DNA from: a virus
Direction: 5' to 3' (one strand)
Virus genome (UHGV): UHGV-0164601
Length of the DNA: 40,804 nucleotides
Shown here: positions 1 through 40,804 of the stretch, in pieces
How the letters are laid out: each line of letters opens with the position of its first letter
Position numbering within the stretch: position 1 is the first letter of the stretch
Notes under the pieces: model-generated
Database searches by the model: none
Told to the model about the DNA's origin: nothing
The model's input: the letters and a program-made list of their open reading frames with translations, nothing else
Translations under genes and position numbers: made by a program

Positions 1-1251
1 GTGCTTACCGATACAAAATTAAAAAACCTCAAGCCGCAGGACAAACTGTACAAGGTCTCCGATCGTGACGGGCTGTATGTAGCTGTGCTTACGTCAGGCA
101 CGGTCTCATTTCGTTATGACTACCGTATCAACGGTCGCCGCGAAACACTGGTAATCGGGCAGTATGGGCGTGACGGTATCAGCCTGGCAGAAGCGCGGGA
201 AGAACTGATTGCTGCAAAGAAGCTGCTTAAAGCAGGCCAGTCACCGGCTGCGGCTAAACGTGACGGTATCAAAAAGATTCGTGGTGCCGAAACGTTTGCG
301 GTACATACCGACAGTTATATGAAACACGTCATCCTGGCTGAAAGTACCCGCGCAATGAAGCAGGCAGTGATCGACCGTGACATACTTCCGGTTCTTGGCA
401 ACAAAATGATGGCTGAAATTACCACATCGATGGTTCGTGATTTGTGTGACCGGATTGTCGAACGCGGTGGCCGGGCAACAGCAGTGCAGGCCAGGGAGAT
501 CATCAGCAGCGTATACCGTCACGCCAATGACCGTGGTCATGGTTTGTTTAATCCTGCGGCTGACATTAAGCCTTCGTCTATCGCCATATTTAAACCACGA
601 GAGCGAACACTGACACCAGAAGAAATTGGCCTGTTCTTCCGCACGTTGGATGCCATTGGTGCTATGGGCACTATGAAAATGGCTTTAAAACTGGTGCTTA
701 TCACTATGGTTCGTAAGGGCGAATTCACCAATGCAACGTGGGATGAAATAGATTTTAAAAAATGGACATGGACAATTCCTTCAGACCGCATGAAGGGAAG
801 CCGGGCGCATGTTATTTACCTGCCTAAACAGGCTCAGGATATATTGGTCGGGTTGCAGATGTGCGCTGGTGGAAGTGAATATCTGGTTCCTGGTCGTTAC
901 AATTTCCGGAAGCCATTATCTAATGCCGCGCTGAACTCTCTGATCGACAGAACGGTGAAAATAATAAATGAAGATGGTGAGCATATTCAGGATTTCACCG
1001 TACACGATATGCGCCGTACAGCCAGTACGTTGTTGCATGAGGCTGGTTATCCTTCAGACTGGATTGAAAAGGCTCTGGCACATGAGCAGAAAGGTGTGCG
1101 CGCCGTATATAACAAAGCGGAATACGCCAGACAGCGCGCCTACATGTTGCAGCAGTGGGCCGATATGATTGATTCCTGGATTAACGGGGAGCATACGGAT
1201 CTGATTCCGTTCTCCCCGTCGAAGTTTGAGAAGTGGATGGCGGGGGAATAA
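1..1251 (+). CDS. int: Tyrosine recombinase / phage integrase (P4/CP4-57-like); begins with GTG at window base 1, so the true N-terminus and the att site may lie just outside the window
   Basis: 416-aa ORF; N-terminal region LTDTKLKNLKP...DGLYVAVLTSGTVSFRY and C-terminal catalytic region VHDMRRTASTLLHEAGY with conserved Arg/His/Tyr typical of tyrosine integrases. Confidence 0.85.
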   Translation: MLTDTKLKNLKPQDKLYKVSDRDGLYVAVLTSGTVSFRYDYRINGRRETLVIGQYGRDGISLAEAREELIAAKKLLKAGQSPAAAKRDGIKKIRGAETFAVHTDSYMKHVILAESTRAMKQAVIDRDILPVLGNKMMAEITTSMVRDLCDRIVERGGRATAVQAREIISSVYRHANDRGHGLFNPAADIKPSSIAIFKPRERTLTPEEIGLFFRTLDAIGAMGTMKMALKLVLITMVRKGEFTNATWDEIDFKKWTWTIPSDRMKGSRAHVIYLPKQAQDILVGLQMCAGGSEYLVPGRYNFRKPLSNAALNSLIDRTVKIINEDGEHIQDFTVHDMRRTASTLLHEAGYPSDWIEKALAHEQKGVRAVYNKAEYARQRAYMLQQWADMIDSWINGEHTDLIPFSPSKFEKWMAGE

Positions 1252-1445
1252 CGTTTAATTATTCTGCTGATTTTCTTCCATCTCGGCTTCTGCTGCCAGT
1301 GATTCAATTTTATCTGTGAATATTGCTGACAGTGTTGCAAATTCAGCATCAGTGACAGCGGGAATTGGAACAAACCTGATCCCGCTGTGTGCAAGCATGT
1401 TTGCAGTTTCAAGGCATTTCCTTAAATCTGATGGTGATGCCCTGT

Positions 1446-2096
1446 TCATGCTGCACGCTCCCGCCCCTGGTTGTCTGTTGGTGACAGCGGAGCATTGCTG
1501 AATGCATTTGTTAATCTGGCAATATCCAACGCGTATCCAGGGTGTAGTTGCACTGCCGGGTCTTCGCACTGATTACCCCAAACATCGAAACCATGAGACG
1601 ACTGGCGGGCGAACAGTTCAATGCGAGAAACATCGCCTAACAATTGCACAAGTTTTTCACGAACGATATCTGGTTTTCTTGAATGCTCAAGCCGCGGTGC
1701 GGTAAATGACTGAACGATCCCTGCATTAATGCGCGTAGGTAGTTTTCCCTTTACTGCAAACAGGCAATCTTCACTATTGGCGCGAGTCATGTGACCCATA
1801 CCCATAACCAGTTTATCTGGTTGTCGACTACCACATTTTATCCACGTGAATCCCTTCATGGTCATCAGACGGAATCCCCAGGCCTCAACAACTTTTAGTG
1901 CTTCGAGTGGTTGTGTTGGCACCCACCACATGGCCAACAGACAGTTTTCATCGGCCAAATCCCACACAGGAAGGCGGCAGATATCCAGCACACTCATAAC
2001 CGGATATTTAAAACCGGCACCGCGATTACCATCTGCGGCTTTGTCCCGGTATACCCAGGGTGGATCTGCATAGATTAGTGTGTATTTCTTAGTCAT
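1446..2096 (-). CDS. MT-A70-family DNA N6-adenine methyltransferase (no cognate restriction gene seen)
   Basis: DPPW motif (LIYADPPWVY); start set at ATG 2096 (MTKKYTLIY) rather than the upstream GTG at 2108. Confidence 0.7.
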   Translation of the reverse strand: MTKKYTLIYADPPWVYRDKAADGNRGAGFKYPVMSVLDICRLPVWDLADENCLLAMWWVPTQPLEALKVVEAWGFRLMTMKGFTWIKCGSRQPDKLVMGMGHMTRANSEDCLFAVKGKLPTRINAGIVQSFTAPRLEHSRKPDIVREKLVQLLGDVSRIELFARQSSHGFDVWGNQCEDPAVQLHPGYALDIARLTNAFSNAPLSPTDNQGRERAA

Positions 2097-2340
2097 AAAC
2101 CACCCCACAACATCCTATGCCGCTATAGTCGCCACGGCGAAGGCCGTTACCTTTTGTGATACATTGGTCCCTGCGAACCGCGATCCTTGCACGCTCAACA
2201 TCACCAGAAGCAACATCCATACACTGAAGCCAAAGGTGAGCGGCAATGCGGAACTGCCCTTTTTTCTCTCTTTCAATCGCGCGTTTTTCGATCTCTATCG
2301 CCGCAGGAGTAACGGCGACAATCTTTGACGGACTGCGCAT
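2089..2340 (-). CDS. Hypothetical small protein (83 aa)
   Basis: ORF with AAGG 5 nt upstream of ATG at 2340; 8-nt overlap with the methyltransferase start; no recognisable domain. Confidence 0.3.
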   Translation of the reverse strand: MRSPSKIVAVTPAAIEIEKRAIEREKKGQFRIAAHLWLQCMDVASGDVERARIAVRRDQCITKGNGLRRGDYSGIGCCGVVYD

Positions 2341-2497
2341 TGAAACCTTGTTCATGTGATATTTTTCAAGTCGGCTTAACTTTCTCACTTAATCCAACCC
2401 TCTCTGAAAATTAATGCCAGCAGATAAAGCCATGCTGAAACAGAGGCCAGGAATAAGTACCATCCTGACCATTTGATCCAGTGCCTTAGCAGCGCAC

Positions 2498-2746
2498 TCA
2501 TGCAGCGTTGCTCACGGGACGATATACACGTTGCTGAACAGGAGGTTTTTTACCCTGGAACTCTGCCGGGCTTGCTGCCTGACGTTCATCAAGCCAACGC
2601 TCAACTTCGTCACGGTTCCATGCGCAGCGTTTGTCAGTGATATACCAGCGTTTAGGAAATTCCCCTGCGCGCTCCATACGGTCGATAGTGCTCCATGACA
2701 GTGGCACCACCGCCAGGAGTTCCTTCTTACCTAATGCACCTTTCAT
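2498..2746 (-). CDS. AlpA-family phage transcriptional regulator / excisionase-like protein
   Basis: 82-aa protein MKGALGKKELLAVVPLSWSTIDRMERAGEFPKRWYITDKRCAWNRDEVERWL, the typical AlpA/Xis-like winged-helix signature; lies in the integrase-proximal early operon. Confidence 0.7.
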   Translation of the reverse strand: MKGALGKKELLAVVPLSWSTIDRMERAGEFPKRWYITDKRCAWNRDEVERWLDERQAASPAEFQGKKPPVQQRVYRPVSNAA

Positions 2747-2795
2747 AAATACCTCTCTTGGTTGCAGTGCGGCGCGTGTGGCGCCGCGGTGGTGG

Positions 2796-3737
2796 TTACA
2801 TAGATGTTTCGTTTAATTCTTCCCGACGAACGCTGTAAACGTCGGTGGCTTTTGCCAGCAGTTCGTCATCATCTGAAAGTTTTTGTGCAATGTATTTGTA
2901 AGCCTTATCCAGTTCGGAGACAGTGCTGTAATTCATCGCTGCGCTGGTAAAGGCCATCAGCATTTCTTCTGGATCACGGCTATCCGCTTTACGCGTTTGC
3001 TCATCAGGCTTTTTCACTGGTTTAGCGTTGATCAGACTGTTCATTCCCGCAGCAGTGGTCGTTTGCGGAGTAATGTCTCGCTCAACGCGCGGTGCCGTTT
3101 CCTGTAATTCGTCTGGGGTGTAGACGCCCATGATTACGTCAGGACAGTGCAGGCGAGACCAGCGTTTTGTCGCAAGGTATGCGAGTTGTTGTTTCGGATC
3201 ACTGGCCCAAAGTGTGGAGTTTCTTACCTGTGCTTGAGACAGCATTAACTCAAGCACTCGAGGTTGATCCTCGCCCTTCATGGTTGCCCATACGCGAACA
3301 CCGCAGCCTTCTTCGTCTTTTAGAGTCCAGCCTGGTGCGATATATGGATTGCCGTTTTTGGATGTTTTCTCAACAAACTTACCGATCACGCGTTCCCACG
3401 GCCCGAACCACTCGTAGTTGATGCGATCTTTTGTTGGCGACATCGTTGAGATAACTGCGTTTACTAATTGGGCTTCATAACCTAGCGTGCCGTTCACAAC
3501 ATGGGTTTTCTGAGCCACGGCAAACGGGTTCATTCCCCACTGCGCAGCCTGCATTGCCACGGCCATGCAATCAGCTGGTTTCCCGGCGAGGTGCGCCGGT
3601 ACCGTTACGCGGCTTTGCGCCATTACCTCGGCGAATTTCATCAGTTGGTTCAAGCCGTCTGGGCTGAAAATAGTTGCAGCAGTTCCAGCGATTGCTGTGT
3701 CTACTGGTGCGTTGATGTTTGCGATGTCGTTGCTCAT
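2796..3737 (-). CDS. recT: RecT-family single-strand annealing recombinase
   Basis: RecT-like core (PADCMAVAMQAAQWGMNPF...VVNGTLGYEAQL); ATG 3737 overlaps the upstream exonuclease stop as ATGA (translational coupling). Confidence 0.8.
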   Translation of the reverse strand: MSNDIANINAPVDTAIAGTAATIFSPDGLNQLMKFAEVMAQSRVTVPAHLAGKPADCMAVAMQAAQWGMNPFAVAQKTHVVNGTLGYEAQLVNAVISTMSPTKDRINYEWFGPWERVIGKFVEKTSKNGNPYIAPGWTLKDEEGCGVRVWATMKGEDQPRVLELMLSQAQVRNSTLWASDPKQQLAYLATKRWSRLHCPDVIMGVYTPDELQETAPRVERDITPQTTTAAGMNSLINAKPVKKPDEQTRKADSRDPEEMLMAFTSAAMNYSTVSELDKAYKYIAQKLSDDDELLAKATDVYSVRREELNETSM

Positions 3738-4555
3738 ATGTACATATCCTGTTTGCGTGCCCACTCAGGGCGTTTAATGATTTCCACACCGCCCCATTCA
3801 TCATTGATGCGGCATTCGTGATAGGTATTCAGATCCCGGCGGAACAGAGCGTGCCCGGCATCGACATCCTGCGCATCCAGCTCGAACACGCGTACCGGAT
3901 ACCGACCACAATCAATGCTTTCGCTCACGGCAAGAAAGAAAAAACCATGCGGCTGACCAGTAACCCTCATTGCGCCTTCGCGGTACATTGCGTCCTGCAC
4001 GTGGTAGCGGAATTCCTCGATGTGGCGTGCAAAACGGTCCATATCTGCAACCTTTTTCACGTCGACGATCACGTTGTGCTCGTTCAGCCATTTGTCTGGA
4101 CGAATTCGGCACAACTCCCCCGTCTCTTCATCGTTCCAGTACATTGATGCTTCGCAGTAACCAGGTGCTTCCAGCATCCAGCGTGCCGCCGGGTGAGCCA
4201 TTGCGCTATCACGCATCAGCTCCAGTTTCCGCCACTGCTCGGCATCAAGTACCGTAATCCCCATATCCGCCACATCACGAAGAAATTCCTCTTCGTCAGC
4301 TTTACCTTGTTTCGTCCGACGATCGAATTTCGGTGAAACAATGAAGCGTTTGTCGAACTCTCCAGGCTCCAGAAGCAGACAGTGCAATGCGGTTCCCATA
4401 TCCAGTGCAGACTTTTTCTCTTCGTCTTCTGGTGCTGCCTGAACCCATTTAAGAAGCGCCGGATTCTTGGCAACCATGTCCAGTTGCGACTTACTCACGC
4501 CGTCACCGGCGTGGTAGTCTTCGTTGCTGATGTCGAAATAAATTCCCGGTTTCAT
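3734..4555 (-). CDS. Phage exonuclease (RecE-like PD-(D/E)XK nuclease), partner of RecT
   Basis: 273-aa ORF immediately upstream of and coupled to recT; D..VDVKK-type nuclease motif region; GAGGGA Shine-Dalgarno before ATG 4555. Confidence 0.65.
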   Translation of the reverse strand: MKPGIYFDISNEDYHAGDGVSKSQLDMVAKNPALLKWVQAAPEDEEKKSALDMGTALHCLLLEPGEFDKRFIVSPKFDRRTKQGKADEEEFLRDVADMGITVLDAEQWRKLELMRDSAMAHPAARWMLEAPGYCEASMYWNDEETGELCRIRPDKWLNEHNVIVDVKKVADMDRFARHIEEFRYHVQDAMYREGAMRVTGQPHGFFFLAVSESIDCGRYPVRVFELDAQDVDAGHALFRRDLNTYHECRINDEWGGVEIIKRPEWARKQDMYI

Positions 4556-4851
4556 GCCGCGTCCCTCTGCCCATCAAGCTGATCAGCCAGATCCCAGCGG
4601 GCGATAATTGCCATTGCCTCGCGCCGGTAGGCATCCATTAGTTCTTCGAACTCAGGGCTGTCTTTAGCGGCCTCCAGTACTTCCTGGCGAACGCCTTTAA
4701 CTGTTACAACGTCGAAAGTTGATGCCAGTTGATGAAGCCGGATACTCTCAATCAGTTCAACTTGTCGGTCATATAGCTGTTCTGACAGACGGTAGTCCTT
4801 GTCGAATGCCAGCATGATTTTTTGAAGATTTTTCTGCTGATTAACGTTCAT
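4552..4851 (-). CDS. Hypothetical early protein (99 aa)
   Basis: Start placed at internal ATG 4851, preceded by GGGAGGG; overlaps the exonuclease start by 4 nt. Confidence 0.45.
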   Translation of the reverse strand: MNVNQQKNLQKIMLAFDKDYRLSEQLYDRQVELIESIRLHQLASTFDVVTVKGVRQEVLEAAKDSPEFEELMDAYRREAMAIIARWDLADQLDGQRDAA

Positions 4852-4853
4852 TA

Positions 4854-5006
4854 TCAGCCCTCCCATATCTCGTTATCGTTGGCCACATCGCGAGCTTCTT
4901 TGCTGACGAAAGCCCACTTAATGCCTTCCTGTAAGGTGCGGAACTTCCAGCTCATGAATCCGCATGCAGTAACGCAGTACCAACCGTTGATGATTTTCCA
5001 CTGCAT
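4854..5006 (-). CDS. Hypothetical small protein (50 aa), first gene of the leftward early operon
   Basis: Not in the supplied ORF track (<60 aa); ATG 5006 preceded by GAGGT; stop TGA 4854-4856 sits 3 nt before the next gene start. Confidence 0.3.
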   Translation of the reverse strand: MQWKIINGWYCVTACGFMSWKFRTLQEGIKWAFVSKEARDVANDNEIWEG

Positions 5007-5025
5007 AACTTGTTACCTCGGTCTG

Positions 5026-5040
5026 TTACCGTTGAGGTAA
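5026..5040. promoter_or_regulatory. Operator-like palindrome TTACC-GTTGA-GGTAA overlapping the predicted start of the leftward early transcript
   Basis: Perfect 5-bp inverted half-sites with 5-bp spacer; same motif recurs at more than 10 operon starts. Confidence 0.55.
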
Positions 5041-5068
5041 TAATTATGCGTATATGGTTTGATGTCAA
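5041..5068 (-). promoter_or_regulatory. Candidate sigma70 promoter of the leftward early operon
   Basis: Perfect -35 TTGACA on the minus strand (5068..5063) with an AT-rich -10-like hexamer (CATAAT-like, about 5048..5043); bracketed by palindromes at 5026-5040 and 5088-5102. Confidence 0.45.
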
Positions 5069-5087
5069 TAGATATGAGTTAAAAAAA

Positions 5088-5102
5088 TTACCCGTTAGGT
5101 AA
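5088..5102. promoter_or_regulatory. Operator-like palindrome TTACC-CGTTA-GGTAA upstream of the early-left -35
   Basis: Perfect copy of the recurring 15-bp palindrome. Confidence 0.55.
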
Positions 5103-5112
5103 TCGAATAGGC

Positions 5113-5138
5113 AATAAAAAAGCCGCCATAAGGCGGCT
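5113..5138 (-). terminator. Rho-independent terminator after the repressor gene
   Basis: 7-bp GC stem (AGCCGCC/GGCGGCT), 4-nt loop, followed on the minus strand by TTTTTATT. Confidence 0.6.
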
Positions 5139-5159
5139 TACTTACTGAAAAATATGGTT

Positions 5160-5744
5160 TTATTGTTTGTTTTTTTCGTTCTGGTTGATGACAAATTCAA
5201 TGTAACTTTCGATCTTTGCTTTCTCGGTTTCGGGTAACAATGCGTAGCGCGAGCGATCATAGTTGATGGTCGCAGGGTCGTGCGGGTGAATCAGTAATTC
5301 ATAGCCGTGACGCCCGAATGCGGATGCAACATTCTCCAGGGTGGAAATGGAAACGCTGACCTCATTGTTTAACAGGCGGCTGATTGTCACCTGGGCGACG
5401 CCGGATGCGCGGTGAAGTTTTCCCTGTGTTGAAAGGTCGCGGCTTTCGCTCATCCAGCGTTCCAGGTTGTGAGCCGCCAGCTGGCCAATGTCGCTTGGGC
5501 CGACAGGCTGAAAACCTTCCTGAGAAAGCGAGCGATCGATATCAAGCCAGTTACGGGGTTTATTGGCGGCAGCTTCAATTTTTCGCGCAACCTGATCGCC
5601 GATAACCTTCTTACCAAGAGCCCAGCGGTTTACCAGATTTGCCTGAGTTCCAAGTTTTTCAGCCATCCGCGTCTGAACACCATTGAATTCACGGTCGATC
5701 AAGTCGTTGAGATTTTGCCTGCGGACGTCCTGGATACTTTTCAT
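5160..5744 (-). CDS. Prophage repressor, double helix-turn-helix, no LexA-like S24 peptidase domain
   Basis: N-terminal XRE-type HTH (QTRMAEKLGTQANLVNRWALGKKVIGDQVARKIE) and a second HTH-like segment (VAQVTISRLLNNEVSVSISTLENVASAFG); divergent from a Cro-like gene; no Ser-Lys autocleavage module seen. Confidence 0.65.
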   Translation of the reverse strand: MKSIQDVRRQNLNDLIDREFNGVQTRMAEKLGTQANLVNRWALGKKVIGDQVARKIEAAANKPRNWLDIDRSLSQEGFQPVGPSDIGQLAAHNLERWMSESRDLSTQGKLHRASGVAQVTISRLLNNEVSVSISTLENVASAFGRHGYELLIHPHDPATINYDRSRYALLPETEKAKIESYIEFVINQNEKNKQ

Positions 5745-5799
5745 TTTCTGGAAAATCGCCTCATATATGAATCAGTAGATGATTCAATTTAAAGCAATA

Positions 5800-5862
5800 T
5801 TACCCAACAGGTAAATGCACCTCATGGGTAACTATCCTTGATTTTTGTTACCTTATGGGTGA
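5800..5862. promoter_or_regulatory. Three tandem operator sites in the repressor/Cro-like intergenic region
   Basis: TTACC-CAACA-GGTAA (5800-5814), GCACC-TCATG-GGTAA (5817-5831), TTACC-TTATG-GGTGA (5848-5862). Confidence 0.6.
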
Positions 5863-5873
5863 ATATTTATTAT
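5845..5873 (+). promoter_or_regulatory. Candidate rightward early promoter (PR-like)
   Basis: -35 TTGTTA (5845-5850), 17-bp spacer, -10 TATTAT (5868-5873); the operator at 5848-5862 lies inside the spacer. Confidence 0.45.
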
Positions 5874-5898
5874 CTGAAATAAATATCAGGCAATAGCT

Positions 5899-6129
5899 AT
5901 GAGCGATAACGGACATTTCGATTTCAAAAAGCACTGGCTTGCACTTACTCCGGATGAGCGTGAAGCCTTCGCACAGGAAGCCGGAACGACGAGTCACTAT
6001 ATCCAGACTCACTTAACAGGTAAGCGCAAAATGCCAGGTAAAGTATTGATGAATGGGCTTTTTAAAGCCTGTAAAACAAGACAATGGCTGCGCTCAAAAG
6101 CAGAACTGGCATACTTCTTCTACTCATGA
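5899..6129 (+). CDS. Cro-like small HTH regulator
   Basis: 76-aa protein divergently transcribed from the repressor; HTH-like segment EAFAQEAGTTSHYIQTHLTGKRKMP; followed by a terminator. Confidence 0.5.
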   Translation: MSDNGHFDFKKHWLALTPDEREAFAQEAGTTSHYIQTHLTGKRKMPGKVLMNGLFKACKTRQWLRSKAELAYFFYS

Positions 6130-6150
6130 TATCCAGCTACAACCCTCTGT

Positions 6151-6174
6151 AGACCGCCATCCGGCGGTCTTTTA
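6151..6174 (+). terminator. Rho-independent terminator downstream of the Cro-like gene
   Basis: AGACCGCC-ATCC-GGCGGTCT hairpin followed by TTTT. Confidence 0.55.
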
Positions 6175-6184
6175 ATATCTATTA

Positions 6185-6199
6185 GCACCTTAAGGGTAA
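6185..6199. promoter_or_regulatory. Variant operator GCACC-TTAAG-GGTAA ahead of the replication operon
   Basis: One perfect GGTAA half-site and one GCACC half-site (same variant as 5817-5831); ATGTGGTT motif follows at 6211-6218. Confidence 0.4.
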
Positions 6200-6279
6200 T
6201 AAAAAACCAAATGTGGTTGATCTTTTTTTTGTGTCAGCACAAAATGACCGTAATCCCAATACTAATAACAGGGCTTACC

Positions 6280-6480
6280 ATGGAAATCATTACACGTATT
6301 GATGCCGCAAAGCGCGGACTTAAACGCTACTACACCGGAAAACCATGTAAGCACGGACATGACAGTGAACGCTGGGTTTACAACGGACACTGTGTTGAGT
6401 GCACCATGGAATCAAACCGTCGCATCAGGGCTGAGATTAAGCAGATCATGATTAATTCCTCCCCACAACATTCAAGCTGA
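6280..6480 (+). CDS. Hypothetical small Cys/His-rich protein (possible zinc-binding regulator)
   Basis: 66-aa frame MEIITRIDAAKRGLKRYYTGKPCKHGHDSERWVYNGHCVEC; start chosen at ATG 6280; the alternative ATG at 6211 lacks a Shine-Dalgarno. Confidence 0.35.
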   Translation: MEIITRIDAAKRGLKRYYTGKPCKHGHDSERWVYNGHCVECTMESNRRIRAEIKQIMINSSPQHSS

Positions 6481-6495
6481 TAGCGGAGATTAATC

Positions 6496-7311
6496 ATGAG
6501 CAGACATGCAACAGATTGGGCCTGGGAGACAGATCCAGGTAGCTCGTCATTAAAGCTCATACTGCTCTCGATGGCTGACAGAGCCGATGAATATAACCTC
6601 TGCTACCCCAGCATAGAACGCCTCGTTAAAGACACTTGCCTGAATAAAAAAACCGTGCAGGCCGGGCTTATATCGCTCATGAAAATGGGGCTTATTTCAG
6701 ATACCGGAGAGAGAAAGGGGGCGACGAAAAGAGTACGGGTTTTCTCTCTTAATATAACCAAAAACGGGAACATTAAAGGCAACCGGGAAGGGGGTAATGA
6801 ACCCGAAAACGGTAATGTTACCGGAAACGGGAATATACCCAAAAACGGGATGTTGAATGATCCCAAAAACGGGATGTTGAATGATCCCAAAAACGGGATC
6901 CAGAACCAGTCATATAACCAGTCATTTAACCAAGAGAGGGAGAGCAGGACAAAAAGCGGGGATTCTGTGCCTCATGACCCCGGCGCAAACAACGCCGTGA
7001 TGAATAACTTTGTTCCTCCTGGTGGGCCAGGGCAATTAGGCAAATTTGTCATGCATGAACAATGGCAGCCATCAGATGACTTTCTTCGGAAAAGCTCATT
7101 GCAGGGGATCTACCTGGACAGTCTGCCAACGGCACAGGAACTTGCAGAGTTCAGAATTTACTGGATGGCTGAGGGTAAGGCATACCATCAGGCACAGTGG
7201 GAGCAGAAGCTGGCAAGGCGGCTGCAGATTAGCAGACAGAAGCAATCAACATTACCTGATAACAACGTTCCGCACTGGAACAGCCCTGAAGCATGGGAGG
7301 ATTTCTTGTGA
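6496..7311 (+). CDS. Replication initiator, lambda O-like (winged-helix N-terminus, iteron-encoded low-complexity middle)
   Basis: N-terminal DWAWETD...LKLILLSMADRADEY...ERLVKDTCLNKKTVQAGLISLMKMGLIS; central NG-rich repeats encoded by the iteron array; followed by a P-like gene. Confidence 0.75.
   Translation: MSRHATDWAWETDPGSSSLKLILLSMADRADEYNLCYPSIERLVKDTCLNKKTVQAGLISLMKMGLISDTGERKGATKRVRVFSLNITKNGNIKGNREGGNEPENGNVTGNGNIPKNGMLNDPKNGMLNDPKNGIQNQSYNQSFNQERESRTKSGDSVPHDPGANNAVMNNFVPPGGPGQLGKFVMHEQWQPSDDFLRKSSLQGIYLDSLPTAQELAEFRIYWMAEGKAYHQAQWEQKLARRLQISRQKQSTLPDNNVPHWNSPEAWEDFL
6758..6900. repeat. Iteron array (candidate origin of replication) inside the O-like gene
   Basis: AAAACGGGA-type repeats at about 6758, 6801, 6821; two perfect 24-bp direct repeats CCCAAAAACGGGATGTTGAATGAT at 6838-6861 and 6862-6885; partial third copy 6886-6900. 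Confidence 0.6.
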
Positions 7312-8093
7312 ACAACGTTTTTACCGCGATACAAAACCGTGACGGAGAAGCCCTTTCTCGCATGTCAGGTTATGAGCATCAGTACGTCAACAATGACAAT
7401 GTGGTGAACATGTCAGCAGAGAGGCTTGTTGATGCTCTTTTCAAACAGCTGAAACAGCTGTTTCCGGCGGCAGTGGTAACCAACCTGAAGACGCCAGAGC
7501 AGGAAGTTGCTGCAAAACAGCAGTGGATTGCTGCGTTTGCCGAAGGTGGGATCCGAACCCGTGAACAGGTTTCTGCTGGTATGCGCCACGCCCGCGCCAG
7601 TGAATCTCCGTTCTGGCCGTCGCCAGGGCAATTTATCAAGTGGTGCAAAGACAGCAAGATGGTTCTTGGCGTCACCATTGACGATGTGATGGCGGAGTTT
7701 CACCGGTACAGCAAGGAAAAAAGTTTATATCCTGGTGGTCCCGAAAGATTCCCGTGGCGACATCCGGTTATGTACTGGGTCGTATGTGATACCCGCCGTG
7801 CAATGTATCAGCGCCAGCTTAGCGAGATTGAGGTTGAGAAACACGCGCGCAGGCTGCTCGATGATTGGGCGAAAAAGGTGGCTTCCGGACAGCAGATACC
7901 CGATCCGGTGATCAGCATACAGGCAAAGCCAGAACCCATGAGTACGCCTCCGGACACAGGGAGAGACGTTTACCATCCACCAGGGCGAAGTTTCGGGTGT
8001 ATGCCTAACGCCGCCACCCTGGGGGGAATAACACCGGCGCAGTGGCTGATGGAGGAATACAGGCGGGGAAAGGCGGCAGGATTTATCAAGTAA
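7308..8093 (+). CDS. Replication protein P-like (helicase loader)
   Basis: Segment QQWIAAFAEGGIRTREQVSAGMRHARASESPFWPSPGQFIKWC matches the conserved core of lambda P; start set at GTG 7308 (GGGAGG 7 nt upstream, GTGA overlap with O stop); ATG 7293 is the alternative. Confidence 0.75.
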   Translation: MNNVFTAIQNRDGEALSRMSGYEHQYVNNDNVVNMSAERLVDALFKQLKQLFPAAVVTNLKTPEQEVAAKQQWIAAFAEGGIRTREQVSAGMRHARASESPFWPSPGQFIKWCKDSKMVLGVTIDDVMAEFHRYSKEKSLYPGGPERFPWRHPVMYWVVCDTRRAMYQRQLSEIEVEKHARRLLDDWAKKVASGQQIPDPVISIQAKPEPMSTPPDTGRDVYHPPGRSFGCMPNAATLGGITPAQWLMEEYRRGKAAGFIK

Positions 8094-8098
8094 TACCA

Positions 8099-8118
8099 GC
8101 GCGATAGCGCATTTTTTT
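8099..8118 (+). terminator. Weak terminator-like hairpin plus T7 run after the P-like gene
   Basis: Short GCGC/GCGC stem followed by TTTTTTT. Confidence 0.3.
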
Positions 8119-8130
8119 ACGCCCACATGA

Positions 8131-8145
8131 TTACCTGATGGGTAA
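8131..8145. promoter_or_regulatory. Operator-like palindrome TTACC-TGATG-GGTAA
   Basis: Perfect copy; 34 bp upstream of the ATGTGGTT motif at 8180-8187. Confidence 0.5.
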
Positions 8146-8192
8146 TAAAATATTCTAGTATCTATTAATTTCATGTCTTATGTGGTTTTTAA

Positions 8193-8207
8193 TTACCTAA
8201 GGGGTAA
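8193..8207. promoter_or_regulatory. Operator-like palindrome TTACC-TAAGG-GGTAA overlapping the ribosome-binding site of the next gene
   Basis: Perfect copy ending 3 nt before ATG 8211; the AAGGGG centre doubles as the Shine-Dalgarno. Confidence 0.5.
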
Positions 8208-8210
8208 ATC

Positions 8211-8555
8211 ATGAGAAAACAGATACAGGCTCTTGGTCGGCTCAAAACAGGCCAGATGAACAAAACAGAATCTGCGTATTGCCAGCACCTTGAGCTGCGT
8301 AAACGTGCAGGGGAAATCGCATGGTATCGATTCGAGGGTATCAAGCTGCGGTTAGCTGACAACACGTTCTATACGCCAGATTTCGCTGTGATGCTCGCCA
8401 CCGGAGAGATGGAACTGCACGAAGTGAAAGGTTTCTGGACCGACGACGCCAGGGTGAAAACCAAAGTCGCCGCAGATCAGTATCCGTTCCGAATCATCGG
8501 GGTAACGGTTAAACCAAAGAAAGCAGGTGGTGGCTGGAACATCGAAGAGTTCTGA
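8211..8555 (+). CDS. DUF1064-like phage protein (putative nuclease-fold protein of replication/nin regions)
   Basis: 114 aa; pattern AYCQHLELRKRAGEIAWYRFEGIKLRL...YTPDFAVML...ELHEVKG resembles DUF1064 family members. Confidence 0.5.
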   Translation: MRKQIQALGRLKTGQMNKTESAYCQHLELRKRAGEIAWYRFEGIKLRLADNTFYTPDFAVMLATGEMELHEVKGFWTDDARVKTKVAADQYPFRIIGVTVKPKKAGGGWNIEEF

Positions 8556-8616
8556 ATCGACGATCTTTTTAGTTATCAATGTAATCAATAAGTTATGTGG
8601 ATAAGCGAGGGTAAAG

Positions 8617-9162
8617 ATGGAAAGTATGGCTGAAGGTATGATCAAAGATTTAGTGGCATCAGGGCATGCGTTAGCTGACGACATGACAGGCGCACCATCC
8701 GTGCTTGTTCGCTGTTTGGCAGCGCAACTGGAAGTTCAGTTGGTGCGTGCTAATGAGCTGGCCGAAGACCACCAGAGAGCGATTGAGTCAATTAAGCAGG
8801 CTGATGCAGCTGTTAAGTTGGCACACGAGAAGTTTTCGACGCTGGCAGCGGAGAATGCGGGGCTAAAGGCGATATGTGATGACCGTCGCAGATTCATCAT
8901 GAATGGGGTGCAGATGGGTTATATCAAGGTGCCAGCAGCGGAAACAGATCCAGACCTTGAGACAATTCGCATTGCTATATCACCACAAAAGCCCATTCCA
9001 GCCACCGATGCTTTCCTGACTGAAATTGAACGCAAAGCAATCCGAAAGTTCATTAACAGCATTGAACACATCCTGCGTGACAAGTTGTCACCGTATGACA
9101 CCGAAGAGATGCTTGAGACTATGCGCATTTTTCTGGAAGAACAGGGAGGCGAGCAAAAATGA
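8617..9162 (+). CDS. Hypothetical phage early protein (181 aa, coiled-coil-rich)
   Basis: GAGGG Shine-Dalgarno before ATG 8617; no recognisable domain. Confidence 0.5.
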   Translation: MESMAEGMIKDLVASGHALADDMTGAPSVLVRCLAAQLEVQLVRANELAEDHQRAIESIKQADAAVKLAHEKFSTLAAENAGLKAICDDRRRFIMNGVQMGYIKVPAAETDPDLETIRIAISPQKPIPATDAFLTEIERKAIRKFINSIEHILRDKLSPYDTEEMLETMRIFLEEQGGEQK

Positions 9163-9473
9163 CAATCACAAAACAACGAGTAGAAAAAATCATATATCGC
9201 CATGAAATGGGACTGAACAGCGATGTCACTGCCGAAGAGGTTTATGACCTGGCTGTACTGGCGCTGAATTTATCAAATATCGCAAACCTCAAGCGATACG
9301 AGCTTGATATGGGTGGTTGTGACTCGTGCGGTCAGGATTGTGGCGCTGACATGACAGAAGATTCTGATGGCGATTATGTCCTGTTTGATGACGTGGTTAA
9401 GTTGTTTGAGTTTGATACAACCACTCAGAAGATAGAAAGCCCAGCAAAGGAGGCAACCAGTGAGCAAGATTGA
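9159..9473 (+). CDS. Hypothetical phage early protein (104 aa)
   Basis: GGAGG before ATG 9159; ATGA overlap with upstream stop. Confidence 0.5.
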   Translation: MTITKQRVEKIIYRHEMGLNSDVTAEEVYDLAVLALNLSNIANLKRYELDMGGCDSCGQDCGADMTEDSDGDYVLFDDVVKLFEFDTTTQKIESPAKEATSEQD

Positions 9474-9903
9474 TTATCAAAAGCTTCGTGAAATCGCTGA
9501 AAAAACAAAAATTGCTGGTGAAGCACCTGTAATGCCTTTCGATCAGCGAATTAATGCGCTTAACGATTTTATGAAGCACTTTTCGCCAGATATCGCGCTG
9601 GTATTGTTGGATGAACGGGAAAGAAACCAGCAATACATCAAATCCCGCGACCAGGAGAACGAGGAAATTGCGCTAACGGTAGGGAAGCTGCGCGTTGAGC
9701 TTGAAGCAGAAAAACAGCGGGCAAAAGTTCTATTTATGGAAAATGCTCGGCTTAAGTCAGGCATAGCCGGTCTGATACACCTCGGTATTCGATATGCAGA
9801 TGTTGAGGTCATGAAAATTGCTGGAGATGCCCAGCTTTCTACCCCATGCACTGACAGCATCATAAACAGCATTGCAACAGGCATTCGCATCAAAGGAGAG
9901 TGA
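9460..9903 (+). CDS. Hypothetical phage early protein (147 aa, Ea22-like coiled coil)
   Basis: GTG 9460 preceded by AAGGAGG; overlaps the upstream gene by 14 nt. Confidence 0.5.
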   Translation: MSKIDYQKLREIAEKTKIAGEAPVMPFDQRINALNDFMKHFSPDIALVLLDERERNQQYIKSRDQENEEIALTVGKLRVELEAEKQRAKVLFMENARLKSGIAGLIHLGIRYADVEVMKIAGDAQLSTPCTDSIINSIATGIRIKGE

Positions 9904-9904
9904 T

Positions 9905-10192
9905 ATGGCAACTTTGCAGGAATTAATCGACCTGACGCCAGAACAGGAAAAAGCGTGGAATCGCCTTGTGAAGGCTGTAAAGGATTTCAGGGCAGCCGGA
10001 GGAAAGTTTTATAGCGTCCTGGACACGCTGAGCGCATACAACGGCGAGCACGTTGCCAGCATTGATAACGATAAGGGCTACCACACTGCAAGCGTCTATA
10101 TGCCTAGCATTGATGCGCCAGGGCTAACCAGTTGGGCTGATGATTGGCACGGCATCACGCTGAAAGATGGCGTTGAAGTGGATGAGGACTAA
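9905..10192 (+). CDS. Hypothetical protein (95 aa)
   Basis: Start placed at ATG 9905 (MATLQEL), 2 nt after the upstream stop, GGAGAG upstream. Confidence 0.45.
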   Translation: MATLQELIDLTPEQEKAWNRLVKAVKDFRAAGGKFYSVLDTLSAYNGEHVASIDNDKGYHTASVYMPSIDAPGLTSWADDWHGITLKDGVEVDED

Positions 10193-10195
10193 CAC

Positions 10196-11023
10196 ATGAC
10201 TACTTTCACCGACAAAGAACTAATTAAAGAAATCAGGGAGCGAATCGGCAGCCTGGACGTGCGAGACAATATTGAGCGCCGTGCTTATGAAATTGCGCTG
10301 GCATCGCTGGAAGCAGAGCCTGTTGGTGAGTTTTATGAATACAAACCGGGTGACTGGTATCAGCGTTCGGTCGGGGATAAAGCACCAAAGTGGGTGCCGT
10401 TATATGCTACTCCGCCAGTTCGGGAATTGCAGGCTGATGTCGCGCAAGCAATTGAAAATCTCAAGCAGAAGTTAGTGGAATGCAATCGCTATAACTACTG
10501 TGCAGATGCAGTTAAAGGCGTAGAGGATGCCTGCCACGCTGCCATGCTTCAGGGTATCCAACCTGTAAGCCAAACTTACAACTTGCCAGAATTAATCGAA
10601 GGGATGGAAGTTTCCATTGATGTAAGCACTTGTGATGCTGATTTAGGTAATCGCTATTTCGGCACCGTCACCGAGGCGTTAGAACTTGATACAGCCAAGA
10701 ATGGTTACATCCTCCTGGTTCAGGACGCAGAGCCAAACTTCGATGTAAATGGCAACTCTCCGGGAACTCCGGATGGTTGGGTCGTGGTGCCGAAGAGACT
10801 AACAGCCGAGAACGGCGCTAAGGGTGCGCTATCCGGTGAATTTTCAGAAACTACGTTTATCAGCTGCCCGGAATGCTTTGGCGATGATGATTGCGATACC
10901 TGTGACGGTAGCGGGCGGATTGAAATTAAAGTACCAGTCACGTGGACGACCATAAAATCCATCTGGGATAAAGGTATTGCGTATTTTGCAGCAGAACCGC
11001 CGCAGGAGGTTAACCGTGGCTAA
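10196..11023 (+). CDS. Hypothetical protein with C-terminal CxxC-x7-CxxC zinc-ribbon-like motif
   Basis: 275 aa; CPECFGDDDCDTCDGSGRIE near the C-terminus; GAGGA before ATG 10196. Confidence 0.5.
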   Translation: MTTFTDKELIKEIRERIGSLDVRDNIERRAYEIALASLEAEPVGEFYEYKPGDWYQRSVGDKAPKWVPLYATPPVRELQADVAQAIENLKQKLVECNRYNYCADAVKGVEDACHAAMLQGIQPVSQTYNLPELIEGMEVSIDVSTCDADLGNRYFGTVTEALELDTAKNGYILLVQDAEPNFDVNGNSPGTPDGWVVVPKRLTAENGAKGALSGEFSETTFISCPECFGDDDCDTCDGSGRIEIKVPVTWTTIKSIWDKGIAYFAAEPPQEVNRG

Positions 11024-11297
11024 CCTGCAACTTGCCGTCAAAGGTGAATACTTCGATGCCATGATTCGCGGAGAGAAAACGGAAGAGTATCGCCTGTGTA
11101 ATGACTACTGGAATAAGCGAATTATGTTCCGGGAGTATGACCGCCTGATTATCACAAAGGGATATCCGAAGCGCGACGATTCCAGCCGCAGAATTGATAT
11201 TCCGTATGACGGATATGAAATCAAGACAATCACACATCCGCACTTCGGTGATAAACCGGTAAAGGTGTTCGCGATAAAGGTAAATATTGATGGCTAA
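11016..11297 (+). CDS. ASCH-domain protein
   Basis: GTG 11016 preceded by AGGAGG; LAVKGEYFDAMIRGEKTEEYR is a typical ASCH beta-barrel opening. Confidence 0.5.
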   Translation: MANLQLAVKGEYFDAMIRGEKTEEYRLCNDYWNKRIMFREYDRLIITKGYPKRDDSSRRIDIPYDGYEIKTITHPHFGDKPVKVFAIKVNIDG

Positions 11298-11628
11298 ATC
11301 AGCAGCAGAGCGCAAAGCCGCTCAGAGAGCCAGACAAGCTGCATCTGGTGTGCGTAAGCTGGAGATTGTGCTTGATGCTCAGGAAATTGAAATGCTGGAG
11401 CGTAACTGTGCCACGCGTCGCCCCGGGCGTGCGCCTTACGAATTTGGTGAGTATATAGCGTTACTGATCCGCCAGGATGATGCACGCGTGCGCGGGCGTA
11501 TAAAATCGATCAGCAGAAAACGTTGCGGTAAGTGCGGCGAGAGAGTTCCAGTTAATTCATGCCCGTGTAATGGTGACTCGCAATGCTGGGTGACTAAAGG
11601 CTGGCATGAAACGAAATTAATAGTGTGA
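11290..11628 (+). CDS. Hypothetical basic protein with C-terminal Cys cluster (possible regulator)
   Basis: 112 aa; Lys/Arg-rich N-terminus and CGKCGERVPVNSCPCNGDSQC; last gene before the terminator preceding the terminase operon. Confidence 0.45.
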   Translation: MAKSAAERKAAQRARQAASGVRKLEIVLDAQEIEMLERNCATRRPGRAPYEFGEYIALLIRQDDARVRGRIKSISRKRCGKCGERVPVNSCPCNGDSQCWVTKGWHETKLIV

Positions 11629-11677
11629 CATGTCACGAGTAGATTATGCATGATGAATTTGATGGATTTTGAATACT

Positions 11678-11703
11678 GCCGCCAACTATGGCGGCTTTAT
11701 TTT
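11678..11703 (+). terminator. Rho-independent terminator between the nin-like operon and the terminase operon
   Basis: GCCGCC-AACTAT-GGCGGC hairpin followed by TTTATTTT. Confidence 0.6.
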
Positions 11704-11714
11704 GCATGGTACTA

Positions 11715-11729
11715 TTACCACAACGGTAA
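11715..11729. promoter_or_regulatory. Operator-like palindrome TTACC-ACAAC-GGTAA upstream of the small terminase gene
   Basis: Perfect copy; a variant TTACC-ACGGT-GGTTA follows at 11733-11747 overlapping the terS ribosome-binding site. Confidence 0.5.
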
Positions 11730-11746
11730 CAATTACCACGGTGGTT

Positions 11747-12343
11747 ATGATGCCTGCTGAACCTAAAACCTATAAACGCAAATCAACGCAATTTAAGCCG
11801 CTCACAGCAATGCAGGAGGCTTATTGCCAGTCATACATCAAAACGCCTGAAAACCAGACTCAGGCTGCGATTAACGCAGGATTCTCCCCAAATACAGCGG
11901 CAGTTAAAGCCAGTGTCATGATGCGCGATGAACGCATTCAGAAACGGATTGCCGAGTTGATGGAGGAGCGCAACAAACGAATGCGTGTCAGTGCTGATTA
12001 CGTTCTCATGCGCCTGGTGGAGATCGACCAGATGGACGTGATCGACATCCTCAACGACGATGGGAGCCTTAAACCAATCCGTGAGTGGCCGAAAATCTGG
12101 CGCACTACGCTTAGTGGCTTTGATCTGTCATCGACCATCATGAACATGAACGAGGATTCAATAGAGACAATCCTCAAAAAAATTAAATGGCCTGACAAGG
12201 TGAAGAACCTTGAGCTGATTGGTAAGCATGTTGATGTCAACGCATTCAAAGAACGTCTGGATGTTAATGTGAATGTGACAATTGCTGATCGCATAGCAGC
12301 AGCCAGGAAGCGACTCAAAGAACGTCAGGATGGTAATCAGTGA
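11747..12343 (+). CDS. Terminase small subunit (Terminase_2-like)
   Basis: YCQSYIKTP...TQAAINAGFSPNTAAVKASVMMRDERIQKRIAEL matches the small-terminase HTH pattern; start at ATG 11747 (GGTGG upstream); upstream TTG-initiated extension rejected. Confidence 0.7.
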   Translation: MMPAEPKTYKRKSTQFKPLTAMQEAYCQSYIKTPENQTQAAINAGFSPNTAAVKASVMMRDERIQKRIAELMEERNKRMRVSADYVLMRLVEIDQMDVIDILNDDGSLKPIREWPKIWRTTLSGFDLSSTIMNMNEDSIETILKKIKWPDKVKNLELIGKHVDVNAFKERLDVNVNVTIADRIAAARKRLKERQDGNQ

Positions 12344-13815
12344 CAGATACAGCGTTATCTCCTGAAGAGCAGTTAATCGAGGATATTGCAGGGTTCACTC
12401 ACGATCCGCTTGGCTATGCCCTCTATGCGTTCCCGTGGGGGGAAGATGGGACTGAACTGGCACATGCCACCGGTCCACGTCAGTGGCAGGCTGATGCGTT
12501 CCGAGAGATACGTGATCACCTGCAGAATCCAGAGACGCGCTATCAGCCGCTTATGCTGGCACGCGCTTCTGGTCACGGTATTGGTAAATCCGCATTCATC
12601 TCAATGCTGATCAACTGGGGCATGTCCACTTGCGAGGATTGTAAGGTCGTGGTGACCGCCAACACCGACAACCAGCTACGAACGAAGACCTGGCCGGAAA
12701 TTATCAAGTGGTCGAACCTTGCTATCACGAAAGACTGGTTCACCTGCACCGCTACCGCGATGTACAGCAATGATCCTGGGCACGACAAGCGGTGGCGCGC
12801 TGACGCAATCCCCTGGTCTGAGCACAACACTGAGGCGTTCGCCGGACTACACAACGAGCGCAAACGCATCATCGTGGTATTCGATGAAGCGTCGAACATT
12901 GCGGATCTGGTGTGGGAAGTTGCTGAGGGTGCGCTTACGGACGAAGACACTGAGATTATCTGGGTAGCGTTCGGAAACCCTACACGTAACACCGGACGTT
13001 TCCGCGAATGTTTCCGCAAATATAAACACCGCTGGAAAACTGCGCAGATTGACAGCCGGACGGTGGAAGGCACTAACAAACAGCAGTTGCAGAAATGGGT
13101 TGATGACTACGGGGAAGACAGCGACTTCGTTAAAATCCGTGTGCGCGGCATATTCCCTGATGCATCTGAATTGCAGTTTATCCCTACCGGTCTTACTGAC
13201 GAGGCAATGAAACGGGTGGTAACTGCTGCGCAGGTGGCACATGCTCCGGTGATAATCGGCGTTGACCCTGCATACTCCGGTGTTGATGACGCGGTGATAT
13301 ACCTGCGGCAGGGGCTGCACAGTAAGGTGCTGTGGACCGGCAACAAGACCACTGACGATCTGATTATGGCGAAGCGTATCGCTGACTTTGAAGACCAGTA
13401 TCAGGCTGACGCGGTGTTCATCGACTTCGGTTACGGTACCGGGCTGAAGTCAATCGGTGACGGTTGGGGGCGCACATGGCAACTTGTTCCGTTCGGTGGC
13501 GCGTCTACTGACCCGCAGATGCTCAACAAGCGTGGGGAGATGTTCAACTCATGCAAGACATGGCTGAGGCTGGGCGGCATGCTGGATGACCAGGAAACAG
13601 CGGACGACCTGTCGGCGGCAGAGTACAAAGTTCGAGTGGACGGTAAAATCGTTATCGAACCTAAGGAAGATATCAAGGAGCGGCTTGGGCGTTCTCCGGG
13701 TAAAGGCGATGCGCTACTGCTGACGTTTGCTTTCCCGGTCTCGAAACGCATAAATATACCAGGACAGCAAAGCCAGCAGGGAAGGGCCATAACGGATTAT
13801 GACCCTTATGCTTAA
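12340..13815 (+). CDS. Terminase large subunit
   Basis: 491 aa directly after terS with GTGA overlap; ATPase-like N-terminal half (GHGIGKSAF Walker-A-like) and nuclease-like C-terminal half. Confidence 0.75.
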   Translation: MTDTALSPEEQLIEDIAGFTHDPLGYALYAFPWGEDGTELAHATGPRQWQADAFREIRDHLQNPETRYQPLMLARASGHGIGKSAFISMLINWGMSTCEDCKVVVTANTDNQLRTKTWPEIIKWSNLAITKDWFTCTATAMYSNDPGHDKRWRADAIPWSEHNTEAFAGLHNERKRIIVVFDEASNIADLVWEVAEGALTDEDTEIIWVAFGNPTRNTGRFRECFRKYKHRWKTAQIDSRTVEGTNKQQLQKWVDDYGEDSDFVKIRVRGIFPDASELQFIPTGLTDEAMKRVVTAAQVAHAPVIIGVDPAYSGVDDAVIYLRQGLHSKVLWTGNKTTDDLIMAKRIADFEDQYQADAVFIDFGYGTGLKSIGDGWGRTWQLVPFGGASTDPQMLNKRGEMFNSCKTWLRLGGMLDDQETADDLSAAEYKVRVDGKIVIEPKEDIKERLGRSPGKGDALLLTFAFPVSKRINIPGQQSQQGRAITDYDPYA

Positions 13816-13855
13816 TCCGCTGGTGGGGATAATGTCGTTGATATCCTCTGATGAG

Positions 13856-13885
13856 GATAAAACAAAGCCAGCTCATCGGCTGGCT
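13856..13885 (-). terminator. Terminator for the minus-strand moron (hairpin also faces the terminase operon)
   Basis: AGCCAGC-TCATCG-GCTGGCT hairpin with a TTGTTTTAT run on the minus strand. Confidence 0.45.
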
Positions 13886-13905
13886 GTTTGTGACATGTCA
13901 CGGTG

Positions 13906-14325
13906 TTACTTAATGGCATTAAATCCAGCGTTGATGGATTCCGCAATATTGATGGCACTTGTTTTATCGAAGTGCCCATTCTGAATAAGCGCCGCATGCA
14001 GGCATTGTAACTTCATGTTGTATAAGTTTTCGCGCATGTAATCATCATCACTTTTTTCTTTGGCGTATACAGCGCGAGAAATATCAAACACATCGCCTTT
14101 TTCCATTTCAGAACGTTGTGCTGTTATCCAGTCATGGAACGTAACGCTAGTACCATGGTCTTCGCTAAGAGTTAACCCGGTCAGTCCCTCACTCTGAATT
14201 ACTTCGTAATGCATTTCATTACCAGCAAAAACGCCATAAAAAACGCAGTCTTCAGCCTGAACGATACGAGAATATTTTAATGGCCATTCATTTAGATACT
14301 TAGCCAACATATCAATTGTCTTCAT
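13906..14325 (-). CDS. Hypothetical moron protein (139 aa) between terminase and portal, antisense to the late genes
   Basis: AAGGTG Shine-Dalgarno before ATG 14325; no recognisable domain. Confidence 0.55.
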   Translation of the reverse strand: MKTIDMLAKYLNEWPLKYSRIVQAEDCVFYGVFAGNEMHYEVIQSEGLTGLTLSEDHGTSVTFHDWITAQRSEMEKGDVFDISRAVYAKEKSDDDYMRENLYNMKLQCLHAALIQNGHFDKTSAINIAESINAGFNAIK

Positions 14326-14336
14326 AATCTCACCTT

Positions 14337-14360
14337 AAAAAAATGCCCGGCGAACCGGGC
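14337..14360 (-). terminator. Terminator/attenuator-like hairpin immediately upstream of the moron ribosome-binding site
   Basis: GCCCGG-CGAA-CCGGGC hairpin followed on the minus strand by A+TTTTTTT, directly abutting the AAGGTG Shine-Dalgarno. Confidence 0.45.
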
Positions 14361-14437
14361 GAACTGGAAGCAATGAGTTATGCCTTCCGTGGCTGTACTG
14401 GTTTACAGCATGAAGTCATCGCAATGGCGTCCTGCTG

Positions 14438-14480
14438 TAAAAAGGGCGGTGATAGTCCTTCAAGGGAAACCATCACCGCC
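14438..14480 (-). terminator. Terminator downstream of the tRNA
   Basis: 9-bp stem GGCGGTGAT/ATCACCGCC with 18-nt loop, followed on the minus strand by CTTTTTA. Confidence 0.5.
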
Positions 14481-14523
14481 AAGCCCCTGGAACTTCTGGC
14501 ATCACGGTCCTTAGGCGTGATTC

Positions 14524-14600
14524 TGGCGTGGCATGCAGGATTCGAACCTGCGACCAACCGCTTAGAAGGCGGTTGCTCTGTCCAACTGAGCTAATGCCAC
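14524..14600 (-). tRNA. tRNA-Arg, anticodon UCU (decodes AGA), phage-internal
   Basis: 77-nt cloverleaf read from the reverse complement: acceptor GTGGCAT/ATGCCAC, D-arm GCTC/GAGC, anticodon stem ACCGC/GCGGT with loop CTTCTAA, T-arm GCAGG-TTCGAAT-CCTGC, discriminator G, encoded CCA. Confidence 0.85.
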
Positions 14601-14922
14601 AACGCTGAGAGCACTTAGCCTGTTAAGGCACCACACTTTGTCGCGGCTCCATAAATGCTCTCATCGTTGTACCCTCGTCTCTTCCGAGGCGTCACACCGA
14701 ATCGCCGGGATGGTGAATCCCCGTGCGCGGAATAAAACCGCTCGACTTGCACATTCCGGCTACCTGGTTCGTTTGCCCGAGCAAGGGAGGGTGCCCCTTA
14801 AACGTATCCAGACCGCTATCGTCGCATGTGCCATACGCCGTACTGCTCAAAATAAAAGCTCACTCCACCTGTTCAATTTAACGACAAGCCAGTCAGGTTA
14901 GTAACCGGAATGAACTCTTTAG

Positions 14923-14937
14923 TTACCTGAAAGGTAA
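14923..14937. promoter_or_regulatory. Operator-like palindrome TTACC-TGAAA-GGTAA upstream of the portal operon
   Basis: Perfect copy; 44 bp upstream of ATGTGGTT (14982-14989). Confidence 0.5.
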
Positions 14938-15027
14938 TAATTCGCGCGTTAAATGTCAACTATCTACGATAAATAAATCATATGTGGTTAAATTGGTAAT
15001 AATTTAATTGCGTACGGAGTCATTGAT

Positions 15028-15234
15028 ATGTGCATGGGTAGCTCACCATCAGTGCCTGCAACACCAGAAGTTCAGGCAGCACCACAGGAGCAGGATGCTG
15101 CCGTTGTTGATGCCCGCGACGAAGAAACACGTCGCCGTCGCGCTGCTGCTGGTCGTAGTTCTACGCTGCTTACCGGTTCTCAGGGCGACACATCAACCGC
15201 TAATACCAGCGGTAAAACGCTGCTTGGTCAGTAA
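15028..15234 (+). CDS. Hypothetical small protein (68 aa), first gene of the head operon
   Basis: GGAG 8 nt before ATG 15028; the same 12-mer CGGAGTCATTGA precedes the portal start; Ala/Gln/Ser/Thr-rich. Confidence 0.4.
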   Translation: MCMGSSPSVPATPEVQAAPQEQDAAVVDARDEETRRRRAAAGRSSTLLTGSQGDTSTANTSGKTLLGQ

Positions 15235-15248
15235 CCGGAGTCATTGAA

Positions 15249-16928
15249 ATGGCGGAAACAACTAAAGAGCGATTGAACAAACAGTTCGCACAACTTGAAA
15301 GCGAGCGTCAGTCGTTCGAGCCGCACTGGCGCGAGTTGAGTGATTACATCAACCCGCGTGGTTCCCGCTTTCTGACTTCTGAGGCCAACCGTAACGATCG
15401 GCGCAATACACGCATTATTGATTCGACCGGGACTATGGCGGCGCGCACTCTCGCCAGCGGCATGATGTCAGGCATCACAAGCCCCGCGCGTCCGTGGTTT
15501 CGCCTGGCTACGCCAGATCCTGAAATGATGGATTATGGCCCTGTTAAGTTGTGGCTTGAGGCAGTTCAGAACCGCATGAACGATATGTTCAATAAGTCGA
15601 ATCTCTACCAGTCTCTTCCGCAGTTATACGGAAGCCTCGGCACATACAGCACTGGTGCAATGGCAGTGCTGGAGGATGACGAGGACATCATTCGCACAAT
15701 GCCATTCCCGATAGGCAGTTACTACCTGGCTAACTCACCTCGTGGCAGTGTTGACACCTGTTTTCGCAAGTTCTCTATGACTGTTCGTCAGCTTGTTCAG
15801 GAGTTCGGGCTAAATAACGTCAGCGAATCCGTAAAAAGCATGTGGGAAAGCGGCACCTACGAGAAGTGGATCGAAGTGATGCATTCGGTTTACCCGAACA
15901 TTGACCGCGATACATCGAAGCTGGATAGCAAGAACAAGCCATTCAAATCGGTTTATTACGAGGTTGGTGGAGATAACGACAAGTTGTTGCGTGAGTCCGG
16001 ATTCGATGAGTTTCCAATTATGGCTCCGCGCTGGGAAGTTAACGGCGAAGATGTTTATGGATCATCATGCCCGGGTATGCTGGCGCTTGGACCTGTTAAG
16101 GCATTGCAGCTTCTCCAGAAGCGCAAGTCGCAGTTGATTGATAAAGCCACCAATCCGCCGATGGTTGCTCCGACTTCCCTCAAGAATCAGCGCGCCTCCC
16201 TTCTTCCTGGCGACATCACGTATATCGATCAGATTACTGGTCAGGATGGCTTCAGGCCTGCTTATCTGGTTAACCCCAGTACAGCAGATTTGGTGGCAGA
16301 CATTCAGGACACTCGTCAAATCATTAACAGCGCCTACTTTGTCGATCTGTTCATGATGTTGCAGAACATCAATACCCGCTCGATGCCTGTTGAAGCGGTG
16401 ATCGAAATGAAAGAAGAAAAACTTCTGATGTTGGGGCCGGTTCTGGAGCGTCTGAACGACGAATGTCTTAATCCTCTCATTGACCGCGCTTTCTCGATGA
16501 TGGTGCGCAAAAACATGCTGCCGCCACCGCCTGACGCGATGGAAGGCATGCCCCTGAAGGTCGAATACATTTCCGTCATGGCTCAGGCGCAGAAGTCTAT
16601 CGGCCTGTCCAGTCTGGCGTCCACGGTTAACTTCATTGGTCAACTTGCGCAAGCGAAACCAGAAGCTCTCGACAAACTCAACGTTGATCAGGCGATCGAT
16701 GCATTCGCTGATATGTCCGGAGTGTCTCCAACCGTCATTGTTCCGCAGGAACAGGTTGAGCAGGCTCGCCAGCAACGGGCACAGCAACAACAGCAGCAAC
16801 AAATGATGGCGATGGGGATGGCGGCGGCACAGGGGGCCAAGACGCTAAGCGAAGCTAAAACTTCGGATCCGAGTGTGTTGTCAGCTATGGCGAATGCAGT
16901 TAGTGGTCAGGGTGGGCAATCACAATGA
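15249..16928 (+). CDS. Portal (head-to-tail connector) protein, T7 gp8-like
   Basis: 559 aa; located between terminase and scaffold/capsid; Gln/Ala/Met-rich C-terminal tail (QQRAQQQQQQQMMAMGMAAAQGA) as in T7-type portals. Confidence 0.75.
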   Translation: MAETTKERLNKQFAQLESERQSFEPHWRELSDYINPRGSRFLTSEANRNDRRNTRIIDSTGTMAARTLASGMMSGITSPARPWFRLATPDPEMMDYGPVKLWLEAVQNRMNDMFNKSNLYQSLPQLYGSLGTYSTGAMAVLEDDEDIIRTMPFPIGSYYLANSPRGSVDTCFRKFSMTVRQLVQEFGLNNVSESVKSMWESGTYEKWIEVMHSVYPNIDRDTSKLDSKNKPFKSVYYEVGGDNDKLLRESGFDEFPIMAPRWEVNGEDVYGSSCPGMLALGPVKALQLLQKRKSQLIDKATNPPMVAPTSLKNQRASLLPGDITYIDQITGQDGFRPAYLVNPSTADLVADIQDTRQIINSAYFVDLFMMLQNINTRSMPVEAVIEMKEEKLLMLGPVLERLNDECLNPLIDRAFSMMVRKNMLPPPPDAMEGMPLKVEYISVMAQAQKSIGLSSLASTVNFIGQLAQAKPEALDKLNVDQAIDAFADMSGVSPTVIVPQEQVEQARQQRAQQQQQQQMMAMGMAAAQGAKTLSEAKTSDPSVLSAMANAVSGQGGQSQ

Positions 16929-17221
16929 CAGATTACGAAGACGATCAACTGAAAGAAGAAAACGCCCGTAAGCAACGTGACATGGCACAGCGTGAAATTG
17001 ATGACATTCGCTTTGTCATGAGCAGTGAACAGGGGCGTCGCGTTGTCTGGTCGGTGCTGGAGAAAGGCCGGGTGTTTTCCGCTATCTCTCCGATGGATGC
17101 TATGGCAATGGCATTTAATGAGGGGCAACGCAATCTGGCGCTGGAACTGTTTCAGCGCGTTATGGCGCATTGCCCTGAACAGTATTTGAAGATGGCCAAA
17201 GAGGCCAGTGAACAGGAGTGA
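16925..17221 (+). CDS. Hypothetical head-assembly protein (98 aa)
   Basis: ATGA-coupled to the portal stop; acidic protein. Confidence 0.5.
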   Translation: MTDYEDDQLKEENARKQRDMAQREIDDIRFVMSSEQGRRVVWSVLEKGRVFSAISPMDAMAMAFNEGQRNLALELFQRVMAHCPEQYLKMAKEASEQE

Positions 17222-17223
17222 TC

Positions 17224-17919
17224 ATGAGTTTATTTGAGCGTTTGCTGTATCGCCGTCTTTGCAATGAGCAACAAGTCGATGGTGGGGCAGCTCCGGCTGC
17301 GTCAGAACCGTCAGCGCATGCAGATGATAACCCTGCTCCAGTTGGTGATCCATCACAACAGGAAGGTGATAAGCCACAACCTGTTTCTGATGGCGATAAA
17401 CCTGCTGATGACAAAAAGCCTGAAAACGATAAGCAGGATGAAAAAAAGGGCGGCGATAAACCAGAGGGTGCGCCTGAGAAGTACGAGTTTCAGGCTGCCG
17501 AAGGCGTAGAGCTGGATACAGAAGCGTTGAAGGAATTCGAGCCGGTGGCGCGAGAACTAAACCTGACCAACGAGCAAGCGCAAAAGCTGGTTGATGCTTA
17601 TCCGAAGATTCTGGCAGGTGTTCAGCAGCGCCAGGCAGAAGCCTGGCAGAAAACAACCGAGCAGTGGGCTGCGGATGTAAAAGCTGACAAAGAAATCGGT
17701 GGCGACAAGTTGATTTCTAACCTTAGCGCCGCACAGCGTGCGCTTGACCAGTTCGGGACACCTGAACTCAAAGAATATCTGAACACCACCGGACTGGGTA
17801 ATCACCCTGACCTGGTCAAAACGTTCGTGAAAATCGGAAAGGCGATGTCTGAAGATGGCATGGTCACCGGTGGTAATGAAGGCCAGCGTAGTGCGGCCGA
17901 AGTGCTCTATGGCAAATAA
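17224..17919 (+). CDS. Scaffolding protein (putative)
   Basis: Highly acidic, Lys/Glu/Asp/Pro-rich low-complexity N-terminal half, located immediately upstream of the major capsid gene; start at ATG 17224 (AGGAG upstream). Confidence 0.6.
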   Translation: MSLFERLLYRRLCNEQQVDGGAAPAASEPSAHADDNPAPVGDPSQQEGDKPQPVSDGDKPADDKKPENDKQDEKKGGDKPEGAPEKYEFQAAEGVELDTEALKEFEPVARELNLTNEQAQKLVDAYPKILAGVQQRQAEAWQKTTEQWAADVKADKEIGGDKLISNLSAAQRALDQFGTPELKEYLNTTGLGNHPDLVKTFVKIGKAMSEDGMVTGGNEGQRSAAEVLYGK

Positions 17920-17933
17920 GAGAGGAAATGACA

Positions 17934-18920
17934 ATGGCTGTTAAAGGCTTAACTGCGCTAACGCTGGCTGACTGGGGTAAGCGCGTCGATCCAAACGGGA
18001 AAGTCGATAAGATTATCGAGCTTCTCGGTCAAACTAACCCGATCCTTCAGGATATGCCTTTTGTCGAAGGGAACCTTCCTACCGGACACCGAACCACCAT
18101 TCGTTCTGGTTTACCTTCAGCTACCTGGCGTTTGCTGAACTATGGCGTACAGCCAAGCAAATCAACCACAGTGCAGGTAACCGATTCCGTTGGCATGCTG
18201 GAAACCTATGCTGAAGTCGATAAGTCACTGGCTGATCTGAACGGCAATACCGCCGAATTCCGCCTGTCTGAAGACCGCGCATTTATTGAAGCGATGAATC
18301 AGCAGATGGCGCAGACGCTGTTTTATGGTGATTCCAGCGTTAACCCTCAGCAGTTTATGGGACTGTCCTCCCGCTATTCCAGCCTGTCTGCAGGTAATGC
18401 TCAGAACATCATTGATGCTGGTGGCACGGGCACAGATAACACCTCAATCTGGTTAGTGGTGTGGGGCGAAAACACCGTGCATGGCATCTTCCCGAAAGGG
18501 CAGAAGGCTGGCATTCAGATGGAAGATAAAGGCCAGGTGACACTGGAAGATGCTAATGGCGGCAAGTACGAAGGCTACCGTACCCATTACAAATGGGACA
18601 ACGGACTTGCTCTGCGTGACTGGCGTTATGTTGTTCGCATTGCAAACATCGATGTCAGCAATCTTTCAGAACCTTCCTCTGCCGCAAATATTGCGAAGTT
18701 GATGGTTAAAGCACTGCATCGCATTCCAAACCGTGGCATGGGTCGCCCGGTGTTCTACATGAACCGCACTGTAGGCCAGGCTCTTGATCTGCAGTCTCTG
18801 GAGAAAACATCTCTGGCGATTAGCGTAAAAGAGACTGAAGGCGAGTGGTGGACGTCATTCCGTGGTGTACCAATCCGTGAAACTGATGCGCTTCTGGAAA
18901 CAGAAGCCCGCGTGGTGTAA
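17934..18920 (+). CDS. Major capsid protein (putative)
   Basis: About 36-kDa protein directly after the scaffold gene in a T7-like gene order; start at ATG 17934 (GAGGA 7 nt upstream). Confidence 0.6.
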   Translation: MAVKGLTALTLADWGKRVDPNGKVDKIIELLGQTNPILQDMPFVEGNLPTGHRTTIRSGLPSATWRLLNYGVQPSKSTTVQVTDSVGMLETYAEVDKSLADLNGNTAEFRLSEDRAFIEAMNQQMAQTLFYGDSSVNPQQFMGLSSRYSSLSAGNAQNIIDAGGTGTDNTSIWLVVWGENTVHGIFPKGQKAGIQMEDKGQVTLEDANGGKYEGYRTHYKWDNGLALRDWRYVVRIANIDVSNLSEPSSAANIAKLMVKALHRIPNRGMGRPVFYMNRTVGQALDLQSLEKTSLAISVKETEGEWWTSFRGVPIRETDALLETEARVV

Positions 18921-18971
18921 CGCCTGTTATTAACCTGTGGGTCGTAACAGACCCACTAATGGAGAAAGAAG

Positions 18972-19409
18972 ATGATCACCGACAAACTGTTGATGTTCTC
19001 CGAAGCTCAGGCGGTTACGAATACCGCGGCTTCTACTGACGTAATCGATCTCGGTCCAATTGATGGAAACCGTCGCGATATCGGTGTGGGTTACCCGCTT
19101 GAGTTTTGGGTGCTGGTTAACGAAGCCGCCACGGCAAGTGGTGAGGCAACTGTAAACATCCAGTTGCAGACGAGTGAGAATAACAGCTCTTGGACCACTA
19201 TTTATGATAGTGGTGCGTTGGCAAAGGCCACCCTGACAGCAGGTAAGCGAGTTGTTTCTGCAAAGGTGCCAGCCGGTGTTCAGCGATATCTGCGTGTTAA
19301 CTACTCCGTCGCAACTGGCCCACTAACGGCCGGCAAATTCACTGCGGGTATCAGTCTGGATGTTGATGCCAATACGCCGTACCCGATCCGCTCAAAAGTA
19401 ACTGGTTAA
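18972..19409 (+). CDS. Hypothetical virion protein (145 aa; possible capsid decoration/accessory)
   Basis: Position directly after the capsid gene; Thr/Ala/Val-rich. Confidence 0.45.
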   Translation: MITDKLLMFSEAQAVTNTAASTDVIDLGPIDGNRRDIGVGYPLEFWVLVNEAATASGEATVNIQLQTSENNSSWTTIYDSGALAKATLTAGKRVVSAKVPAGVQRYLRVNYSVATGPLTAGKFTAGISLDVDANTPYPIRSKVTG

Positions 19410-19419
19410 GGTGATATCG

Positions 19420-19755
19420 ATGTCAGGTGAGAAACCAAGATACCGCGTTCTGCGCCTCTCTCATATCCATAACACACTGTGGCCGGAGGGGGCAGAAATC
19501 GAATACGAAGGTGAGCCTGGTAGCGCACTGGAACCTGTTAACGATGCAGCCAGACAGGCAAAAGCAAAGGTAGCAGGAAAGGTGTCTATGGCAGCAACCA
19601 GCACCAAAATCATCAACGATGTGTCAGATGATGGTGAACTGGATAAGCTCCGTGAAGAGTACGAATTGCTCTTTAACGAGAAGCCACACCATAACGCTAA
19701 AGCCGAAACGCTCCGAGAGAAGATCGCAGATAAGCGTAAAGAACTGGGCGTGTAA
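19420..19755 (+). CDS. Hypothetical protein (111 aa)
   Basis: AAGGTGA before ATG 19420; followed by a strong terminator. Confidence 0.45.
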   Translation: MSGEKPRYRVLRLSHIHNTLWPEGAEIEYEGEPGSALEPVNDAARQAKAKVAGKVSMAATSTKIINDVSDDGELDKLREEYELLFNEKPHHNAKAETLREKIADKRKELGV

Positions 19756-19771
19756 GCCTCGCGAATCCGAC

Positions 19772-19793
19772 AAGGGGCTTCGGCCCCTTTATT
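19772..19793 (+). terminator. Rho-independent terminator after the capsid gene block
   Basis: AAGGGGC-TTCG-GCCCCTT hairpin followed by TATT; the next gene's AGGAG Shine-Dalgarno begins 2 nt later. Confidence 0.6.
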
Positions 19794-19805
19794 GCAGGAG
19801 TGTAT

Positions 19806-20129
19806 ATGGAACTCGTAAACCTCAAAACCGGCACTGACAGCTACCAGGATGAGAGCGGAGAAACCAGAACTCGCGATGAATACCCGTGGGAGCTGTGCAT
19901 CACTCTTAATAACGACACATTGAATAAGCTGAAGGCGCAACCTCAGGGCGTCGGAACAGAAGTGATGATAACTGCAAAGGCTGTTATTCGAGGCCTGTCT
20001 GCCAGAGAAACTGACGATGGTGTTAATCGCAGCGCCGATCTGCAGATCACTGATATGGCGATCGCTCCTGTTTCCAGGGATGTAGAAAAATCAGCGGCTG
20101 AAACTCTGTACGGTAACGGAGGTGAGTGA
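19806..20129 (+). CDS. Hypothetical virion/assembly protein (107 aa)
   Basis: AGGAG 6 nt before ATG 19806. Confidence 0.5.
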   Translation: MELVNLKTGTDSYQDESGETRTRDEYPWELCITLNNDTLNKLKAQPQGVGTEVMITAKAVIRGLSARETDDGVNRSADLQITDMAIAPVSRDVEKSAAETLYGNGGE

Positions 20130-20734
20130 TGGCCTCTGTAGTAGAGATCTGTAATCGTGCGCTGTCCAATATTGGCAACAGCCGCAGTATTAACAGCCTG
20201 ACGGAAGCCAGCAAGGAAGCGGGGGAATGTTCGCTGCACTTTGAGGCCTGCCGTGATGCTGTTCTTTCTGATTTTGACTGGAACTTTGCTACCAAACGCG
20301 TGGCGCTTGCAGATACGAGCAATCCACCGCCTGACTGGGAATATGCGTACCAGTACCCGTCCGATTGTCTGCGCATTACTGAAATTATGCTTCCTGGTGT
20401 ACGCAATCCAACAGCAGCAATGCGCGTTCAGTACGAAGTTGGTGCAGACACCAACGGAACAGGAAAGTTGATCTACACAGACCAGCCGCAGGCATGGCTC
20501 AAGTATGTCTCTCGCGTTTCAGATGTGAACATGTTTGATGCCATTTTTATGGAGGCGTTGGCCTGGCGTCTTGCGGCAGCTATTAACATGGCGCTCACTG
20601 GGAATGCAGACCTCGGTACGTTTGCCCTCAATATGTACAATCGCGTGATTCTTAGTGCTGGCTCGCATAGCCAGAATGAATCACAGGAACCACAGCCACC
20701 GGTTGACGAGTTTACCATTGCGAGGTTGTCCTGA
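20129..20734 (+). CDS. Tail tubular protein A-like (T7 gp11 analogue), putative
   Basis: About 200 aa, precedes a large tail-tube B-like gene; GGAGGTGA before ATG 20129. Confidence 0.5.
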   Translation: MASVVEICNRALSNIGNSRSINSLTEASKEAGECSLHFEACRDAVLSDFDWNFATKRVALADTSNPPPDWEYAYQYPSDCLRITEIMLPGVRNPTAAMRVQYEVGADTNGTGKLIYTDQPQAWLKYVSRVSDVNMFDAIFMEALAWRLAAAINMALTGNADLGTFALNMYNRVILSAGSHSQNESQEPQPPVDEFTIARLS

Positions 20735-23199
20735 TGGCTATCAGTTGGATCCAGCCCAGCTTTGCCGGTGGTGAGATTGGACCGTCGTTGTACGGTCGTA
20801 TCGACATGGCGAAGTACCAGGTGGCATTGCGCAAGTGCGATAACTTTATCGTGCGGCAGTATGGCGGCGTTGAGAATCGACCTGGTACGCGTTTTGTCGG
20901 TGCCGCCAAATACCCAAATCGGAAATGCCGCCTGATCCCGTTCCAGTTCTCGACGGTTCAGACTTATGCTCTGGAGTTCGGACACCAGTACATGCGCGTT
21001 ATCAAAGATGGTGCGTTGGTGCTGAACAGCAGCAATGTTATTTATGAAATTGCCACGCCATATACTGAAGCCGATCTGTTCCGAATTAAATTCACGCAAA
21101 GCGCAGACGTGCTTACGCTGGTTCATCCGGCATACCCGCCGAAAGAGTTGCGCCGCTATGCGCATGACAACTGGCAACTGGTTGATGTGGTAACGAAGAA
21201 CGGGCCATTTGAAGATATCAATATTGACGAGTCAGTGACGGTTTATGCCAGCGCCAGCACCGGGACAATTACGTTAACGGCAAGCGCCTCAATTTTTGGC
21301 GCGGAGCAGGTAGGCAAATTGTTCTATCTGGAACAGCCTGCAGTGGATTCTGTGCCGGTATGGGAAACCAGTAAGAGTACGTCGATTGGCGATATTCGCC
21401 GTGCAGACAGTAACTACTATCGCGCCGTTACAGCAGGCAAAACAGGCACTTTGCGCCCTTCGCATACAGAAGGCACATCATGGGATGGCTGGGGCGGATC
21501 CGGTGATGATGATACCGGCATTGAGTGGGAGTATCTGCACAGTGGTTTTGGCATTGCCCGTATCTCTGCTGCAAATGGAACTACTGCAACTGCCGAGGTG
21601 ATTTCCTATATCCCTTCGCAGGTAGTTGGCGAGGATAATGCCAGCTATAAATGGGCTAAATATGCCTGGAACAGTATTAACGGTTATCCTGGCACTGTTG
21701 TTTATTATCAACAACGCCTTTACTTCGCCGCATCGACTGCGTTCCCTCAGACTATCTGGGCCAGCCGTACCGGGGATTATAAGGATTTTGGCAAAAGCAA
21801 TCCTACGCAGGATGACGACAGAATTATCTACACCTATGCCGGGCGTCAGGTTAATGAGATCCGTCACCTGATTGATGTTGGTTCGCTGGTGGCGCTGACT
21901 TCCGGAGGTGAGTACGTCATCACTGGCGACCAGAACAAAGTGCTTACCCCATCATCATTTGCATTCAGCTCTCAGGGATCAAATGGCTCGAGCAATGTCC
22001 CACCAATTGCCGTGGCGAATATTGCTCTGTTCGTCCAGGAGAAAGGCAGTGTTGTCCGTGATCTGGCCTACTCATTCGATGTTGACGGCTATCAGGGGAA
22101 CGACCTGACCATCCTTGCCAATCATCTTTTTCAGAAGCACAGCATTGTTGACTGGTGCTTCTCGATTGTCCCTTACTCCAGCGCCTTCTGCATTCGTGAT
22201 GACGGTAAATTACTGGTGATGACCTATTTGCGTGATCAGCAGGTTTTTGCATGGGCACCACAATCCAGTACCGGAAAATATGAAAGCACATGCAGTATCA
22301 GCGAAGGCAATGAAGATGCGGTGTATTTCGTCGTTAACCGAACCGTTAACGGGCAAACAGTGAGATACATAGAGCGACTGTCCAGCCGTTTATTTACCAG
22401 CGATGAAGATGCTTTCTTTGTTGATTCTGGCCTTAGCTATGATGGAAGAAATACGTCTGACAGAACGATGACCATCACTGGTGGTTCTGGTGAATGGGAT
22501 TACCGTGCGGAATATACAATCAGTGTTTCTGGTGGTGCGTACTTCACCAGTAGTGATGTCGGCGCGCAACTACAGTTCCCTTATACCGGAACTGATCCTG
22601 ATACTGAAGTGTCAAAAGAATTACGTTGCGACATTATTTCTGTAACCAGCAATACCGCTGTAGTGGTTCGTGCTAACAGGAACGTCCCGCCATCCCTCAG
22701 GAATGTGGCCACCACGAACTGGCAGATGGCGCGCCGGACATTTGGAGGCCTGTCTCATCTTGAAGGCCAGACCGTAAACATTCTCTCTGATGCGAACGTG
22801 GAACCACAGAAAGTGGTTTCCGGAGGTGCCGTCACGCTGGAATCACCTGGGGCTGTAGTGCACATCGGCCTGCCAATAACTGCTGAATTCGAAACACTGG
22901 ATATCAACATTAACGGACAGGAAACGCTGCTGGACAAAAAACAGGTGATCCCGTCCGTTACTCTGGTTGTGAATGCCAGTCGTGGCATCTGGGCGACTAC
23001 GCCCGGCGGTAAATGGTACGAATATCCACAGCGTGAATTCGAGTTCTACGATGATCCTGTTGATGACGCTACCGGAAAAGTAGAAGTGAAACTGGACAGT
23101 AACTGGGGCAAAAACGGACGTGTAAGAATCCGTCAGCTTGACCCGTTGCCGCTGTCTGTTCTTGCCGTTATTCCTCGTCTTACTGTTGGGGGATTCTGA
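20734..23199 (+). CDS. Tail tubular protein B-like (T7 gp12 analogue), putative
   Basis: 821-aa protein following the gp11-like gene with 1-nt stop/start overlap; Gly/Ser/Thr-rich beta-rich composition. Confidence 0.5.
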   Translation: MAISWIQPSFAGGEIGPSLYGRIDMAKYQVALRKCDNFIVRQYGGVENRPGTRFVGAAKYPNRKCRLIPFQFSTVQTYALEFGHQYMRVIKDGALVLNSSNVIYEIATPYTEADLFRIKFTQSADVLTLVHPAYPPKELRRYAHDNWQLVDVVTKNGPFEDINIDESVTVYASASTGTITLTASASIFGAEQVGKLFYLEQPAVDSVPVWETSKSTSIGDIRRADSNYYRAVTAGKTGTLRPSHTEGTSWDGWGGSGDDDTGIEWEYLHSGFGIARISAANGTTATAEVISYIPSQVVGEDNASYKWAKYAWNSINGYPGTVVYYQQRLYFAASTAFPQTIWASRTGDYKDFGKSNPTQDDDRIIYTYAGRQVNEIRHLIDVGSLVALTSGGEYVITGDQNKVLTPSSFAFSSQGSNGSSNVPPIAVANIALFVQEKGSVVRDLAYSFDVDGYQGNDLTILANHLFQKHSIVDWCFSIVPYSSAFCIRDDGKLLVMTYLRDQQVFAWAPQSSTGKYESTCSISEGNEDAVYFVVNRTVNGQTVRYIERLSSRLFTSDEDAFFVDSGLSYDGRNTSDRTMTITGGSGEWDYRAEYTISVSGGAYFTSSDVGAQLQFPYTGTDPDTEVSKELRCDIISVTSNTAVVVRANRNVPPSLRNVATTNWQMARRTFGGLSHLEGQTVNILSDANVEPQKVVSGGAVTLESPGAVVHIGLPITAEFETLDININGQETLLDKKQVIPSVTLVVNASRGIWATTPGGKWYEYPQREFEFYDDPVDDATGKVEVKLDSNWGKNGRVRIRQLDPLPLSVLAVIPRLTVGGF

Positions 23200-23663
23200 T
23201 GATCGATGTTCGAATTATTCCCGCCACCGAAGAGCATCTTCAGATGATTTTGCCGGATGTTCGTCAGGCTGATATTGACGAACTGTATGCGGTATCGCTG
23301 ATGACTACCGAAGATGCGCTGCGTGTTGGTCTTCGCACTGCGACTATGGCCTGGTCAGGGTTCGCGAACGGAGAACTGGTAACCATGTTTGGTGTATCTC
23401 CGGCGTCAATGATCGGTGGCAATGGTACACCCTGGCTGGTCGGAACCAGCCGTATTGAAAAATATCAGAAGACATTTCTTCGCCACTGCCGACCTGTATT
23501 GCAGCAGATGCTGGCAGTTTATCCGCGCCTGGAAAACTACGTCGACGAGCGAAACCATGTTGCCAAAGCATGGCTGCACTGGCTTGGATTCAGGCTTGAA
23601 GAAGCCGCGCCTTATGGTGCTCTTGGTCTTAATTTCCACAGATTTCACATGGAGAGAAAATAA
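23199..23663 (+). CDS. Hypothetical virion protein (154 aa)
   Basis: ATGA-coupled between the tail-tube B-like and internal core genes. Confidence 0.45.
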   Translation: MIDVRIIPATEEHLQMILPDVRQADIDELYAVSLMTTEDALRVGLRTATMAWSGFANGELVTMFGVSPASMIGGNGTPWLVGTSRIEKYQKTFLRHCRPVLQQMLAVYPRLENYVDERNHVAKAWLHWLGFRLEEAAPYGALGLNFHRFHMERK

Positions 23664-24241
23664 TGTGTAACCCAGCCATCGCTTTGGTTGCCGTCACAGT
23701 GGCATCCACAGCAGCGTCAATGTACAGCCAGAGCAAGCAGGCAAAATACCAGTCAGCCGTAGCTGATCGGAATGCTGAAATTGCTGAAGCTCAGGCACAG
23801 GATTCAATCAATCGTGGGAATATTGAAGCGGATCAGCGTCGTCGTGAAATGCGTCAACGCTCAGGCACTGCGGCGGCCACTATGGGGGCTACCGGTGCGG
23901 AATTAAGTAGCGGAACAGCTCTTGACGTTTTTGCGGATAATGCTCAGTTCGGCACTCTTGATGCGTTAACGACAGTGAATAATGCTCAGCGTGAGGCATA
24001 TGGGTATCAGGTTCAGGGAATGAATGCTCAGGCACAGGGGGCTGCTGCTCAGTCGGCTGCTAAATCATCGATGACCAGCACTTTGTTAACGGCACCACTA
24101 AAAGCATACGGTGCGTACCAGATGTTTGGTGGGACGTGGAGTCCGTTCTCTAAAGGAAGTACATCTAGTGGTGGGACGCCAATGTTATCTAACTCAGGTT
24201 TTATGAATTCTGACTCCAGATTCAAAATAGGAGGTTACTGA
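23663..24241 (+). CDS. Internal virion protein A-like (T7 gp14 analogue)
   Basis: 192 aa beginning MCNPAIALVAVTVASTAAS with an Ala/Gln-rich body, like the N-terminus of T7 gp14; first of three consecutive core genes. Confidence 0.6.
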   Translation: MCNPAIALVAVTVASTAASMYSQSKQAKYQSAVADRNAEIAEAQAQDSINRGNIEADQRRREMRQRSGTAAATMGATGAELSSGTALDVFADNAQFGTLDALTTVNNAQREAYGYQVQGMNAQAQGAAAQSAAKSSMTSTLLTAPLKAYGAYQMFGGTWSPFSKGSTSSGGTPMLSNSGFMNSDSRFKIGGY

Positions 24242-26988
24242 TGCCTGTTGTTCCTACTACATCCGGACGCCAGGTGCAAAGTCGTGGTGTGCAAACCGGT
24301 GGTTTTCAGACCTTCGATGTTCCTCAAGCAGGTCAGGTGCTGGCGAATGTCGCAGATCAGTATGCGGTGGCATATGGTGAAGCTAGGCAGAAAGCGAATG
24401 TTGCTATGGCCCAGGAGGCGTTACTGCAATTTAACCAATTTGCAGATGACCAGATTAACAACCCTGAAAATGGGCTGATTTCTAAACAGGGTAAAAACGC
24501 TCTTGGTCAGAGTGACGCTGTTATGAAAAATATGCAGGAAAGGGCTCAGGCATTATTAGGCTCAATTCCTGAAAGTGAGGAAAGGAATAAATTATCCTTT
24601 CAACTCCAGCAGTCTATGCAGTCTTATTACAATCAGGCACGTCGATATGAAGTTGGGCAGTTTCAGCAATTCCAAGATCAAACGTATTTGTCAGGAAATG
24701 CATTGGCTGTCACTCAGTCTGCGGGGCTATATAGCGATAACCAAGCATTTGTCGATTTAGCCAAGCAGCGATTTGAATCTATTGATCAATACGCTGATGC
24801 GCATGGGCTTCCTGATGAGTGGCGTGTTCAGCAGAAAACTCAGCTCAAGGAACAAATGGGGCAGCAAGCATGGATAGGAAATATCGCTCAAAAATACAAC
24901 GAGTTTCTTCAGGTTAATGGAGAGCCAGGGGATCTTGATGGTGTGAGTCGTGCAATATCACATGGTAATTCATTGGATGCTCGTGGTTTACGTAATAATA
25001 ACCCTGGCAATATTGAAGCGAGCAAATCTAACCCGTGGGAAGGTCAGATCGGTAGCGATGGACGTTTTGCAACGTTTGCTACCCCTGAGCATGGAATCCG
25101 CGCGTTGGGTAAAAATATGTTGTCTTACCAGCGTCAAGGCTATGACACCGTTAGCGAGATTGTTAATCGCTATGCTCCGGCTAGTGATGGTAATAATACT
25201 GATGCTTATATTAGGGCATTGTGTAGTGAGCTTGGTGTTGGGGAGAATGATCAGCTTGATATCTCTAACCCAAAGACACTAGCTGCTTTATGTGCTGGGA
25301 TTATTAAACACGAAAATGGCAGTATGCCTTATAGCACCGAACAGCTTGAAACTGGTATCTCGGCAGCCCTTGGTCTAACTAACCTTGATTCACCTAAGCG
25401 TTATACGGGCAATGCGGCATTTGACGCTATGAGCCCTCAAATGCAAATACAGGCATTGAGGCAGGCTAATGAGCTGAGAAATCAGTACCGCCAGCAGTAT
25501 GCGGACCAGCTTAGCACCGTAGTTAAAGATGCATATTCAGCCCTTGATGAAGGATTGAAACCTGAGAAGTTACCTTCTGAGGACGATTTTATCCGGGCCA
25601 ATGGTCCGCGCATTGGCGCTATGAAGTGGAAGGATATGCAGGCGCAGATACAATATGGAGGTGTCATTGGTGCCGCTAAAGACCTCACTCCAGAAGGACG
25701 ACAAGACATTCTTGAACGTTTACGTCCACAGGATCCAAACGCTCTTGGATTTGCAGCTAACCAGCAACGCTGGGAGAAAATGCAGGCCAAATTTAAAGAG
25801 ATGGATAGGGAGTGGGAGATTCAGCAGGGAAGAAACAGGTTCGTGTCTTCAATGCAAAATAACTTCCCGCTGGACCCTAACGACAAAAACAATCAGGCAG
25901 CGGTAGACCGTTATTTCGCGCAGGATATCGCGCCTTCGTTTTCCATATCTGATCCGCAGAGCATCAATACACTGGTCACCGTCACAACTAAAAGCGGCAT
26001 GATACCAACTCAGGTTAAAACAATGCTTAACAGTGGAGCAACATCAAGAGATCCTGCGCTGGTTGTCCCGATGGCAAAATTCTACGGTCAGTTATTCGAT
26101 AATAATCCGGCGGCAGCGGCAACACTTGATAAAAGTACGATGGCATTTTACGGCAAGGTTTACGATTATTCCCGCGCTGGCGTGCCGGAGGATAAGGCTG
26201 TTGATATGGCTTACAGCCAGGTGTTCCAACAGGATGACCGAATGAAACAGATGCTTTCCACTGCCATGCGAGACAAAAAATATGTCGCGGCGAGGGCAAC
26301 TGCTGCACAAAATAACGCCAGCAGTCTGACTTCCTTTGGTTCGTGGTCTCCGGATATTACCGATCCAGGAAAATCAAATGCGGCCTATCAGCGAGATTAC
26401 CAGACAATTTACGATGCTAACTTTGTACAGACAGGTGGCGATGCAGAACAGGCTGAGAAAATGACCAATGCCATGATCAGAACCACCTGGGGAGTTTCTA
26501 CAGTTAATGGCAAAGCAGAGGTTATGAAGTATGCACCTGAGGCATTGTACGGAGTAAATAATGGTGCTGGTAACTGGATACAGGGGCAGTGGGAGCAGGA
26601 AAAACGCGAGCTTAAATCAAAATCCTTTGGCGGTCCTCGCAGTGATACGGACTTAATACTTGTTTCTGATGGCCTTACGGCAAGGGATAGGAGTTATGCT
26701 GTTATGGTTTTACAGCCTGACGCAAACGGAGCGATAGAACCGAGAAATTATATTGGAGAAAATGGTCTCCCTGTTCGTTTCAAGCCGGATCAGCTGACAT
26801 CTCCAATGTACAGGCAAACCATTCAGTTCCAGCAACAGCGTGTTGATGAGGCTAGAGTGCGGAGAGAAGGCAATCCGCTGCCGCAGTTCAGCAATAAAGA
26901 TGGATATACTCCTCCAGATCTGACCAAACCATTCGGTTATGGTTCAGCCAATTACCTTCCGAGCAATATATACGCAGGGGGCAAATAA
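24241..26988 (+). CDS. Internal virion (core/ejection) protein B-like, 915 aa
   Basis: Second large core gene, translationally coupled; contains a conserved-looking central module NNPGNIEASKSNPWEGQIGSDGRFATFATPEHGIRALGKNML of unknown function. Confidence 0.5.
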   Translation: MPVVPTTSGRQVQSRGVQTGGFQTFDVPQAGQVLANVADQYAVAYGEARQKANVAMAQEALLQFNQFADDQINNPENGLISKQGKNALGQSDAVMKNMQERAQALLGSIPESEERNKLSFQLQQSMQSYYNQARRYEVGQFQQFQDQTYLSGNALAVTQSAGLYSDNQAFVDLAKQRFESIDQYADAHGLPDEWRVQQKTQLKEQMGQQAWIGNIAQKYNEFLQVNGEPGDLDGVSRAISHGNSLDARGLRNNNPGNIEASKSNPWEGQIGSDGRFATFATPEHGIRALGKNMLSYQRQGYDTVSEIVNRYAPASDGNNTDAYIRALCSELGVGENDQLDISNPKTLAALCAGIIKHENGSMPYSTEQLETGISAALGLTNLDSPKRYTGNAAFDAMSPQMQIQALRQANELRNQYRQQYADQLSTVVKDAYSALDEGLKPEKLPSEDDFIRANGPRIGAMKWKDMQAQIQYGGVIGAAKDLTPEGRQDILERLRPQDPNALGFAANQQRWEKMQAKFKEMDREWEIQQGRNRFVSSMQNNFPLDPNDKNNQAAVDRYFAQDIAPSFSISDPQSINTLVTVTTKSGMIPTQVKTMLNSGATSRDPALVVPMAKFYGQLFDNNPAAAATLDKSTMAFYGKVYDYSRAGVPEDKAVDMAYSQVFQQDDRMKQMLSTAMRDKKYVAARATAAQNNASSLTSFGSWSPDITDPGKSNAAYQRDYQTIYDANFVQTGGDAEQAEKMTNAMIRTTWGVSTVNGKAEVMKYAPEALYGVNNGAGNWIQGQWEQEKRELKSKSFGGPRSDTDLILVSDGLTARDRSYAVMVLQPDANGAIEPRNYIGENGLPVRFKPDQLTSPMYRQTIQFQQQRVDEARVRREGNPLPQFSNKDGYTPPDLTKPFGYGSANYLPSNIYAGGK

Positions 26989-29900
26989 TGCCGATATATG
27001 AACAGGATCCTAAAGAGTTGCTTGGCGAGGATATTCAGCAAATAGCAGCACCTGATGACAGTAATTTCTATATGGAAACACCTTCTTTGCTTTCTGCTGT
27101 GAACCCATTTACCAGTGATCAACGCGTTCAAAGGTCTAGACAAGCAGCATTTCGTATAGATAACACGCTGGGTAGCTTTATTGCCAGTGCTCCTTTCAGT
27201 CAGTTTGACAGGGTTGAAGGATATAACCCATTTGATAACGATGCAGCAGATATTAAAGGCTATGAAGATTTTGCAGATTCGTTTATCAACTCCGGTTCGC
27301 ATGAAGAAACAATGGCAATTAAACATCGAATCGATAAGCAAAGAACAGATAGAGAATATCTATCTGAAATGGGTGGTGCTGGTACTATTTCAAGCTTAGC
27401 AATGGGAATGATAGACCCGGTTAATGTGGCTGCAATGTTCATCCCTGTAGGGGCGGTAGCGCGTGGAGGAAGTATTGCTGAGACGGCAGGGCGTTTTGCC
27501 CTGGCGAATGCTGCTGGTGGGGGAGTATCAGAAGCCGCATTACAGGCCACTCAGGAAGCTCGCTCACCGATGGAGAGCGTATCGAACGTTGTTGTTGATG
27601 CTCTCGTTGGTGGGATCCTTGGTGCTGGTGCACAGCTACTTGCTGGACCTAGCGCGCGCGAGGCAGTGGTTAACTCAGTAGGTAATCATTTGCGAGGTAT
27701 GGATTCTCCTCAAAGCATTGGTGCAGCTCAGGTTTTCAATACCACACTCGATCAGGAACAGCTCGCTGGACTTGGACTTGCTAACAAAACGTTGAGTGTC
27801 ACTCCTGCTGGCCGCTTGGCGCAATCACCATCTCTTGTCTCCCGTCAGATTAACCAGCAGCTTGCCGAAAATAACTATTTCTTCGCCAAAAATGATGAGG
27901 GGTTGGCTACGTTTACGGCAGTCGAGACTAAGATTAAGCAATACGACGCCATGCTTTATAAGCAGATGGAAGCTACTCGTGATGCTTACCAGCAGTACAG
28001 CAAATCTGTCAGCGCCCGCGGCGTGAAGAGGATGAACTTTATTGATTTCAATGAAGCTGTTGGCATGGCTATGCGCCGTGGTGATCAGAGTGATATTCCT
28101 GAGGTTTCACAAGCAGCCGCCAGAATCCGCCCCATTTTTGAGACCACAAAAGCCCGTATGCAGGAATTGGGGATCCTTCCTGAGGATATCGATGTCGTGA
28201 CGGCGAAGAGTTATCTTCCCCGCATTTATAAGTTCGATAAGATACTTTCCGACCGCACTGAATTCAGAGGGCGAATTGCCAACTGGATACAAGGGATTAG
28301 TGCCAAAGGTGCTGACAAAGCAGGTCAGCGAATTGAAAAGATAAATTCATTGCTAAAAACTGCAGAGGAATCAGCACCGCGCGCTGATGCTCTCGCTAGT
28401 GAAATCGCTGAAGCGGAGAAATGGTCTGGTAAAAAAATTCTACTCATGGAAGAACTGGATAAACGAAATAAGCTTATATCTCAGGAGACTGACACACAGG
28501 CGCGTCTTACAAGAATAGAAAAAGAGTTGGCCGAGACTTCATCAGAAAAACTTCAGGCAAGAATGATGAAAGAAAGCTCTGACCTTAAAACACGCCTTGA
28601 TGATATAGCGCAGGCAAAGAGTGAGCTTCCTGTCTATCAGCGCCATATGGAGTTGCTGGATAATCCACGGAAATATCGTTCTGAGCTTCGCCGACTGCAA
28701 AAACGGGCAAATTCAACCACAAGGCTGAATGCAAGCCGCGAGCGAGCACTGAAGCAGATGGAGCCTCTATCCCGAGAGGAAGCAGAGGACGCTGCTGACG
28801 AGATCGTGAATAAAATAATAGGCGCACCTTCCGGGCTTGTACCAGCCGATATTATCCCAGAGAGACTCGTTGGTCGGGCTGGTTTCACTAAAAGCAGAAC
28901 GCTGCTTATTCCTGATGAGCGTATAGAAGATTTTCTTGAATCAGATGTTAACTACATCATGGAAAGTTATCTCCGGCAGGTGGCACCAGAAATTGAGCTG
29001 ACTGCGCAGTTTGGCCGTAAAGATATGGGGGAGCAAATCCGTCAGGTTAGTGAGGAATATACCCGGCTAATAAAAGAGGCTAAAACACCTAAACGACGTG
29101 CAGTTCTTGAGAAGCAACGGGAGGCTGATATTAGGGATATTACGGCTATGCGTGATCGACTGCTTGGTACTTACGGTGCACCTCAAGATCCACGCAGTTT
29201 CTTTGTTCGTGCCGGGCGAGTTGCTAGGAATATTAACTTCCTCCGTTTGCTTGGTGGAATGACTGTCTCCGCTGCAACTGATCTGATGCGACCGATGATG
29301 CAGCATGGCCTGAGAAAATCTCTCGGACCAATGGTAAGCATGCTTAAAAATATGGACTCAGTGAAAATTGCAACCAGGGATTTGCGAGAAATGGCAGTTG
29401 GGCTTGATTATGTCCTGTCTACGCGTACAAAGGCTATAGCGGATCTTACTGACCCCTATAGCCGGAGAAGCGCCGCTGAGCGAGGTCTGAACTGGATGAC
29501 GCAGAAATTCGGTAACTGGACGCTGATGAATCAGTGGAACAGCGCACTTAAATCATGGTCTGGGATGATAGTGCAGTCGAGGATACTTGACGCGGCTCGC
29601 CAAGTTTCTGCTGGTGGCACGCTCTCCAAAAGTGAAATGCGGAAGATGGCACAGGTCGGCATCAATGAAGATGTTCTGCGCCGAATCGGGGAGCAATTCG
29701 GGAAGCACGGAGAGGATATGGACGGGCTGTTAACCGGGCATAGTCATCTGTGGGATGACCGTTTCGCTAGAGAGATTTTCCAGTCTGCAGTGCTGAAAGA
29801 TGTAGACTCAGTGATTGTAACGCCTGGCGTAGGTGATACACCGCTGTTTTTTAGTAAAGAAGGCTGGAAGATGATCACGCAGTTCAAAACGTTTATCTTC

Positions 29901-30377
29901 GCACAGCATAACAGGGTGCTGGTATCTGGTATCCAGCAGGGCGATGCTGCATTCTATCTTGGTGCGCTTGGCACGATTGCGCTTGGCTCAATGGTCTATA
30001 TGATGAAACAGAAGTTAAGCGGTCGCGATATCGACTACAGCTGGAATAACCTTGTGAAAGAGGGGATCGACCGGGGCGGAATGCTTGGCTGGCTCTCTGA
30101 GCCGCTGAATACCGTTGAGAACATAAGCGGCGGTAGGTTTGGTCTTGGCGCGATGTTTGGTGCGCCTCCGGTATCAAGGTTTCAGAGTCGTAATGCTATT
30201 GGTGCTTTACTTGGTCCTACCTTTGATCTTGGCGGTGATGCCGCGACGGTTGCAAATGGTGTACTTAACGGAGAATTTGACAGCCAGCAAACCCACGCTG
30301 TCCGTAAAATGCTACCTTTTCAGAATCTGTGGGCGATATCACCATTACTAAATAAAGTTGAAGAGCAGATGAAATAG
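26988..30377 (+). CDS. Internal virion (core/ejection) protein D-like, 1129 aa
   Basis: Largest ORF of the structural module, immediately after the 915-aa core gene, as T7 gp16 follows gp15. Confidence 0.5.
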   Translation: MPIYEQDPKELLGEDIQQIAAPDDSNFYMETPSLLSAVNPFTSDQRVQRSRQAAFRIDNTLGSFIASAPFSQFDRVEGYNPFDNDAADIKGYEDFADSFINSGSHEETMAIKHRIDKQRTDREYLSEMGGAGTISSLAMGMIDPVNVAAMFIPVGAVARGGSIAETAGRFALANAAGGGVSEAALQATQEARSPMESVSNVVVDALVGGILGAGAQLLAGPSAREAVVNSVGNHLRGMDSPQSIGAAQVFNTTLDQEQLAGLGLANKTLSVTPAGRLAQSPSLVSRQINQQLAENNYFFAKNDEGLATFTAVETKIKQYDAMLYKQMEATRDAYQQYSKSVSARGVKRMNFIDFNEAVGMAMRRGDQSDIPEVSQAAARIRPIFETTKARMQELGILPEDIDVVTAKSYLPRIYKFDKILSDRTEFRGRIANWIQGISAKGADKAGQRIEKINSLLKTAEESAPRADALASEIAEAEKWSGKKILLMEELDKRNKLISQETDTQARLTRIEKELAETSSEKLQARMMKESSDLKTRLDDIAQAKSELPVYQRHMELLDNPRKYRSELRRLQKRANSTTRLNASRERALKQMEPLSREEAEDAADEIVNKIIGAPSGLVPADIIPERLVGRAGFTKSRTLLIPDERIEDFLESDVNYIMESYLRQVAPEIELTAQFGRKDMGEQIRQVSEEYTRLIKEAKTPKRRAVLEKQREADIRDITAMRDRLLGTYGAPQDPRSFFVRAGRVARNINFLRLLGGMTVSAATDLMRPMMQHGLRKSLGPMVSMLKNMDSVKIATRDLREMAVGLDYVLSTRTKAIADLTDPYSRRSAAERGLNWMTQKFGNWTLMNQWNSALKSWSGMIVQSRILDAARQVSAGGTLSKSEMRKMAQVGINEDVLRRIGEQFGKHGEDMDGLLTGHSHLWDDRFAREIFQSAVLKDVDSVIVTPGVGDTPLFFSKEGWKMITQFKTFIFAQHNRVLVSGIQQGDAAFYLGALGTIALGSMVYMMKQKLSGRDIDYSWNNLVKEGIDRGGMLGWLSEPLNTVENISGGRFGLGAMFGAPPVSRFQSRNAIGALLGPTFDLGGDAATVANGVLNGEFDSQQTHAVRKMLPFQNLWAISPLLNKVEEQMK

Positions 30378-30378
30378 G

Positions 30379-31230
30379 ATGAAAAAAATAAATTTGTTTT
30401 TTGGCATAGTGCTTTCAATAGTCTCTGTAAATCCTACAGCTGCCAGTTCATTGCAATGCAATAAGGATAACTTTGATGCATGCAAAACGTGCGAACAATT
30501 ATCAAAGGCTATCGACTTAAAAGAACCTAATCGTGGCGATTACTATAGAGGGGCTTTATGGAATGGGCTTTACGCCTCTTATGTAATTAATTGCCCTGTG
30601 GTTGCAGAGAAGTTACTGAGCCATGGTGCTATACCATCATATGGCGGATATATGGGGTCTATGGGGGCGGTTCTGACAGGAAAATGGCCTCATAACAATG
30701 AATCAATAAATCTTTCATGGGCAGATTTGCTTATAAAACATGGATTTGATGTTAATAGGCATACGGGGAATTATAAATCAGCTACTGAAGTATGGGCTAT
30801 AGATAAAAAACAGATTGAATATAAGTCAGTTTTTGACAAGTTAATTCAATCCAGCGAAGTAAAACCACTCGATCCTTCAAGAAATTTAGAATGGTGTGCG
30901 TCTGAAGGGTATCGCTCAGTTGTCGTTTATTCCCTTAACTCATGTATAGAAAATGCTATAAAACGTTTGGATGACGGTGTTTCTTCAGCGTCTGATATTT
31001 CATCAGCAGCCGTAAATTCCTGTACTAGCGATGTAGAAAATTTCAATAAGCATTTGGCATGCAAAGCAGCTGTTAAAGAAAACTCTGATAAAGAGAGAAG
31101 CAACGTTTACCAGTTATTAACCAGTGATAGTCAAATGAATAAAAATGTTATTGATATGCTGAAGGAAAGAAATATTGAAACGGTTCTTGAATTTAGAGCT
31201 GAAAATCGATCAGCGAAAACTGCACAGTGA
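30379..31230 (+). CDS. Secreted protein of unknown function (moron), possible ankyrin-like repeats
   Basis: Signal-peptide-like N-terminus MKKINLFFGIVLSIVSVNPTAASS; visibly AT-rich codon usage; LL.HGA / LLIKHGFDVNRHT ankyrin-like segments; own terminator. Confidence 0.55.
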   Translation: MKKINLFFGIVLSIVSVNPTAASSLQCNKDNFDACKTCEQLSKAIDLKEPNRGDYYRGALWNGLYASYVINCPVVAEKLLSHGAIPSYGGYMGSMGAVLTGKWPHNNESINLSWADLLIKHGFDVNRHTGNYKSATEVWAIDKKQIEYKSVFDKLIQSSEVKPLDPSRNLEWCASEGYRSVVVYSLNSCIENAIKRLDDGVSSASDISSAAVNSCTSDVENFNKHLACKAAVKENSDKERSNVYQLLTSDSQMNKNVIDMLKERNIETVLEFRAENRSAKTAQ

Positions 31231-31236
31231 TCAAAC

Positions 31237-31261
31237 AGGCCGCTTTCGCGGCCTTGTTTTT
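31237..31261 (+). terminator. Rho-independent terminator after the secreted-protein gene
   Basis: AGGCCGC-TTTC-GCGGCCT hairpin followed by TGTTTTT. Confidence 0.6.
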
Positions 31262-31300
31262 AACGAATGCCACCGCCGCCTGGGTGGGAATCCGCAGACA

Positions 31301-31323
31301 CAAAAAAGCCCGCGCCGCGGGCT
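31301..31323 (-). terminator. Rho-independent terminator of the minus-strand two-gene cassette
   Basis: GCCCGC-GCC-GCGGGC hairpin containing the stop codon, followed on the minus strand by TTTTTTGT. Confidence 0.5.
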
Positions 31324-31762
31324 ATTCTTCTTCATCATAAAAAAGCGGATTGTCGTTTCCATCTGATGAAAGGAAAGGTATGTGTTCTCTTGAAAATCCA
31401 ACAACGACAATTTCATTATCATTTTTTGCATAATGAATGCATTCATTAGAATGCATTCCGCCAGGGTTGAAATTTAAGTTAATGGTATAATTCTTAAATG
31501 TGTTTGGATACCATGTTGGCCCACAATGATAATGCCAATAATTCTCTTGCTCATAATTGTCTGAGCCGGGAATTTTATCATGGTTATCATCAACCCACGA
31601 TGGCTTGTTTTTTCCAACAAGCGCCCTTCCATTGGCAACATCTTCTAAAAACCTTTGTATGATTTTTATTTCATCGTCAGTAAGGAAAGGTCCGTCTACA
31701 GCGAAAGGGGTGTTGCTTTCCCCATTTAGAAAACTATTAGATATTCTAATGTTAAACTTCAA
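31322..31762 (-). CDS. Hypothetical protein (146 aa), distal gene of a two-gene moron cassette
   Basis: TTG start at 31762 with AGGAG 6 nt upstream; AT-rich; conserved-looking YWHYHCGP segment; acidic C-terminus FYDEEE; no family recognised. Confidence 0.5.
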   Translation of the reverse strand: MKFNIRISNSFLNGESNTPFAVDGPFLTDDEIKIIQRFLEDVANGRALVGKNKPSWVDDNHDKIPGSDNYEQENYWHYHCGPTWYPNTFKNYTINLNFNPGGMHSNECIHYAKNDNEIVVVGFSREHIPFLSSDGNDNPLFYDEEE

Positions 31763-31782
31763 GACAAACTCCTAATGTGCTT

Positions 31783-31950
31783 CTATTTGGAGCGAAATGC
31801 CGCCTTGAAGTCGCTGAAAGATGTTCCTGTCTGGTAAACCATATCCTTGTCGCGCTCTTTGCTTGCGCGGCCAAGCATAACTTTTCCAATGACATCCCAG
31901 CATTGCTTGGCTTGTTCATTGTGCTGAGTACGATTTTTCAACGCTGTCAT
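31783..31950 (-). CDS. Hypothetical small protein (55 aa), proximal gene of the two-gene cassette
   Basis: Not in the ORF track (<60 aa); ATG 31950 preceded by AGGAGG (31957-31962); MTALKNRTQHNEQAKQCWDVIGKVMLGRASKERDKDMVYQTGTSFSDFKAAFRSK. Confidence 0.45.
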   Translation of the reverse strand: MTALKNRTQHNEQAKQCWDVIGKVMLGRASKERDKDMVYQTGTSFSDFKAAFRSK

Positions 31951-31962
31951 ATCGCGCCTCCT

Positions 31963-31977
31963 TTACCTTTAAGGTAA
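31963..31977. promoter_or_regulatory. Operator-like palindrome TTACC-TTTAA-GGTAA between the predicted -10 and the ribosome-binding site of the cassette
   Basis: Perfect copy immediately upstream of the AGGAGG Shine-Dalgarno. Confidence 0.5.
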
Positions 31978-32005
31978 TAGTACGCTATTCACCCACAGTC
32001 TGCAA
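31977..32005 (-). promoter_or_regulatory. Candidate sigma70 promoter of the two-gene cassette
   Basis: Minus strand -35 TTGCAG (32005..32000), 17-bp spacer, -10 TACTAT (31982..31977). Confidence 0.4.
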
Positions 32006-32050
32006 TCTGTACAGAATTATTTAAAGGCACATCCCTGTGCCGCCGTTCTG

Positions 32051-32737
32051 TCAGAAGAACCCTGCCTTGTCGTTGATGTACTCCGCGTGCGTCTGGATAT
32101 CACGCAGGCATTTGCTCACACCGACGATGTAGCAGAACATGGTGGTCAGTTCCGCCGCCGCGCCCGATACATCATGCCCGTCGTCCTGCAACTGATTCAG
32201 CAGATTCATCAGCAATGAGTTCTCCGTCAGGCCGAGAACACCCGACGGCGAATGAATCAGACTGCGGTAGCCTGGCTTCAGTGGGGCACTGTAGGTTTTG
32301 TTCTCTATCTTCATCGCCTGCATTACTGCTGACGCCGTGGCGTTGGCTACCTGGTCGGCAACCATCTTTATGCGCTCTTCCTGCGGGAGCGAGTTTTTAA
32401 TGTAGCTTCCGGTGCGGCGGATCTGAGGAAGAACCTCACCTGTAACCCATTTGCGAAAGCGGTAGGGGATAGTGCCTGGTGTCACTGCGTCGCGGCAGCG
32501 GAGGATCAGTGTGTAGAGGCCTGACTCGTTGATAATATTGGTTTCGCCTTGACGGCCTAAGTTAAATTTAGCCCTTTCATCATCATCAAGAGATTTTATT
32601 GACATAGTGGGGTTTGTCAGTTGAAGAGCTTTAATAACGTCTTTGGCAACAAACCAAGGATTTCCATCAATAACAATGGCTCGAATGGTTGCTTCTGATT
32701 CAAAATGAAAAACAGATGGGGTTACGTTAGCAGTCAT
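32051..32737 (-). CDS. Phage antirepressor (BRO-N domain with KilA-C/Ant-type C-terminal domain)
   Basis: N-terminal FHFESEATIRAIVIDGNPWFVAKDVIKALQL...ESGLYTLILRCRDA is a typical BRO-N motif; start at ATG 32737 (AAGGTG upstream) rather than the ORF-track start 32890, which would run through the leader hairpin. Confidence 0.75.
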   Translation of the reverse strand: MTANVTPSVFHFESEATIRAIVIDGNPWFVAKDVIKALQLTNPTMSIKSLDDDERAKFNLGRQGETNIINESGLYTLILRCRDAVTPGTIPYRFRKWVTGEVLPQIRRTGSYIKNSLPQEERIKMVADQVANATASAVMQAMKIENKTYSAPLKPGYRSLIHSPSGVLGLTENSLLMNLLNQLQDDGHDVSGAAAELTTMFCYIVGVSKCLRDIQTHAEYINDKAGFF

Positions 32738-32890
32738 AGTGATCACCTTTGTAGTTAGGTTAATCACCACTACCGACGCCAATCGGTTGGTGGTGAACTG
32801 TGCAGGGTTGGCGTAACCGGCTACAAAGGACCCGGCGCACCTTTCGGTGCCCCCACACAGCCCACCATAGAATAGGTGCGCTTTACACAT

Positions 32891-32909
32891 AAAAAAACCG
32901 CTTATGCGG
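32891..32909 (-). terminator. Weak terminator/attenuator-like hairpin in the antirepressor leader
   Basis: CCGC-TTAT-GCGG hairpin followed on the minus strand by TTTTTTT. Confidence 0.3.
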
Positions 32910-32924
32910 CATATGTGCCTCTGT

Positions 32925-32976
32925 AGTAATCCGGGACGCCAATCCCGGCACTGGATTTTGCCAGTGCCCGATTACT
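32925..32976. other. Structured element (nested inverted repeats) upstream of the antirepressor; candidate leader RNA or small RNA
   Basis: AGTAATCCGGG...CCCGATTACT outer stem enclosing hairpins CCGGGA-CGCCAA-TCCCGG and CACTGG-ATTTTG-CCAGTG. Confidence 0.3.
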
Positions 32977-33003
32977 ATGGCACAAGAGGAGTGCAATGTA
33001 AAT

Positions 33004-33018
33004 TTACCGTAAAGGTAA
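33004..33018. promoter_or_regulatory. Operator-like palindrome TTACC-GTAAA-GGTAA
   Basis: Perfect copy in the divergent region between the antirepressor and the membrane zinc-ribbon gene. Confidence 0.5.
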
Positions 33019-33096
33019 TGATAAGCGCGAAGAAACATTAAAATCAACCGTATTTGGTTGATTGCGTTTAACGCTTGATCACCTGAAAGCAAGATA

Positions 33097-33111
33097 TTAC
33101 CTTTAAGGTAA
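33097..33111. promoter_or_regulatory. Operator-like palindrome TTACC-TTTAA-GGTAA
   Basis: Perfect copy 21 bp upstream of ATG 33132; identical sequence to the site at 31963-31977. Confidence 0.5.
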
Positions 33112-33131
33112 TGTTATTGTGAGGAAAAGCA

Positions 33132-33860
33132 ATGGAAGTTTTCTGGATAGTTGTTGGTGTGGTTGCGGTGATTATTTACGTTATCAACCAGAACAAGACT
33201 AAGATCTCTGATCGTACGGTCGTTAATCATAACAAAACGATAAAGACCGAAGATGGGGAGATAACGATTAATCGTACACAGGTGATAGAACACACCTCTA
33301 CTCAGTTTCAAAAAACTGGAGGTAATGCGCCTAATATTTCCGCACCTCCTGCTTATGATAGTGCGGTAATCCAGACATATTATAAACAGCAGGAGTTAGC
33401 AAAAGAGAGGCAACTGATTCAGCCAAAGCCGTTTACAGCTGAGATTCCACCTGGAGTGTCAACGCGTCCGGCATATCATGGAAGATTCCCTGGTGATGAC
33501 ATATCGTCTCAGTCATCTAAAAAAGCACCTCAGGCAATATCAGAGCCAGCAAGAATACCTTCTGTATCGCTGCCAAAAGAAGAATCAGCTAACAGAGTTT
33601 CAAGTGGTAGCAAGCAGTGCTTGCGATGCAGAATAAACCTTCCATATGAAAAATTCAGGAAATCGTCAAAAAATCCAGATGGATTGACTAAATGGTGTGC
33701 AAGGTGTCTCGATGGCCCAAAGAATACACGCCATATGAAGTGGTGCCCAATTTGTAATGTCCGCAGAAAACGAACCAGCTTTTACCCTAATAATCAAAAT
33801 GCGGACGGCTTAATGGCATGGTGCAAAACGTGCTGGGATGAGCACAAAGCGAAACGATAG
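33132..33860 (+). CDS. Membrane-anchored protein with duplicated CxxC-x22-WCxxC zinc-ribbon (rubredoxin-like) modules
   Basis: N-terminal hydrophobic helix FWIVVGVVAVIIYVI, Pro/Ser/Gln-rich linker, then CLRC...DGLTKWCARC and CPIC...DGLMAWCKTC repeats; GAGGA before ATG 33132. Confidence 0.6.
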   Translation: MEVFWIVVGVVAVIIYVINQNKTKISDRTVVNHNKTIKTEDGEITINRTQVIEHTSTQFQKTGGNAPNISAPPAYDSAVIQTYYKQQELAKERQLIQPKPFTAEIPPGVSTRPAYHGRFPGDDISSQSSKKAPQAISEPARIPSVSLPKEESANRVSSGSKQCLRCRINLPYEKFRKSSKNPDGLTKWCARCLDGPKNTRHMKWCPICNVRRKRTSFYPNNQNADGLMAWCKTCWDEHKAKR

Positions 33861-33884
33861 GCCGCTCTTGCGGCCTTTAAATTT
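33860..33884 (+). terminator. Rho-independent terminator after the zinc-ribbon gene
   Basis: GGCCGC-TCTT-GCGGCC hairpin followed by TTTAAATTT. Confidence 0.55.
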
Positions 33885-34140
33885 ACCGGGTTTGTTTTCG
33901 TAATTGTTCGGCACAATAGTCGAGATGTGTTTGCAGATCCCGCATAGACATCTGTGAGCTGGTGACGTAGTTAATCAGTGCAGTCAGTTCGGCAAGTGGG
34001 CCATCGACATTAAATCCATCCTTATCGAGATCCCGGAGTAATTTCATCAAGTGCGATCCCTCCACCAGTGACCTGACGCCTCCCGGCGTGTGAATCCTTT
34101 CGGTAAATCCGTCTTCCAGTGGATAGTGATACTGCTGCAT
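33883..34140 (-). CDS. Small antirepressor-like protein (85 aa), stand-alone paralog of the antirepressor C-terminal domain, with a LexA box in its promoter
   Basis: TPGGVRSLVEGSHLMKLLRDLDKDGFNVDGPLAELTALINYV...MRDLQTHLDY aligns with the C-terminus of the 32051-32737 protein (SPSGVLGLTENSLLMNLLNQLQDDGHDVSGAAAELTTMFCYI...LRDIQTHAEY); start at ATG 34140 with GGAG upstream. Confidence 0.55.
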   Translation of the reverse strand: MQQYHYPLEDGFTERIHTPGGVRSLVEGSHLMKLLRDLDKDGFNVDGPLAELTALINYVTSSQMSMRDLQTHLDYCAEQLRKQTR

Positions 34141-34159
34141 CTTATCTTCTCCATGCAAT

Positions 34160-34179
34160 AACTGTATATTTATACAGTA
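34160..34179. promoter_or_regulatory. LexA (SOS) box
   Basis: AACTGTATATTTATACAGTA: CTGT-N8-ACAG with an AT-only spacer, 18 of 20 matches to the E. coli consensus TACTGTATATATATACAGTA; 20 bp upstream of ATG 34140. Confidence 0.65.
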
Positions 34180-34216
34180 GCAAATAATTTGTTTGCTATC
34201 CAGCACGTTTTGCAAA

Positions 34217-34231
34217 TTACCCGAAAGGTAA
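34217..34231. promoter_or_regulatory. Operator-like palindrome TTACC-CGAAA-GGTAA
   Basis: Perfect copy between the SOS-box gene and the tailspike gene; 32 bp upstream of ATGTGGTT (34264-34271). Confidence 0.5.
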
Positions 34232-34335
34232 TATCTATTCATATTCACAGTATTTCTATCCATATGTGGTTTTTCAGGTAATAGAATAACCGGATATGCG
34301 GCGCAACGGGTGCTGCGACTATCTGGAGATTTAAC

Positions 34336-37311
34336 ATGACGGTCTCAACCGAAGTTGACCACAACGAATACACAGGTAACGGCGTTACGACATCATTTCC
34401 GTATACCTTTAGGGTTTTCAAGGAATCTGATCTGGCAGTACAGGTGGTTGACCTTGACGAAAATATCGCTGTGCTGGCTCTTGATACTGATTACACTGTC
34501 ACTGGGGCTGGTGGATATAATGGCGGTAATGTAATTCTGTCGAAGGCGTTAGCTAACGGTTATCAGATTTCTATATCACGAGAGCTACCGGTTACGCAGG
34601 AAACTGATCTGCGAAATCAGGGAAAGTTTTTCGCTGAGGTGCATGAAGACGCGTTAGATAAGCTGACGATGCTGATACAGCAAGTCCGCAGTTGGTTTAG
34701 CCTGGCGCTGCGCAAACCATCATTTGTGGCAAACTATTACGATGCTTTGAATAATTACATCCGCAATTTGCGCGATCCTTCCAAGCCTCAAGATGCAGCT
34801 ACAAAGAATTATGTTGATAATATTGTTAATGTGAATATTAACAGGACATTACGGGTTCCAGATAATTTTATTGAACCACTTCCTCCAGTTCATTTACTGG
34901 AAGAAACTGTCATTGGTATCGTCAATGGTAAACCTATAGGTGTACCTGTGCCTTCTGGCAGTGCCGCAGATGTTCTTCTGCAATTATCTAGCGCAGGAGA
35001 AGGAAAAGGTGATGCATTAATTGGTGTAAGGCAGCCATTTGCCGGGGCTGTAACTATAACTCAGCATGAAAACAATGCTCTTTTCTTAAATGTAAAACAA
35101 TTCGGAGCAATTGGGGATGGGAAATATCATCCATTATCTGAGAGGTTTTCTTCAATTTCTGAAGCAAAATCCTTATATCCTTTTGTTGACTCATTATCTC
35201 AGTCAATAGACTGGGCCGCGTGGCAAGCTGCCATTAACACAGGAAAGGTTATTTATGGTACTGATAATGCGTATGTAATAACGGATACGTTAACACCTGT
35301 TTCTGGTGGTGGGATAATTGGTCTTGGTGTGGGCAAATGGGTCTCTGGATATACTGCAACATTTGCTCCTGATATTACCACAGGGACCACATTCCTGATG
35401 TACGGGGTAGGAAATAAAAAATATACTGTAGATTGTGTTTCTAATATGGATGTTAGTGGTGGTGTGGTTTCTAATCCATCTTCCGAAGACCCGTATACAA
35501 CAACGGCACCTGCGTCATCATATGATTTATTGGATTTTACTAACGGTGATGCTAATGGGACTACAAGAGCCACGCTTAAACCATTCTCTGCCGCAATATT
35601 GATGCCTGAGACAGGATGTGTTCGCCTTGAGAACTTTCGTGTTGTTCCATATTTCAATGGGCTGGATGGTTATAAAGACATTGCAAATACCGGTCTTGGC
35701 GATGAGTGGGATGTAGGTATTTGGTCACGTGCGTCTTTTGGCAATGAATACCGCAATTTGCAGGTGGTTGGATACTGGCGCAAGACGGCACTTTTAAAAA
35801 CGAACATTCCTGTATCTGGCACGCTGGCCGCTCAGGGCGAGGATGAAAACTATTATCACTGTAGATTCCAGGGATTCAAGGGTATTTCGATCCGCGCCCA
35901 TGATGTATTCCGAATTACAGCGGTAACGTCCAGCACTATCGAAATCCCATGGTCAGCAAGCCACACCTTCGAAACGTCCGGGGTTTTAAGATCTGGAGGC
36001 AGGAATTTCACTTATTCAGGATTATCCGTATCCGGTGATAAGTTAGTATTTACTGGAGTGTCTAACGCTTCTGAGGCAACAGTAGGTTCTACTATACGGC
36101 GAAATGACATAGATAACTTTGGTATGGCGGGAACGCAATTTTTCGATTGCTACATTACCAGCCTGTATCACCACACACATCTGCTTGCCACATCGCAATA
36201 CCTGTCTCAGCCATTCAGCCGGCCATCAGAGTGTATGGAGGTTTCAGGGGAACCAGTTCGCGGTGTACAGGTACATGCGGGAACCATTCAGGGATGGGAT
36301 GATGTTCTTATTCATCTGCATGACTGTGGAAATATGAACTTTTACAGTACATATTTCGAAAGCCAGCAAGCATATGTAACTATAAATGGTGGTAATGCTA
36401 TTGGTTATGGAGCACGTATGATAGCTTCCCGGCAATCAACAAGCTCATTACCATATGCAGCAGGGAATACTCGAGTGCTTAGAATGGTCGGGTGCTCTGA
36501 AGGCAATGGCGTTGACTGGGGTCCTGTATTTAACAACTATACAGGAGGAAGATATAATTCTGGAGACGGTGTATTTAACCCCCGCGATGCATTTATAGAC
36601 CATAAATCTCTTCCTGAGCAGTCAGGAGGTGAGTCAAGACTCGTATCACAAAAAGGAAATGCCAGAGTAGTATGTGGTGTTGGTAAAACTGTACTGCTTG
36701 GACCAACGTCAGGAGATTGTAATTTACAGAGCAATACTGGAAGTTTAAATATTAGAAGTGGGATAAGAGTAAGAATCGGTCACGCTGATGGAACAGACTG
36801 GTGGTTGGCAGATGCTAATAAAATAGCTCCTGTTGATGATAATGTTAAAGCTATTGGACAGCCATCAAACAGATGCTCTGTTATCTATGCAGGAACCGGG
36901 TCAATCAATACGTCAGATGAAACTCTTAAAACAAGATATGATATTCTTAATGCAGAGCGTAATGCCGCTATTGAAATAAAGTCAGTCATCTATAAATTTA
37001 AATTTAATGACTCAATTAATCACAAAGGAATTGAGTCGTCCAGGTATCATTTTGGCGTTGGCGCTCAAACCGTAGGGGATATTCTTAGAAAGCATGGTTT
37101 AAACCCTGAGCAATATGCTTTTTGGTGTTACGATGAATGGCCTGACGTATGGGATGAAGAGGTGATAACTGAAGAGAGCACAGATCCTGATACAGGTGAG
37201 AAAATTTATTCTCAATATAAAACAGGAGATATGATTCTTGTAAAAAAAGCAGGAGGACGCTACGGAATTCGTTATGACGAATTAGCCATGTTTATATTAA
37301 TGTCAATGTAA
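34336..37311 (+). CDS. Tailspike / tail fibre with central beta-helix (depolymerase-like) domain and C-terminal intramolecular chaperone (peptidase S74-like) domain
   Basis: N-terminal virion-attachment-like region (NEYTGNGVTTSFPYTF); pectate-lyase-type motif LNVKQFGAIGDGKYHP; C-terminal SDETLKTRYDILNAERNAAIEIKSV... resembling self-cleaving chaperone domains; GGAG before ATG 34336. Confidence 0.7.
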   Translation: MTVSTEVDHNEYTGNGVTTSFPYTFRVFKESDLAVQVVDLDENIAVLALDTDYTVTGAGGYNGGNVILSKALANGYQISISRELPVTQETDLRNQGKFFAEVHEDALDKLTMLIQQVRSWFSLALRKPSFVANYYDALNNYIRNLRDPSKPQDAATKNYVDNIVNVNINRTLRVPDNFIEPLPPVHLLEETVIGIVNGKPIGVPVPSGSAADVLLQLSSAGEGKGDALIGVRQPFAGAVTITQHENNALFLNVKQFGAIGDGKYHPLSERFSSISEAKSLYPFVDSLSQSIDWAAWQAAINTGKVIYGTDNAYVITDTLTPVSGGGIIGLGVGKWVSGYTATFAPDITTGTTFLMYGVGNKKYTVDCVSNMDVSGGVVSNPSSEDPYTTTAPASSYDLLDFTNGDANGTTRATLKPFSAAILMPETGCVRLENFRVVPYFNGLDGYKDIANTGLGDEWDVGIWSRASFGNEYRNLQVVGYWRKTALLKTNIPVSGTLAAQGEDENYYHCRFQGFKGISIRAHDVFRITAVTSSTIEIPWSASHTFETSGVLRSGGRNFTYSGLSVSGDKLVFTGVSNASEATVGSTIRRNDIDNFGMAGTQFFDCYITSLYHHTHLLATSQYLSQPFSRPSECMEVSGEPVRGVQVHAGTIQGWDDVLIHLHDCGNMNFYSTYFESQQAYVTINGGNAIGYGARMIASRQSTSSLPYAAGNTRVLRMVGCSEGNGVDWGPVFNNYTGGRYNSGDGVFNPRDAFIDHKSLPEQSGGESRLVSQKGNARVVCGVGKTVLLGPTSGDCNLQSNTGSLNIRSGIRVRIGHADGTDWWLADANKIAPVDDNVKAIGQPSNRCSVIYAGTGSINTSDETLKTRYDILNAERNAAIEIKSVIYKFKFNDSINHKGIESSRYHFGVGAQTVGDILRKHGLNPEQYAFWCYDEWPDVWDEEVITEESTDPDTGEKIYSQYKTGDMILVKKAGGRYGIRYDELAMFILMSM

Positions 37312-37323
37312 TAATAAATGCAA

Positions 37324-37355
37324 TAACCCCGAATAAAACAGCGGGGTTATTGTTA
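37324..37355 (+). terminator. Rho-independent terminator after the tailspike gene
   Basis: TAACCCCG-(10-nt loop)-CGGGGTTA hairpin followed by TTGTTATT. Confidence 0.6.
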
Positions 37356-37717
37356 TTATAATAATGCTCTTAACTTCTTAAATGATATTTATATGCACTT
37401 AGATTATTAAATCTATATTATGCCTGTTATTTATGTGTTCTGTTATATGTTTTGCAGGCACTGTTGGCAGCATTAAAGGAAATTGTATTTATGGCGAAAT
37501 AGCTGGTATCGTGTTTTTATTGTGCGTAAAAATAACAGACTGCATATATTATTGTATAAAGTTTTGGAAATGAAAACACTCAAACTTACCGCTGTGGATA
37601 TGTTTTGACCATCGCGAATTGGATTGGTAATATTGGGTAACAAAAAACCATAAATGGTTTATCATGCGTAATGCTTTACTGTTCAGGAGGTAGTTATGCA
37701 TATAAACGGTGGAAAAC

Positions 37718-38122
37718 ATGTCAGCTCAACTAACCAGTGAAACTTTAAATCAGTGGCTTAGCATGAGTTCTTTGGCGGCAGTGATAGCAGGAGTTCCTCC
37801 TGAGGTTGCTTTGGGGTCTTTGGCTGGGGCGGTGATTTTTGTTACCTCTGCGGTAGAGTATCCCATTCGTCGTCGCGTGCTCTTGTCGATGCTTAGCTTT
37901 CTCTGCGGACTTCTATTCTACAAACCAGCAGCATCAATTCTTATCGGCATAGCCAGCCTGATCCCTACAATCACACAGGATTCTTTCGAGAAAGGGATTG
38001 TTTTCTCTGCCGGTGCATTTGTGTCAGCAATCGTCGCTGTGCGAATTGGGATCTGGCTCTATCACCGTTCCGATAATCCACGCGAGTTAATTCCGGGGAG
38101 AAAAGACGATGGTAACTCATGA
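37718..38122 (+). CDS. Holin-like membrane protein (putative)
   Basis: About 135 aa with 3-4 predicted transmembrane helices, first gene of the lysis cassette; possible dual start (GTG 37709, ATG 37718). Confidence 0.5.
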   Translation: MSAQLTSETLNQWLSMSSLAAVIAGVPPEVALGSLAGAVIFVTSAVEYPIRRRVLLSMLSFLCGLLFYKPAASILIGIASLIPTITQDSFEKGIVFSAGAFVSAIVAVRIGIWLYHRSDNPRELIPGRKDDGNS

Positions 38123-38417
38123 GCTTTTTTTGCTTATCACCAATGCGGTTATTTGCGCCGGTATAGCAGTTCGAGTTGCCACATTTCGGAGAAACGGTTC
38201 TCAACACAGGCGATGGGGTGGGTGGCTTGCTTATTTCCTGATTGTTGCTGCGGCCAGCATTCCAGTTCGTGTCGCTTATGCAATCTGGTTACGCACGCCA
38301 ATGGTTGTGGATTTATCTGAGGTCATTATCAACGCTGTCATGCTTGCTGCAGTCATTAAAACGCGCGGTAACGTAGTTCAGATTTTCAAAATAACGAGGT
38401 CTAAACATGGAGATTAA
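38109..38417 (+). CDS. Second small membrane lysis protein (holin/antiholin-like, putative)
   Basis: 102 aa, three hydrophobic helices, ATG 38109 overlapping the upstream gene; directly precedes the endolysin. Confidence 0.45.
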
Positions 38418-39036
38418 ACAATTCCAGCGAGCTGCTGGTATCAGCGAGGAACTGGCCGCTCGCTGGTTCTCGCATATAACTTCTGCGATGAAAGAGTTTG
38501 GTATCAGCAAACCAGAAGATCAGGCAATGTTTATTGCTCAGGTCGGGCATGAGTCTGGAGGCTTCACCCGGTTGCAGGAAAATTTCAACTACAGCGTAAC
38601 CGGATTGGCTAACTTCGTTCGGGCTGGGCGTCTCACTCAGGGGCAGGCTAATGCACTTGGTCGCCGTGCTGGTGAACCACCATTGCCACTCGAGCGCCAG
38701 CGCGCGATCGCAAATCTGGTGTACAGCAAACGCATGGGGAACAATGCCCCTGGTGATGGCTGGAATTACCGTGGGCGCGGGCTTATCCAGATTACCGGTT
38801 TGAATAACTATCGTGACTGTGGAAACGGTCTGAAAGTTGACCTGCTGGAGAATCCTGAACTGTTGGCGCAGGACGAATACGCGGCTCGTAGCGCGGCGTG
38901 GTTCTTCTCCAGCAAAGGTTGCATGAAGTATACCGGAGATATTGCACGTGTAACTCTGCTTATCAATGGTGGCCGGAACGGCATTGATGACCGGCGCGCG
39001 CGATACATCACTGCCAGTAAGGTGCTGGCGGTATGA
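38407..39036 (+). CDS. Endolysin, glycoside hydrolase family 19 (chitinase-like lysozyme)
   Basis: GH19 signatures [12 protein letters not shown] and [16 protein letters not shown]; position between the membrane lysis proteins and the spanins. Confidence 0.8.
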
Positions 39037-39515
39037 TCTGGGCATTCGCAAAAGCATACTGGAAACAGTTGGTTATCATGGCGATGCTTGCTGTTCTGGT
39101 CATATCAGGAGTTGTAGCCTGGAATGCACACGGCAGTCGTCAGTACGATGCCGGGTATGCGCAGGCGAAGGAAGACCGCAAAGCTGAAGATGAGATAGTT
39201 CGTCAGCACTACGAACAGGAGAAATCGATCAATGAACGTGAAGCGCAGCAGAGGATCGACCAGGCGCGCAATGATTCTCTTGATGCTGCCGCTCGCGCTG
39301 GCCGGTTGCAGCAACAACTCTTTGCCATCCGTGAGCAGCTCAGGCAGTATAACGCCATTGTCGGCGCTGGGACGTCAGCCGCAGACACCGGAGTTTTGCT
39401 TGCCGACGTGCTCAGCAAATCTCTCGAGAGAAACAGACAACTGGCAGAGTATGCTGACCGGGCAGCCGAAGCCGGAAGAGTCTGCGAAAAACAATACGAC
39501 ACCCTGACCAGATAG
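39033..39515 (+). CDS. Rz-like inner-membrane spanin (i-spanin)
   Basis: N-terminal transmembrane helix ([18 protein letters not shown]) then Gln/Arg/Glu-rich coiled coil; ATGA-coupled to the endolysin stop. Confidence 0.65.
39271..39507 (+). CDS. Rz1-like outer-membrane lipoprotein spanin (o-spanin), fully embedded in the +1 frame of the Rz-like gene
   Basis: [13 protein letters not shown] lipobox signal followed by a Pro/Ser-rich short mature peptide, entirely inside 39033-39515. Confidence 0.5.
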   Translation: MILLMLPLALAGCSNNSLPSVSSSGSITPLSALGRQPQTPEFCLPTCSANLSRETDNWQSMLTGQPKPEESAKNNTTP

Positions 39516-39665
39516 CATGGCATTTTTCATGGTACTGATTTCCGGTGACGGTATATAAAACGGTACTAGAAAAATGAAGTTTTGGAAAAATGTTATCACT
39601 CAATTGGTTATGATTGTCGTAAATAATTGAGTGGGAATGATTTGAACCCTGTACTATGAATGAAC

Positions 39666-39695
39666 AAAACCCTCTGTTACTACAGAGGGTTTTTT
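39666..39695. terminator. Bidirectional rho-independent terminator near the probable right prophage boundary
   Basis: CCCTCTGT-TACT-ACAGAGGG hairpin flanked by AAAA upstream and TTTTTT downstream. Confidence 0.65.
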
Positions 39696-39733
39696 ATACT
39701 CACGAATCATAGGCTTGAAGTTACTGACATCGC

Positions 39734-40273
39734 TTAGTTAAACCAGCTGTCCGATTTGTTCTCTTCTGCTTTACCCACGCTTTTCATCAGATCGCGACCG
39801 CCTTCAGTCATATTTCTGTTTGCGTCAGCTTCAGATTGCACCACATCGGTTTGCGCAGCTTTGTGCTTCAGTTCCTGATCGATAAATTCGTTTTCGCGCT
39901 TAACGCGGGCTTCTTCTTTCGCCAGCGCCAGTTTTTGCTTCTGAATCTCTAAGCTACGTAGCTCATCTTCATAACTTTGATCGCGTTTTTTGTCCGCAGT
40001 GGCTTCGGCGTCCAGTTTATCCTGACGAGCTTTCTTATTCGCTGCTGCCGTTGCCGCTCTTTTATTAGCCGCGGCCTGGGCGTTTGCGCGACGTTGCTTC
40101 TCTTGCTGGATTTCCCTGTTGCGCTCCGCGACCCATTCGTCATGCTGCCTTTGCTCTTCATTTTTACCTTGCTGTTCCGCTTCTGCGACAGCCGAGAGTT
40201 GATCCTGCAATGATGAGGCGATAGCCGGATAGCTTAAGGAGGCTAAGATGGCGCAAAGAAAAACTTTCTTCAT
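39734..40273 (-). CDS. Periplasmic Lys/Ala/Glu/Gln-rich coiled-coil protein with signal peptide (host-like)
   Basis: MKKVFLCAILASLSYPAIASS signal peptide followed by charged coiled-coil-like sequence; lies beyond the lysis cassette and terminator. Confidence 0.5.
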   Translation of the reverse strand: MKKVFLCAILASLSYPAIASSLQDQLSAVAEAEQQGKNEEQRQHDEWVAERNREIQQEKQRRANAQAAANKRAATAAANKKARQDKLDAEATADKKRDQSYEDELRSLEIQKQKLALAKEEARVKRENEFIDQELKHKAAQTDVVQSEADANRNMTEGGRDLMKSVGKAEENKSDSWFN

Positions 40274-40288
40274 GACTCCTCCTGATTA

Positions 40289-40804
40289 TTAGCTCTTTTC
40301 AGGACATTTGGTATTTGGCTGAATACGCGTTTCGTTATACGTCGTGGTAATAACAACGGCTAAACCTGTCGTAAACTGGCACTCTTTACCCACCTGGGTG
40401 GAGGTATACACTTTGGTGCCTTCCTTATATGTTAAAGAAACACCTTCCACTAAGGTTTTATCATTCACCATAGAACCCGCTGCTGCGCCAACAGCTCCGC
40501 CGCCAACTGCACCTGCTGTCGTTCCGGAATTGCTGCCAGACCCGACGTTGTGGCCGATAACACCGCCAGCGACAGCGCCAATAAGCGCGCCGAAGGCTTG
40601 TGCGTTCCGTTTATTTTGGGCGTTGTCTACGGCAACTTTTGCGGGAAGAATGGAAATAATATTAACGGTTTTAGTTTCTTGTTTGGTATTCAGTTGATCG
40701 GTTTGATAAACATCGGCGGCATGATCATCAGCATTTGACTGGCATCCTGCCAGAGTAAATGACGCTAACATTGCCACAGGCAGAAGACATTTTTTTAATT
40801 TCAT
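40289..40804 (-). CDS. Outer-membrane lipoprotein with glycine-zipper domain (SlyB/Pcp-like), host-like
   Basis: Lipobox LAGC after MKLKKCLLPVAMLASFT; Gly/Ala zipper GALIGAVAGGVIGHNVGSG...GAVGGGAVGAAAGS; start codon at the window edge. Confidence 0.55.
   Translation of the reverse strand: MKLKKCLLPVAMLASFTLAGCQSNADDHAADVYQTDQLNTKQETKTVNIISILPAKVAVDNAQNKRNAQAFGALIGAVAGGVIGHNVGSGSNSGTTAGAVGGGAVGAAAGSMVNDKTLVEGVSLTYKEGTKVYTSTQVGKECQFTTGLAVVITTTYNETRIQPNTKCPEKS

What the first reader, a model, noticed from the sequence alone, without database searches (positions are those of the whole stretch)
30379..31261. AT-rich secreted protein gene inserted after the last core-protein gene
A 283-aa protein with a signal-peptide-like N-terminus, several cysteines and ankyrin-like segments is encoded 2 nt after the 1129-aa core gene and has its own strong terminator. 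Its codon usage is visibly more AT-rich than the flanking structural genes, suggesting a moron. Secreted ankyrin-like phage proteins are candidates for lysogenic-conversion or host-interaction factors.
Basis: partly seen in the sequence, partly recalled or inferred. Interest (0 to 1): 0.5.

Follow-up and report, generated by a model that had tools for sequence, protein, structure and literature searches.

The report
Prophage gene for periplasmic ankyrin protein
A temperate E. coli phage carries, right after its DNA-injection protein genes, an AT-rich accessory gene for an exported two-domain protein (a divergent ankyrin domain plus a helical domain also found next to phage repressors); its function is untested, and blocking infection by other phages at the cell envelope is the best guess.

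Summary
ORF 30379-31230 encodes 283 aa with a Sec-type signal peptide and 8 invariant cysteines. It starts 1 nt after the stop of the 1129-aa core gene and ends at a strong terminator. Its GC is 0.37, against 0.495 in the structural module.

"Recently inserted moron" is only partly right:
- The slot is swap-prone. Prophages with a 99% identical core gene, and related phages, carry other cargo there, three of the four being secreted or membrane proteins.
- The gene is old. It holds the same position in Klebsiella, Serratia and Morganella-type phages and in 31 viral contigs.
- It diverges in step with the core proteins, is under purifying selection (dN/dS 0.15), and stays AT-rich everywhere.
- No promoter of its own was found.

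C-domain-only relatives sit just downstream of cI-type repressors in two temperate phages, as a lone reverse-strand gene in a third, and in a defence island. The best reading is a periplasmic accessory protein, most likely superinfection exclusion or envelope protection. Function and prophage expression are untested.

The parts
30379..31230 (+). CDS of the 283-aa exported two-domain protein (phrog_6118, function unknown), including the stop codon
   Evidence: ORF listing. phrog_6118 matches full length, E = 1e-200. No Pfam, NCBIfam or PADLOC hit. Identical or near-identical in 106 of 5426 complete E. coli genomes.
30379..30447 (+). Predicted Sec (SPase I) signal peptide, residues 1-23 (MKKINLFFGIVLSIVSVNPTAAS); not a lipobox
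   Evidence: Hydropathy and n/h/c layout. The equivalent, non-conserved N-termini of the homologues end just before invariant Cys27. The residues before the Cys (SLQ-C, AG-QC, LAK-C) do not fit L-[AS]-[GA]-C.
30448..30873 (+). N-terminal domain, residues ~24-165: divergent ankyrin-repeat fold with 4 invariant Cys (27, 35, 38, 72)
30874..31227 (+). C-terminal domain, residues ~166-283: helical bundle with the LDDGxSxASDI motif and 4 Cys (173, 189, 215, 228)
   Evidence: pLDDT above 90 in the full-length model. Stand-alone secreted homologues share the motif and Cys189/Cys215. No relative in the PDB by sequence.
30375..30381 (+). Stop/start junction TAG-G-ATG between the 1129-aa core gene and the ORF (probable translational coupling)
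   Evidence: Sequence. In Serratia the gap is 11 nt. In Morganella it is 31 nt, with its own GAGG Shine-Dalgarno.
31237..31261 (+). Intrinsic terminator ending the operon
   Evidence: -16.1 kcal/mol, z = -4.6.
31235..31298 (.). Conserved junction segment containing the terminator, shared among epsilon15/phiV10-type prophages; right-hand boundary of the cargo slot
   Evidence: Matches at 93-98% in phiV10, TL-2011b, phiv142-3 and others. 481 of 5426 E. coli genomes match the 2.1-kb query, and for the listed records that lack the ORF and the convergent orf146 the match is this segment alone. Annotated as a terminator in phiV10.
26988..30377 (+). Context: last internal core / ejection protein gene (1129 aa); left-hand boundary of the slot
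   Evidence: phrog_342 'internal virion protein', E = 2.7e-235. The 192-aa protein upstream is annotated 'virion core protein, T7 gp14 family' in RefSeq.
31307..31323 (.). Second GC hairpin with a T-run on the minus strand: terminator of the convergent orf146 (31322-31762, -). Not part of the gene itself.

Best explanation
What it is. The gene encodes an accessory, non-virion protein. It is exported by Sec into the periplasm and probably stabilised there by up to four disulfides. It joins a three-repeat ankyrin-type protein-binding domain of cellular origin to a helical 'LDDGxSxASDI' domain that otherwise occurs in prophage immunity regions. It fills a swap-prone cargo slot between the last ejection-protein gene and a conserved terminator, in a clade of epsilon15-like temperate podophages of Enterobacterales.

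How it most likely works (inferred). In the periplasm it binds a component of the trans-periplasmic DNA-delivery apparatus of incoming phages, or a host envelope partner that apparatus needs. This would block superinfection, in the manner of P22 SieA, HK97 gp15 or T4 Spackle.

Shown here: the ORF, its composition, its terminator, conserved synteny, purifying selection, the ankyrin fold, the two-domain make-up, and the genomic contexts of relatives.

Inferred: export and signal-peptide cleavage, disulfides, expression in the lysogen, the binding target, and exclusion activity.
For: Export: signal-peptide layout, and 8 invariant Cys in a protein with no other hydrophobic segment.

Accessory, not structural:
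- 106 genomes carry the ORF and 120 carry the core-gene 3' end.
- The Klebsiella phage ST512-KPC3phi13.3, phiV10 and phiv142-3 carry a 204-aa soluble protein, a 46-aa two-TM protein and a ~98-aa multi-TM protein in the same slot.

Functional: dN/dS is 0.15, against 0.19 for the core gene. The gene keeps its position and both domains down to ~40% identity.

Ankyrin binding module.

C-domain relatives sit in lysogeny or defence contexts:
- Two genes downstream of a cI-type repressor, on the same strand (P0137).
- Directly downstream of an HTH repressor, in the position of lambda rexAB (P0143).
- A lone opposite-strand gene between SNF2 and DNA pol A in an integrase-bearing phage (P0150).
- Inside a defence island with ApeA, TIR, AAA_15/21, Mrr, PLD and HsdR (P0138).

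Precedents for exclusion genes that target the injection machinery:
- P22 SieA: escape mutations map to ejection proteins gp16 and gp20 (PMC10883804).
- HK97 gp15: a moron in the tail operon next to the tape-measure gene (PMC3594210).
- T4 Spackle: a periplasmic inhibitor of the gp5 lysozyme (PMC7677548).
- A periplasmic ankyrin inhibitor exists in Tli of E. cloacae (PMC11470151).
Against: - No sigma-70-like promoter was found upstream in E. coli, Morganella or Serratia. In E. coli the start lies 1 nt after the core gene's stop. The gene therefore looks late-expressed with the ejection proteins. That timing is wrong for exclusion unless there is low-level or unconventional transcription in the lysogen.
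- No homology to any known exclusion or defence family.
- N-domain-only relatives lie in ordinary chromosomal contexts: next to a cytochrome c and an NADPH-oxidase-like gene, or beside a PLP decarboxylase.
- Stable vertical inheritance with low dN/dS is not the pattern of an arms-race gene.
- One genome carries two copies of the gene, so prophages of this type are not strictly mutually exclusive.
- The guilt by association rests on only four contexts.
Confidence: 0.4

Rival explanations
1. Late lytic-cycle periplasmic helper. The protein is made together with the ejection proteins and exported. During virion production it acts in the periplasm, for example by neutralising the muralytic or membrane-active ejection proteins, tuning lysis, or stopping progeny from injecting into the dying cell and its debris.
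For: It is the last cistron of the ejection-protein operon, with a 1-nt stop/start gap and no promoter of its own in three genera. Its divergence tracks the core proteins: 41% against 44-60% for Morganella, and 61% against 57-79% for Serratia. The position is conserved in 31 of 31 viral contigs. The 915-aa core protein upstream matches muralytic families (phrog_1044 'endolysin', phrog_7182 'tail injection transglycosylase').
Against: It is dispensable: sibling prophages with a 99% identical core gene lack it, and so do related isolated phages. It lies far from the lysis cassette at 37709-39515. C-domain relatives sit at prophage-expressed positions rather than late ones.
Confidence: 0.2
2. Orphan periplasmic immunity protein. 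It protects the lysogen against periplasm-acting antibacterial toxins such as T6SS lipase or amidase effectors or colicins, by binding and inhibiting them as the ankyrin protein Tli does.
For: It is a periplasmic ankyrin domain. Tli of E. cloacae is a periplasmic six-ankyrin-repeat inhibitor of the Tle lipase (PMC11470151). One C-domain relative lies in a defence island.
Against: There is no lipobox, so unlike Tli it is not a lipoprotein. No effector gene lies nearby in any locus examined. There is no sequence match to any immunity family. Its strict linkage to one phage lineage's ejection module is unexplained by this reading.
Confidence: 0.12
3. Lysogenic-conversion or virulence factor acting on a eukaryotic host or on bacterial surface properties.
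For: Ankyrin repeats are typical of eukaryote-directed effectors. The gene is AT-rich cargo with a terminator. Carriers listed include many human clinical E. coli isolates.
Against: A Sec signal delivers the protein only to the periplasm, and no dedicated secretion system is linked to it. N-domain relatives occur in environmental Alpha- and Betaproteobacteria as periplasmic proteins. The same gene is kept in phages of Serratia, Morganella and Providencia, always next to the ejection genes. No own promoter was found.
Confidence: 0.1
4. Extra virion or ejected protein whose hydrophobic N-terminus is a membrane anchor used after ejection. Its cysteines would then oxidise in the recipient's periplasm.
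For: It is adjacent to and co-transcribed with the three core/ejection genes, and co-diverges with them.
Against: The N-terminus has a canonical cleavable-signal layout, and both domains occur alone as signal-peptide proteins in cellular genomes. The gene is replaced by unrelated cargo in phages with 99% identical core genes. It has no homology to internal virion protein families.
Confidence: 0.05

Closest known systems
P22 SieA (superinfection exclusion protein of a temperate podophage)
   Same: An envelope-located accessory protein of a short-tailed temperate phage. It lies in the region between the last ejection-protein gene and the tailspike gene, beside an antirepressor module (P22 gene order from my own knowledge; partly seen in PMC10883804). 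SieA acts on the ejection-protein conduit formed by gp16 and gp20.
   Different: SieA is an integral inner-membrane protein with its own promoter, PsieA, and is shown to be expressed in lysogens. This protein is soluble and periplasmic, has no detected promoter, shares no sequence similarity with SieA, and has no demonstrated activity.
HK97 gp15 moron (PMC3594210)
   Same: A compositionally deviant extra gene inside a structural operon, next to the gene for the DNA-injection component. It encodes an envelope protein that blocks DNA entry, and cellular homologues exist outside phages.
   Different: gp15 is a small inner-membrane protein with its own promoter and terminator. This gene has a terminator only, encodes a 283-aa two-domain periplasmic protein, and is conserved across a whole phage clade.
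T4 Spackle (PMC7677548)
   Same: A signal-peptide-bearing periplasmic phage protein that works by stoichiometric binding to a muralytic part of the incoming injection machinery. The 915-aa core protein in this window matches muralytic phage families.
Tli, the periplasmic ankyrin-repeat T6SS lipase immunity protein of Enterobacter cloacae (PMC11470151)
   Same: An ankyrin-repeat solenoid working in the Gram-negative periplasm as a protein inhibitor.
   Different: Tli is a lipoprotein with six repeats, encoded beside its effector. This protein has no lipobox, about three repeats, an extra helical domain, and no effector gene nearby.
phrog_6118 / RefSeq WP_000723561.1 'hypothetical protein'
   Same: The same protein family: full-length match at E = 1e-200 and identical sequence in RefSeq genomes.
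   Different: These databases give no function. One UniRef entry for a Morganella homologue is labelled 'Ankyrin repeat domain-containing protein'.

Membership tests
Moron (Juhala/Hendrix sense; definition as given in PMC3594210) | An extra gene absent from closely related phage genomes | tested here: met
   Prophages with a 99% identical core gene carry a different cassette. A Klebsiella phage whose core-gene 3' end is 86% identical at the DNA level, together with phiV10 and phiv142-3, carries other genes in the slot. Against simple 'more DNA': the gene is present in 106 of the 120 E. coli genomes with this core gene, and in phages of other genera.
Moron (Juhala/Hendrix sense; definition as given in PMC3594210) | Nucleotide composition different from the surrounding genes | tested here: met
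   GC 0.37 against 0.47-0.50, GC3 0.29 against 0.42-0.44, 5.6 SD below the structural module. The same deficit appears in all 31 viral contigs and in the Morganella and Serratia loci.
Moron (Juhala/Hendrix sense; definition as given in PMC3594210) | Own terminator | tested here: met
   Hairpin 31237-31254 plus T-run, -16.1 kcal/mol. In Morganella the hairpin's T-run is on the opposite strand only.
Moron (Juhala/Hendrix sense; definition as given in PMC3594210) | Own promoter allowing expression from the repressed prophage | tested here: not met
   No sigma-70-type match on the + strand in the ~880 nt scanned upstream of the start in E. coli (scan from 29500), nor in the 700 nt upstream in Morganella or Serratia. 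The only candidate is TTGACA (30277-30282), then 22 nt, then TAAAAT, which is an over-long spacer. This was a consensus scan only; transcription itself was not testable.
Ankyrin-repeat superfamily | Stacked helix-loop-helix repeat solenoid fold | tested here: met
   [not shown]
Ankyrin-repeat superfamily | Sequence-profile similarity to ankyrin repeats | tested here: inconclusive
   No Pfam Ank model hits the protein at E <= 0.1. The family profile A2 does hit Ankyrin-1 and other ankyrin chains in the PDB at E = 7.5e-5 to 5e-4. The typical 'LL..GA.P/VN' repeat ends are visible at residues 79-86 and 117-125.
Sec-exported (SPase I) periplasmic proteins | N-terminal n/h/c signal peptide with small residues at -3 and -1, and no lipobox | tested here: met
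   and alignments A1 and A4. Actual cleavage and localisation could not be tested here.
Known superinfection-exclusion / anti-phage defence families | Homology to a described exclusion or defence protein | tested here: not met
   No PADLOC, Pfam or NCBIfam hit. The only significant PHROG match is the function-unknown phrog_6118.
Known superinfection-exclusion / anti-phage defence families | Expressed in the lysogen (or early) and blocks infection after adsorption | not testable with these tools
   This needs RNA-seq or proteomics of lysogens, and plating and DNA-entry assays.
Internal virion / ejection proteins (T7 gp14-16 type) | Homology to internal virion protein families and constant presence with the other core genes | tested here: not met
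   No match to such families. The gene is absent from phages with 99% identical core genes. A cleavable-signal layout is incompatible with cytoplasmic assembly.
Tli-type T6SS immunity lipoproteins | Lipobox and an adjacent cognate effector gene | tested here: not met
   No L-[AS]-[GA]-C motif before Cys27. The neighbours are phage core, antirepressor and tailspike genes.

The most novel reading that the evidence does not exclude
The protein founds an undescribed class of phage-encoded periplasmic exclusion factors. A disulfide-locked ankyrin domain borrowed from cellular periplasmic proteins would target a rapidly evolving 'LDDGxSxASDI' helical effector domain to the T7-type ejectosome (gp14/15/16-like conduit) of incoming podophages. 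Its persistent AT-richness would be selected because it places the gene under H-NS-type silencing or conditional expression in the lysogen. The stand-alone C-domain proteins next to cI repressors would then be the minimal form of the same system.
Probability: 0.2. Interest if true: 0.65.

Novelty: new member of a known kind. Interest (0 to 1): 0.4.

Why it matters
If the protein blocks DNA delivery in the periplasm, it would be a new, structurally tractable exclusion mechanism aimed at the T7-like ejection conduit. It is carried by about 2% of complete E. coli genomes, including clinical lineages, and by Klebsiella, Serratia, Morganella and Providencia prophages. That bears on phage-therapy host range, and phage EC.W1-9, proposed for therapy, carries it.

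It also defines two uncharacterised secreted domain families. One is a periplasmic ankyrin module. The other is a helical LDDGxSxASDI module that recurs beside phage repressors.

If it turns out to be only a late periplasmic helper or inert cargo, the finding is ordinary phage mosaicism.

Tried and rejected
Searches that gave nothing:
- Pfam, NCBIfam and PADLOC scans of the protein and of single-domain relatives found nothing usable.
- PHROGs gives only function-unknown families for this gene and for every alternative slot gene.
- The afdb50 library was unavailable.
- The C-domain profile has no PDB relative by sequence.
- A scan of one genome per species found no copy. The N-domain alignment was too variable for a viral-contig scan.
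- Literature searches for the protein accession and for phage EC.W1-9 gave no functional or proteomic data.

Readings rejected:
- Lipoprotein: no lipobox.
- Pseudogene or chance ORF: invariant Cys and motifs, and dN/dS of 0.15.
- Recent insertion: conserved synteny and co-divergence with the core proteins.
- Essential virion component: alternative cassettes in sibling prophages.
- Functional pairing with the convergent orf146: downstream genes differ among carriers.
- A Tli-like cytosolic isoform from an internal start: the first internal Met is residue 92.

Full report
**1. The observation**

The window holds an ORF at 30379-31230 (+) of 283 aa. The 1129-aa ORF before it ends at 30377. The junction reads TAG-G-ATG.

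The N-terminus is MKK, then a 14-residue hydrophobic core, then NPTAAS. The 12-mer hydropathy maximum is 2.73. No other hydrophobic segment exists in the protein.

The eight cysteines (27, 35, 38, 72, 173, 189, 215, 228) are invariant in an alignment that reaches 39% identity.

A hairpin at 31237-31254 followed by TGTTTTT folds at -16.1 kcal/mol (z = -4.6).

GC is 0.370 (GC3 0.289), against 0.467-0.503 (GC3 0.419-0.435) for the three core genes. That places the ORF in the lowest 1.3% of 852-nt windows and 5.6 SD below the structural-module mean.

**2. The genome around it**

The window is a prophage of the epsilon15/phiV10 (Uetakevirus-like) type.
- The terminator segment matches phiV10, TL-2011b and phiv142-3. 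The whole region is 99.8% identical to the isolated phage EC.W1-9.
- Upstream lie a T7-gp14-family core protein (192 aa), a 915-aa protein matching muralytic internal-virion families, and the 1129-aa internal virion protein.
- Downstream lie a convergent 146-aa ORF, a BRO-N/Ant antirepressor, a 242-aa Zn-ribbon protein and the tailspike.
- The ORF occurs in 106 of 5426 complete E. coli genomes, always on the chromosome. The core-gene 3' end occurs in 120.

**3. Accessory cargo in a swap-prone slot**

The same slot holds other genes in related phages:
- an unrelated 204-aa soluble protein in Klebsiella phage ST512-KPC3phi13.3;
- a 46-aa two-TM protein in phiV10;
- a ~98-aa multi-TM protein in phiv142-3.

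The right-hand boundary (window 31235-31298) is a widely shared junction. 481 E. coli genomes match the 2.1-kb query spanning it. For the listed records that lack the ORF and orf146, that segment is the only part matched.

So the gene is dispensable for virion formation, and three of the four alternative cargoes in this slot include a membrane or secreted protein.

**4. Old and stably inherited**

Homologues of 84-89% (Klebsiella), ~58% (Serratia) and ~40% identity (Morganella, Providencia) exist.
- In the Morganella and Serratia genomes the gene sits directly after the ~1130-aa core gene.
- The same holds in all 31 IMG/VR contigs recovered. The gap is 1-31 nt, with one of 176 nt.
- Identity to the E. 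coli protein is 41% for Morganella and 61% for Serratia. The neighbouring core proteins give 44-60% and 56-79%.
- Against a second E. coli allele, dN/dS is 0.15, compared with 0.19 for the core gene. It is 0.06 in the N-domain and 0.28 in the C-domain.
- The gene stays AT-rich in every background: GC 0.32-0.40 against 0.41-0.54 upstream. This lack of amelioration is unexplained.
- No sigma-70-like promoter precedes the gene in E. coli, Morganella or Serratia. Morganella has its own Shine-Dalgarno sequence, while E. coli probably relies on translational coupling.

It therefore meets three of the four moron criteria (PMC3594210) and fails the promoter one, as far as a consensus scan can tell.

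**5. The protein**

An exhaustive profile search shows two separable modules.

*N-module (residues ~24-165).* It occurs alone as secreted proteins of 160-180 aa.
- Modelled on that family it reaches pLDDT 94.6.
- The family profile hits Ankyrin-1 at E = 7.5e-5, although Pfam's Ank models do not fire.
- Stand-alone copies are chromosomal. In Alphaproteobacteria they follow a small cytochrome c and face an EF-hand NADPH-oxidase-like gene. In Burkholderiaceae they follow a PLP decarboxylase.

*C-module (residues ~166-283).* It is a confident helical bundle (pLDDT above 90). It carries the motif LDDGxSxASDI and two family-wide Cys. It has no PDB relative by sequence. Stand-alone, signal-peptide-bearing copies occur in four contexts:
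- two genes downstream of a cI-type repressor, on the same strand (repressor confirmed by phrog_4);
- directly downstream of an HTH repressor, opposite a cro-like gene and upstream of RecT/YqaJ, which is the rexAB-equivalent position of lambda;
- as a lone reverse-strand gene between SNF2 and DNA pol A in an integrase-bearing phage;
- in a defence island with ApeA, TIR, AAA_15/21, Mrr, PLD and HsdR.

**6. Mechanism**

*Shown:* an exported-type, Cys-rich, two-domain accessory protein under purifying selection, fixed at the end of the ejection-protein operon.

*Inferred:* it is periplasmic and disulfide-bonded, and it acts by protein binding through the ankyrin module.

The contexts of the C-module, the membrane or secreted nature of most sibling cargo, and precedent all point the same way. 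The precedents are exclusion factors aimed at the injection machinery:
- P22 SieA, whose escape mutations lie in ejection proteins (PMC10883804);
- HK97 gp15, encoded beside the tape-measure gene (PMC3594210);
- T4 Spackle, a periplasmic inhibitor of the gp5 lysozyme (PMC7677548).

Periplasmic blocking of phage DNA entry has also been shown for the HXS system (PMC13128918). These make superinfection exclusion at the periplasmic step of DNA delivery the best single hypothesis (confidence about 0.4).

The main weakness is the absence of a detectable promoter, which fits late co-expression. This keeps a lytic-cycle periplasmic helper role alive (0.2).

Other rivals:
- a Tli-like orphan immunity protein (PMC11470151) (0.12);
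- a eukaryote-directed conversion factor (0.1);
- a virion protein (0.05).

**7. Novelty and verdict**

The family is already in the databases as hypothetical (phrog_6118, WP_000723561.1). Its category, envelope-targeted prophage cargo beside structural genes, is well known.

New here are the two-domain dissection, the ankyrin fold assignment, the recurrent repressor-adjacent location of the C-module, the conserved synteny with persistent AT-richness, and the definition of the cargo slot.

I rate it a new member of a known kind, with interest 0.4. It makes a worthwhile, cheap experimental target and breaks no existing paradigm.

Noticed in passing
L020 2489-3076; L057 6001-6516; L058 3104-3556; L021 7001-7534: Stand-alone secreted proteins carrying only the C-terminal LDDGxSPASDIA domain recur at lysogeny-type positions. 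Two lie downstream of cI-type repressors in different temperate phages, one is a lone reverse-strand gene in a third, and one sits in a defence island. This is an uncharacterised family that deserves a systematic neighbourhood census.
   Followed up: partly
L015/L016 6570-7492; L017 6618-7495; L018 697-1574: In Alphaproteobacteria the stand-alone periplasmic ankyrin (N-domain) homologue lies 5 nt downstream of a small cytochrome c gene. It is divergently placed from an EF-hand NADPH-oxidase-like (Ferric_reduct/FAD/NAD) gene, which suggests a conserved periplasmic redox module.
   Followed up: no
window 31235-31298: A 64-bp terminator-containing segment is shared at 93-98% identity with phiV10-type phages and is the only part of a 2.1-kb query matched in many of the 481 E. 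coli genomes that hit it. It behaves as a conserved recombination junction between the structural and antirepressor modules.
   Followed up: partly
window 30379-31230 and homologues in L003, L006, L024-L054: The gene stays 9-17 GC points below its phage background in every genus, despite long co-divergence and purifying selection. This is unexplained. Possible causes are H-NS-type silencing, selection on translation rate, or repeated allele replacement.
   Followed up: partly
window 31322-31762 (-): A convergent 146-aa ORF, also AT-rich (GC 0.356), matches phrog_5954 (function unknown) with no Pfam or PADLOC hit. It is not linked to the ORF in other carriers, which have DUF2335, YafO-toxin or other genes there.
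   Followed up: partly
window 33132-33860 (+): A 242-aa protein with an N-terminal transmembrane helix and two C-terminal Zn-ribbon motifs that match endonuclease VII / Lar-like PHROGs (phrog_6762). This is an unusual membrane-anchored architecture.
   Followed up: no
L001 (PP445227.1 34301-35551) versus bioRxiv 10.1101/2024.06.28.601134: The preprint describing phage EC.W1-9 says it lacks an integrase and is safe for therapy. The GenBank record annotates an integrase. The stretches of this window tested are 99.8% identical to it and are chromosomal, prophage-borne, in over 100 E. coli genomes.
   Followed up: partly
[not shown]
   Followed up: partly
window 36900-37800: This is the lowest-GC stretch of the window (0.33). 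It covers the 3' end of the tailspike gene, which carries an endosialidase-chaperone (Peptidase_S74) domain, and the spacer before the holin genes.
   Followed up: no

Follow-up and report, generated by a model that had tools for sequence, protein, structure and literature searches.

The leader that precedes the antirepressor gene ant in the viral genome UHGV-0164601 is an already well-known two-RNA switch, made up of a C4 antisense RNA and an IsrK-type decoy RNA. The window refers here to the whole stretch of DNA that was analysed (40,804 nucleotides). With a probability of roughly 80%, we assign this leader to the RNA immunity cassettes of the P1 immI or Gifsy-1 IsrK type. Computation and comparison directly support the assignment of both RNAs to their families, the collinearity with P1, and the identification of the regulated gene, and they show exact complementarity as well as three-way covariation. 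The order on the minus strand is operator (33018-33004), sigma-70-like promoter, IsrK-type sRNA (32967-32891), C4 RNA (32872-32786), and the ATG of the BRO-N gene ant (32737). A first-pass annotation had proposed attenuator-type or small-RNA-based control of the antirepressor, and this proposal is borne out by isrK and C4 matches above the Rfam gathering scores and by an antisense loop complementary to the ant Shine-Dalgarno sequence.

The antirepressor gene and its two leader RNAs

The regulated gene, ant (32051-32737, minus strand), encodes a 228-aa BRO-N antirepressor. Its previously suggested start at 32737 was reinforced by a Pfam Bro-N match on residues 18-104 (E 5e-20) and by the same PGAP (NCBI) start in a 99.7%-identical E. 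coli prophage, and the protein also matches phrog_130, "anti-repressor Ant" (E 5e-56). With ORF4 of phage vB_EcoP_ZX5, which likewise has the isrK/C4 cassette upstream, it shares 82% identity. According to the vB_EcoP_ZX5 paper, over-expression of ORF4 cut the prophage titre ~1000-fold, from 10^9 to 10^6 PFU/mL; this Ant homologue promotes lytic growth when over-expressed.

The IsrK-type sRNA spans 77 nt on the minus strand (32891-32967) and matches the full Rfam model RF01394, isrK Hfq-binding RNA (positions 1-77), with 76.8 bits against a gathering score of 50 (E 7e-15). It consists of hairpin 1 (32967-32948), hairpin 2 (32947-32932), a single-stranded linker, and a terminator hairpin with a U-run. 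The related c4-a1b1 model (RF03163) scores 45.1 bits at 32980-32928 (E 3.4e-10), 1.6 bits under its gathering score of 46.7, which was passed by four of 12 related loci; its architecture is present, namely a pair of hairpins ahead of a C4 RNA, with a1 in the loop of the second and b1 following directly on its 3' side. The decoy site a1 (UUGGCGU, 32936-32942, minus strand) occupies the loop of hairpin 2 and is complementary to a' of C4 (duplex -11.9 kcal/mol), while b1 (CUACAGAGG, 32918-32926, minus strand) lies in the linker and complements b' of C4, one of the pairs being G-U (-14.5 kcal/mol). The multi-stem structure described earlier at 32925-32976 thus resolves into hairpins 1 and 2 (32967-32932) and an outer GUAAUC/GAUUAC stem, and the latter is probably partly outside the transcript, its 5' arm lying upstream of the predicted transcription start.

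At the 3' end of the sRNA, the hairpin and T-run noted before matches a minus-strand intrinsic terminator (GCCGC-AUAA-GCGGU plus U7, 32891-32910), with a 5-bp stem (32910-32897), a 4-nt loop, and seven U residues. At -7.1 kcal/mol, the hairpin has modest stability, in keeping with partial read-through, and transcription has to pass the terminator to reach ant. Read-through of the homologous Gifsy-1 terminator has been demonstrated (PMC4825925). A further helix, GCACAUA (32918-32912) with UAUGUGU (32891-32885), brackets the terminator and U-run (32885-32918, minus strand) and is formable only in the read-through RNA. Thirteen of 14 loci, P1 among them, are predicted to form it with differing sequences, and in the window it includes ATG 32890.

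The C4 antisense RNA (32786-32872, minus strand; match span 87 nt) matches the full-length Rfam model RF01695 (positions 1-87) with 79.5 bits (gathering score 45, E 3.9e-14) and comprises a 17-bp closing stem, hairpin P2 with a GNRA loop, hairpin P3 with an 11-nt loop, and a single-stranded junction. When the RNA is folded in isolation, its minimum-free-energy structure (-45.2 kcal/mol) equals the family consensus, with b' displayed in the 11-nt loop and a' unpaired. The antisense element b' (CCUUUGUAG, 32821-32829, minus strand, P3 loop) is directed against the ant Shine-Dalgarno sequence: its reverse complement is identical to b2 (CUACAAAGG, 32746-32754, minus strand), which overlaps the Shine-Dalgarno AAGGUG (32749-32744) 8 nt before the ant ATG. 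The b'-b2 duplex has nine contiguous Watson-Crick pairs (-12.6 kcal/mol). Likewise, a' (ACGCCAA, 32808-32814, minus strand, 3' junction) has UUGGCGU as its reverse complement, which is the sequence of both a1 and a2. The a2 site (32776-32782, minus strand) lies 3 nt past C4, the spacing seen in P1, and is complementary to a' over seven contiguous Watson-Crick positions (-10.3 kcal/mol); it sits in the loop of a hairpin (-17.8 kcal/mol) for whose stem the 3' strand of the C4 closing helix is used a second time. When the leader is folded in full, the minimum-free-energy structure pairs the b'/a' region of C4 with hairpin 2 and the linker of IsrK. Where a single RNA of roughly 100 nt had been anticipated, the sequence models give two, the 77-nt IsrK and the 87-nt C4 match. 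The first-pass annotation had missed both the C4 RNA, which separates the terminator from the ATG, and its target sites a2 and b2.

Covariation of the pairing elements across loci

The tandem of isrK and C4 precedes an antirepressor-type gene in 13 of 13 related phage loci scanned, namely a phiV10-like phage, vB_EcoP_ZX5, Tyrion, a Klebsiella phage, APSE-2, four Stx-phage lineages, Gifsy-1, SfV, a Yersinia phage, and IdasGreatGrand. Pairing was analysed in 12 of these together with the window (13 loci in all). Eleven distinct b' sequences were found among the 13, as exemplified by phiV10 (CCUUUUAG) versus the window (CCUUUGUAG), and both b1 and b2 change along with b'. By comparing every b' with every target in a 13x13 cross-locus matrix, we found that the b1 of the same locus ranked first in 11 of 13 rows, the remaining two sharing the same b' type, and that the b2 of the same locus ranked first in 10 of 13. 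Mean duplex energies were -11.4 (b1) and -10.9 (b2) kcal/mol for own targets, versus -4.5 and -6.3 kcal/mol across loci. The a' element changes in concert with a1 and a2 in four loci (Klebsiella, Tyrion, APSE-2, and YYZ-2008). Given the hypervariability of b' among phages, we propose that the cassette may also set immunity specificity. Among 5,426 complete E. coli genomes, 941 (about one in six) contain the cassette.

These patterns bear directly on plain transcription attenuation, in which the in-leader terminator alone would set ant expression by regulated read-through and the RNA-RNA complementarity would be idle. A terminator does stand between promoter and ant, and Gifsy-1 IsrK supplied in trans lifted a transcriptional fusion 8-fold (PMC4825925). 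Such a mechanism is nonetheless very unlikely, as it leaves the three-way covariation of b'/b1/b2 and a'/a1/a2 unexplained and does not account for a C4 structure conserved at 79.5 bits. Moreover, no antiterminator helix in competition with the terminator stem was detected, and the conserved bracket helix encloses the terminator instead of competing with it.

A further question concerns the strand. Both strands of the region, whose folding the first-pass annotation had recommended, fold better than chance, with z = -3.3 (IsrK alone) and -4.6 (whole leader) on the minus strand and z = -4.9 on the plus strand. Fold energy alone does not choose between them, since the plus strand scores as well; the minus strand was chosen because of the Rfam matches, the U-run, and the G-U pairs. 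All significant Rfam matches in a scan of 32600-33200 are on the minus strand. The plus-strand value, with neither a promoter nor Rfam support, only mirrors the minus-strand structure.

It may still be asked whether the structured region is coding, with Ant being a 279-aa protein started at ATG 32890, or whether it harbours a plus-strand regulator, either a start-stop mini-ORF or a cis-antisense RNA resembling P22 sar. An in-frame ORF does run from 32890 into ant, and the plus strand both folds well and holds AGAGGAG, 4 nt, and ATG-TAA at 32985-33001, as reported earlier. The extended Ant was rejected, however, because the Stx, Gifsy-1, and SfV loci have ATT or GTA in place of ATG 32890, because this triplet belongs to a covarying helix, and because both PGAP and phage annotators place the start at the equivalent of 32737; in addition, the BRO-N domain starts at residue 18 of the short form. 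On the plus strand, no promoter match was present in 32700-33130, and the start-stop element, although real as a sequence, is not conserved, being absent from the three closest operator-bearing relatives (L001, L002, and L012). Read on the opposite strand, this element spells the -35 hexamer and spacer of the promoter that faces ant, and it is a by-product of that sequence. We accordingly give the coding and plus-strand readings next to no probability.

Predicted operator and promoter of the cassette

The promoter-like sequence P(isrK) (32974-33002, minus strand) has a -35 hexamer TTTACA (33002-32997), a 17-nt spacer, and a TG-extended -10 hexamer CATAGT (32979-32974), with nine of 12 consensus matches and the TG present. 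Its -10 ends 7 nt before position 1 of the isrK model, and the predicted start (~32967) coincides with that position at the sequence level, a geometry that agrees with that of the Gifsy-1 promoter. The defining features of isrK, its own promoter directly upstream and a Rho-independent terminator at the 3' end, are hence both recognizable in the sequence. Five promoter-like sites occur in the region versus 4.8 in shuffles, with no excess, which places the P(isrK) call at consensus level.

Adjacent to this promoter is the operator palindrome TTACCGTAAAGGTAA (33004-33018, without strand assignment), which stops 1 bp short of the -35 hexamer and has its centre at about -44 from the predicted start. 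The palindrome proposed in the first-pass annotation was substantiated by the recurrence of TTACC-N5-GGTAA in the window (11 exact copies plus three with one mismatch, against a chance expectation of 0.63), a total of 14 that was reached in none of 100 shuffles. It is probably a binding site for the phage CI-like repressor: palindrome pairs (5026/5088 and 5800/5848) flank the HTH_3 repressor gene (5160-5744, minus strand), and a palindrome of this phage-wide family abuts the -35, which makes repressor binding here a candidate interaction. The same operator-to--35 layout was observed in L001, L002, and L012 and in P1 Oc4/P2c4. LexA control of ant was rejected, as CTGT-N8-ACAG is absent near P(isrK) and the only good box in the region lies 1.2 kb off, before another gene.

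An operator with its centre at about -44 could serve activation instead of repression. The CI-like repressor would then stimulate P(isrK) in the lysogen, as lambda CI does at PRM, and C4 and IsrK, made constitutively, would block ant mRNA from any superinfecting phage. Only one step of the main model (operator equals repression) is replaced in this reading, and the RNA mechanism is left untouched. P1 immI-type immunity requires c4 to be made in lysogens, which counts in its favour, as do the position of the operator, which ends 1 bp upstream of the -35 and overlaps neither the -10 nor the start, and the poor -35 hexamer (ATATAA) of the phiV10-like locus, a hint that a factor or the extended -10 is needed there. 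IsrK and STnc1160 are also highly expressed in Gifsy-1 lysogens, but the Gifsy-1 promoter has no such operator. The equivalent P1 operator, Oc4, is, by contrast, annotated as C1-controlled ("controls expression of c4"); other palindrome copies overlap -10/+1 positions, typical of repression; and a second promoter-like site (33047-33018) has a -10 that touches the operator. Activation through this site is thus possible but rather unlikely.

Proposed mechanism of antirepressor control

Homologous systems suggest the direction of each effect, the processing of C4, the read-through of the terminator, and the binding of the repressor at the operator. Transcription would begin near 32967, at a promoter abutted by the operator of the main phage repressor. 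The terminator at 32910-32891 would probably end most transcripts, yielding the 77-nt IsrK-type sRNA with the decoy sites a1 and b1, while the read-through RNA would run on across C4 into ant. C4 would work inside this precursor or once excised, and in P1 it is excised by RNase P. Release of a stable RNA of ~77 nt that represses antirepressor synthesis in trans is characteristic of the C4 family, and the processed STnc1160 species of Gifsy-1 lends indirect support to such a release in the window. Exposed in a hairpin loop, b' would pair with b2, on the ant Shine-Dalgarno sequence, and a', exposed in a single-stranded junction, with a2, 3 nt past C4; this pairing would block ribosome binding, and the antirepressor would stay off. 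IsrK, or a1b1, would compete for C4, in cis within the read-through RNA and in trans as free sRNA. As IsrK carries the same two target sequences and would compete for C4, a high ratio of IsrK to C4 should free the ant ribosome-binding site. That a1b1 competes with a2b2 is an idea attributed to Citron and Schuster. Against the main model count the sub-threshold c4-a1b1 score, the consensus-level promoter, the lack of icd and of orf45 coupling in the window, and an operator position that would also suit activation.

A different route to ant has been described for Gifsy-1, whose authors explain activation by the coupling of orf45 translation to anrP (PMC4825925). Transferred to the window, an orf45-like ORF in the C4 region would be translated, ant would be expressed by coupling only, and IsrK would open the ribosome-binding site of that ORF. 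The mechanism was shown for Gifsy-1 (PMC4825925), and the conserved AUGGUGGG at the C4 5' end, the start of orf45 in Gifsy-1, is present at 32868. The frame from AUG 32868 nevertheless opens 15 codons and stops at a UAG in the b' loop (~32823), so the coupling part cannot apply to the window. This frame ends >80 nt before the ant ATG, with no stop/start overlap, and b2 lies directly on the ant Shine-Dalgarno sequence; for orf45 itself, the Gifsy-1 paper noted that nucleotides are conserved while amino acids vary (PMC4825925). We rejected orf45-type coupling at this locus on the basis of the short frame, and the Gifsy-1-style reading as a whole is highly improbable here.

In phiV10- and epsilon15-like prophages, where the antirepressor drives lytic growth, the cassette likely acts as its post-transcriptional brake.

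Relation to known immunity systems

Element by element, the P1/P7 immI region (Oc4/P51 - a1 b1 - c4 - a2 b2 - icd - ant1/ant2) has the same layout as the window. The curated GenBank record of P1 shares order and spacing, with an operator (putative in the window) at the -35, a1, b1, c4, 3 nt, a2, 22 nt, b2, and a ribosome-binding site. In both, two hairpins are present of which the second bears a1 in its loop, b1 follows directly, a hairpin with a U-run comes next, and b2 lies ~21-22 nt past a2; the final output is an antirepressor in either case. P1 matches the same Rfam families, with isrK sub-threshold there at 35.1 bits. The two systems differ in their a' and b' sequences and in the phage that carries them, the window phage being a small integrated podovirus (Uetakevirus-like) and P1 a plasmid prophage. 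Furthermore, P1 represses ant indirectly, through icd translation and polarity, whereas the window has no icd and its ant ATG stands 8 nt past b2. Since icd is missing and b2 sits on the Shine-Dalgarno sequence of ant itself, control in the window should be direct translational repression.

The isrK-orf45-anrP region of Gifsy-1 (L008) contains the same two RNA families in the same order (isrK 595-671, C4 697-780), with an IsrK terminator that requires read-through as in the window. Compensatory mutants (G28A/C162U and G31A/C159U) proved the pairing of IsrK with "orf45" in Gifsy-1 (Hershko-Shalev et al. 2016, PMC4825925), and the two pairs, G28-C162 and G31-C159, map exactly onto a1-a' of the window. 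IsrK in trans raised anrP translation 139-fold (PMC4825925), and STnc1160, a processed RNA of ~80 nt, sits at the C4 position. In contrast to Gifsy-1, the window lacks the orf45 frame and its AUGA overlap with the antirepressor gene (15-codon ORF only) and has no antQ upstream, its promoter carries a putative phage-repressor operator that Gifsy-1 lacks, and the regulated protein is BRO-N rather than ORF6N. The window BRO-N protein is likewise unrelated to P1 Ant1 (KilAC/ANT domain), and no significant similarity was detected between the window Ant and either Gifsy-1 AnrP or P1 Ant1; the element in common is therefore the RNA cassette and not the gene.

The c4-a1b1 and C4 motifs of Weinberg et al. 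2010 (RF03163 and RF01695) share with the window the two covarying hairpins, a1 in the second loop, and b1 3' of it. The facultative third stem of c4-a1b1, in which bases upstream of hairpin 1 pair with the 3' side of hairpin 2, corresponds to the outer GTAATC/GATTAC repeat, and the P2 GNRA tetraloop of the C4 motif is found here as well. While the c4-a1b1 model falls 1.6 bits short, the isrK model, which adds the linker and the terminator, fits better.

Two further systems were compared. P4 CI RNA with seqA/seqC, named as a structural analogue by the Gifsy-1 authors (PMC4825925), resembles the window in that a processed leader RNA pairs with repeats up- and downstream in the same transcript. 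It belongs to a different RNA family and acts by premature transcription termination of replication genes, whereas occlusion of the antirepressor ribosome-binding site is proposed for the window; the Rfam scan of 32600-33200 returned no P4-type family at E <= 10. P22 immI (mnt-arc-ant, sar) also combines post-transcriptional antisense control of an antirepressor gene with a position beside the tailspike gene in a temperate podovirus. Its sar RNA, however, is encoded on the opposite strand across the ant start (cis-antisense), while the regulator in the window is on the same strand and upstream, and neither a promoter match in 32700-33130 nor an Rfam match above noise was found on the plus strand for a sar-type RNA. 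No Arc/Mnt-type family matched among the genes neighbouring ant. A 55-aa ORF located downstream of ant (31783-31950) matched nothing in Pfam and only a PHROG of unknown function, and it is accordingly not put forward as an Arc/Mnt-like small repressor.

In the literature that we found, IsrK and c4 are still handled as unrelated systems, the Uetakevirus papers mention neither C4 nor IsrK, and the vB_EcoP_ZX5 paper never uses the term sRNA. We lean towards the view that IsrK is not a separate kind of sRNA but the terminated a1b1 decoy of C4-type immunity cassettes generally, P1 included. If this is true, "orf45"/STnc1160 of Gifsy-1 would be a C4 RNA gene, and activation by IsrK would be anti-antisense titration of C4. 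The IsrK-C4 unit would then be a portable cassette that ends just before b2, with at least 11 b' types in a small sample, fused to unrelated antirepressor genes (BRO-N, ORF6N, icd/KilAC, and small ORFs). These findings provide a testable link between the P1 c4 and Salmonella IsrK literatures, and they reveal no new mechanism. In this phage, the cassette would also form one arm of a two-antirepressor design, the other being a LexA-box-controlled 85-aa protein that consists of the Ant C-terminal domain only.

With regard to annotation, the region should carry two RNA genes and their targets, and it is currently blank or covered by spurious ORFs. The labels encountered are a 279-aa ORF in the window, an "ash family protein" in vB_EcoP_ZX5, an "orf37 immunity region" in SfV, and hypothetical proteins in the Stx phages.

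RNA families and pairing elements in the ant leader

The leader of the antirepressor gene ant is encoded on the minus strand, flanked by the BRO-N gene (32051-32737) and a divergently oriented 242-aa ORF. An Rfam scan of the whole window at gathering thresholds returned three matches, two of them within this leader: isrK (RF01394; 32967-32891, minus strand; 76.8 bits, gathering score 50) and the C4 antisense RNA (RF01695; 32872-32786, minus strand; 79.5 bits, gathering score 45). A permissive scan of 32600-33200 added c4-a1b1 (RF03163, clan of C4) at 32980-32928, which at 45.1 bits falls slightly below its gathering score of 46.7, and gave no credible match on the plus strand. The first-pass annotation had proposed small-RNA and terminator control of the antirepressor from sequence features, and this proposal is supported by the two family matches, the terminator and an antisense loop on the ant Shine-Dalgarno. 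Its multi-stem structure (32925-32976) corresponds to the pair of hairpins at the 5' end of the IsrK-type RNA and its hairpin plus T-run (32891-32909) to the IsrK terminator; C4, located between that terminator and the ant ATG, was absent from its list.

All elements of the unit are on the minus strand. The IsrK-type RNA comprises hairpin 1 (32967-32948), hairpin 2 (32947-32932), whose loop holds the target copy a1 (UUGGCGU, 32942-32936), a linker containing the second copy b1 (CUACAGAGG, 32926-32918), and a terminator composed of a hairpin and U7 (32910-32891), which is modest at -7.1 kcal/mol. C4 is built from a 17-bp closing stem, a hairpin capped by GAAA and a second hairpin with an 11-nt loop carrying the pairing element b' (CCUUUGUAG, 32829-32821), while a' (ACGCCAA, 32814-32808) occupies its unpaired junction. 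C4 ends 3 nt before the downstream target a2 (UUGGCGU, 32782-32776), a2 ends 21 nt before b2 (CUACAAAGG, 32754-32746), and b2, which overlaps the ant Shine-Dalgarno (AAGGUG, 32749-32744), ends 8 nt before the ant ATG at 32737. Both a1 and a2 are exact reverse complements of a', b2 is the exact reverse complement of b', and the match of b1 to b' includes a single G-U pair. When the full read-through leader is folded, its minimum-free-energy structure (z = -4.6) pairs the b'/a' region of C4 with the IsrK linker and hairpin 2.

A further helix, possible in read-through RNA only, brackets the IsrK terminator hairpin and U-run (32885-32918, minus strand). Folding predicts it for 13 of 14 loci, with sequences that differ (GCACAUA/UAUGUGU in the window, GCGGACA/UGUCCGU at ~264-305 of the P1 locus, L014), and it might serve in RNA processing or stability. 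The ant start at 32737 given by the first-pass annotation was confirmed, with Pfam Bro-N covering residues 18-104 of the 228-aa product and PGAP placing the start identically in an E. coli prophage of 99.7% identity. A longer ORF of 279 aa, opening with the ATG at 32890, is not credible: the Stx, Gifsy-1 and SfV loci have ATT or GTA in place of this triplet, and it forms part of one strand of the terminator-bracketing helix.

Covariation and portability of the RNA unit

Matches to the leader were found in 235 phage records and in 941 of 5,426 complete E. coli genomes. Twelve diverse loci were selected (a phiV10-like phage, Tyrion, a Klebsiella phage, IdasGreatGrand, APSE-2, four Stx-phage lineages, Gifsy-1, SfV and a Yersinia phage), with vB_EcoP_ZX5 as a 13th locus in the cassette scan; the pairing analysis covered the window and the first 12 loci, 13 in all. 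In all 13 loci of the cassette scan (the 12 and vB_EcoP_ZX5) isrK is followed in tandem by C4, ~50-60 nt upstream of the first following gene. The b' loop takes 11 distinct sequences across the 13 loci of the pairing analysis, and b1 and b2 vary together with it, as illustrated by CCUUUUAG with CUAAAAGG, UUGAGUAG with CUACUCAA, and AUCAUGAUGA with UCAUCAUG(A). Likewise, a' covaries with a1 and a2 in the Klebsiella locus, the Tyrion locus, APSE-2 and YYZ-2008. In a 13x13 duplex-energy matrix, the C4 loop paired most strongly with the IsrK linker of the same locus in 11 of 13 rows and with the translation-initiation region of the same locus in 10 of 13, the remaining rows being near-ties or loci with a common b'. 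Mean duplex energies were -11.4 kcal/mol for the own linker and -10.9 kcal/mol for the own initiation region, against cross-locus values of -4.5 and -6.3 kcal/mol, respectively. This own-target preference and the covariation constitute strong comparative evidence that the C4 pairings are under selection. Taken together, the comparison and the sequence show that the leader holds two RNA genes belonging to known families, that an antisense loop complements the ant Shine-Dalgarno, that IsrK duplicates the target set, and that all three partners covary.

DNA likeness to the Stx and Gifsy-1 loci ends at ~32763, immediately before b2, and the proteins encoded downstream are unrelated: the window and its close relatives have BRO-N, Stx phages and Gifsy-1 have ORF6N, SfV and the Yersinia phage have small ORFs, and P1 has icd with a KilAC Ant. 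The RNA unit thus behaves like a portable cassette. Among the deposited records examined, none annotates the cassette as an RNA gene. Protein-coding genes are annotated over it, for example, as 'ash family protein' in vB_EcoP_ZX5 (L016 1027-1140) and 'orf37: immunity region' in SfV (L010 225-1061), and hypothetical proteins are placed over it in an Stx phage (L005 632-799) and the Klebsiella phage (L002 756-953).

Correspondence with P1 and Gifsy-1

The curated P1 record gives the order Oc4 (abutting the P2c4 -35), a1, b1, c4 (77 nt), a2, b2 and icd, with spacings of 3 nt from c4 to a2, 22 nt from a2 to b2 and 10 nt from b2 to icd; the window is collinear with it for every element. P1 itself gives a sub-threshold isrK match (L014 231-312; 35.1 bits, E 7e-6) because in P1, too, a hairpin and U-run come between the a1b1 hairpins and c4, and by sequence P1 may therefore also make an IsrK-like terminated leader RNA. 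In Gifsy-1, the IsrK mutants G28A and G31A were combined with compensatory C162U and C159U (Hershko-Shalev et al. 2016, PMC4825925). By indexing the Gifsy-1 locus (L008), we placed the former on a1 (U26-U32) and the latter on a' (A56-A62 of the C4 match, L008 697-780); the helix proven experimentally in Gifsy-1 is thus a1-a'. The Gifsy-1 'orf45' region and the processed STnc1160 (~80 nt) also coincide with C4. The Gifsy-1 paper likens its system to P4 CI/seqA, and the phrases 'c4 antisense' and 'phage P1' do not occur in it (PMC4825925). The APSE genome paper and a review from 2025 give IsrK and c4 as separate RNAs. The a1b1 two-hairpin motif with a facultative third stem was already described by Weinberg et al. 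2010, where a proposal of Citron and Schuster is quoted that a1b1 and a2b2 compete for c4. The leader element belongs to a family that is already described and very common, so there is little new in it; the one point that specialists might find useful, and that has been under-appreciated, is that IsrK is equivalent to the a1b1 decoy of C4 cassettes.

By analogy with P1 and Gifsy-1, C4 would occlude the Shine-Dalgarno and repress ant translation, and its sequestration by IsrK/a1b1 would lead to activation. Only transcripts passing the modest terminator would reach ant, C4 would probably be excised, and an operator-bound repressor would govern the whole unit. Control in the window would be simpler than in P1 or Gifsy-1, with no icd or orf45 interposed; the AUG at 32868, which corresponds to the orf45 start, begins a frame of just 15 codons whose stop falls within the b' loop. 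Support for the importance of Ant in these phages comes from vB_EcoP_ZX5, whose ORF4 is 82% identical to the window Ant and has the same cassette upstream, since ORF4 over-expression lowered the prophage titre from 10^9 to 10^6 PFU/mL (vB_EcoP_ZX5 paper).

Operators, promoter and neighbouring genes

The operator palindrome noted at 33004-33018 was borne out as TTACC-N5-GGTAA, present in the window in 11 exact and 3 one-mismatch copies (0.63 expected) at 5026, 5088, 5800, 5848, 8131, 8193, 11715, 11733, 14923, 31963, 33004, 33097, 34217 and 37842. Copies are spread phage-wide, also near the small-terminase ORF start and before several small genes around ant, in a layout like that of P1 C1. They lie on both sides (5026/5088 and 5800/5848) of a repressor gene (5160-5744, minus strand, 194 aa, HTH_3), which is followed by a divergent Cro-like gene (phrog_35; 5899-6129, plus strand); 33004-33018 is therefore most simply read as a predicted operator of the phage's main repressor. 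In this CI-like repressor HTH_3 spans residues 106-147, residues 21-61 give a weak YdaS-like HTH match below threshold, and the lack of a Pfam match to a LexA-type (S24) peptidase domain suggests induction via antirepressors and not RecA-mediated cleavage.

The operator ends 1 bp upstream of the -35 of a promoter-like site, P(isrK) (TTTACA, 17 nt, TG-extended CATAGT), whose expected start at ~32967 is position 1 of the isrK model. An operator likewise abuts the -35 in the phiV10-like, Klebsiella and Tyrion loci and in P1 (Oc4/P2c4). Centred near -44, it could conceivably activate instead of repress. The plus-strand start-stop element (AGAGGAG-TGCA-ATG-TAA) proposed in the first-pass annotation does exist, but it is the reverse complement of the P(isrK) -35 and spacer and is missing in the three operator-sharing relatives; we treat it as a by-product of the promoter sequence. 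Upstream of P(isrK), an 8-bp inverted repeat (AATCAACC-N6-GGTTGATT, 33042-33063) scores as terminator-like on the minus strand, and the -35 of a second promoter-like site (33047-33018) overlaps its 3' arm. The repeat may serve as an insulator or a second promoter.

The divergent 242-aa ORF (33132-33860, plus strand) matches phrog_6762 over its full length and combines a hydrophobic N-terminal segment with Cys-rich C-terminal repeats resembling endonuclease VII / Lar-like zinc ribbons; an exact operator copy (33097-33111) lies 20 nt before its start. An 85-aa ORF (34140-33883, minus strand) is 43% identical to the Ant C-terminal domain and has a full-length match to the stand-alone family phrog_450. 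A near-consensus LexA box (CTGTATATTTATACAG, 34162-34177) overlaps a TG-extended -10 ~25 nt upstream of this ORF, and an operator copy (34217-34231) is found just upstream of the box. From these features, the 85-aa ORF is a candidate SOS-inducible mini-antirepressor, which would give the phage a second antirepressor arm triggered by the SOS response. Mid-genome, at 14524-14600 on the minus strand, the phage also encodes a full-length tRNA-Arg (anticodon UCU).

Follow-up and report, generated by a model that had tools for sequence, protein, structure and literature searches.

Identity and genomic setting of the gene

What is a small, apparently membrane-anchored protein with two zinc modules doing in the immI-like region of a prophage? 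The window (the whole 40,804-nt stretch analysed, UHGV virus genome UHGV-0164601) is a phiV10/epsilon15-like E. coli prophage, and the gene under study (Table 1) encodes a protein that matches PHROG 6762 over its full length (profile search, E 6e-149). PHROG 6762 is a family of unknown function, and the gene is real, well conserved and accessory to temperate phages. A literature search returned no description of the family and no published function. When the 242-aa protein was searched against PADLOC models, 0 families were matched, and NCBIfam gave nothing meaningful; the match to PHROG 8545 (‘Sie-like’) was not significant (E 0.99). No significant similarity to RexA/RexB-type or other anti-phage defence or superinfection-exclusion families was detected in PADLOC, PHROG or NCBIfam, and profile and homologue searches recovered no housekeeping homologue, a finding that the first-pass annotation had named as grounds for rejecting its view.

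Table 1. Features of the gene and its flanking elements, in window positions.
Feature	Position	Strand	Basis
Whole cassette (promoter/operator, gene, terminator)	33027..33882	+	Clean insertion relative to phiV10
Proposed sigma-70 promoter: -35 TTGATC (33075-33080), 17-bp spacer, -10 TACCTT (33098-33103)	33075..33103	+	Read from sequence
Operator-like 17-bp palindrome ATTACCTTTAAGGTAAT (ATTACC-TTTAA-GGTAAT)	33096..33112	.	Repeated in window
Shine-Dalgarno GAGGA	33121..33125	+	Read from sequence; 6 nt before ATG
Coding sequence	33132..33860	+	ATG start, 242 aa + stop; PHROG 6762
Transmembrane helix, residues 3-19 (VFWIVVGVVAVIIYVIN)	33138..33188	+	Hydropathy, AlphaFold
Juxtamembrane segment, residues 20-57	33189..33302	+	Conserved columns in homologue alignment
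Pro/Ser/Ala/Gln linker, residues 58-158	33303..33605	+	Composition, low pLDDT, variable length
Zinc module 1, residues 159-200 (C163, C166, C189, C192)	33606..33731	+	Invariant Cys, pLDDT
Zinc module 2, residues 201-242 (C205, C208, C231, C234)	33732..33857	+	Invariant Cys, pLDDT
Terminator-like GC-rich hairpin, 7-bp stem, weak T-run	33859..33876	+	Directly after stop codon

The gene is divergent from a Bro-N antirepressor gene (ant), whose true start is at 32740, and far from the repressor gene of the window (5160-5744, encoding 194 aa). Neither the lysis cassette (37709-39515) nor the virion gene blocks include it. The first-pass annotation had held that the product is not a standard structural or lysis component, which agrees with its being encoded on a dispensable cassette that phiV10 lacks and that occurs in 129 of 5426 complete E. 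coli genomes (2.4%). Related prophages carry the gene at varied places and in varied orientations within the interval between the ejection genes and the tailspike gene, where HicAB, YafO, lipoproteins and antirepressors are also found as cargo. A phiV10 remnant annotated as ‘similar to SF0880’ was considered as a relic of the gene and dismissed, since this remnant falls within the ant leader, and no trace of the gene is present in phiV10. Phage TL-2011b has an intact copy; the possibility that this copy is a pseudogene was discarded, as it is merely annotated as a misc_feature. The tblastn match to the TL-2011b copy begins at residue 19, a start that we put down to presumed low-complexity masking of the transmembrane helix.

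An inserted cassette under a putative immunity operator

In a blastn comparison of the window with phiV10, homology ends at 33026 and restarts at 33883, with 24 bp of phiV10 sequence in between. The cassette is therefore an 856-bp indel, placed between the ant leader and a gene for an 85-aa protein. Its GC content is 43%, compared with 48% for the window. With a predicted promoter and a terminator of its own, insertion between neighbouring genes and a deviating composition, the cassette has the features of a phage ‘moron’. In relatives, an insulating terminator is also present upstream of the cassette.

A generic promoter scan of the window flagged no promoter for the gene. The promoter is proposed on the strength of a geometry that relatives keep, as TTGAAC-17-TACCTT in Serratia and TTGACC-17-TACCTT in six IMG/VR loci. 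The palindrome overlaps the -10 element and the transcription start of this promoter and has 16 matches in the window where 1.2 are expected; its core, TTACC-N5-GGTAA, does not vary among 10 intergenic sites, and three of these sites flank the repressor gene. The operator position is kept in Escherichia, Superficieibacter, Serratia and the six IMG/VR loci, while in Providencia a different palindrome occupies the same promoter position, and this exchange suggests co-evolution with immunity specificity. The prophage repressor is the putative binder of the TTACC-N5-GGTAA sites; the paper on vB_EcoP_ZX5 defines no operators. An immunity-type operator on the -10 element predicts repression in the stable lysogen and expression at infection or induction, and phiV10-like phages would in this way wire cargo genes into a dispersed operator regulon. 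Another palindrome, TGTGACATGTCACA, upstream of the relatives’ promoter was considered as a CRP site and rejected, the spacer being 4 nt rather than 6. The first-pass annotation had credited the gene with its own operator-bearing upstream region and terminator and with divergent orientation to the antirepressor, all of which stand.

Protein architecture and predicted topology

The open reading frame is exactly as first annotated, and the product has just one hydrophobic stretch, residues 3-19 (Kyte-Doolittle 2.7 over 17 aa; all other windows ≤0.13), which AlphaFold models as a helix of residues 3-20 with a pLDDT of about 90. The juxtamembrane segment follows the consensus NQNKTK.SDRTV...TIKTEDGEI.I.RTQV and contains a beta-hairpin predicted at low confidence (strands 26-39 and 42-55, AlphaFold pLDDT 46-58). 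Residues 58-158 form the linker (P 13%, S 13%, A 11%, Q 9%), which is predicted to be disordered (AlphaFold pLDDT <50) and varies in length across alignments. Lysine or arginine follows the helix in 63 of 64 family members, with a mean of 3.5 residues vs. 0.06 in the N-tail, and a Yersinia homologue has a (TK)9 run just after the helix. By the positive-inside rule, the N-terminus is predicted to be outside and the remainder cytoplasmic. The protein has a very short N-tail, one transmembrane helix, positive charge on its C-terminal side, a flexible linker and a globular head, in this predicted orientation. The helix, the long Pro/Ser/Gln-rich linker and the paired modules of the first-pass annotation were thus all recovered, and the topology and structure predictions that it had called for are in keeping with them.

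N-terminal anchors vary between clades and the zinc pair is constant, which points to membrane attachment of the pair as what the family conserves; for the same reason, a role of the helix as a pore-forming effector was down-weighted. Within the enterobacterial clade the helix and juxtamembrane segment are well conserved and, given this conservation, may make a specific membrane contact.

Conservation of the cysteines, which the first-pass annotation had named as a test, is complete. All eight are invariant in a 21-sequence alignment with identities down to 21-30%, along with K161, D183, W188, K203, D225, L227 and W230, and the same eight cysteines and K/D/W/L positions are kept in 31 closer homologues. 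Among 54 intact 242-codon alleles (37 distinct), dN/dS is 0.26 overall, 0.06 for the zinc pair, 0.75 for the linker and 0.27 for the transmembrane helix with the juxtamembrane segment. The gene is real and functional and is under purifying selection. This contrast, with the zinc pair constrained and the linker close to neutral, is in line with a functional head carried by a passive tether.

The zinc modules resemble those of His-Me finger nucleases

The modules carry the motifs CLRC...DGLTKWCARC (163-192) and CPIC...DGLMAWCKTC (205-234), are both modelled by AlphaFold with pLDDT >90, and have net charges of +8 and +6, giving +14 for the pair. Their gapless alignment scores 68, vs. -13 ± 9 (maximum 21) in 1000 shuffles, and the tandem repeat is thereby confirmed. 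The earlier label ‘rubredoxin-like’ holds only in a loose sense; the closest structural and profile matches are instead the paired Cys4 ‘beta4-alpha2’ zinc repeats of the restriction enzyme Hpy99I (PDB 3fc3), PacI (3m7k), whose N-terminal zinc motif module 1 resembles, and the zinc modules found in viral HNH/endonuclease VII proteins. Module 1 matches the zinc region of a PHROG ‘endonuclease VII’ profile (E 9.5e-12), module 2 has PHROG matches of E 1e-9 to 2e-5, and BFVD matches are to families labelled endonuclease VII or HNH endonuclease. A zinc-stabilised beta-hairpin plus helix with Cys4 sites, a fold feature of the His-Me finger group (Hpy99I, PacI and T4 endonuclease VII type), is present.

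His-Me nucleases need a strictly conserved catalytic histidine and a metal-binding Asn/Asp/His in the beta-beta-alpha region (PMC2699513). Across 79 family members, a search for the catalytic histidine found no histidine column above 47%; a near-invariant phenylalanine (F175/F217) occupies the would-be general-base position, and the Asp of both DGL motifs are the sole invariant acidic residues. Pfam HNH and Endonuclease_7 do not match the 242-aa protein even at E ≤10, and the PHROG endonuclease VII/HNH matches are confined to the zinc regions, outside the nuclease cores. Unlike Hpy99I and PacI, the protein has no catalytic histidine, metal-binding asparagine or nuclease core, and the partner of its zinc pair is not a nuclease or beta-barrel domain but a membrane anchor with a long disordered tether. 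With the histidine missing, the pair is probably a binder rather than a nuclease, and it is probably a catalytically dead version of the DNA-gripping paired zinc repeats of His-Me (HNH) nucleases. It probably binds both zinc and DNA.

The only Pfam family near threshold is Stc1 (PF12898; 21.1 bits, E 4.8e-4, below the 24.8-bit gathering score); multi-copy bacterial relatives of the zinc module score 29-61 bits against it, above the cut-off. The Stc1-type pattern is present, with eight invariant cysteines over an 84-residue C-terminal unit, as in the ~84-residue unit of Stc1 with its eight conserved cysteines in two CxxC...CxxC halves. In fission yeast, Stc1 binds Ago1 and is built as a LIM-like tandem zinc finger (PMC2875855). 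It differs in being a soluble eukaryotic Argonaute-binding adaptor, with no membrane anchor or phage context. The zinc module is elsewhere fused to HEAT repeats.

Two other assignments were rejected. For Lar-like restriction alleviation (PHROG 5558), module 2 alone matches, at profile positions 7-47 of 130 (E 3e-9), and Pfam Lar does not match the 242-aa protein at E ≤10. For zinc-binding anti-sigma (ZAS) proteins, the order is reversed, with the transmembrane helix N-terminal; the CxxC...CxxC pattern lacks the His of HxxxCxxC, and no such family was matched in Pfam or NCBIfam.

The family travels with immunity genes

PHROG 6762 members occur in Escherichia, Serratia, Yersinia, Edwardsiella, Aeromonas, Acinetobacter, Haemophilus and marine Gammaproteobacteria. 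At about nine lambdoid loci the family gene is directly downstream of the cI repressor gene, i.e., in the rexAB position (cI calls were based on HTH_3 plus Peptidase_S24 where tested). It starts 17-55 nt past the cI stop on the same strand in L010/L091, L088, L096, L102 and L103; it likewise follows shorter repressor-like proteins in L087 and L089, is separated from cI by one small membrane ORF in L097, and is tail-to-tail with cI in L099 and L101. In L095 it comes directly after an Arc-like repressor and opposite a KilA-N antirepressor, and elsewhere it is found beside antirepressors. The adjoining immunity proteins belong to unrelated types (CI-S24, double-HTH repressor, Arc, Bro-N, KilA-N, pRha), and at the loci examined the family gene was never sited in a replication or recombination operon. 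The family is a cassette of temperate phages that travels with immunity genes.

This recurrent adjacency to cI, Arc and antirepressor genes is the main contextual clue and was absent from the first-pass annotation. Genes beside prophage repressors have repeatedly proved to be defence or exclusion systems, RexAB among them, and PHROG 6762 fills the repressor-side slot in many unrelated phages yet is without an assigned function. The slot downstream of cI holds lambda rexAB and a Pseudomonas RexAB-type defence (PMC12894663).

Proposed function

We put at roughly 40% the chance that the protein serves the prophage in exclusion or defence, with incoming DNA at the inner membrane as its target. Two residues would face the periplasm and the rest would hang in the cytoplasm on a flexible tether of ~100 residues, ending in the strongly basic pair of Cys4 zinc modules. 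So tethered, the pair would patrol the cytoplasmic face of the membrane in the prophage-carrying cell and bind emerging foreign DNA, or a protein injected with that DNA; binding would block or abort the infection, and one polypeptide would do the job of the RexA (DNA-binding) and RexB (membrane) pair. This reading is favoured because the gene is accessory and self-contained, because the family adjoins immunity genes in unrelated phage types, because the charge topology predicts a cytoplasmic head, and because the zinc pair is constrained and constant while the linker is near neutral and the anchors vary. We infer both the exclusion phenotype and the timing of expression from these combined analyses. 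The suggestion in the first-pass annotation that the product could sense nucleic acid or protein at the inner membrane is compatible with the results. In its favour are the cytoplasmic orientation predicted for the head, the +14 charge, structural relatives that contact DNA and the immunity-gene adjacency.

Some observations fit the exclusion reading less well. With the operator over the -10 element, in the window and its closest relatives, a role in protecting the lysogen is less natural than it is for the cI-operon position. A position next to immunity genes is weak evidence of function, since such regions gather non-defence cargo too. The nearest Pfam family, the sub-threshold Stc1, is known for binding protein, not DNA. 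Of the exclusion proteins that have been characterised, most work from the periplasmic side, and a cytoplasmic domain cannot stop injection from there. With a head that faces the cytoplasm and probably binds DNA, the attack on entering DNA would have to come at a different point. A broader version of the exclusion reading is put forward only tentatively: the protein would be a previously unrecognised single-protein immunity module, in which a membrane-tethered, dead His-Me zinc pair recognises phage DNA or other foreign DNA at entry and excludes it or triggers abortive infection, and which has spread as a companion of repressor genes among temperate phages of Gammaproteobacteria. The gene lends itself to testing: it is small, apparently acts alone and occurs in about 2% of E. 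coli genomes.

Alternative explanations

The control region also suits a protein made early, whenever repressor is lacking (infection or induction), that ties DNA to the membrane. That DNA could be the phage’s own genome, for replication or entry as with phi29 p16.7, or the host nucleoid, with an upset of segregation or division in the manner of Noc; Noc-like bridges link membrane and DNA, and p16.7 organises phi29 replication. The conserved overlap of operator and -10 element, the different Providencia palindrome at the same place, the basic zinc pair with its DNA-contacting relatives and the predicted cytoplasmic head on a long tether are all consistent with such a tether. We nevertheless consider it unlikely: a dispensable, sporadic gene would be unusual for a replication or entry function, predicted co-transcription with cI at the nine or so lambdoid loci points to expression in the lysogen, the family avoids replication and recombination operons, and the p16.7 and Noc parallels are general analogies. 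A protein-binding adaptor, in which a LIM/Stc1-like pair captures a host or phage protein at the membrane and tunes the lysis-lysogeny circuit or a host membrane machine, appears similarly doubtful. It would account for the Stc1 similarity of the module and its multi-copy relatives, the Ago1 binding of Stc1, the fusion to HEAT repeats, the constant proximity to repressor and antirepressor genes, and an architecture that matches ZipA (N-out anchor, Pro/Gln linker, cytoplasmic head). However, the neighbouring immunity proteins are unrelated in type, which makes a conserved physical partner unlikely; those structural neighbours for which complexes have been solved bind DNA, a positive charge this high suits nucleic acid better, and the ZipA parallel is a general one of architecture.

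Of the remaining explanations, the cutting of incoming DNA by an active His-Me (HNH-type) nuclease bound to the membrane would be in line with the Hpy99I/PacI fold similarity and the endonuclease labels in PHROG and BFVD, and is highly improbable given the missing histidine column, the phenylalanine at the base position, the restriction of invariant acids to the DGL motifs and the lack of any match to a nuclease core. Least credible of all is the view that the protein is periplasmic or secreted, or that it serves in lysis or in the virion, its N-terminal hydrophobic segment being a signal peptide. The protein starts ME-, with no positive n-region and no signal-peptidase site, and the positive charge follows the helix in nearly every member. 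Eight zinc-type cysteines are not expected to remain reduced in the periplasm, and a lysis or virion role is at odds with a gene that lies outside the corresponding blocks and is missing from related phages.

Comparison with known systems

The predicted design, an anchor and a long tether with a dead-nuclease-like zinc pair facing the cytoplasm, is simple and unusual. ZipA has an N-terminal single-pass anchor, a Pro/Gln-rich flexible linker and a C-terminal cytoplasmic FtsZ-binding domain, and phi29 p16.7 has an N-terminal single-pass anchor and a C-terminal cytoplasmic DNA-binding domain. The likeness to both is in architecture only, with no homology and different head domains; ZipA serves host division and p16.7 phage replication, whereas the window gene is dispensable cargo.

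In the Rex pair, DNA binding belongs to RexA, and RexB is a membrane protein with four helices (PMC12894663). Lambda RexA/RexB share with the family the co-directional slot right behind cI, in lambdoid relatives of the window gene, and the combination of a DNA-binding part (predicted here) with an inner-membrane part. They differ in that the window protein is one polypeptide with one transmembrane helix rather than four and no sequence similarity, and in that its gene is not adjacent to the repressor gene. With P22 SieA there is no detectable homology, and the bulk of the window protein is predicted to be cytoplasmic and carries zinc modules. Like SieA and other prophage superinfection-exclusion membrane proteins, it is a small accessory protein of the inner membrane, and the position of its gene matches that of sieA, which in P22, a temperate podovirus, lies between the ejection-protein genes and the antirepressor/tailspike region.

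Architecture and conservation of the zinc-pair protein

The zinc-pair gene is a real gene. Homologues of its product fall into 33 clusters, and PHROG 6762 (function unknown) matches the protein over its full length (E 6e-149). Across 37 distinct E. coli alleles, the whole-gene dN/dS is 0.26, with values of 0.06 for the zinc pair, 0.27 for the anchor plus juxtamembrane segment and 0.75 for the linker.

The first-pass annotation had described one N-terminal transmembrane helix, a long Pro/Ser/Gln-rich linker and duplicated cysteine modules, and each of these elements is recovered. The single hydrophobic segment spans residues 3-19 (mean Kyte-Doolittle hydropathy 2.7; the rest of the protein, ≤0.13), where AlphaFold confidently places a helix (residues 3-20). 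By composition, the linker (residues 58-158) is rich in Pro, Ser, Ala and Gln, and it is modelled as disordered. The final 84 residues form two copies of C-x2-C...F...DGL-x2-W-C-x2-C, whose gap-free alignment scores 68 (shuffles, -13 ± 9). This C-terminal domain is modelled confidently (pLDDT >90 over residues 160-242), with four short strands and one helix per module.

A profile search with the family over 1.8 billion representatives recovered ~50 full-length relatives when clustered at 50%, and the zinc module in 1742 proteins (E ≤ 0.001). Long proteins carry 3-10 tandem modules fused to SF1/SF2 helicases, HEAT repeats or winged-helix domains. An N-terminal hydrophobic helix is present in 64 of 79 short two-module proteins, followed by Lys/Arg in all but one of the 64; these residues average 3.5 in the 15 positions after the helix vs. 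0.06 in the N-tail (median length 2 residues). Because Lys/Arg follow the helix, the positive-inside rule predicts a cytoplasmic zinc pair, a location that also suits its zinc-bound cysteines. The anchor sequence varies by clade while the zinc pair is constant, and some members have a coiled coil in place of the juxtamembrane hairpin. In the homologue from Yersinia phage YeP5 (L009, 1984-2634), a (Thr-Lys)9 repeat directly follows the helix.

A cassette in a variable interval

The window is an E. coli temperate podovirus resembling phiV10 and epsilon15, and its best DNA match is phage TL-2011b (93%). In the TL-2011b record (NC_019445; 34153-35241) the sole annotation of the zinc-pair gene is a misc_feature, 'similar to hypothetical protein', although its 242-codon frame is intact. 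The gene lies in a variable interval that also holds two low-GC cargo genes, a Bro-N antirepressor and an 85-aa gene, and it is part of a clean insertion relative to phiV10. Of 5426 complete E. coli genomes, 129 carry it, on the chromosome in every case. Related prophages (Superficieibacter, Serratia, Providencia and others) carry it in the same ejection/tailspike interval, at another spot and reversed relative to the structural genes; since spot and orientation differ, it behaves as an autonomous cassette.

Features of the window around and related to the zinc-pair gene
Feature	Position	Strand	Remarks
Repressor gene	5160-5744		194 aa, double HTH, no peptidase domain
65-aa early-region protein	6283-6480	+	phrog_1081
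Ejection-protein genes	24241-30377		one border of variable interval
Cargo gene	30379-31230	+	37% GC; 283 aa; signal-peptide-like N-terminus; phrog_6118, function unknown
Cargo gene	31322-31762	-	36% GC; 146 aa; phrog_5954, function unknown; operator upstream at 31963
Antirepressor ORF (mechanical call)	32051-32890	-	279 aa
C4 antisense RNA (Rfam)	32786-32872	-	79.5 bits
isrK-like RNA	32891-32967	-	76.8 bits
C4 a1/b1 target sites	32928-32980	-	45.1 bits, slightly below cut-off
Insertion relative to phiV10	33027-33882		
Ribosome-binding site GAGGA			6 nt upstream of zinc-pair ORF
Zinc-pair ORF	33132-33860	+	242 residues
85-aa gene	33883-34140	-	divergent from tailspike gene; phrog_450
Tailspike gene	34336-37311		other border of variable interval
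TTACC-N5-GGTAA sites	5026, 5088, 5800, 8131, 8193, 11715, 14923, 31963, 33004, 33097, 34217		

Identity of the zinc pair

BFVD matches (E to 2e-7) come from giant viruses and actinophages and are zinc-finger, HNH-endonuclease or endonuclease VII proteins, and PHROG matches fall on the zinc regions of 'endonuclease VII'/HNH families; Foldseek gave no significant match against the PDB. The endonuclease Hpy99I combines a beta-barrel with two 'beta4-alpha2' repeats, each holding a structural zinc with two CxxC motifs; repeat 1 reads the major groove and repeat 2, which is catalytic, the minor groove (PMC2699513).

All eight cysteines, together with K161, D183, W188, K203, D225, L227 and W230, show no variation even among homologues with as little as 21-30% identity; the cysteine pattern, whose loss in homologues would have counted against the original description, is thus retained. 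In the set of family members that was chosen by the Cys/Trp pattern, the invariance of exactly those residues is partly by construction. Independent of that choice are the conservation of K161, F175, G184, K203, R212 and L227 and the absence of a conserved His (no column exceeds 47% His in the family). As a near-invariant Phe also occupies the position of the general base, the zinc pair is best described as a strongly basic (+14), catalytically inactive relative of the His-Me zinc repeats that grip DNA. The nearest Pfam family, Stc1, known as a protein-binding tandem finger, scores 21.1 bits, below its cut-off of 24.8, and on account of this family a protein ligand is possible.

Neighbouring genes

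The main clue to function is the gene's neighbours. Outside the phiV10-like group it adjoins immunity genes in phage after phage. In five cases (Aeromonas phage phiARM81mr, L010/L091; L088; Acinetobacter, L096; Marinobacterium, L102; Neptunomonas, L103) it starts 17-55 nt past the cI stop on the same strand, and all the cI repressors tested from these loci have HTH_3 and Peptidase_S24 domains. Two further loci (L087, L089) show the same arrangement after shorter repressor-like proteins, and in Acinetobacter L097 a single small membrane ORF separates the gene from cI. In Oceanobacter (L099) and Pseudoalteromonas (L101), cI and the gene are arranged tail-to-tail, and in Acinetobacter L095 the gene comes after an Arc-like repressor, itself opposite a KilA-N antirepressor; antirepressors are also nearby in Edwardsiella and Haemophilus. 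In one siphovirus and in YeP5-like phages it adjoins lipoprotein cargo. The slot that the gene uses in lambdoid relatives, immediately 3' of cI, also houses lambda rexAB and a Pseudomonas RexAB-type defence (PMC12894663). Because the repressors beside it belong to unrelated types, what these loci share is more likely an expression programme than physical partnership with a particular repressor.

L087 (6567-6878) and L097 (1046-1342), Acinetobacter-type lambdoid prophages, encode related polytopic membrane proteins of ~100 aa, downstream of the zinc-pair gene in the former and separating it from cI in the latter; these could be partners or independent cargo. In YeP5, the zinc-pair homologue is followed by a gene for a 135-aa lipoprotein (2646-3053; phrog_3716), possibly another exclusion-type cargo.

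Putative operators and expression

An operator-bearing upstream region had been claimed, and the palindrome ATTACC-N5-GGTAAT is indeed found 5' of the gene, as one of 16 matches in the window (1.2 expected). Its TTACC-N5-GGTAA core is invariant across ten intergenic sites, and such sites stand at the starts of many transcription units across the prophage. Three of the ten flank the repressor gene, and we therefore infer that the sites are prophage repressor operators forming a dispersed regulon, resembling phage P1 C1 logic. In a relative (L002), even cargo HicAB has this palindrome upstream.

The proposed promoter (-35 TTGATC, 17 bp, -10 TACCTT), not flagged by a generic promoter scan, has matching geometry in a Serratia relative (TTGAAC-17-TACCTT) and six IMG/VR loci (TTGACC-17-TACCTT); a Providencia relative has a different palindrome at the operator position. 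Because the -10 falls inside the operator, the immunity repressor is predicted to repress the gene.

In relatives (L065-L071), a strong terminator and then a perfect palindrome, TGTGACATGTCACA, precede the -35 of the gene's promoter, the palindrome lying directly 5' of the -35 and ~45-60 bp 5' of the -10. The window lacks this palindrome; a CRP site is ruled out by the 4-nt spacer, and a second regulator could bind there.

Possible functions

Our leading, still tentative reading (probability roughly 0.4) is that the protein is a prophage accessory factor acting in phage exclusion or defence. A flexible leash of ~100 residues would hold a DNA-binding head at the cytoplasmic face of the membrane, where it might engage DNA, or an injected protein, during entry. 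The main difficulty is the operator, which overlies the promoter in phiV10-like phages and so suggests expression at infection or induction, not in the settled lysogen. Partial repression from a single operator could possibly soften this, as may action early in infection, when the T4 exclusion genes imm and sp act.

The same tethered, basic head could instead serve early on to tie the phage genome or the host nucleoid to the membrane, and a protein ligand of the kind bound by Stc1 would fit a sequestering adaptor of ZipA-like design; both are unlikely, to a similar degree. An active nuclease, despite the endonuclease VII/HNH matches, is very improbable for a family with Phe at the general-base position, and a periplasmic, lysis or structural role is more improbable still, with the zinc pair predicted to be cytoplasmic. 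Neither the domain type nor the broader class, immunity-region cargo in temperate phages, is new; no characterisation of this architecture or family was found in the libraries and papers searched. For the exclusion or defence reading, the gene offers a solid candidate for a new exclusion mechanism that needs a single gene, and one that can be tested cheaply.

Antirepressor leader and small genes

The Bro-N antirepressor lies on the opposite strand, divergent from the zinc-pair gene as originally noted. Its leader (32786-32980) amounts to immI control of the P1 type, here in a phiV10-like podovirus. The mechanical ORF is over-extended at its 5' end and crosses the C4 RNA; the start is most likely 32740, giving 229 aa. 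The 85-aa gene is a stand-alone copy of the antirepressor C-terminal domain (41% identity, E 3e-16), keeps its place beside the tailspike gene in every phiV10-like locus examined, and could encode a decoy or regulator. The 65-aa early-region protein weakly matches the zinc region of phrog_1035 'endonuclease VII' that module 1 also matches, and the phage may thus carry a second, soluble, single zinc module.

Follow-up and report, generated by a model that had tools for sequence, protein, structure and literature searches.

A probable SPC32H-type Rep/Ant/LexA induction switch in an epsilon15-like prophage of Escherichia coli

How does a prophage sense DNA damage when its repressor has no self-cleavage domain? 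The question is raised by a short gene beside the tailspike gene of an epsilon15-like (Uetakevirus) prophage of E. coli, which lies behind a near-consensus LexA box. The whole stretch of DNA that was analysed, referred to here as the window, is 40,804 nucleotides long. The closest relatives of the prophage are phiV10 and TL-2011b, and its order runs from the integrase at the left end through rep (5160-5744) and the late genes to the tailspike gene (34336-37311), the lysis genes and host genes. A first-pass annotation of the window, made from the sequence alone, had proposed that a LexA-repressed small antirepressor, and not repressor cleavage, is the link between damage and induction. That proposal is supported by the orthology of both Ant and Rep, by the lack of a Peptidase_S24 domain in Rep and by the presence of the box in 17 of 17 related loci. 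It is concluded, with a probability of roughly 0.9, that the prophage possesses the Rep/Ant/LexA switch for induction known from Salmonella phage SPC32H.

Judged by homology and gene order, the 85-aa product is an ortholog of SPC32H Ant. A phmmer search of all PDB sequences with this protein returned a single match, chain E of entry 5D50 ('Anti-repressor protein', 86 aa), with an E-value of 1.4e-46 and residues 2-84 aligned to residues 3-85; chains E and A of this entry are Ant and Rep of SPC32H. The protein is 86.7% identical to the SPC32H locus by tblastn and about 85% identical to Salmonella orthologs, and it matches phrog_450 (E 7e-48). The gene is syntenic with SPC32H ant and with epsilon15 gp19. 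In the SPC32H GenBank record (KC911856) the syntenic gene is named 'ant' and diverges from the tailspike gene 'tsp', and the same divergent arrangement with the tailspike gene was found in the present Uetakevirus genome. No Pfam or NCBIfam model was found for Ant; a Pfam match to DUF724 was set aside, having reached 17 bits against a cut-off of 38. The features of the locus and of the related control regions are collected in Table 1.

Table 1. Features of the ant locus and associated control regions in the window (positions on the window; a dot stands where no strand applies)
Feature	Position	Strand	Basis
Two exact TTACC-N5-GGTAA sites, OL-like, downstream of rep	5026..5102	.	Pattern search
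rep, 194-aa repressor, putative target of Ant	5160..5744	-	Match to 5D50 chain A
Candidate operator cluster, OR-like, between rep and divergent 76-aa gene	5800..5862	.	Pattern search and inspection
Bro-N antirepressor, 229 aa	32051..32740	-	Pfam Bro-N, E 5e-20
C4 antisense RNA in Bro-N leader	32786..32872	-	Rfam RF01695, 79.5 bits (gathering score 45)
isrK-type sRNA with its own terminator, first element of Bro-N leader	32891..32967	-	Rfam RF01394, 76.8 bits (gathering score 50)
Promoter-like TTTACA-17-CATAGT, TG-extended	32974..33018	-	TTACC-N5-GGTAA (33004-33018) abuts the -35
G+C-rich hairpin between ant stop codon and convergent 242-aa ORF	33859..33876	.	Terminator scan
ant, 85-aa antirepressor, ortholog of SPC32H Ant	33883..34140 (stop codon included)	-	phmmer against PDB, tblastn, synteny
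Shine-Dalgarno sequence of ant, GGAGAAG	34146..34152	-	Read directly
Putative ant promoter: -35 TGGATA (34202-34197), TG (34182-34181), -10 TACTGT (34179-34174)	34174..34202	-	Conserved blocks
LexA (SOS) box, TACTGTATAAATATACAGTT	34160..34179	.	18 of 20 positions of consensus, 27.8 bits
17-bp palindrome ATTACC-N5-GGTAAT, candidate Rep operator	34216..34232	.	Sequence, conservation, epsilon15 annotation

Most of the 17 aligned loci retain the GGAG core of the ant Shine-Dalgarno sequence, and its conservation upstream of the ATG at 34140 supports the 85-aa start over that of a 126-aa ORF beginning at 34263. The longer ORF (33883-34263) was ruled out, as it would cross both the LexA box and the operator; it is also contradicted by the length of the crystallised protein, 86 aa, and by the GGAG before the internal ATG. 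The search for homologous proteins gave at least 120 matches. Public gene calls often lengthen ant to 126-127 aa by use of an upstream ATG, one such cluster having 833 members, and these calls are probably start-site errors.

Two further blocks, CTGGA and TTTG.TA, are conserved upstream of ant in the 17-locus alignment. The second lies just before and inside the LexA box, and its conservation suggests that TTTG.TA is the TG-extended -10 element of the ant promoter. In the promoter so proposed the -10 hexamer TACTGT falls within the box, with TGGATA placed 17 bp upstream, so that bound LexA would occlude the -10. A generic sigma-70 scan called no promoter at the LexA box.

The box reads AACTGTATATTTATACAGTA on the plus strand at 34160-34179 and TACTGTATAAATATACAGTT on the minus strand (34179-34160). 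It agrees with the LexA consensus TACTGTATATATATACAGTA at 18 of 20 positions, just as the first-pass annotation had stated. The placement upstream of the gene given there also stands, with a correction of the distance: 19 nt, and not 20, separate the box from the ATG (34140). Scoring with a weight matrix had been suggested as a check on the site. The matrix used here was a symmetrised and approximate one, made from 29 E. coli LexA boxes of the kind gathered in SOS-box compilations, for example Fernandez de Henestrosa 2000. On this matrix the box scores 27.8 bits, above every one of the 29 training sites (12.4-26.7), and it is the sole 20-mer in the 40.8-kb window to exceed the training minimum of 12.4 bits, the runner-up reaching 10.1. 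None of 200 shuffles equalled its score (mean of maxima 11.9 bits, largest 24.8). The bare pattern CTGT-N8-ACAG occurs exactly three times in the window, and the two other occurrences, at 14393 and 18935, have G+C-rich centres and score no more than 10 bits. The matrix scan of the window found no LexA-like site near rep or near the Bro-N gene, which confirms the earlier remark that neither the repressor nor the full-length antirepressor is preceded by a LexA box.

Comparison of related loci extends these results. Each of the 17 loci has a LexA-like box, scoring 12.8-28.4 bits, at a constant distance from the ant ATG, and the box stays fixed while the neighbouring bases diverge. The set is made up of 11 phage loci, the window included, and six prophages (two in Citrobacter and one each in Erwinia, Superficieibacter, Pseudocitrobacter and Scandinavium) from a contig scan with strict peptide patterns; together the loci represent nine genera, namely Escherichia, Salmonella, Citrobacter, Enterobacter, Klebsiella, Erwinia, Superficieibacter, Pseudocitrobacter and Scandinavium. 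The box aligns column for column with those of SPC32H and epsilon15. When the ant-tailspike intergenic regions of the window, phiV10, SPC32H and epsilon15 are aligned, the LexA box, the ATTACC-N5-GGTAAT palindrome, CTGGATAG and the ribosome-binding site stand out as islands of identity within diverged sequence. Service of the box to the tailspike gene was ruled out, because the box lies 157 bp from the ATG of that gene and faces the opposite way, and because its distance from the ant ATG is fixed. Three Klebsiella phages and the Superficieibacter prophage have ATGT in place of CTGT in one arm of the box, with scores of 12.8-18.1 bits; this weaker box could mean looser SOS control in those hosts.

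The repressor offers the other half of the pair. By its matches to the same crystallised complex, Rep is an ortholog of SPC32H Rep: it aligns with chain A of 5D50, named 'Repressor', over residues 1-190 (E 4e-42), and with 5D4Z, the structure of a C-terminal fragment (E 4e-20). Pfam searches of Rep returned helix-turn-helix families only (HTH_3) and no Peptidase_S24 (self-cleavage) domain. Its sequence is that of phiV10 Rep (100% identity), and its identity to the epsilon15/SPC32H-type repressor is only 42%. Conservation of the two partners is therefore asymmetric, Ant being about 85% identical to its Salmonella orthologs and Rep only 42%, though the operator motif is the same, and this asymmetry could permit cross-talk between heteroimmune relatives.

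From these elements, and by analogy with SPC32H, the following course of events can be proposed. In the lysogen, host LexA would occupy the SOS box at 34160-34179 and cover the probable -10 of ant, keeping the gene silent, while Rep, as a tetrameric helix-turn-helix repressor that lacks a self-cleavage domain, would hold the lytic promoters off, probably by way of the ATTACC-N5-GGTAAT operators. DNA damage would activate RecA, LexA would cleave itself and ant would be transcribed. Ant, a tetramer in SPC32H, would then bind the C-terminal domains of Rep and split the Rep tetramer into dimers, whereupon the dimers would leave the DNA and lytic growth would begin.

This switch is not new, having been published from another phage in the genus together with a crystal structure of the orthologous complex. 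The SPC32H studies by Kim and Ryu (J Virol 2013) and by Kim et al. (PNAS 2016) reportedly include LexA footprinting and promoter mapping and describe this mechanism. The present prophage shares with SPC32H the genus Uetakevirus, an ant gene divergent from the tailspike gene, an Ant about 87% identical, a homologous Rep without a cleavage domain, a LexA box at equal distance from the ATG and an ATTACC-N5-GGTAAT palindrome upstream, with 5D4Z and 5D50 as the corresponding structures. It differs from SPC32H in its host, E. coli, and in its Rep, the phiV10 allele, which is only about 42% identical; unlike both SPC32H and epsilon15, it has an isrK-C4-Bro-N::Ant-domain cassette and a 242-aa ORF between ant and the injection-protein genes. 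[quoted passage not shown] LexA binding, SOS induction and Ant-Rep contact are, on this precedent, to be expected in the E. coli phage as well; the expectation of contact extends across a considerable divergence of Rep (only 42% identical), Ant being about 85% identical.

A second regulatory motif was found at the locus. The first-pass annotation had pointed to a TTACC-N5-GGTAA site 37 bp further upstream as a sign of dual control, and the site, TTACCCGAAAGGTAA, is indeed present at 34217-34231, 37 bp beyond the LexA box. The pattern occurs in the window as 11 exact and 3 one-mismatch sites against 0.63 expected, the 14 sites beginning at 5026, 5088, 5800, 5848, 8131, 8193, 11715, 11733, 14923, 31963, 33004, 33097, 34217 and 37842. 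Almost all are intergenic, often paired 18-93 bp apart, and they precede early, late, lysis-proximal and antirepressor genes. Thus pairs lie 5' of the gene at 8211 and of the small terminase gene (11715 and 11733), single sites lie at 14923 and 31963, and two sites fall in the Bro-N intergenic region (33004 and 33097). The distribution suggests that one repressor may directly control most of the transcription units.

Several observations favour Rep as that repressor. At the place equivalent to the OL-like pair downstream of rep (5026..5102), the epsilon15 record has three annotated 'repressor' sites. In the OR-like cluster the site at 5848-5862 occupies the spacer of a TTGATT-17-GAATAT promoter, assigned by inspection, that faces the 76-aa gene; the spacer is a classic operator position. 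Upstream of ant, 15 of the 17 loci have an exact TTACC-N5-GGTAA at -91/-94 relative to the ATG, its arms invariant and its central 5 bp variable. In the GenBank record of epsilon15 the same 17-bp palindromes, at equivalent places, are entered as protein_bind features with the label 'repressor, lysogeny', and one of these lies upstream of gp19, the Ant ortholog. The palindrome is, on this comparative evidence, likely to be the Rep operator, a candidate that epsilon15 annotation already contains.

The window holds a second protein with an Ant domain. Residues 148-224 of the Bro-N antirepressor form a complete Ant domain, aligned with residues 3-79 of 5D50_E (E 1.9e-13), and residues 148-225 of that protein share 41% identity with Ant itself over 78 residues (BLASTP, E 3e-16), in agreement with the earlier description of the 85-aa product as a paralog of the antirepressor C-terminal domain. 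The Bro-N gene is preceded by a structured leader. The 5' end of the isrK-type RNA lies 7 nt past the predicted -10, and the C4 RNA follows, about 46 nt from the Bro-N ATG. The C4 loop CCUUUGUAG (9 nt) is complementary to CUACAAAGG, the one pair that was checked, and CUACAAAGG overlaps the AAGG Shine-Dalgarno sequence of the Bro-N gene. Both isrK and C4 accompany the Bro-N gene wherever it occurs among the related loci (10 of 10), and neither is present in the 6 without it; the gene and the two RNAs travel as a cassette. In phiV10 the Bro-N antirepressor is matched in two frames, corresponding to the annotated genes p23 and p22 (locus positions 1552-2231), and in the sequenced phage a frameshift appears to cut off the Ant-like C-domain of the protein.

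The distribution of the domain separates a core gene from an accessory one. Every one of the 17 loci has the small Ant and 11 have the Bro-N fusion, which is missing from SPC32H, epsilon15, PAT1, BUCT554 and two genomic loci; the core gene is Ant, the fusion being accessory. In an exhaustive profile search of 1.84 billion cluster representatives the family has 62 members, which either stand alone at ~85 aa or form the C-terminus of longer proteins that begin with an AntA, Bro-N, Phage_pRha or ORF6N module. Of 50,697 phage records, 37 contain Rep and 32-35 the Ant domain, with few exceptions the same Uetakevirus-like phages, and this co-occurrence suggests that the Ant domain is matched to the Rep family.

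Other explanations of the locus must be set against the proposed switch. That the LexA palindrome arose by chance and ant lies outside SOS control is scarcely credible, given a score that exceeds all 29 training sites and all 200 shuffles and a position kept throughout 17 loci and nine genera despite the divergence of the bases around it. It is also very improbable, though a little less so, that the box is functional while Ant acts mainly elsewhere than on Rep, either by joining the Bro-N protein, through its Ant domain, in mixed oligomers or by inactivating the repressors of other prophages. Ant is oligomeric and the Bro-N protein shares its whole domain, identity of about 85% for Ant against 42% for Rep would suit a broader range of targets, and trans-acting antirepressors are known in Salmonella; the complex of the orthologous Rep and Ant has, however, been crystallised (5D50), and the two proteins co-occur almost one-to-one across phage genomes. 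The origin of Ant has likewise two readings. The first-pass annotation saw in it a truncated copy of the phage's own antirepressor, and the homology on which this view was based holds: a full-length Ant domain is contained in Bro-N residues 148-224, and ant and the Bro-N gene lie on the same strand within 1.2 kb. Recent truncation of a resident duplicate is nevertheless very improbable, since Ant is found in loci that lack the fusion (17/17 against only 11/17), since Ant and the Bro-N C-domain of one genome are only 35-47% identical whereas Ant orthologs are 60-99% identical between genera, and since the Bro-N gene always travels with isrK and C4. The occurrence of the domain behind AntA, Phage_pRha and ORF6N as well points to old domain shuffling, which is how the relation of Ant to the Bro-N protein is best read from these comparisons. 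The reading that is retained is thus the SPC32H-type switch, to which the prophage brings the orthologs of the crystallised pair, the strong, unique and conserved box, a Rep without S24 and the synteny; no feature of the sequence speaks against it.

Within that switch, the part played by the palindrome upstream of ant is the point at which a rival carries most weight. On the proposed promoter, the palindrome is placed halfway towards the divergent tailspike gene, some 50-65 bp before the likely start site of ant, and control of ant by it in addition to LexA is plausible. The other view, rated as a minority possibility of some substance, is that the palindrome does not repress ant but serves the divergent tailspike promoter or anchors DNA looping by Rep, LexA alone controlling ant. 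With its centre about 57 bp upstream of the proposed ant start the palindrome is outside the core promoter, and it is roughly equidistant from a conserved TAGAAT, a -10-like element facing the tailspike gene; the same motif overlaps the core promoter in the OR-like region and at isrK and does not do so upstream of ant. Looping would be suited by the Rep tetramer, which has two DNA-binding pairs (PMC9638917), and an IHF site is annotated beside the palindrome in epsilon15. Direct control of ant is favoured, on the other side, by an alternative -35, TTGCAA (34215-34210), which abuts the palindrome in the geometry of the isrK promoter, where ATTACC-N5-GGTAAA abuts TTTACA, and by the distance between palindrome and ant ATG, which is fixed in 15 of the 17 loci.

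Relations to other induction systems are partly of function and partly of structure. The antirepressors of Gifsy and Fels-2 are reportedly LexA-controlled, as described by Lemire et al. in 2011. In those systems and in that of Tum from coliphage 186, as in the present one, a non-cleavable repressor is inactivated by the product of a small gene with an SOS box (PMC7380047). The likeness of Ant to Tum is functional only, Ant being without a Pfam or NCBIfam family and belonging to a family of just 62 cluster representatives. Phage P22 has in its immI region, with ant under Mnt/Arc, an antirepressor module beside the tailspike gene of a short-tailed temperate enterobacterial phage, a layout that is shared here; unlike the P22 gene, ant would be under LexA and possibly also Rep, not Mnt/Arc. 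P22 is still SOS-inducible without ant (PMC7380047).

The Bro-N paralog, as distinct from ant, has relatives of a different kind. It resembles the P1/P7 immI operon (c4 antisense RNA-icd-ant) and the isrK-orf45-anrP locus of Gifsy-1 (Hershko-Shalev et al. 2016, PMC4825925) in the isrK and C4 RNAs of its leader, in a C4 loop complementary to its ribosome-binding site and in a promoter next to which lies a candidate operator for the main repressor. Its effector, unlike that of P1, is an SPC32H-type Ant domain and not of the P1 Ant or KilAC type. From this a tentative idea arises, held at slightly less than even odds, that the Ant fold is a Rep-specific 'warhead' deployed twice, in both cases against the same non-cleavable repressor and possibly in mixed oligomers. 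The LexA-boxed Ant would form a DNA-damage channel, and the Bro-N C-domain behind isrK and C4 would form a superinfection or anti-immunity channel similar to P1 immI. No description of a LexA-boxed Ant paired with an isrK/C4-controlled Bro-N::Ant protein was found in the literature searched.

The value of the finding is practical only and lies in an annotation gap. The ant region is present in 531 of 5,426 complete E. coli genomes, under the RefSeq label 'hypothetical protein'; with no Pfam or NCBIfam model of Ant, a published switch is left without annotation in roughly one in ten of these genomes. For phiV10-like prophages, including those of O157 and other pathogenic strains, it is predicted that SOS-triggering antibiotics cause induction through Ant and not through repressor cleavage. 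The Bro-N::Ant-domain cassette under isrK and C4 provides a modest new lead on the shuffling of antirepressor modules.

Some minor observations concern the surroundings of ant and the rest of the prophage. The hairpin at 33859..33876 is likely a bidirectional terminator, and a rho-independent terminator is annotated at the equivalent place in the epsilon15 record. Convergent with ant, and between it and the Bro-N cassette, lies the 242-aa ORF (33132-33860, plus strand; phrog_6762), whose C-terminal Cys-rich repeats are similar to zinc ribbons of the endonuclease VII/Lar type; a Pfam match to Stc1 was below threshold and was set aside. A palindrome site lies 21 bp upstream of its ATG. The ORF is absent from phiV10, SPC32H and epsilon15, and the equivalent stretch of TL-2011b has no annotation beyond a misc_feature, 'similar to hypothetical protein'. 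Two cargo genes occupy 30379-31762, between an injection-protein gene and the Bro-N cassette; their products, of unknown function, are 283 aa long and secreted-looking (phrog_6118) and 146 aa long (phrog_5954), and Pfam has no family for either. Inside the prophage, between the terminase and portal regions, there is a tRNA gene (14527-14600, minus strand; Rfam 73.3 bits), and its anticodon loop, CUUCUAA, suggests tRNA-Arg(UCU).

Follow-up and report, generated by a model that had tools for sequence, protein, structure and literature searches.

The window analysed here, a stretch of 40,804 nucleotides, is a whole prophage: after an integrase gene at positions 1-1251 come the genes for the terminase, the portal, the major head, tail and internal virion proteins. 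Those for the holin, the GH19 endolysin and the spanin are found at 37709-39515, and beyond 39734 the host genes yfgI/yfgH begin. Our subject is the open reading frame at 34336..37311 on the plus strand, the strand of all the features below, which starts with ATG and encodes 991 amino acids plus a stop codon, exactly as an earlier, sequence-only reading of this DNA had it. The precursor has a computed mass of 108.0 kDa, and it matches PHROG 1171 'tail spike protein' over its full length (E=0). Copies with 99% identity occur in many E. coli genomes, and the RefSeq copies carry the annotation 'tail fiber domain-containing protein'. We identify the product as the tailspike of a complete E. coli prophage of the epsilon15/phiV10-like kind (Uetakevirus), and the best explanation of its role is that this single tailspike is the receptor-binding protein of a temperate podovirus of that type. 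Right after its stop codon we found a hairpin at 37320..37353 followed by a U-rich stretch, with a folding energy (dG) of -20.1 kcal/mol and a z score of -5.6, none of 200 shuffled sequences being equally stable. It is likely a transcription terminator ahead of the lysis cassette; a consensus terminator scan did not detect it because its loop is 10 nt long.

We are nearly certain that the tailspike consists of three parts, i.e. a virion anchor, a beta-helix and an S74 chaperone. The anchor covers aa 1-222 (34336..35001), as supported by its identity to Uetakevirus spikes, by a match to the Dpo31 tailspike and by the structural model. Over aa 1-219/282 the protein is 64-76% identical to the tailspikes of phiV10, epsilon15, SPN1S, TL-2011b and PAS61, with 75.8% for phiV10 (aa 1-219) and 70.2% for epsilon15 (aa 1-230), so that the N-terminal ~200 aa are homologous to the spikes of both phages. 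The N-terminus of the Dpo31 tailspike (28lx/8ck1) is matched by aa 1-129 with E 2.7e-25, and Foldseek places the anchor region of the model on 8ck1_B with a TM score of 0.63, in agreement with the attachment-like function proposed from the sequence alone. The Pfam family Phage_T7_tail gives a weak match to this region (E 0.4). In the model, the anchor shows a folded domain (aa ~8-85), then a helix (100-124) and then a linker of low confidence (125-204), with pLDDT above 90 at aa 10-80 and below 50 at 145-204. The anchor part alone is common to ~500 E. coli genomes.

The central part, aa ~250-760 (35083..36615), is predicted by AlphaFold and Foldseek to be a right-handed parallel beta-helix, presumed to be the receptor-binding and catalytic domain. 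The motif QFGAIGDGKYHP at aa 255-266 (35098..35133), on which the sequence-only reading had based a pectate-lyase-type helix, forms the N-terminal cap; it aligns with VKDYGAIADGAYHPLSERF of 4ru5, and the homologue alignment gives VxDFGAxGDG...DxAAIQAA as the family consensus of this cap. Residues 251-313 match the start of the beta-helix in the Pseudomonas phage tailspikes 4ru5 (E 1e-16) and 4ru4 (E 1e-13). The same reading had expected profile matches to both Peptidase_S74 and Pectate_lyase_3; the former stood, at 22.0 bits, and the latter did not, the 991-aa protein having no match to PF12708 (formerly Pectate_lyase_3) even at E<=10. The central 584 aa and a 181-aa fragment with the N-terminal cap likewise have no Pfam match of any kind at E<=10. 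Because Pfam found nothing in the centre, the beta-helix was established from its homologues, from matching sequences in the PDB and from the predicted structure. The central domain has 1412 homologues in a library clustered at 50%, and PF12708 is matched by 20 of 56 homologues, the best with E 2.4e-18. The profile of these 56 homologues, searched against PDB sequences, finds solved relatives only for the C-terminal chaperone and for the initial ~90 residues of the helix. The AlphaFold model of aa 217-800 alone is a confident beta-helix with pLDDT 93.7 and pTM 0.93, and all of its top 50 Foldseek matches in the PDB are beta-helix proteins, headed by LKA1 gp49 (E 3e-10); the best PDB and viral structure matches are exclusively beta-helix tailspikes and glycanases. 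The closest solved structures are distant, with TM scores of 0.17-0.42. Matches in BFVD are mostly phage proteins of the 'pectate lyase superfamily', and one viral protein reaches a TM score of 0.65. Foldseek with the full-length tailspike model gave low TM scores, and modelling aa 217-800 alone raised the confidence and brought the domain no closer to any solved structure.

A neck or stalk, aa 761-859 (36616..36912), leads from the beta-helix to the predicted cleavage site. The monomer model is of low confidence here (pLDDT 44-85), and the neck probably folds only in the trimer. Residues 825-859 align with positions 126-160 of the Pfam family End_tail_spike at 22.7 bits, which is under the cut-off of 25. 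The last domain, aa 860-991 (36913..37308, 15.3 kDa), is a Peptidase_S74 intramolecular chaperone according to its Pfam and PDB matches and the model, and the sequence-only reading, which had seen a self-cleaving chaperone here, was correct as to the domain. PF13884 matches aa 860-922 at 22.0 bits, exactly the gathering cut-off of 22 and hence marginal, and it is matched by 28 of the 56 homologues with a best E of 4.5e-16. The C-terminus also matches the PDB sequences 7y5s (5e-23), 3gw6 (9e-14), 4uw8 (1e-11) and 3gud (4e-9). The fold agrees as well: Foldseek finds 3gw6 with E 3e-11 (TM score by target 0.47) and 3gud with a TM score of 0.75, and pLDDT is ~90 over aa 870-990. A serine and a lysine five residues apart are present at the N-terminal edge of this domain, within the motif GTGSINTSDETLK at aa 853-865. 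This dyad, Ser860/Lys865, aligns with Ser911 (mutated to Ala) and Lys916 in the 3gw6 chaperone of an endosialidase, with the equivalent Ala/Lys of T5 pb1 (4uw8) and with 'TSDARLK' of 7y5s, and the family consensus at the site is TSDxxxK. The segment S860-D-E-T-L-K865 (36913..36930) is therefore a predicted autoproteolytic site, with the cut expected before Ser860, and release of the chaperone would leave a mature spike of aa 1-859 with a predicted mass of 92.7 kDa.

The beta-helix, neck and chaperone together form an exchangeable cassette, aa 223-991 (35002..37308), which is shared with P22-like prophages and with the T7-like Kayfunavirus YZ1. Nucleotides 669-2975 of the gene are 98.7-99.2% identical in the tailspike genes of P22-like prophages; these prophages adjoin intS/tRNA-Arg, and their spikes start with the head-binding domain PF09008. 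The recombination junction lies near position 35004 of the window. In YZ1 the protein identity over aa 217-991 is 72%, and the DNA of this sister allele is too diverged to match any complete E. coli genome by megablast. We also looked for diverged alleles of the beta-helix by sensitive blastn and found none; the 15 copies are all at least 99.1% identical. These comparisons of sequence indicate that aa 223-991 moves as one unit between unrelated podovirus lineages.

Of 5426 complete E. coli genomes, exactly 15 carry such a copy. The carriers do not share a single O serogroup: by their PGAP names, the O-antigen polymerase (wzy) genes of three krkA-positive carriers belong to the O1, O102 and O6 families. 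The capsule loci are more uniform. In 11 of the 15 carriers, kps region 2 has as its sole biosynthetic gene one for a 1114-aa 'HAD family hydrolase', whose identity to KrkA (WP_001336789), the ribose-Kdo polymerase of K13/K20/K23, in the K13 reference strain NCTC9022 is 96-100%. This group-2 locus is rare, occurring in 65 of the 5426 genomes, and for the association between krkA and carriage of the beta-helix we obtained an odds ratio of 273 (one-sided Fisher p = 4e-19). This p-value is not corrected for phylogeny and overstates the evidence, because the 15 carrier genomes are not phylogenetically independent. The association covers two variants of the KrkA locus with unrelated acetyltransferases (36% identical) as well as two phage backbones that are integrated at different sites. 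The four carriers without krkA are LS45, XH992, 23CRST013 and OZ547246; LS45 and XH992 have in common a different group-2 locus with glf, dehydrogenase and GT2 genes, and the capsule locus of 23CRST013 differs from both types. An independent study has also seen the related receptor-binding subtype of YZ1 in prophages whose host strains are of types O102, O6, O1 and O153, and proposed a K antigen as its receptor (PMC10408124). As a general point, a prophage records a past infection of its host and not the present receptor.

Since the carriers differ in O type and 11 of the 15 have the krkA locus, we consider a capsule the probable substrate, and we put the probability that the spike targets the K13/K20/K23-type group-2 capsule and not the O antigen at roughly 60%. 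The sequence-only reading had left the choice between O antigen and capsule open, and the evidence now favours the capsule. Its suggestion of an active receptor-binding depolymerase that sets the host range is strengthened by the link to a single host capsule type.

The protein could also be a depolymerase whose link to the K13 capsule reflects hitch-hiking in a few related ExPEC lineages, its receptor being another glycan. Candidates would be a group-2-wide feature such as the poly-beta-Kdo linker, or the LS45/XH992-type capsule. Such an explanation would accommodate the four carriers with other capsule loci, all examined ones being group-2 kps, the presence of the spike in no more than 11 of the 65 genomes with krkA, and the neglect of shared ancestry in the association statistics. 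The association, however, extends across three O types, two krkA variants, two unrelated prophage backbones and different integration sites. Moreover, LS45 and the krkA-positive EC21Z-151 share both the region-1 proteins of kps and the island that flanks them, and differ by the replacement of region 2 alone, which fits a capsule switch after lysogeny. We regard hitch-hiking as rather unlikely.

Another possibility, which we find improbable, is that the spike binds its receptor without any catalysis, the beta-helix serving as a lectin-like adhesin only. Homology does not identify any catalytic residues, Pfam gives no glycosidase or lyase match, and the structural TM scores are low, all of which would suit an adhesin. 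Against this, acidic and basic residues are kept on successive rungs of the helix in distant homologues, the solved beta-helix tailspikes among the matches are mostly enzymes, and 20 of 56 homologues match PF12708, a glycanase/epimerase family. We calculated the conservation over 99 beta-helix homologues of 25-80% identity and found R435, Y446, D459, R482, R520, D523, H612, E635, R642 and E675 to be conserved. R520 and E675 are kept in 100% of them, D459, H612, E635 and R642 in at least 95%, and D523 in 91%; these seven would be consistent with a conserved active site. Our literature search found no characterised activity for any member of this beta-helix subfamily.

The closest phage relatives have O-antigen spikes: epsilon15 gp20 is an endorhamnosidase on the Salmonella O antigen, the phiV10 spike acts on O157, and both phages have O-antigen conversion genes. 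That the tailspike here binds and cleaves LPS O chains in the same way is very improbable: the anchor is 70-76% identical to those of epsilon15 and phiV10 and the closest solved beta-helices include the O-antigen enzymes LKA1 gp49, Sf6, HK620 and CBA120 TSP3, but anchor and receptor-binding part are separate modules, the same beta-helix, at least 99% identical, occurs in hosts with O1, O102 and O6 polymerases, and the prophage ORFs that we scanned include no acetyl- or glycosyl-transferase gene for O-antigen conversion. We rejected O-antigen specificity on the host O types.

We propose that aa 1-222 dock the spike on the phage tail and that the beta-helix part (aa 223-859) would bind and probably cleave the host surface polysaccharide, so that the virion reaches the outer membrane. 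The chaperone (aa 860-991) would drive folding of the trimer and then excise itself before Ser860 by means of the Ser860/Lys865 dyad. The presumed substrate is the group-2 capsule backbone ->3)-beta-D-Ribf-(1->7)-beta-D-Kdop-(2->, and cleavage would be by a hydrolase rather than a lyase mechanism. A glycanase in the cassette could cut the Kdo or the ribofuranosyl linkage, for which the literature searched holds no characterised sequence family. Altmann/Stirm and Nimmich reportedly described, in the 1980s-90s, phage glycanases that act on E. coli capsules with Kdo, and our literature search for sequenced K13- or K20-specific coliphage enzymes found none. We tentatively suggest, at somewhat less than even odds, that the cassette is the first sequence-defined phage enzyme specific for the ribofuranose-beta-Kdo capsule of E. 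coli K13/K20/K23, possibly a beta-helix glycanase. The backbone of K13/K20/K23 is built by KrkA alone (PMC12887879). Available tailspike reagents are essentially for K1 and K5 only (bioRxiv 10.1101/2025.01.29.635457). If specific for the K13 family, the spike would be a reagent for capsule typing and capsule stripping, and a guide to the choice of phages against such strains.

Tailspikes that combine a beta-helix module with an S74 chaperone are already well known, so the architecture here is ordinary. The interest centres on the probable target. The Uetakevirus spikes, epsilon15 gp20 and that of phiV10, come from the same phage type and share the N-terminal ~220 aa at 70-76% identity and the position of the gene after the internal virion protein genes and before the lysis cassette. 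Past aa ~222 their receptor-binding parts are unrelated to ours and, unlike ours, they do not end in an S74 chaperone. They target O antigens, whereas the tailspike here correlates with the capsule type, and an O-antigen reading should thus not be assumed for spikes of epsilon15-like prophages. The Lederbergvirus prophage spike WP_110221334 (strain CH10508) is 97% identical to ours in protein over aa 223-991 and ~99% in DNA, but this P22-like type has a PF09008 N-terminus and its prophage sits at tRNA-Arg beside intS. The Kayfunavirus YZ1 tail protein AUX83623, 72% identical over aa 217-991, differs in having a T7-type N-terminus and belonging to a lytic phage.

LKA1 gp49, an O-polysaccharide lyase, and phi297 gp27 (4ru4, 4ru5) are the best solved matches, with E 1e-13 to 1e-16 for the N-terminal cap sequence, but they have ~13% identity over the helix, TM scores of 0.16-0.27 and no S74 domain. 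LKA1 gp49 acts on the LPS B-band of P. aeruginosa (PMC6966330). The K1F endoNF (3gw6), an endosialidase of the K1 coliphages, is a capsule-specific spike with the same C-terminal S74 chaperone and Ser/Lys dyad. An endosialidase tailspike is also found in CUS-3, a P22-like K1 prophage. The endosialidases use a sialidase beta-propeller as catalytic domain and polysialic acid as substrate, whereas the presumed catalytic domain here is a beta-helix and its likely substrate a ribose-Kdo polymer. In the K1 endosialidase spikes, one receptor module is found on different phage anchors (PMC6966330).

The tailspike encoded at 34336-37311 (+) is probably specific for the K13-family capsule, as the distribution of its beta-helix among E. 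coli genomes indicates. A sensitive blastn search found carriers in exactly 15 of 5426 complete genomes, all at 99.1% identity or higher. One of them, EC21Z-151, has a group-2 capsule locus whose serotype-specific region is unusually small, with just two genes, one for a 1114-aa 'HAD family hydrolase' and one for an acetyltransferase, and this serotype-specific DNA occurs in just 65 of the 5426 genomes. NCTC9022 is among the 65, and its copy of the 'HAD family hydrolase' is WP_001336789. NCTC9022 is a K13 strain and WP_001336789 is KrkA, a fusion of Kdo-transferase, ribosyltransferase and phosphatase, which alone builds the ->3)-beta-D-Ribf-(1->7)-beta-D-Kdop-(2-> backbone common to K13, K20 and K23 (PMC12887879, 2026). 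We found the krkA locus in 11 of the 15 carriers, nine with the EC21Z-151 variant and two with the NCTC9022 type. This enrichment has an odds ratio of 273 and a Fisher p of 4e-19; the p-value takes no account of shared ancestry and is an upper bound on how strong the evidence is. The association covers two prophage backbones and two variants of the locus, in hosts of three O types. Compared with the K13 enzyme, the KrkA of the EC21Z-151 variant has 96% identity and differs at only three positions of the Kdo-transferase domain, whereas the acetyltransferases of EC21Z-151 (L007:17616-18362) and NCTC9022 (L008:7564-8301) share only 36% identity, a divergence at the sequence level that suggests another acetylation pattern on the same backbone. 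The EC21Z-151 type is the common krkA variant, occurring in 49 genomes including an O25b:H4 strain and an O102:H6 strain, and may represent K20 or an unnamed type.

Four of the 15 carriers, i.e. LS45, XH992, 23CRST013 and OZ547246, do not have krkA. LS45 and XH992 have one other group-2 locus in common, and 23CRST013 has a third capsule locus. The DNA of LS45 (L009 and L010) and that of EC21Z-151 (L006 and L007) encode identical kps region-1 proteins and have the same flanking island, whereas region 2 is entirely different, with seven genes including glf in LS45 and krkA plus the acetyltransferase in EC21Z-151. LS45 has apparently switched capsule recently by exchanging its region 2, in a lineage that already had the prophage. 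An independent study found the receptor-binding subtype of the T7-like phage YZ1 in prophages of strains typed O102, O6, O1 and O153, and guessed that its receptor is a K antigen (PMC10408124); the krkA association goes beyond this guess and puts a name on the candidate antigen.

The sequence-only reading had proposed a pectate-lyase-type beta-helix, and this is supported, although the central region (aa ~250-760) has no Pfam match up to E<=10. Residues 251-313 align with the first part of the helix in the Pseudomonas phage spikes 4ru5 (E 1e-16) and 4ru4 (1e-13), and 20 of 56 homologues match PF12708 (formerly Pectate_lyase_3). The full-length AlphaFold model has pLDDT above 90 over aa 230-760, and aa 217-800 modelled alone give pLDDT 93.7 and pTM 0.93. 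The 50 best Foldseek matches in the PDB are all right-handed beta-helix proteins, among them the tailspikes of LKA1 (gp49), phi297, Sf6, HK620, CBA120 (TSP1/3) and AP22 (gp54), as well as GH110 galactosidases, AlgE epimerases and the RbmB lyase; the BFVD matches are mostly phage proteins named 'pectate lyase superfamily'. The TM scores against solved structures are just 0.17-0.42, hence the fold class is clear and there is no close structural relative. The central-domain subfamily is large and uncharacterised, with 1412 representatives at E<=1e-3. Strongly conserved charged residues lie on successive rungs (R435, Y446, D459, R482, R520, D523, H612, E635, R642 and E675), and may form an active-site or sugar-binding groove.

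The C-terminal domain would aid trimerisation of the spike and then cut itself off, the N-terminal domain would dock the trimer on the tail, and the beta-helix would bind and cut the ribose-Kdo capsule, which would open a path for the phage to the outer membrane. Beta-eliminating lyases use uronic acid, and the ribose-Kdo polymer has none of the kind they use, so on general chemical grounds the beta-helix would more likely be a hydrolase than a lyase. We consider it improbable that the spike binds the capsule without cleaving it. An O-antigen receptor was rejected, since the carriers would be expected to have one O type and the O-antigen polymerase families that PGAP annotates in three of them differ, O1 in EC21Z-151, O102 in YDC107 and O6 in DLL7555.

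The 991-aa ORF with its ATG start is confirmed, and the motif QFGAIGDGKYHP of the sequence-only reading lies at aa 255-266. PHROG 1171 ('tail spike protein') is matched along the full length of the ORF. Eleven complete E. coli chromosomes have copies of the gene with 99.3-99.6% DNA identity, and the usual RefSeq name of the product is 'tail fiber domain-containing protein'. Residues 860-991 are a Peptidase_S74 intramolecular chaperone domain, as was proposed from the sequence; the Pfam score is at threshold, and there are clear matches to the solved chaperones 7y5s (5e-23), 3gw6 (9e-14), 4uw8 (1e-11) and 3gud (4e-9). Ser860 and Lys865, within the TSDETLK motif (aa 859-865), align with the catalytic Ser/Lys positions of solved chaperones, and the constructs crystallised for 3gw6 and 4uw8 have the Ser mutated to Ala. 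If the spike is processed in an analogous way, a cut before Ser860 would give a 92.7-kDa mature spike and a 15.3-kDa free fragment. The neck (aa 761-859) is poorly predicted as a monomer, and its last 35 residues align weakly with the C-terminal portion of the profile for endosialidase spikes, at 22.7 bits, below the cut-off.

Residues 1-222 are the virion-attachment module, in agreement with the attachment-like N-terminus first noticed. They are 64-76% identical to Uetakevirus spikes, and aa 1-129 align with the N-terminal part of the Dpo31/Carin-1 spike, whose structure is solved (E 2.7e-25; Foldseek TM 0.63). About 500 E. coli genomes have only this anchor part of the gene. The DNA between gene nucleotide 669 (aa 223, window ~35004) and the stop codon shares 98.7-99.2% identity with the tailspike genes of four P22-like prophages. 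These genes encode a PF09008 head-binding domain at their start and adjoin intS and tRNA-Arg. In the lytic phage YZ1, a region with 72% identity to aa 217-991 lies behind a T7-type N-terminus. The cassette is thus found in epsilon15-like, P22-like and T7-like spikes, so beta-helix, neck and chaperone travel as one unit across three podovirus lineages. Copies 99% identical to the tailspike (P0035 and P0059) are recorded in Escherichia marmotae genomes, hence the cassette also occurs outside E. coli proper.

The window is essentially one complete epsilon15/phiV10-like prophage (~1-39600). It starts with the integrase gene (1-1251), followed by RecT, a repressor-like HTH protein and replication genes, then by terminase, portal, major head, tail and large internal virion protein genes, and then by the tailspike. 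Two holins, a GH19 endolysin and a DUF2514 spanin come next (37709-39515), and the host genes yfgI and yfgH lie beside the prophage from 39734. EC21Z-151 has the same arrangement, continued by yfgG, pdeF and ppx. The closest phages over the tailspike N-terminus are phiV10, epsilon15, SPN1S and TL-2011b, making the window phage an epsilon15-like (Uetakevirus) temperate podovirus. Between 33 and 38 kb the G+C content is 0.38-0.44, down from about 0.50, as expected of a frequently exchanged region. Directly after the tailspike stop codon lies a very stable hairpin (37320-37353, dG -20.1 kcal/mol, z -5.6), not picked up by a consensus terminator scan, within an AT-rich non-coding gap of ~400 bp (37312-37708, about 38% G+C) that extends to the holin gene. 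Epsilon15 and phiV10 alter the O antigen of their hosts, and CUS-3, a K1 prophage, adds acetyl groups to its capsule. The prophage ORFs that were scanned yielded no 'conversion' gene for an acetyltransferase or a glycosyltransferase.

A variable block (30379-34263) separates the tailspike from the genes for the internal virion proteins. It encodes a 283-aa ORF (PHROG 6118, unknown), a 146-aa ORF on the reverse strand, a BRO-N/anti-repressor-like gene (32051-32890, -), a 242-aa protein (33132-33860, +) with an N-terminal hydrophobic stretch and Cys-rich zinc-ribbon-like repeats, and lastly a 126-aa ORF (33883-34263, -) whose C-terminal domain (PHROG 450) is in common with the BRO-N protein. Elsewhere, a 139-aa ORF (13906-14325, -) without a Pfam match lies between the terminase and portal genes, opposite to the structural operon, and is possibly a moron.

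Each part of the tailspike has known relatives, i.e. the Uetakevirus anchors, the beta-helix depolymerases and the endosialidase-type chaperone. What is new here is the probable K13-family specificity, in a beta-helix subfamily for which we found no characterised enzyme in the sources searched. The closest conceptual parallel is the K1-specific spikes, in which one capsule-specific module is carried on different phage anchors.

Follow-up and report, generated by a model that had tools for sequence, protein, structure and literature searches.

The leader of the lysis operon in epsilon15-like phages forms an RNA hairpin that is conserved, covarying and specific to the sense strand. Its stem masks a strong and itself conserved ribosome-binding site (RBS; a Shine-Dalgarno sequence, SD, plus AUG), directly ahead of the weak SD of gp23, the first holin-like gene of the operon. 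It is likely this stem-loop, common to epsilon15-like phages, and not a leader peptide, that regulates gp23. The stretch of DNA analysed here (40,804 nt in full, hereafter the window; the genes and RNA elements described are on the plus strand) is an epsilon15-like (Uetakevirus) prophage of Escherichia coli, in which the hairpin occupies positions 37654-37710. We lean, without great confidence, towards the view that this structured leader masks a ribosome-loading site and so serves as a post-transcriptional gate on the lysis genes, the peptide encoded behind the masked site being functionless.

Burst size in phages is decided by the timing of lysis and, to our knowledge, detailed accounts of how holin genes are controlled post-transcriptionally exist only for a handful of model phages (lambda S, T4 e/t). 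The leader described here is a structured RNA that is well conserved, backed by covariation and absent from Rfam, and it fronts a two-holin lysis cassette carried by a widespread group of temperate podoviruses that infect E. coli, Salmonella, Klebsiella and relatives. Its stem, SD and AUG offer a concrete, mutable target for asking how these phages hold holin expression low or delayed. For annotators it carries a warning, namely that a mini-ORF with a strong RBS can turn out to form an arm of a regulatory hairpin. Should the hairpin do no more than serve RNase III or lend stability, the finding would be an ordinary one.

A conserved hairpin in the lysis-operon leader

The main stem of the window hairpin (37657-37707) comprises 22 pairs and a bulged C at 37663. 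Taken by itself, with a minimum free energy (MFE) of -18.2 kcal/mol and a z-score of -1.67, it is only marginally better than shuffled sequences; its epsilon15 homologue has the same architecture, with 24 pairs, and folds at -35.1 kcal/mol (z -4.8). When 81 distinct leaders, drawn from 257 loci in Escherichia, Salmonella, Citrobacter, Klebsiella, Kluyvera, Scandinavium and Pseudescherichia, were folded individually, the same hairpin emerged in nearly all of them, with a median of 22 stem pairs, at least 20 in 66 of the 81, and numerous G.U pairs in the stem. A covariance model (R1) built from epsilon15-type sequences matches the window once, at 37648-37720 (42 bits, E 8e-9), and a search of Rfam gave no credible match over the hairpin of either the window or epsilon15 at E values up to 10.

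Pairs were counted in A5, a covariance-model-based alignment of 75 distinct plus-strand rows. In this alignment, which is fitted to the model, 90.4% of stem cells are paired, as against 37-51% when the partners are slid, and the covariation score is 0.255, as against 0.055-0.097; none of 500 shuffles reached the observed pairing and covariation values. Compensatory changes on both sides occur in 11 of the 24 pairs, one of which, for instance, is GC in 46 rows, AU in 14 and GU in 11. A plain MAFFT alignment misplaces the indels, and RNAalifold run on it returned only a UCACC/GGUGG pairing and missed the stem. The structure also belongs to one strand: the mean fold of the 81 leaders is -22.0 kcal/mol in the sense and -9.5 kcal/mol in the antisense direction, and the sense strand is the more stable in 80 of them.

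A strong start site masked by the stem

AGGAGG (37685-37690) lies at the apex of the hairpin, on its 3' side, and is paired with CUUU/UAC of the 5' arm. It is followed, after a 5-nt spacer, by an ATG in the 3' arm that opens a 14-codon upstream ORF (uORF; MHINGGKHVSSTNQ, 37696-37740), which runs in the +1 frame relative to gp23 and ends with TGA at 37738-40, 20 nt past the gp23 ATG. The sequence-only reading had described this ORF as strongly initiated. The SD sequence deserves that description, its duplex with the anti-SD being worth -11.6 kcal/mol compared with -5.1 kcal/mol for the SD of gp23, but the predicted fold masks the site: the probability of being unpaired in the folded window leader is only 0.003 for the uORF AUG and 0.19 for its SD, compared with 0.83 for the gp23 AUG.

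Strong SD and ATG are retained, 5-7 nt apart, in 75 of the 81 distinct leaders and across seven host genera. Over these 75 relatives the mean SD duplex is -10.4 kcal/mol for the uORF and -5.3 kcal/mol for gp23, the uORF having the stronger one in 73. Within the stem, the AUG keeps its U and its G even where the bases opposite them change (A to G and U to C), the pairs counted being G.U in nine rows with no G-C at the one position, and U.G in 61, C-G in 11 and U-A in two at the other. The relatives are close kin, and the conservation of SD and AUG could be co-inherited with the stem.

What the site encodes is far more variable. Among the distinct leaders the uORF ATG is never in frame with gp23, and the ORF ends near the gp23 start: 13 nt past the gp23 ATG in the epsilon15 type, and 4-20 nt before it in phiV10 and in leaders L220 and L055. 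The peptide occurs in two frames (-22 and -23), spans 1-17 codons and differs between clades after its second codon; some phages have it cut to six, three or one codon, L055 having AUG-UGA only, and the ATG is missing in four lineages (L042, L046, L056 and the L106 group). Across the distinct leaders we found no conserved leader peptide and no conserved regulatory codons. The proposal that the short ORF is a leader peptide controlling the holin thus survives in its start site, which is conserved, out of frame and placed so that reading ends near gp23, and is not supported for the peptide, which varies and is absent from four lineages. As for the alternative of attenuation, a terminator scan of 37250-37800 called no terminator-like site, and the leader hairpin is followed not by a U-run but by GGUGGAAAACAUG.

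Another explanation would be an artefact, a 1-nt sequencing error that has put the strong RBS out of frame with the holin. Compared with the epsilon15 clade, the window clade does carry a 1-nt deletion in the 3' arm, but we give the idea next to no credence, because every distinct leader of the window clade, over many assemblies, shows the same 1-nt state, and the frameshift that the earlier reading had named as fatal to the uORF is thereby excluded. Moreover, the ATG is out of frame whether or not the base is present (-22 or -23), and in 68 of the 81 leaders any fusion is blocked by a TAA that stands in frame at -15.

The gp23 start and the lysis cassette

The gene directly downstream (37718-38122) encodes a gp23-like putative holin of 134 aa (Pfam Phage_holin_8, 1.5e-11; PHROG 198, holin). 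Its own weak SD, GGTGG (37708-37712), begins 1 nt after the main stem and contains an in-frame GTG (37709); the homologue of ATG 37718 is the annotated gp23 start in all relatives. Three leaders of one lineage (L106, L107 and L113) have lost both the SD and the AUG of the uORF and retain the base of the hairpin, and here gp23 has a proper AGGAG (-7.4 kcal/mol), stronger than the gp23 SD of any leader that keeps the uORF.

Downstream follow a gp24-like holin of 102 aa (38109-38417; Pfam Phage_holin_3_7, 5.9e-27; PHROG 217), which overlaps gp23 by 14 nt, a GH19 endolysin (38407-39036; Pfam Glyco_hydro_19 and annotation) and an Rz-like i-spanin (DUF2514; 39033-39515), the last recognised from the domain search, the ORF list and the epsilon15 annotation, with an Rz1 (39232-39507; lipobox LAGC) embedded in its gene.

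It had also been suggested that GTG 37709 and ATG 37718 form a dual-start holin/antiholin pair, that is, two forms of gp23 in a ratio set by the structure upstream. Lambda S and P22 13 provide the precedent, a dual-start motif with an sdi stem-loop, and resemble the present leader in having structured RNA at the holin gene's 5' end by which initiation could be tuned. An in-frame GTG stands at -9 in 76 of the 81 leaders, an in-frame ATG at -12 in 14, and the hairpin lies immediately 5'. However, the extension reads M-E-N in the window and V-T, V-D, V-I and others in relatives, with no conserved and no positively charged residue, unlike the functional in-frame starts of lambda S and P22 13, which are separated by a charged residue. 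The GTG is itself part of the SD of gp23 and, with 18 nt to the nearest real SD, has none at a usable distance. In addition, the structure stands 5' of the gp23 RBS and not over it, and every annotation begins at the ATG. We therefore regard a dual start as highly improbable.

DNA motifs ahead of the hairpin

Every element that the sequence-only reading had listed, namely the AT-rich gap, the half-sites, the palindrome, AGGAGG, the short ORF and the GTG/ATG pair, is indeed present in its place, and each goes beyond chance. Two of them lie just upstream of, or at, the base of the hairpin and might be read as DNA signals.

The first, GGTAAT-ATTG-GGTAAC (37626-37641), consists of two direct hexamers, GGTAAT at 37626-31 and GGTAAC at 37636-41, which match the half-site from which the repressor operators of epsilon15-like phages are built (ATTACC-N5-GGTAAT; annotated as 'repressor' in AY150271.2). 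The window holds 77 copies of GGTAAY where 26.9 +/- 5 are expected, and 14 full TTACC-N5-GGTAA palindromes where 0.63 are expected, the palindromes coinciding with the 'repressor' binding sites annotated in epsilon15. None of the 14, however, falls within 37356-37740: the half-sites ahead of the lysis genes are direct instead of inverted, and a complete operator is absent there, unlike in epsilon15-type leaders, which do carry one (epsilon15, 24704). The half-sites claimed earlier are thus real as sequences, and they do not amount to an operator. The first of them doubles as the -10 element of a candidate sigma-70 promoter, TTGACC-17-TGgTAATAT (37605-37633; 9/12 in a consensus scan, plus an extended -10 TG), with a predicted transcription start at about 37640; the equivalent place in a cousin leader reads TCGACA-16-GACAAT.

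The second element, the palindrome AAACCAT-AA-ATGGTTT (37645-37660), belongs to a recurrent box, YCATATNTGGTT, and its 3' half is at the same time the base of the 5' arm of the hairpin. With up to two mismatches, its core occurs 11 times in the window against 2.2 expected. The box itself is exact at 37646, has cousins at 6207, 8176, 14978, 33048 and 34260, sits at homologous positions in epsilon15 and is found at the start of about six operons. Reading it by eye as a MerR-type or class II activator site was tried and given up. The small palindrome was also considered as an RNA helix competing with the base of the hairpin; this is weak and appears in a single per-sequence MFE structure (L044).

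Could these DNA elements be all there is, the palindrome and GGTAAT/GGTAAC binding a repressor or another regulator and the RNA structure being irrelevant? That GGTAAT is an operator half-site and that the box stands, with no long hairpin, at some six operon starts would fit such a view. Nonetheless we consider it very unlikely, because DNA sites leave unexplained the compensatory changes between arms 20-50 nt apart, the G.U-type pairing and the 12.5 kcal/mol advantage of the sense over the antisense strand; the complete operator, too, is missing here. The DNA and RNA readings are compatible for 37626-37660 and incompatible for 37661-37707.

A possible gate, processing site or internal promoter

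In the gate model that we tentatively prefer, selection would act on the leader hairpin as a unit, a stretch of about 57 nt near the 5' end of the lysis-operon mRNA to which AGGAGG and the 14-codon ORF belong. The hairpin would keep a very strong RBS (SD and AUG) double-stranded, directly 5' of the weak GGUGG and the AUG of gp23. As long as the stem is intact, the strong site would be unusable and gp23 would be translated only from its own weak site; once the stem is removed or opened, ribosomes could load at the strong site. Possible openers are RNase III cleavage, as predicted by the annotators of epsilon15, or transcripts starting inside the 5' arm. The loaded ribosomes would then follow the short ORF, which is out of frame, over the start of gp23 and come off within about 20 nt of it, and this reading, by coupling or by occlusion, would set gp23 translation while the peptide itself would do nothing. 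That the gate operates is an inference, as are its candidate openers and a net effect on gp23 that may be positive or negative. Bacterial short uORFs can couple or occlude downstream translation, with a strong SD and AUG, a stop near the downstream start and a coding content that does not matter. The epsilon15-like uORF, whose translation is putative, shares the strong conserved SD and AUG and the stop near the gp23 start, and differs in that its start is locked in a stable covarying hairpin. Among the points that count against the gate, an RNase III cut in mid-stem is likely to hit the AUG or its close surroundings, which would abolish the uORF instead of freeing it, and at least four lineages do without the uORF; the marginal fold of the window hairpin, the close kinship of the relatives and the inconsistent promoter predictions weigh on the same side.

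Is the strong site ever used at all? The hairpin might be purely an element of processing or stability, either cut by RNase III or acting as a stem-loop at the 5' end that shields the lysis mRNA or sets it apart from the long late transcript, in which case the SD-like run and the AUG would never be used and would persist only as one arm of the stem. This we hold possible, if doubtful. In the GenBank record of epsilon15 (AY150271.2), positions 24755-24817, just 5' of gp23, are labelled 'RNaseIII, mRNA processing' as a prediction. That feature is homologous to the window hairpin: it has the same position relative to gp23, the same long stem-loop, an SD-like run near the apex and an AUG in the 3' arm, whereas the window-clade stem has the bulged C, one base fewer in its 3' arm and about half the stability. 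The label mentions neither the embedded SD and AUG nor covariation and, being placed on five epsilon15 hairpins, appears to be a computational guess; our literature text searches found nothing relevant on RNase III, holin or uORF in epsilon15-like phages.

A role in processing would have precedent. RNase III processing hairpins are found in T7-like phages and in the lambda N leader, and their removal can change the translation of the downstream cistron; they too are intercistronic or leader stems of about two helical turns just 5' of a gene. At 22-24 bp the epsilon15-like stem reaches the length, at least about 20 bp, that suits E. coli RNase III, and the L107 variant, with two stems of about 10 bp round a 4x4 internal loop, even has the shape of the T7 sites. 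By contrast, the stem of most of the epsilon15-like leaders is nearly uninterrupted, without a central internal loop, and has an SD and AUG built in, and its cleavage is a prediction. The uORF AUG, almost never unpaired in the predicted fold, and the unconserved peptide, whose ORF is lost or reduced to 1-6 codons in several lineages, likewise favour an element that acts through structure only. Such an element, however, leaves three features unexplained: a purine run on the 3' side of the apex that is always optimally spaced from an AUG, AUG letters that are fixed while their partners vary, and a gp23 SD that is weak everywhere save where the uORF site is gone.

An alternative way of freeing the strong site is known from the T4 lysozyme gene e, where a hairpin sequesters the RBS in early transcripts and late promoters lie inside that hairpin. 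Applied to the leader described here, read-through transcripts would fold and stay silent, whereas transcripts from a promoter inside the 5' arm would lack that arm and start just 5' of the strong SD. The similarities extend to a lysis-gene leader, a stem hiding an RBS and -10-like hexamers in the 5' arm. phiV10 has TTAACC-17-TATAAT (10/12) exactly in the 5' arm, and the window has GTAACA-17-TATCAT at 37637-65. Many relatives have a divergent gene or an unrelated flank upstream, so that the conserved module, which begins at the box, should carry its own promoter, and at two other operon starts the box is likewise followed, 9-12 nt on, by a -10-like hexamer. Yet the -35 elements are poor, the internal promoter is a weak consensus match, where TATGAT would stand the window reads CGTAAT, its -11 base being G, and the spacing between box and hexamer is not constant. 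Sigma-70 scans are inconsistent, giving upstream candidates in the window, the in-stem candidate in phiV10 and none in epsilon15. Furthermore, a -10-like TATGAT, TATAAT or CATAAT arises automatically as the (wobble) complement of UUAUG and, unlike in T4, the hidden site serves a short out-of-frame ORF and not the lysis gene. A mechanism of the T4 e type is, in our judgement, unlikely.

Returning to the gate, a bolder version of it would be that epsilon15-like phages time lysis by an undescribed two-part riboregulator, in which a hairpin-locked site is unlocked by a cue (RNase III cleavage, a late transcript from inside the stem or a phage protein) and a content-free mini-ORF then feeds a weak holin gene; we offer this as speculation that is probably wrong in at least some part. 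Equally conjectural is a joint reading, according to which the YCATATNTGGTT box would act throughout the genome as the mark of some six operon starts, alongside the two-part lysis riboregulator.

The tailspike end and the AT-rich spacer

The tailspike-like ORF ends at 37311, 406 bp before ATG 37718, and its 3' side carries a terminator-like hairpin (37320-37353; 12-bp stem, 10-nt loop, U/A-rich tail, fold -18.5 kcal/mol) with UUAUUAUAAU directly 3' of it. The consensus terminator scan left this hairpin uncalled because its loop exceeds 8 nt and its T-run is imperfect. The AT-rich spacer that follows (37354-37620) has the lowest GC content of the window: 29.8% over 37356-37620 compared with 48.1% for the whole, within the lowest 0.35% of 265-nt windows. 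PGAP annotates no CDS in it. Small ORFs of the gap, and a minus-strand 'hypothetical protein' annotated over the leader hairpin in phage YDC107_2, were considered as genes and set aside as unsupported, PGAP having none and conservation not reaching beyond this tailspike module. The spacer is part of that module: it co-occurs only with this tailspike type, in 11 E. coli genomes and phage YDC107_2, and homology to other Uetakeviruses begins only at about 37621-37646. In relatives, the same slot holds O-antigen-modification 'moron' genes (oac, gtrA or acyltransferase genes) or small ORFs.

The conserved hairpin of the lysis-operon leader

The window, 40.8 kb long, is an entire E. coli prophage of the epsilon15-like type (Uetakevirus); yfgI and yfgH border it on the right, and guaA forms the left border in a lysogen closely related to it. 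The site under study separates the tailspike gene (34336-37311) from the lysis cassette. The cassette encodes a gp23-like putative holin (37718-38122; Pfam Phage_holin_8), a gp24-like holin (38109-38417; Phage_holin_3_7), a GH19 endolysin (38407-39036) and Rz (39033-39515) with embedded Rz1 (39232-39507). The governing feature of the site is a conserved hairpin, and the element is probably a structured leader controlling a phage lysis gene. The sequence-only reading, which proposed that a strongly initiated 14-codon upstream ORF might control holin translation, missed this hairpin; its claim of an out-of-frame start site overlapping the gp23 start stands, and that site proved to be conserved.

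Nucleotide conservation is high from the palindrome through to the gp23 start codon, and this stretch folds as a long hairpin, with 24 pairs in epsilon15 (-35.1 kcal/mol, z -4.8) and 22 pairs plus one bulged C in the window (37654-37710; -18.2 kcal/mol, z -1.67). In all, 257 loci encoding gp23 relatives were collected from IMG/VR contigs, from named Escherichia, Salmonella and Enterobacter phages, and from one genome each of Citrobacter braakii, Citrobacter werkmanii, Klebsiella, Kluyvera, Scandinavium and Pseudescherichia, yielding 81 distinct leaders (the stretch upstream of gp23). Folded singly, and thus independently of any alignment, nearly all 81 form the same hairpin, with a median of 22 pairs. 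A covariance model trained on 19 epsilon15-type leaders has a single match in the whole window (37648-37720, 42 bits, E 8e-9). The model-based alignment of 78 plus-strand leaders has standard pairs in 90.4% of pair cells and a covariation score of 0.255; sliding the partners by 1-3 columns lowers these to 37-51% and 0.055-0.097. Changes on both sides are seen in 11 of 24 pairs, none of 500 shuffles attained the observed values, and a separate recount agrees. These figures overstate independence, since the leaders are relatives of one another and the model shaped their alignment.

Averaged over the 81 leaders, the sense RNA folds at -22.0 kcal/mol versus -9.5 for the antisense and is the more stable in 80 of them; this asymmetry, as expected from many G.U pairs, argues for RNA structure on the sense strand and against a palindrome acting as DNA. 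Covariation between the arms implies that both must be present in at least some functional transcripts. What was already known is confined to a predicted RNase III site flagged in one GenBank record, that of epsilon15, where the homologous stretch (24755-24817, with gp23 from 24824) is labelled 'RNaseIII, mRNA processing'; the label appears to be a prediction, since four more hairpins carry it (2720-2819, 26753-26789, 26874-26912 and 28297-28335). No Rfam family matches the hairpin.

The short ORF and its start site

AGGAGG at 37685-90 is followed after 5 nt by ATG 37696, which opens the 14-codon ORF (uORF) ending at 37740; the SD-like purine run lies on the 3' side of the hairpin apex and the ATG lies in the 3' arm. 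Predicted pairing with the 16S anti-SD is -11.6 kcal/mol for the uORF versus -5.1 for the GGTGG of gp23, and in the leader's predicted fold the gp23 AUG stays unpaired with probability 0.83, the uORF SD with 0.19 and the uORF AUG with 0.003.

Does the peptide matter, or the place where ribosomes would load? The ATG is kept in 75 of 81 leaders: at -23 in 62 (12-codon ORF, +2 frame), at -22 in 11 comprising the window clade and L243 (14-codon ORF, +1 frame) and at -25 in two. A one-base difference in the 3' arm separates the window clade from the epsilon15 clade, so that the two encode different peptides beyond the first few codons. Moreover, only 6 codons of the ORF remain in phiV10, 3 in L220 and one (AUG-UGA) in L055, and the ATG is missing from L042, L046 (AUA, pairing kept), L056 (UUG) and the L106/L107/L113 group. 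Given this variation by clade, truncation and loss, a functional peptide is excluded on comparative grounds.

The start site as such looks selected. With a mean of -10.4 kcal/mol and a constant, optimal spacing, the uORF SD is strong; it exceeds that of gp23 in 73 of the 75 leaders. The AUG keeps its U and G where the bases paired to them change, and no ATG-bearing leader has it in frame with gp23. In the L106/L107/L113 lineage (IMG/VR contigs), the hairpin base is kept, the apex is replaced, with loss of SD and AUG, and gp23 gains a canonical AGGAG (-7.4), stronger than in any uORF-bearing leader; within -68 to -1 of gp23, the upper half of the hairpin has given way to a stem unrelated to it (UAGUCA...UGACUG), which has a 4x4 internal loop. 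This lineage is a natural 'swap' experiment. Because such independent events are few, we put the chance that the start site truly acts in translation slightly below even.

The other possibility raised earlier, a dual-start holin, is not supported. GTG 37709 and ATG 37718 are both in the gp23 frame, and the extension from the GTG (M-E-N) is unconserved and adds no positive charge; the GTG lies inside the SD of gp23 and has none of its own. An in-frame TAA occurs at -15 in 68 of 81 leaders, and the ATG is the gp23 start in all annotations. A sequencing frameshift is ruled out by the many independent assemblies that share the same state.

How might the hairpin act?

On the best-supported reading, the hairpin acts in cis, as RNA, in the leader of the lysis operon: in its predicted fold it masks a strong site for ribosome loading just ahead of the first holin-like gene, whose own initiation signal is weak. 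It might be opened by RNase III, for which 22-24 bp make a plausible substrate, although a cut in mid-stem would probably destroy the mini-ORF. An arrangement like that of T4 gene e is suggested by a -10-like hexamer in the 5' arm (TATGAT; TATAAT in phiV10, CATAAT in some cousins), which is the wobble complement of UUAUG. It is also suggested by a promoter scan of phiV10, which scores TTAACC-17-TATAAT at this arm; against it, the scan calls no promoter in epsilon15, and the window has CGTAAT at the equivalent position.

Operators, boxes and the AT-rich spacer

The features described from sequence are all found where they were placed, among them GGTAAT (37626), GGTAAC (37636) and the palindrome AAACCAT-AA-ATGGTTT (37645-60). 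GGTAAY occurs 77 times in the window versus 27 expected, a three-fold excess, and most copies belong to TTACC-N5-GGTAA inverted repeats (14 sites versus 0.63 expected), at 5026, 5088, 5800, 5848, 8131, 8193, 11715, 11733, 14923, 31963, 33004, 33097 and 34217; a fourteenth match (37842, one mismatch), inside gp23, is probably due to chance. Since these repeats match the annotated 'repressor' binding sites of epsilon15, repressor operators appear to be scattered before many operons rather than confined to the immunity region. The two hexamers are indeed direct repeats, of the operator half-site. No complete operator precedes the lysis genes in this prophage, in contrast to epsilon15-type leaders, which have one ~45 nt upstream of the hairpin (24704 in epsilon15).

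The palindrome belongs to a family of near-palindromic boxes, YCATATNTGGTT, at 6207, 8176, 14978, 33048, 34260 and 37648 in the window and at 33751, 35952, 2987, 19939 and 24750 in epsilon15. They lie 25-40 nt downstream of operators, often with another GGTAAT 5 nt further on, at about six starts of transcription units that resume rightward after accessory-gene islands; the copy before the lysis genes is the only one to run on into the long hairpin. The box may act as a promoter element, as a binding site for a regulator or as a signal in the RNA.

The gap before the box is AT-rich, as reported (GC 29.8% versus 48.1% for the window; lowest 0.35% of 265-nt windows), and follows a stem-loop 3' of the tailspike gene (37320-37353, -18.5 kcal/mol). 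At its right edge a consensus scan gives one decent promoter match, TTGACC-17-TGgTAATAT (37605-33), in which the first GGTAAT also serves as the -10. Similarity to other Uetakeviruses begins only at ~37621-37646, and the AT-rich 37356-37620 is confined to 11 E. coli genomes and phage YDC107_2, all with this type of tailspike. In relatives the slot is filled by accessory genes, O-antigen-modifying or other, often on the opposite strand. PGAP annotates no genes in the gap, which we treat as the accessory-gene slot belonging to the tailspike module, here empty or decayed. The tailspike C-terminus, terminator and spacer form a single exchangeable module, with a recombination joint to the lysis module at ~37621-37646, just 5' of the box. 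Small ORFs of 46-56 aa in the gap (37433-37573, plus strand; 37473-37643 and 37549-37719, minus strand) are probably spurious, as they have no RBS, no conservation beyond the module and no PGAP call; one is annotated in YDC107_2 as a hypothetical protein, antisense to the hairpin.

Elsewhere, a conserved leftward consensus promoter, TTGACA-17-TACCTT (~14923-14975, minus strand; ~2932-2985 in epsilon15), has its -10 inside an operator palindrome and is presumably repressor-controlled, serving a minus-strand island of an accessory gene and tRNA. A tRNA-Arg gene (anticodon TCT; 14524-14600, minus strand) lies between the terminase genes and the portal operon.
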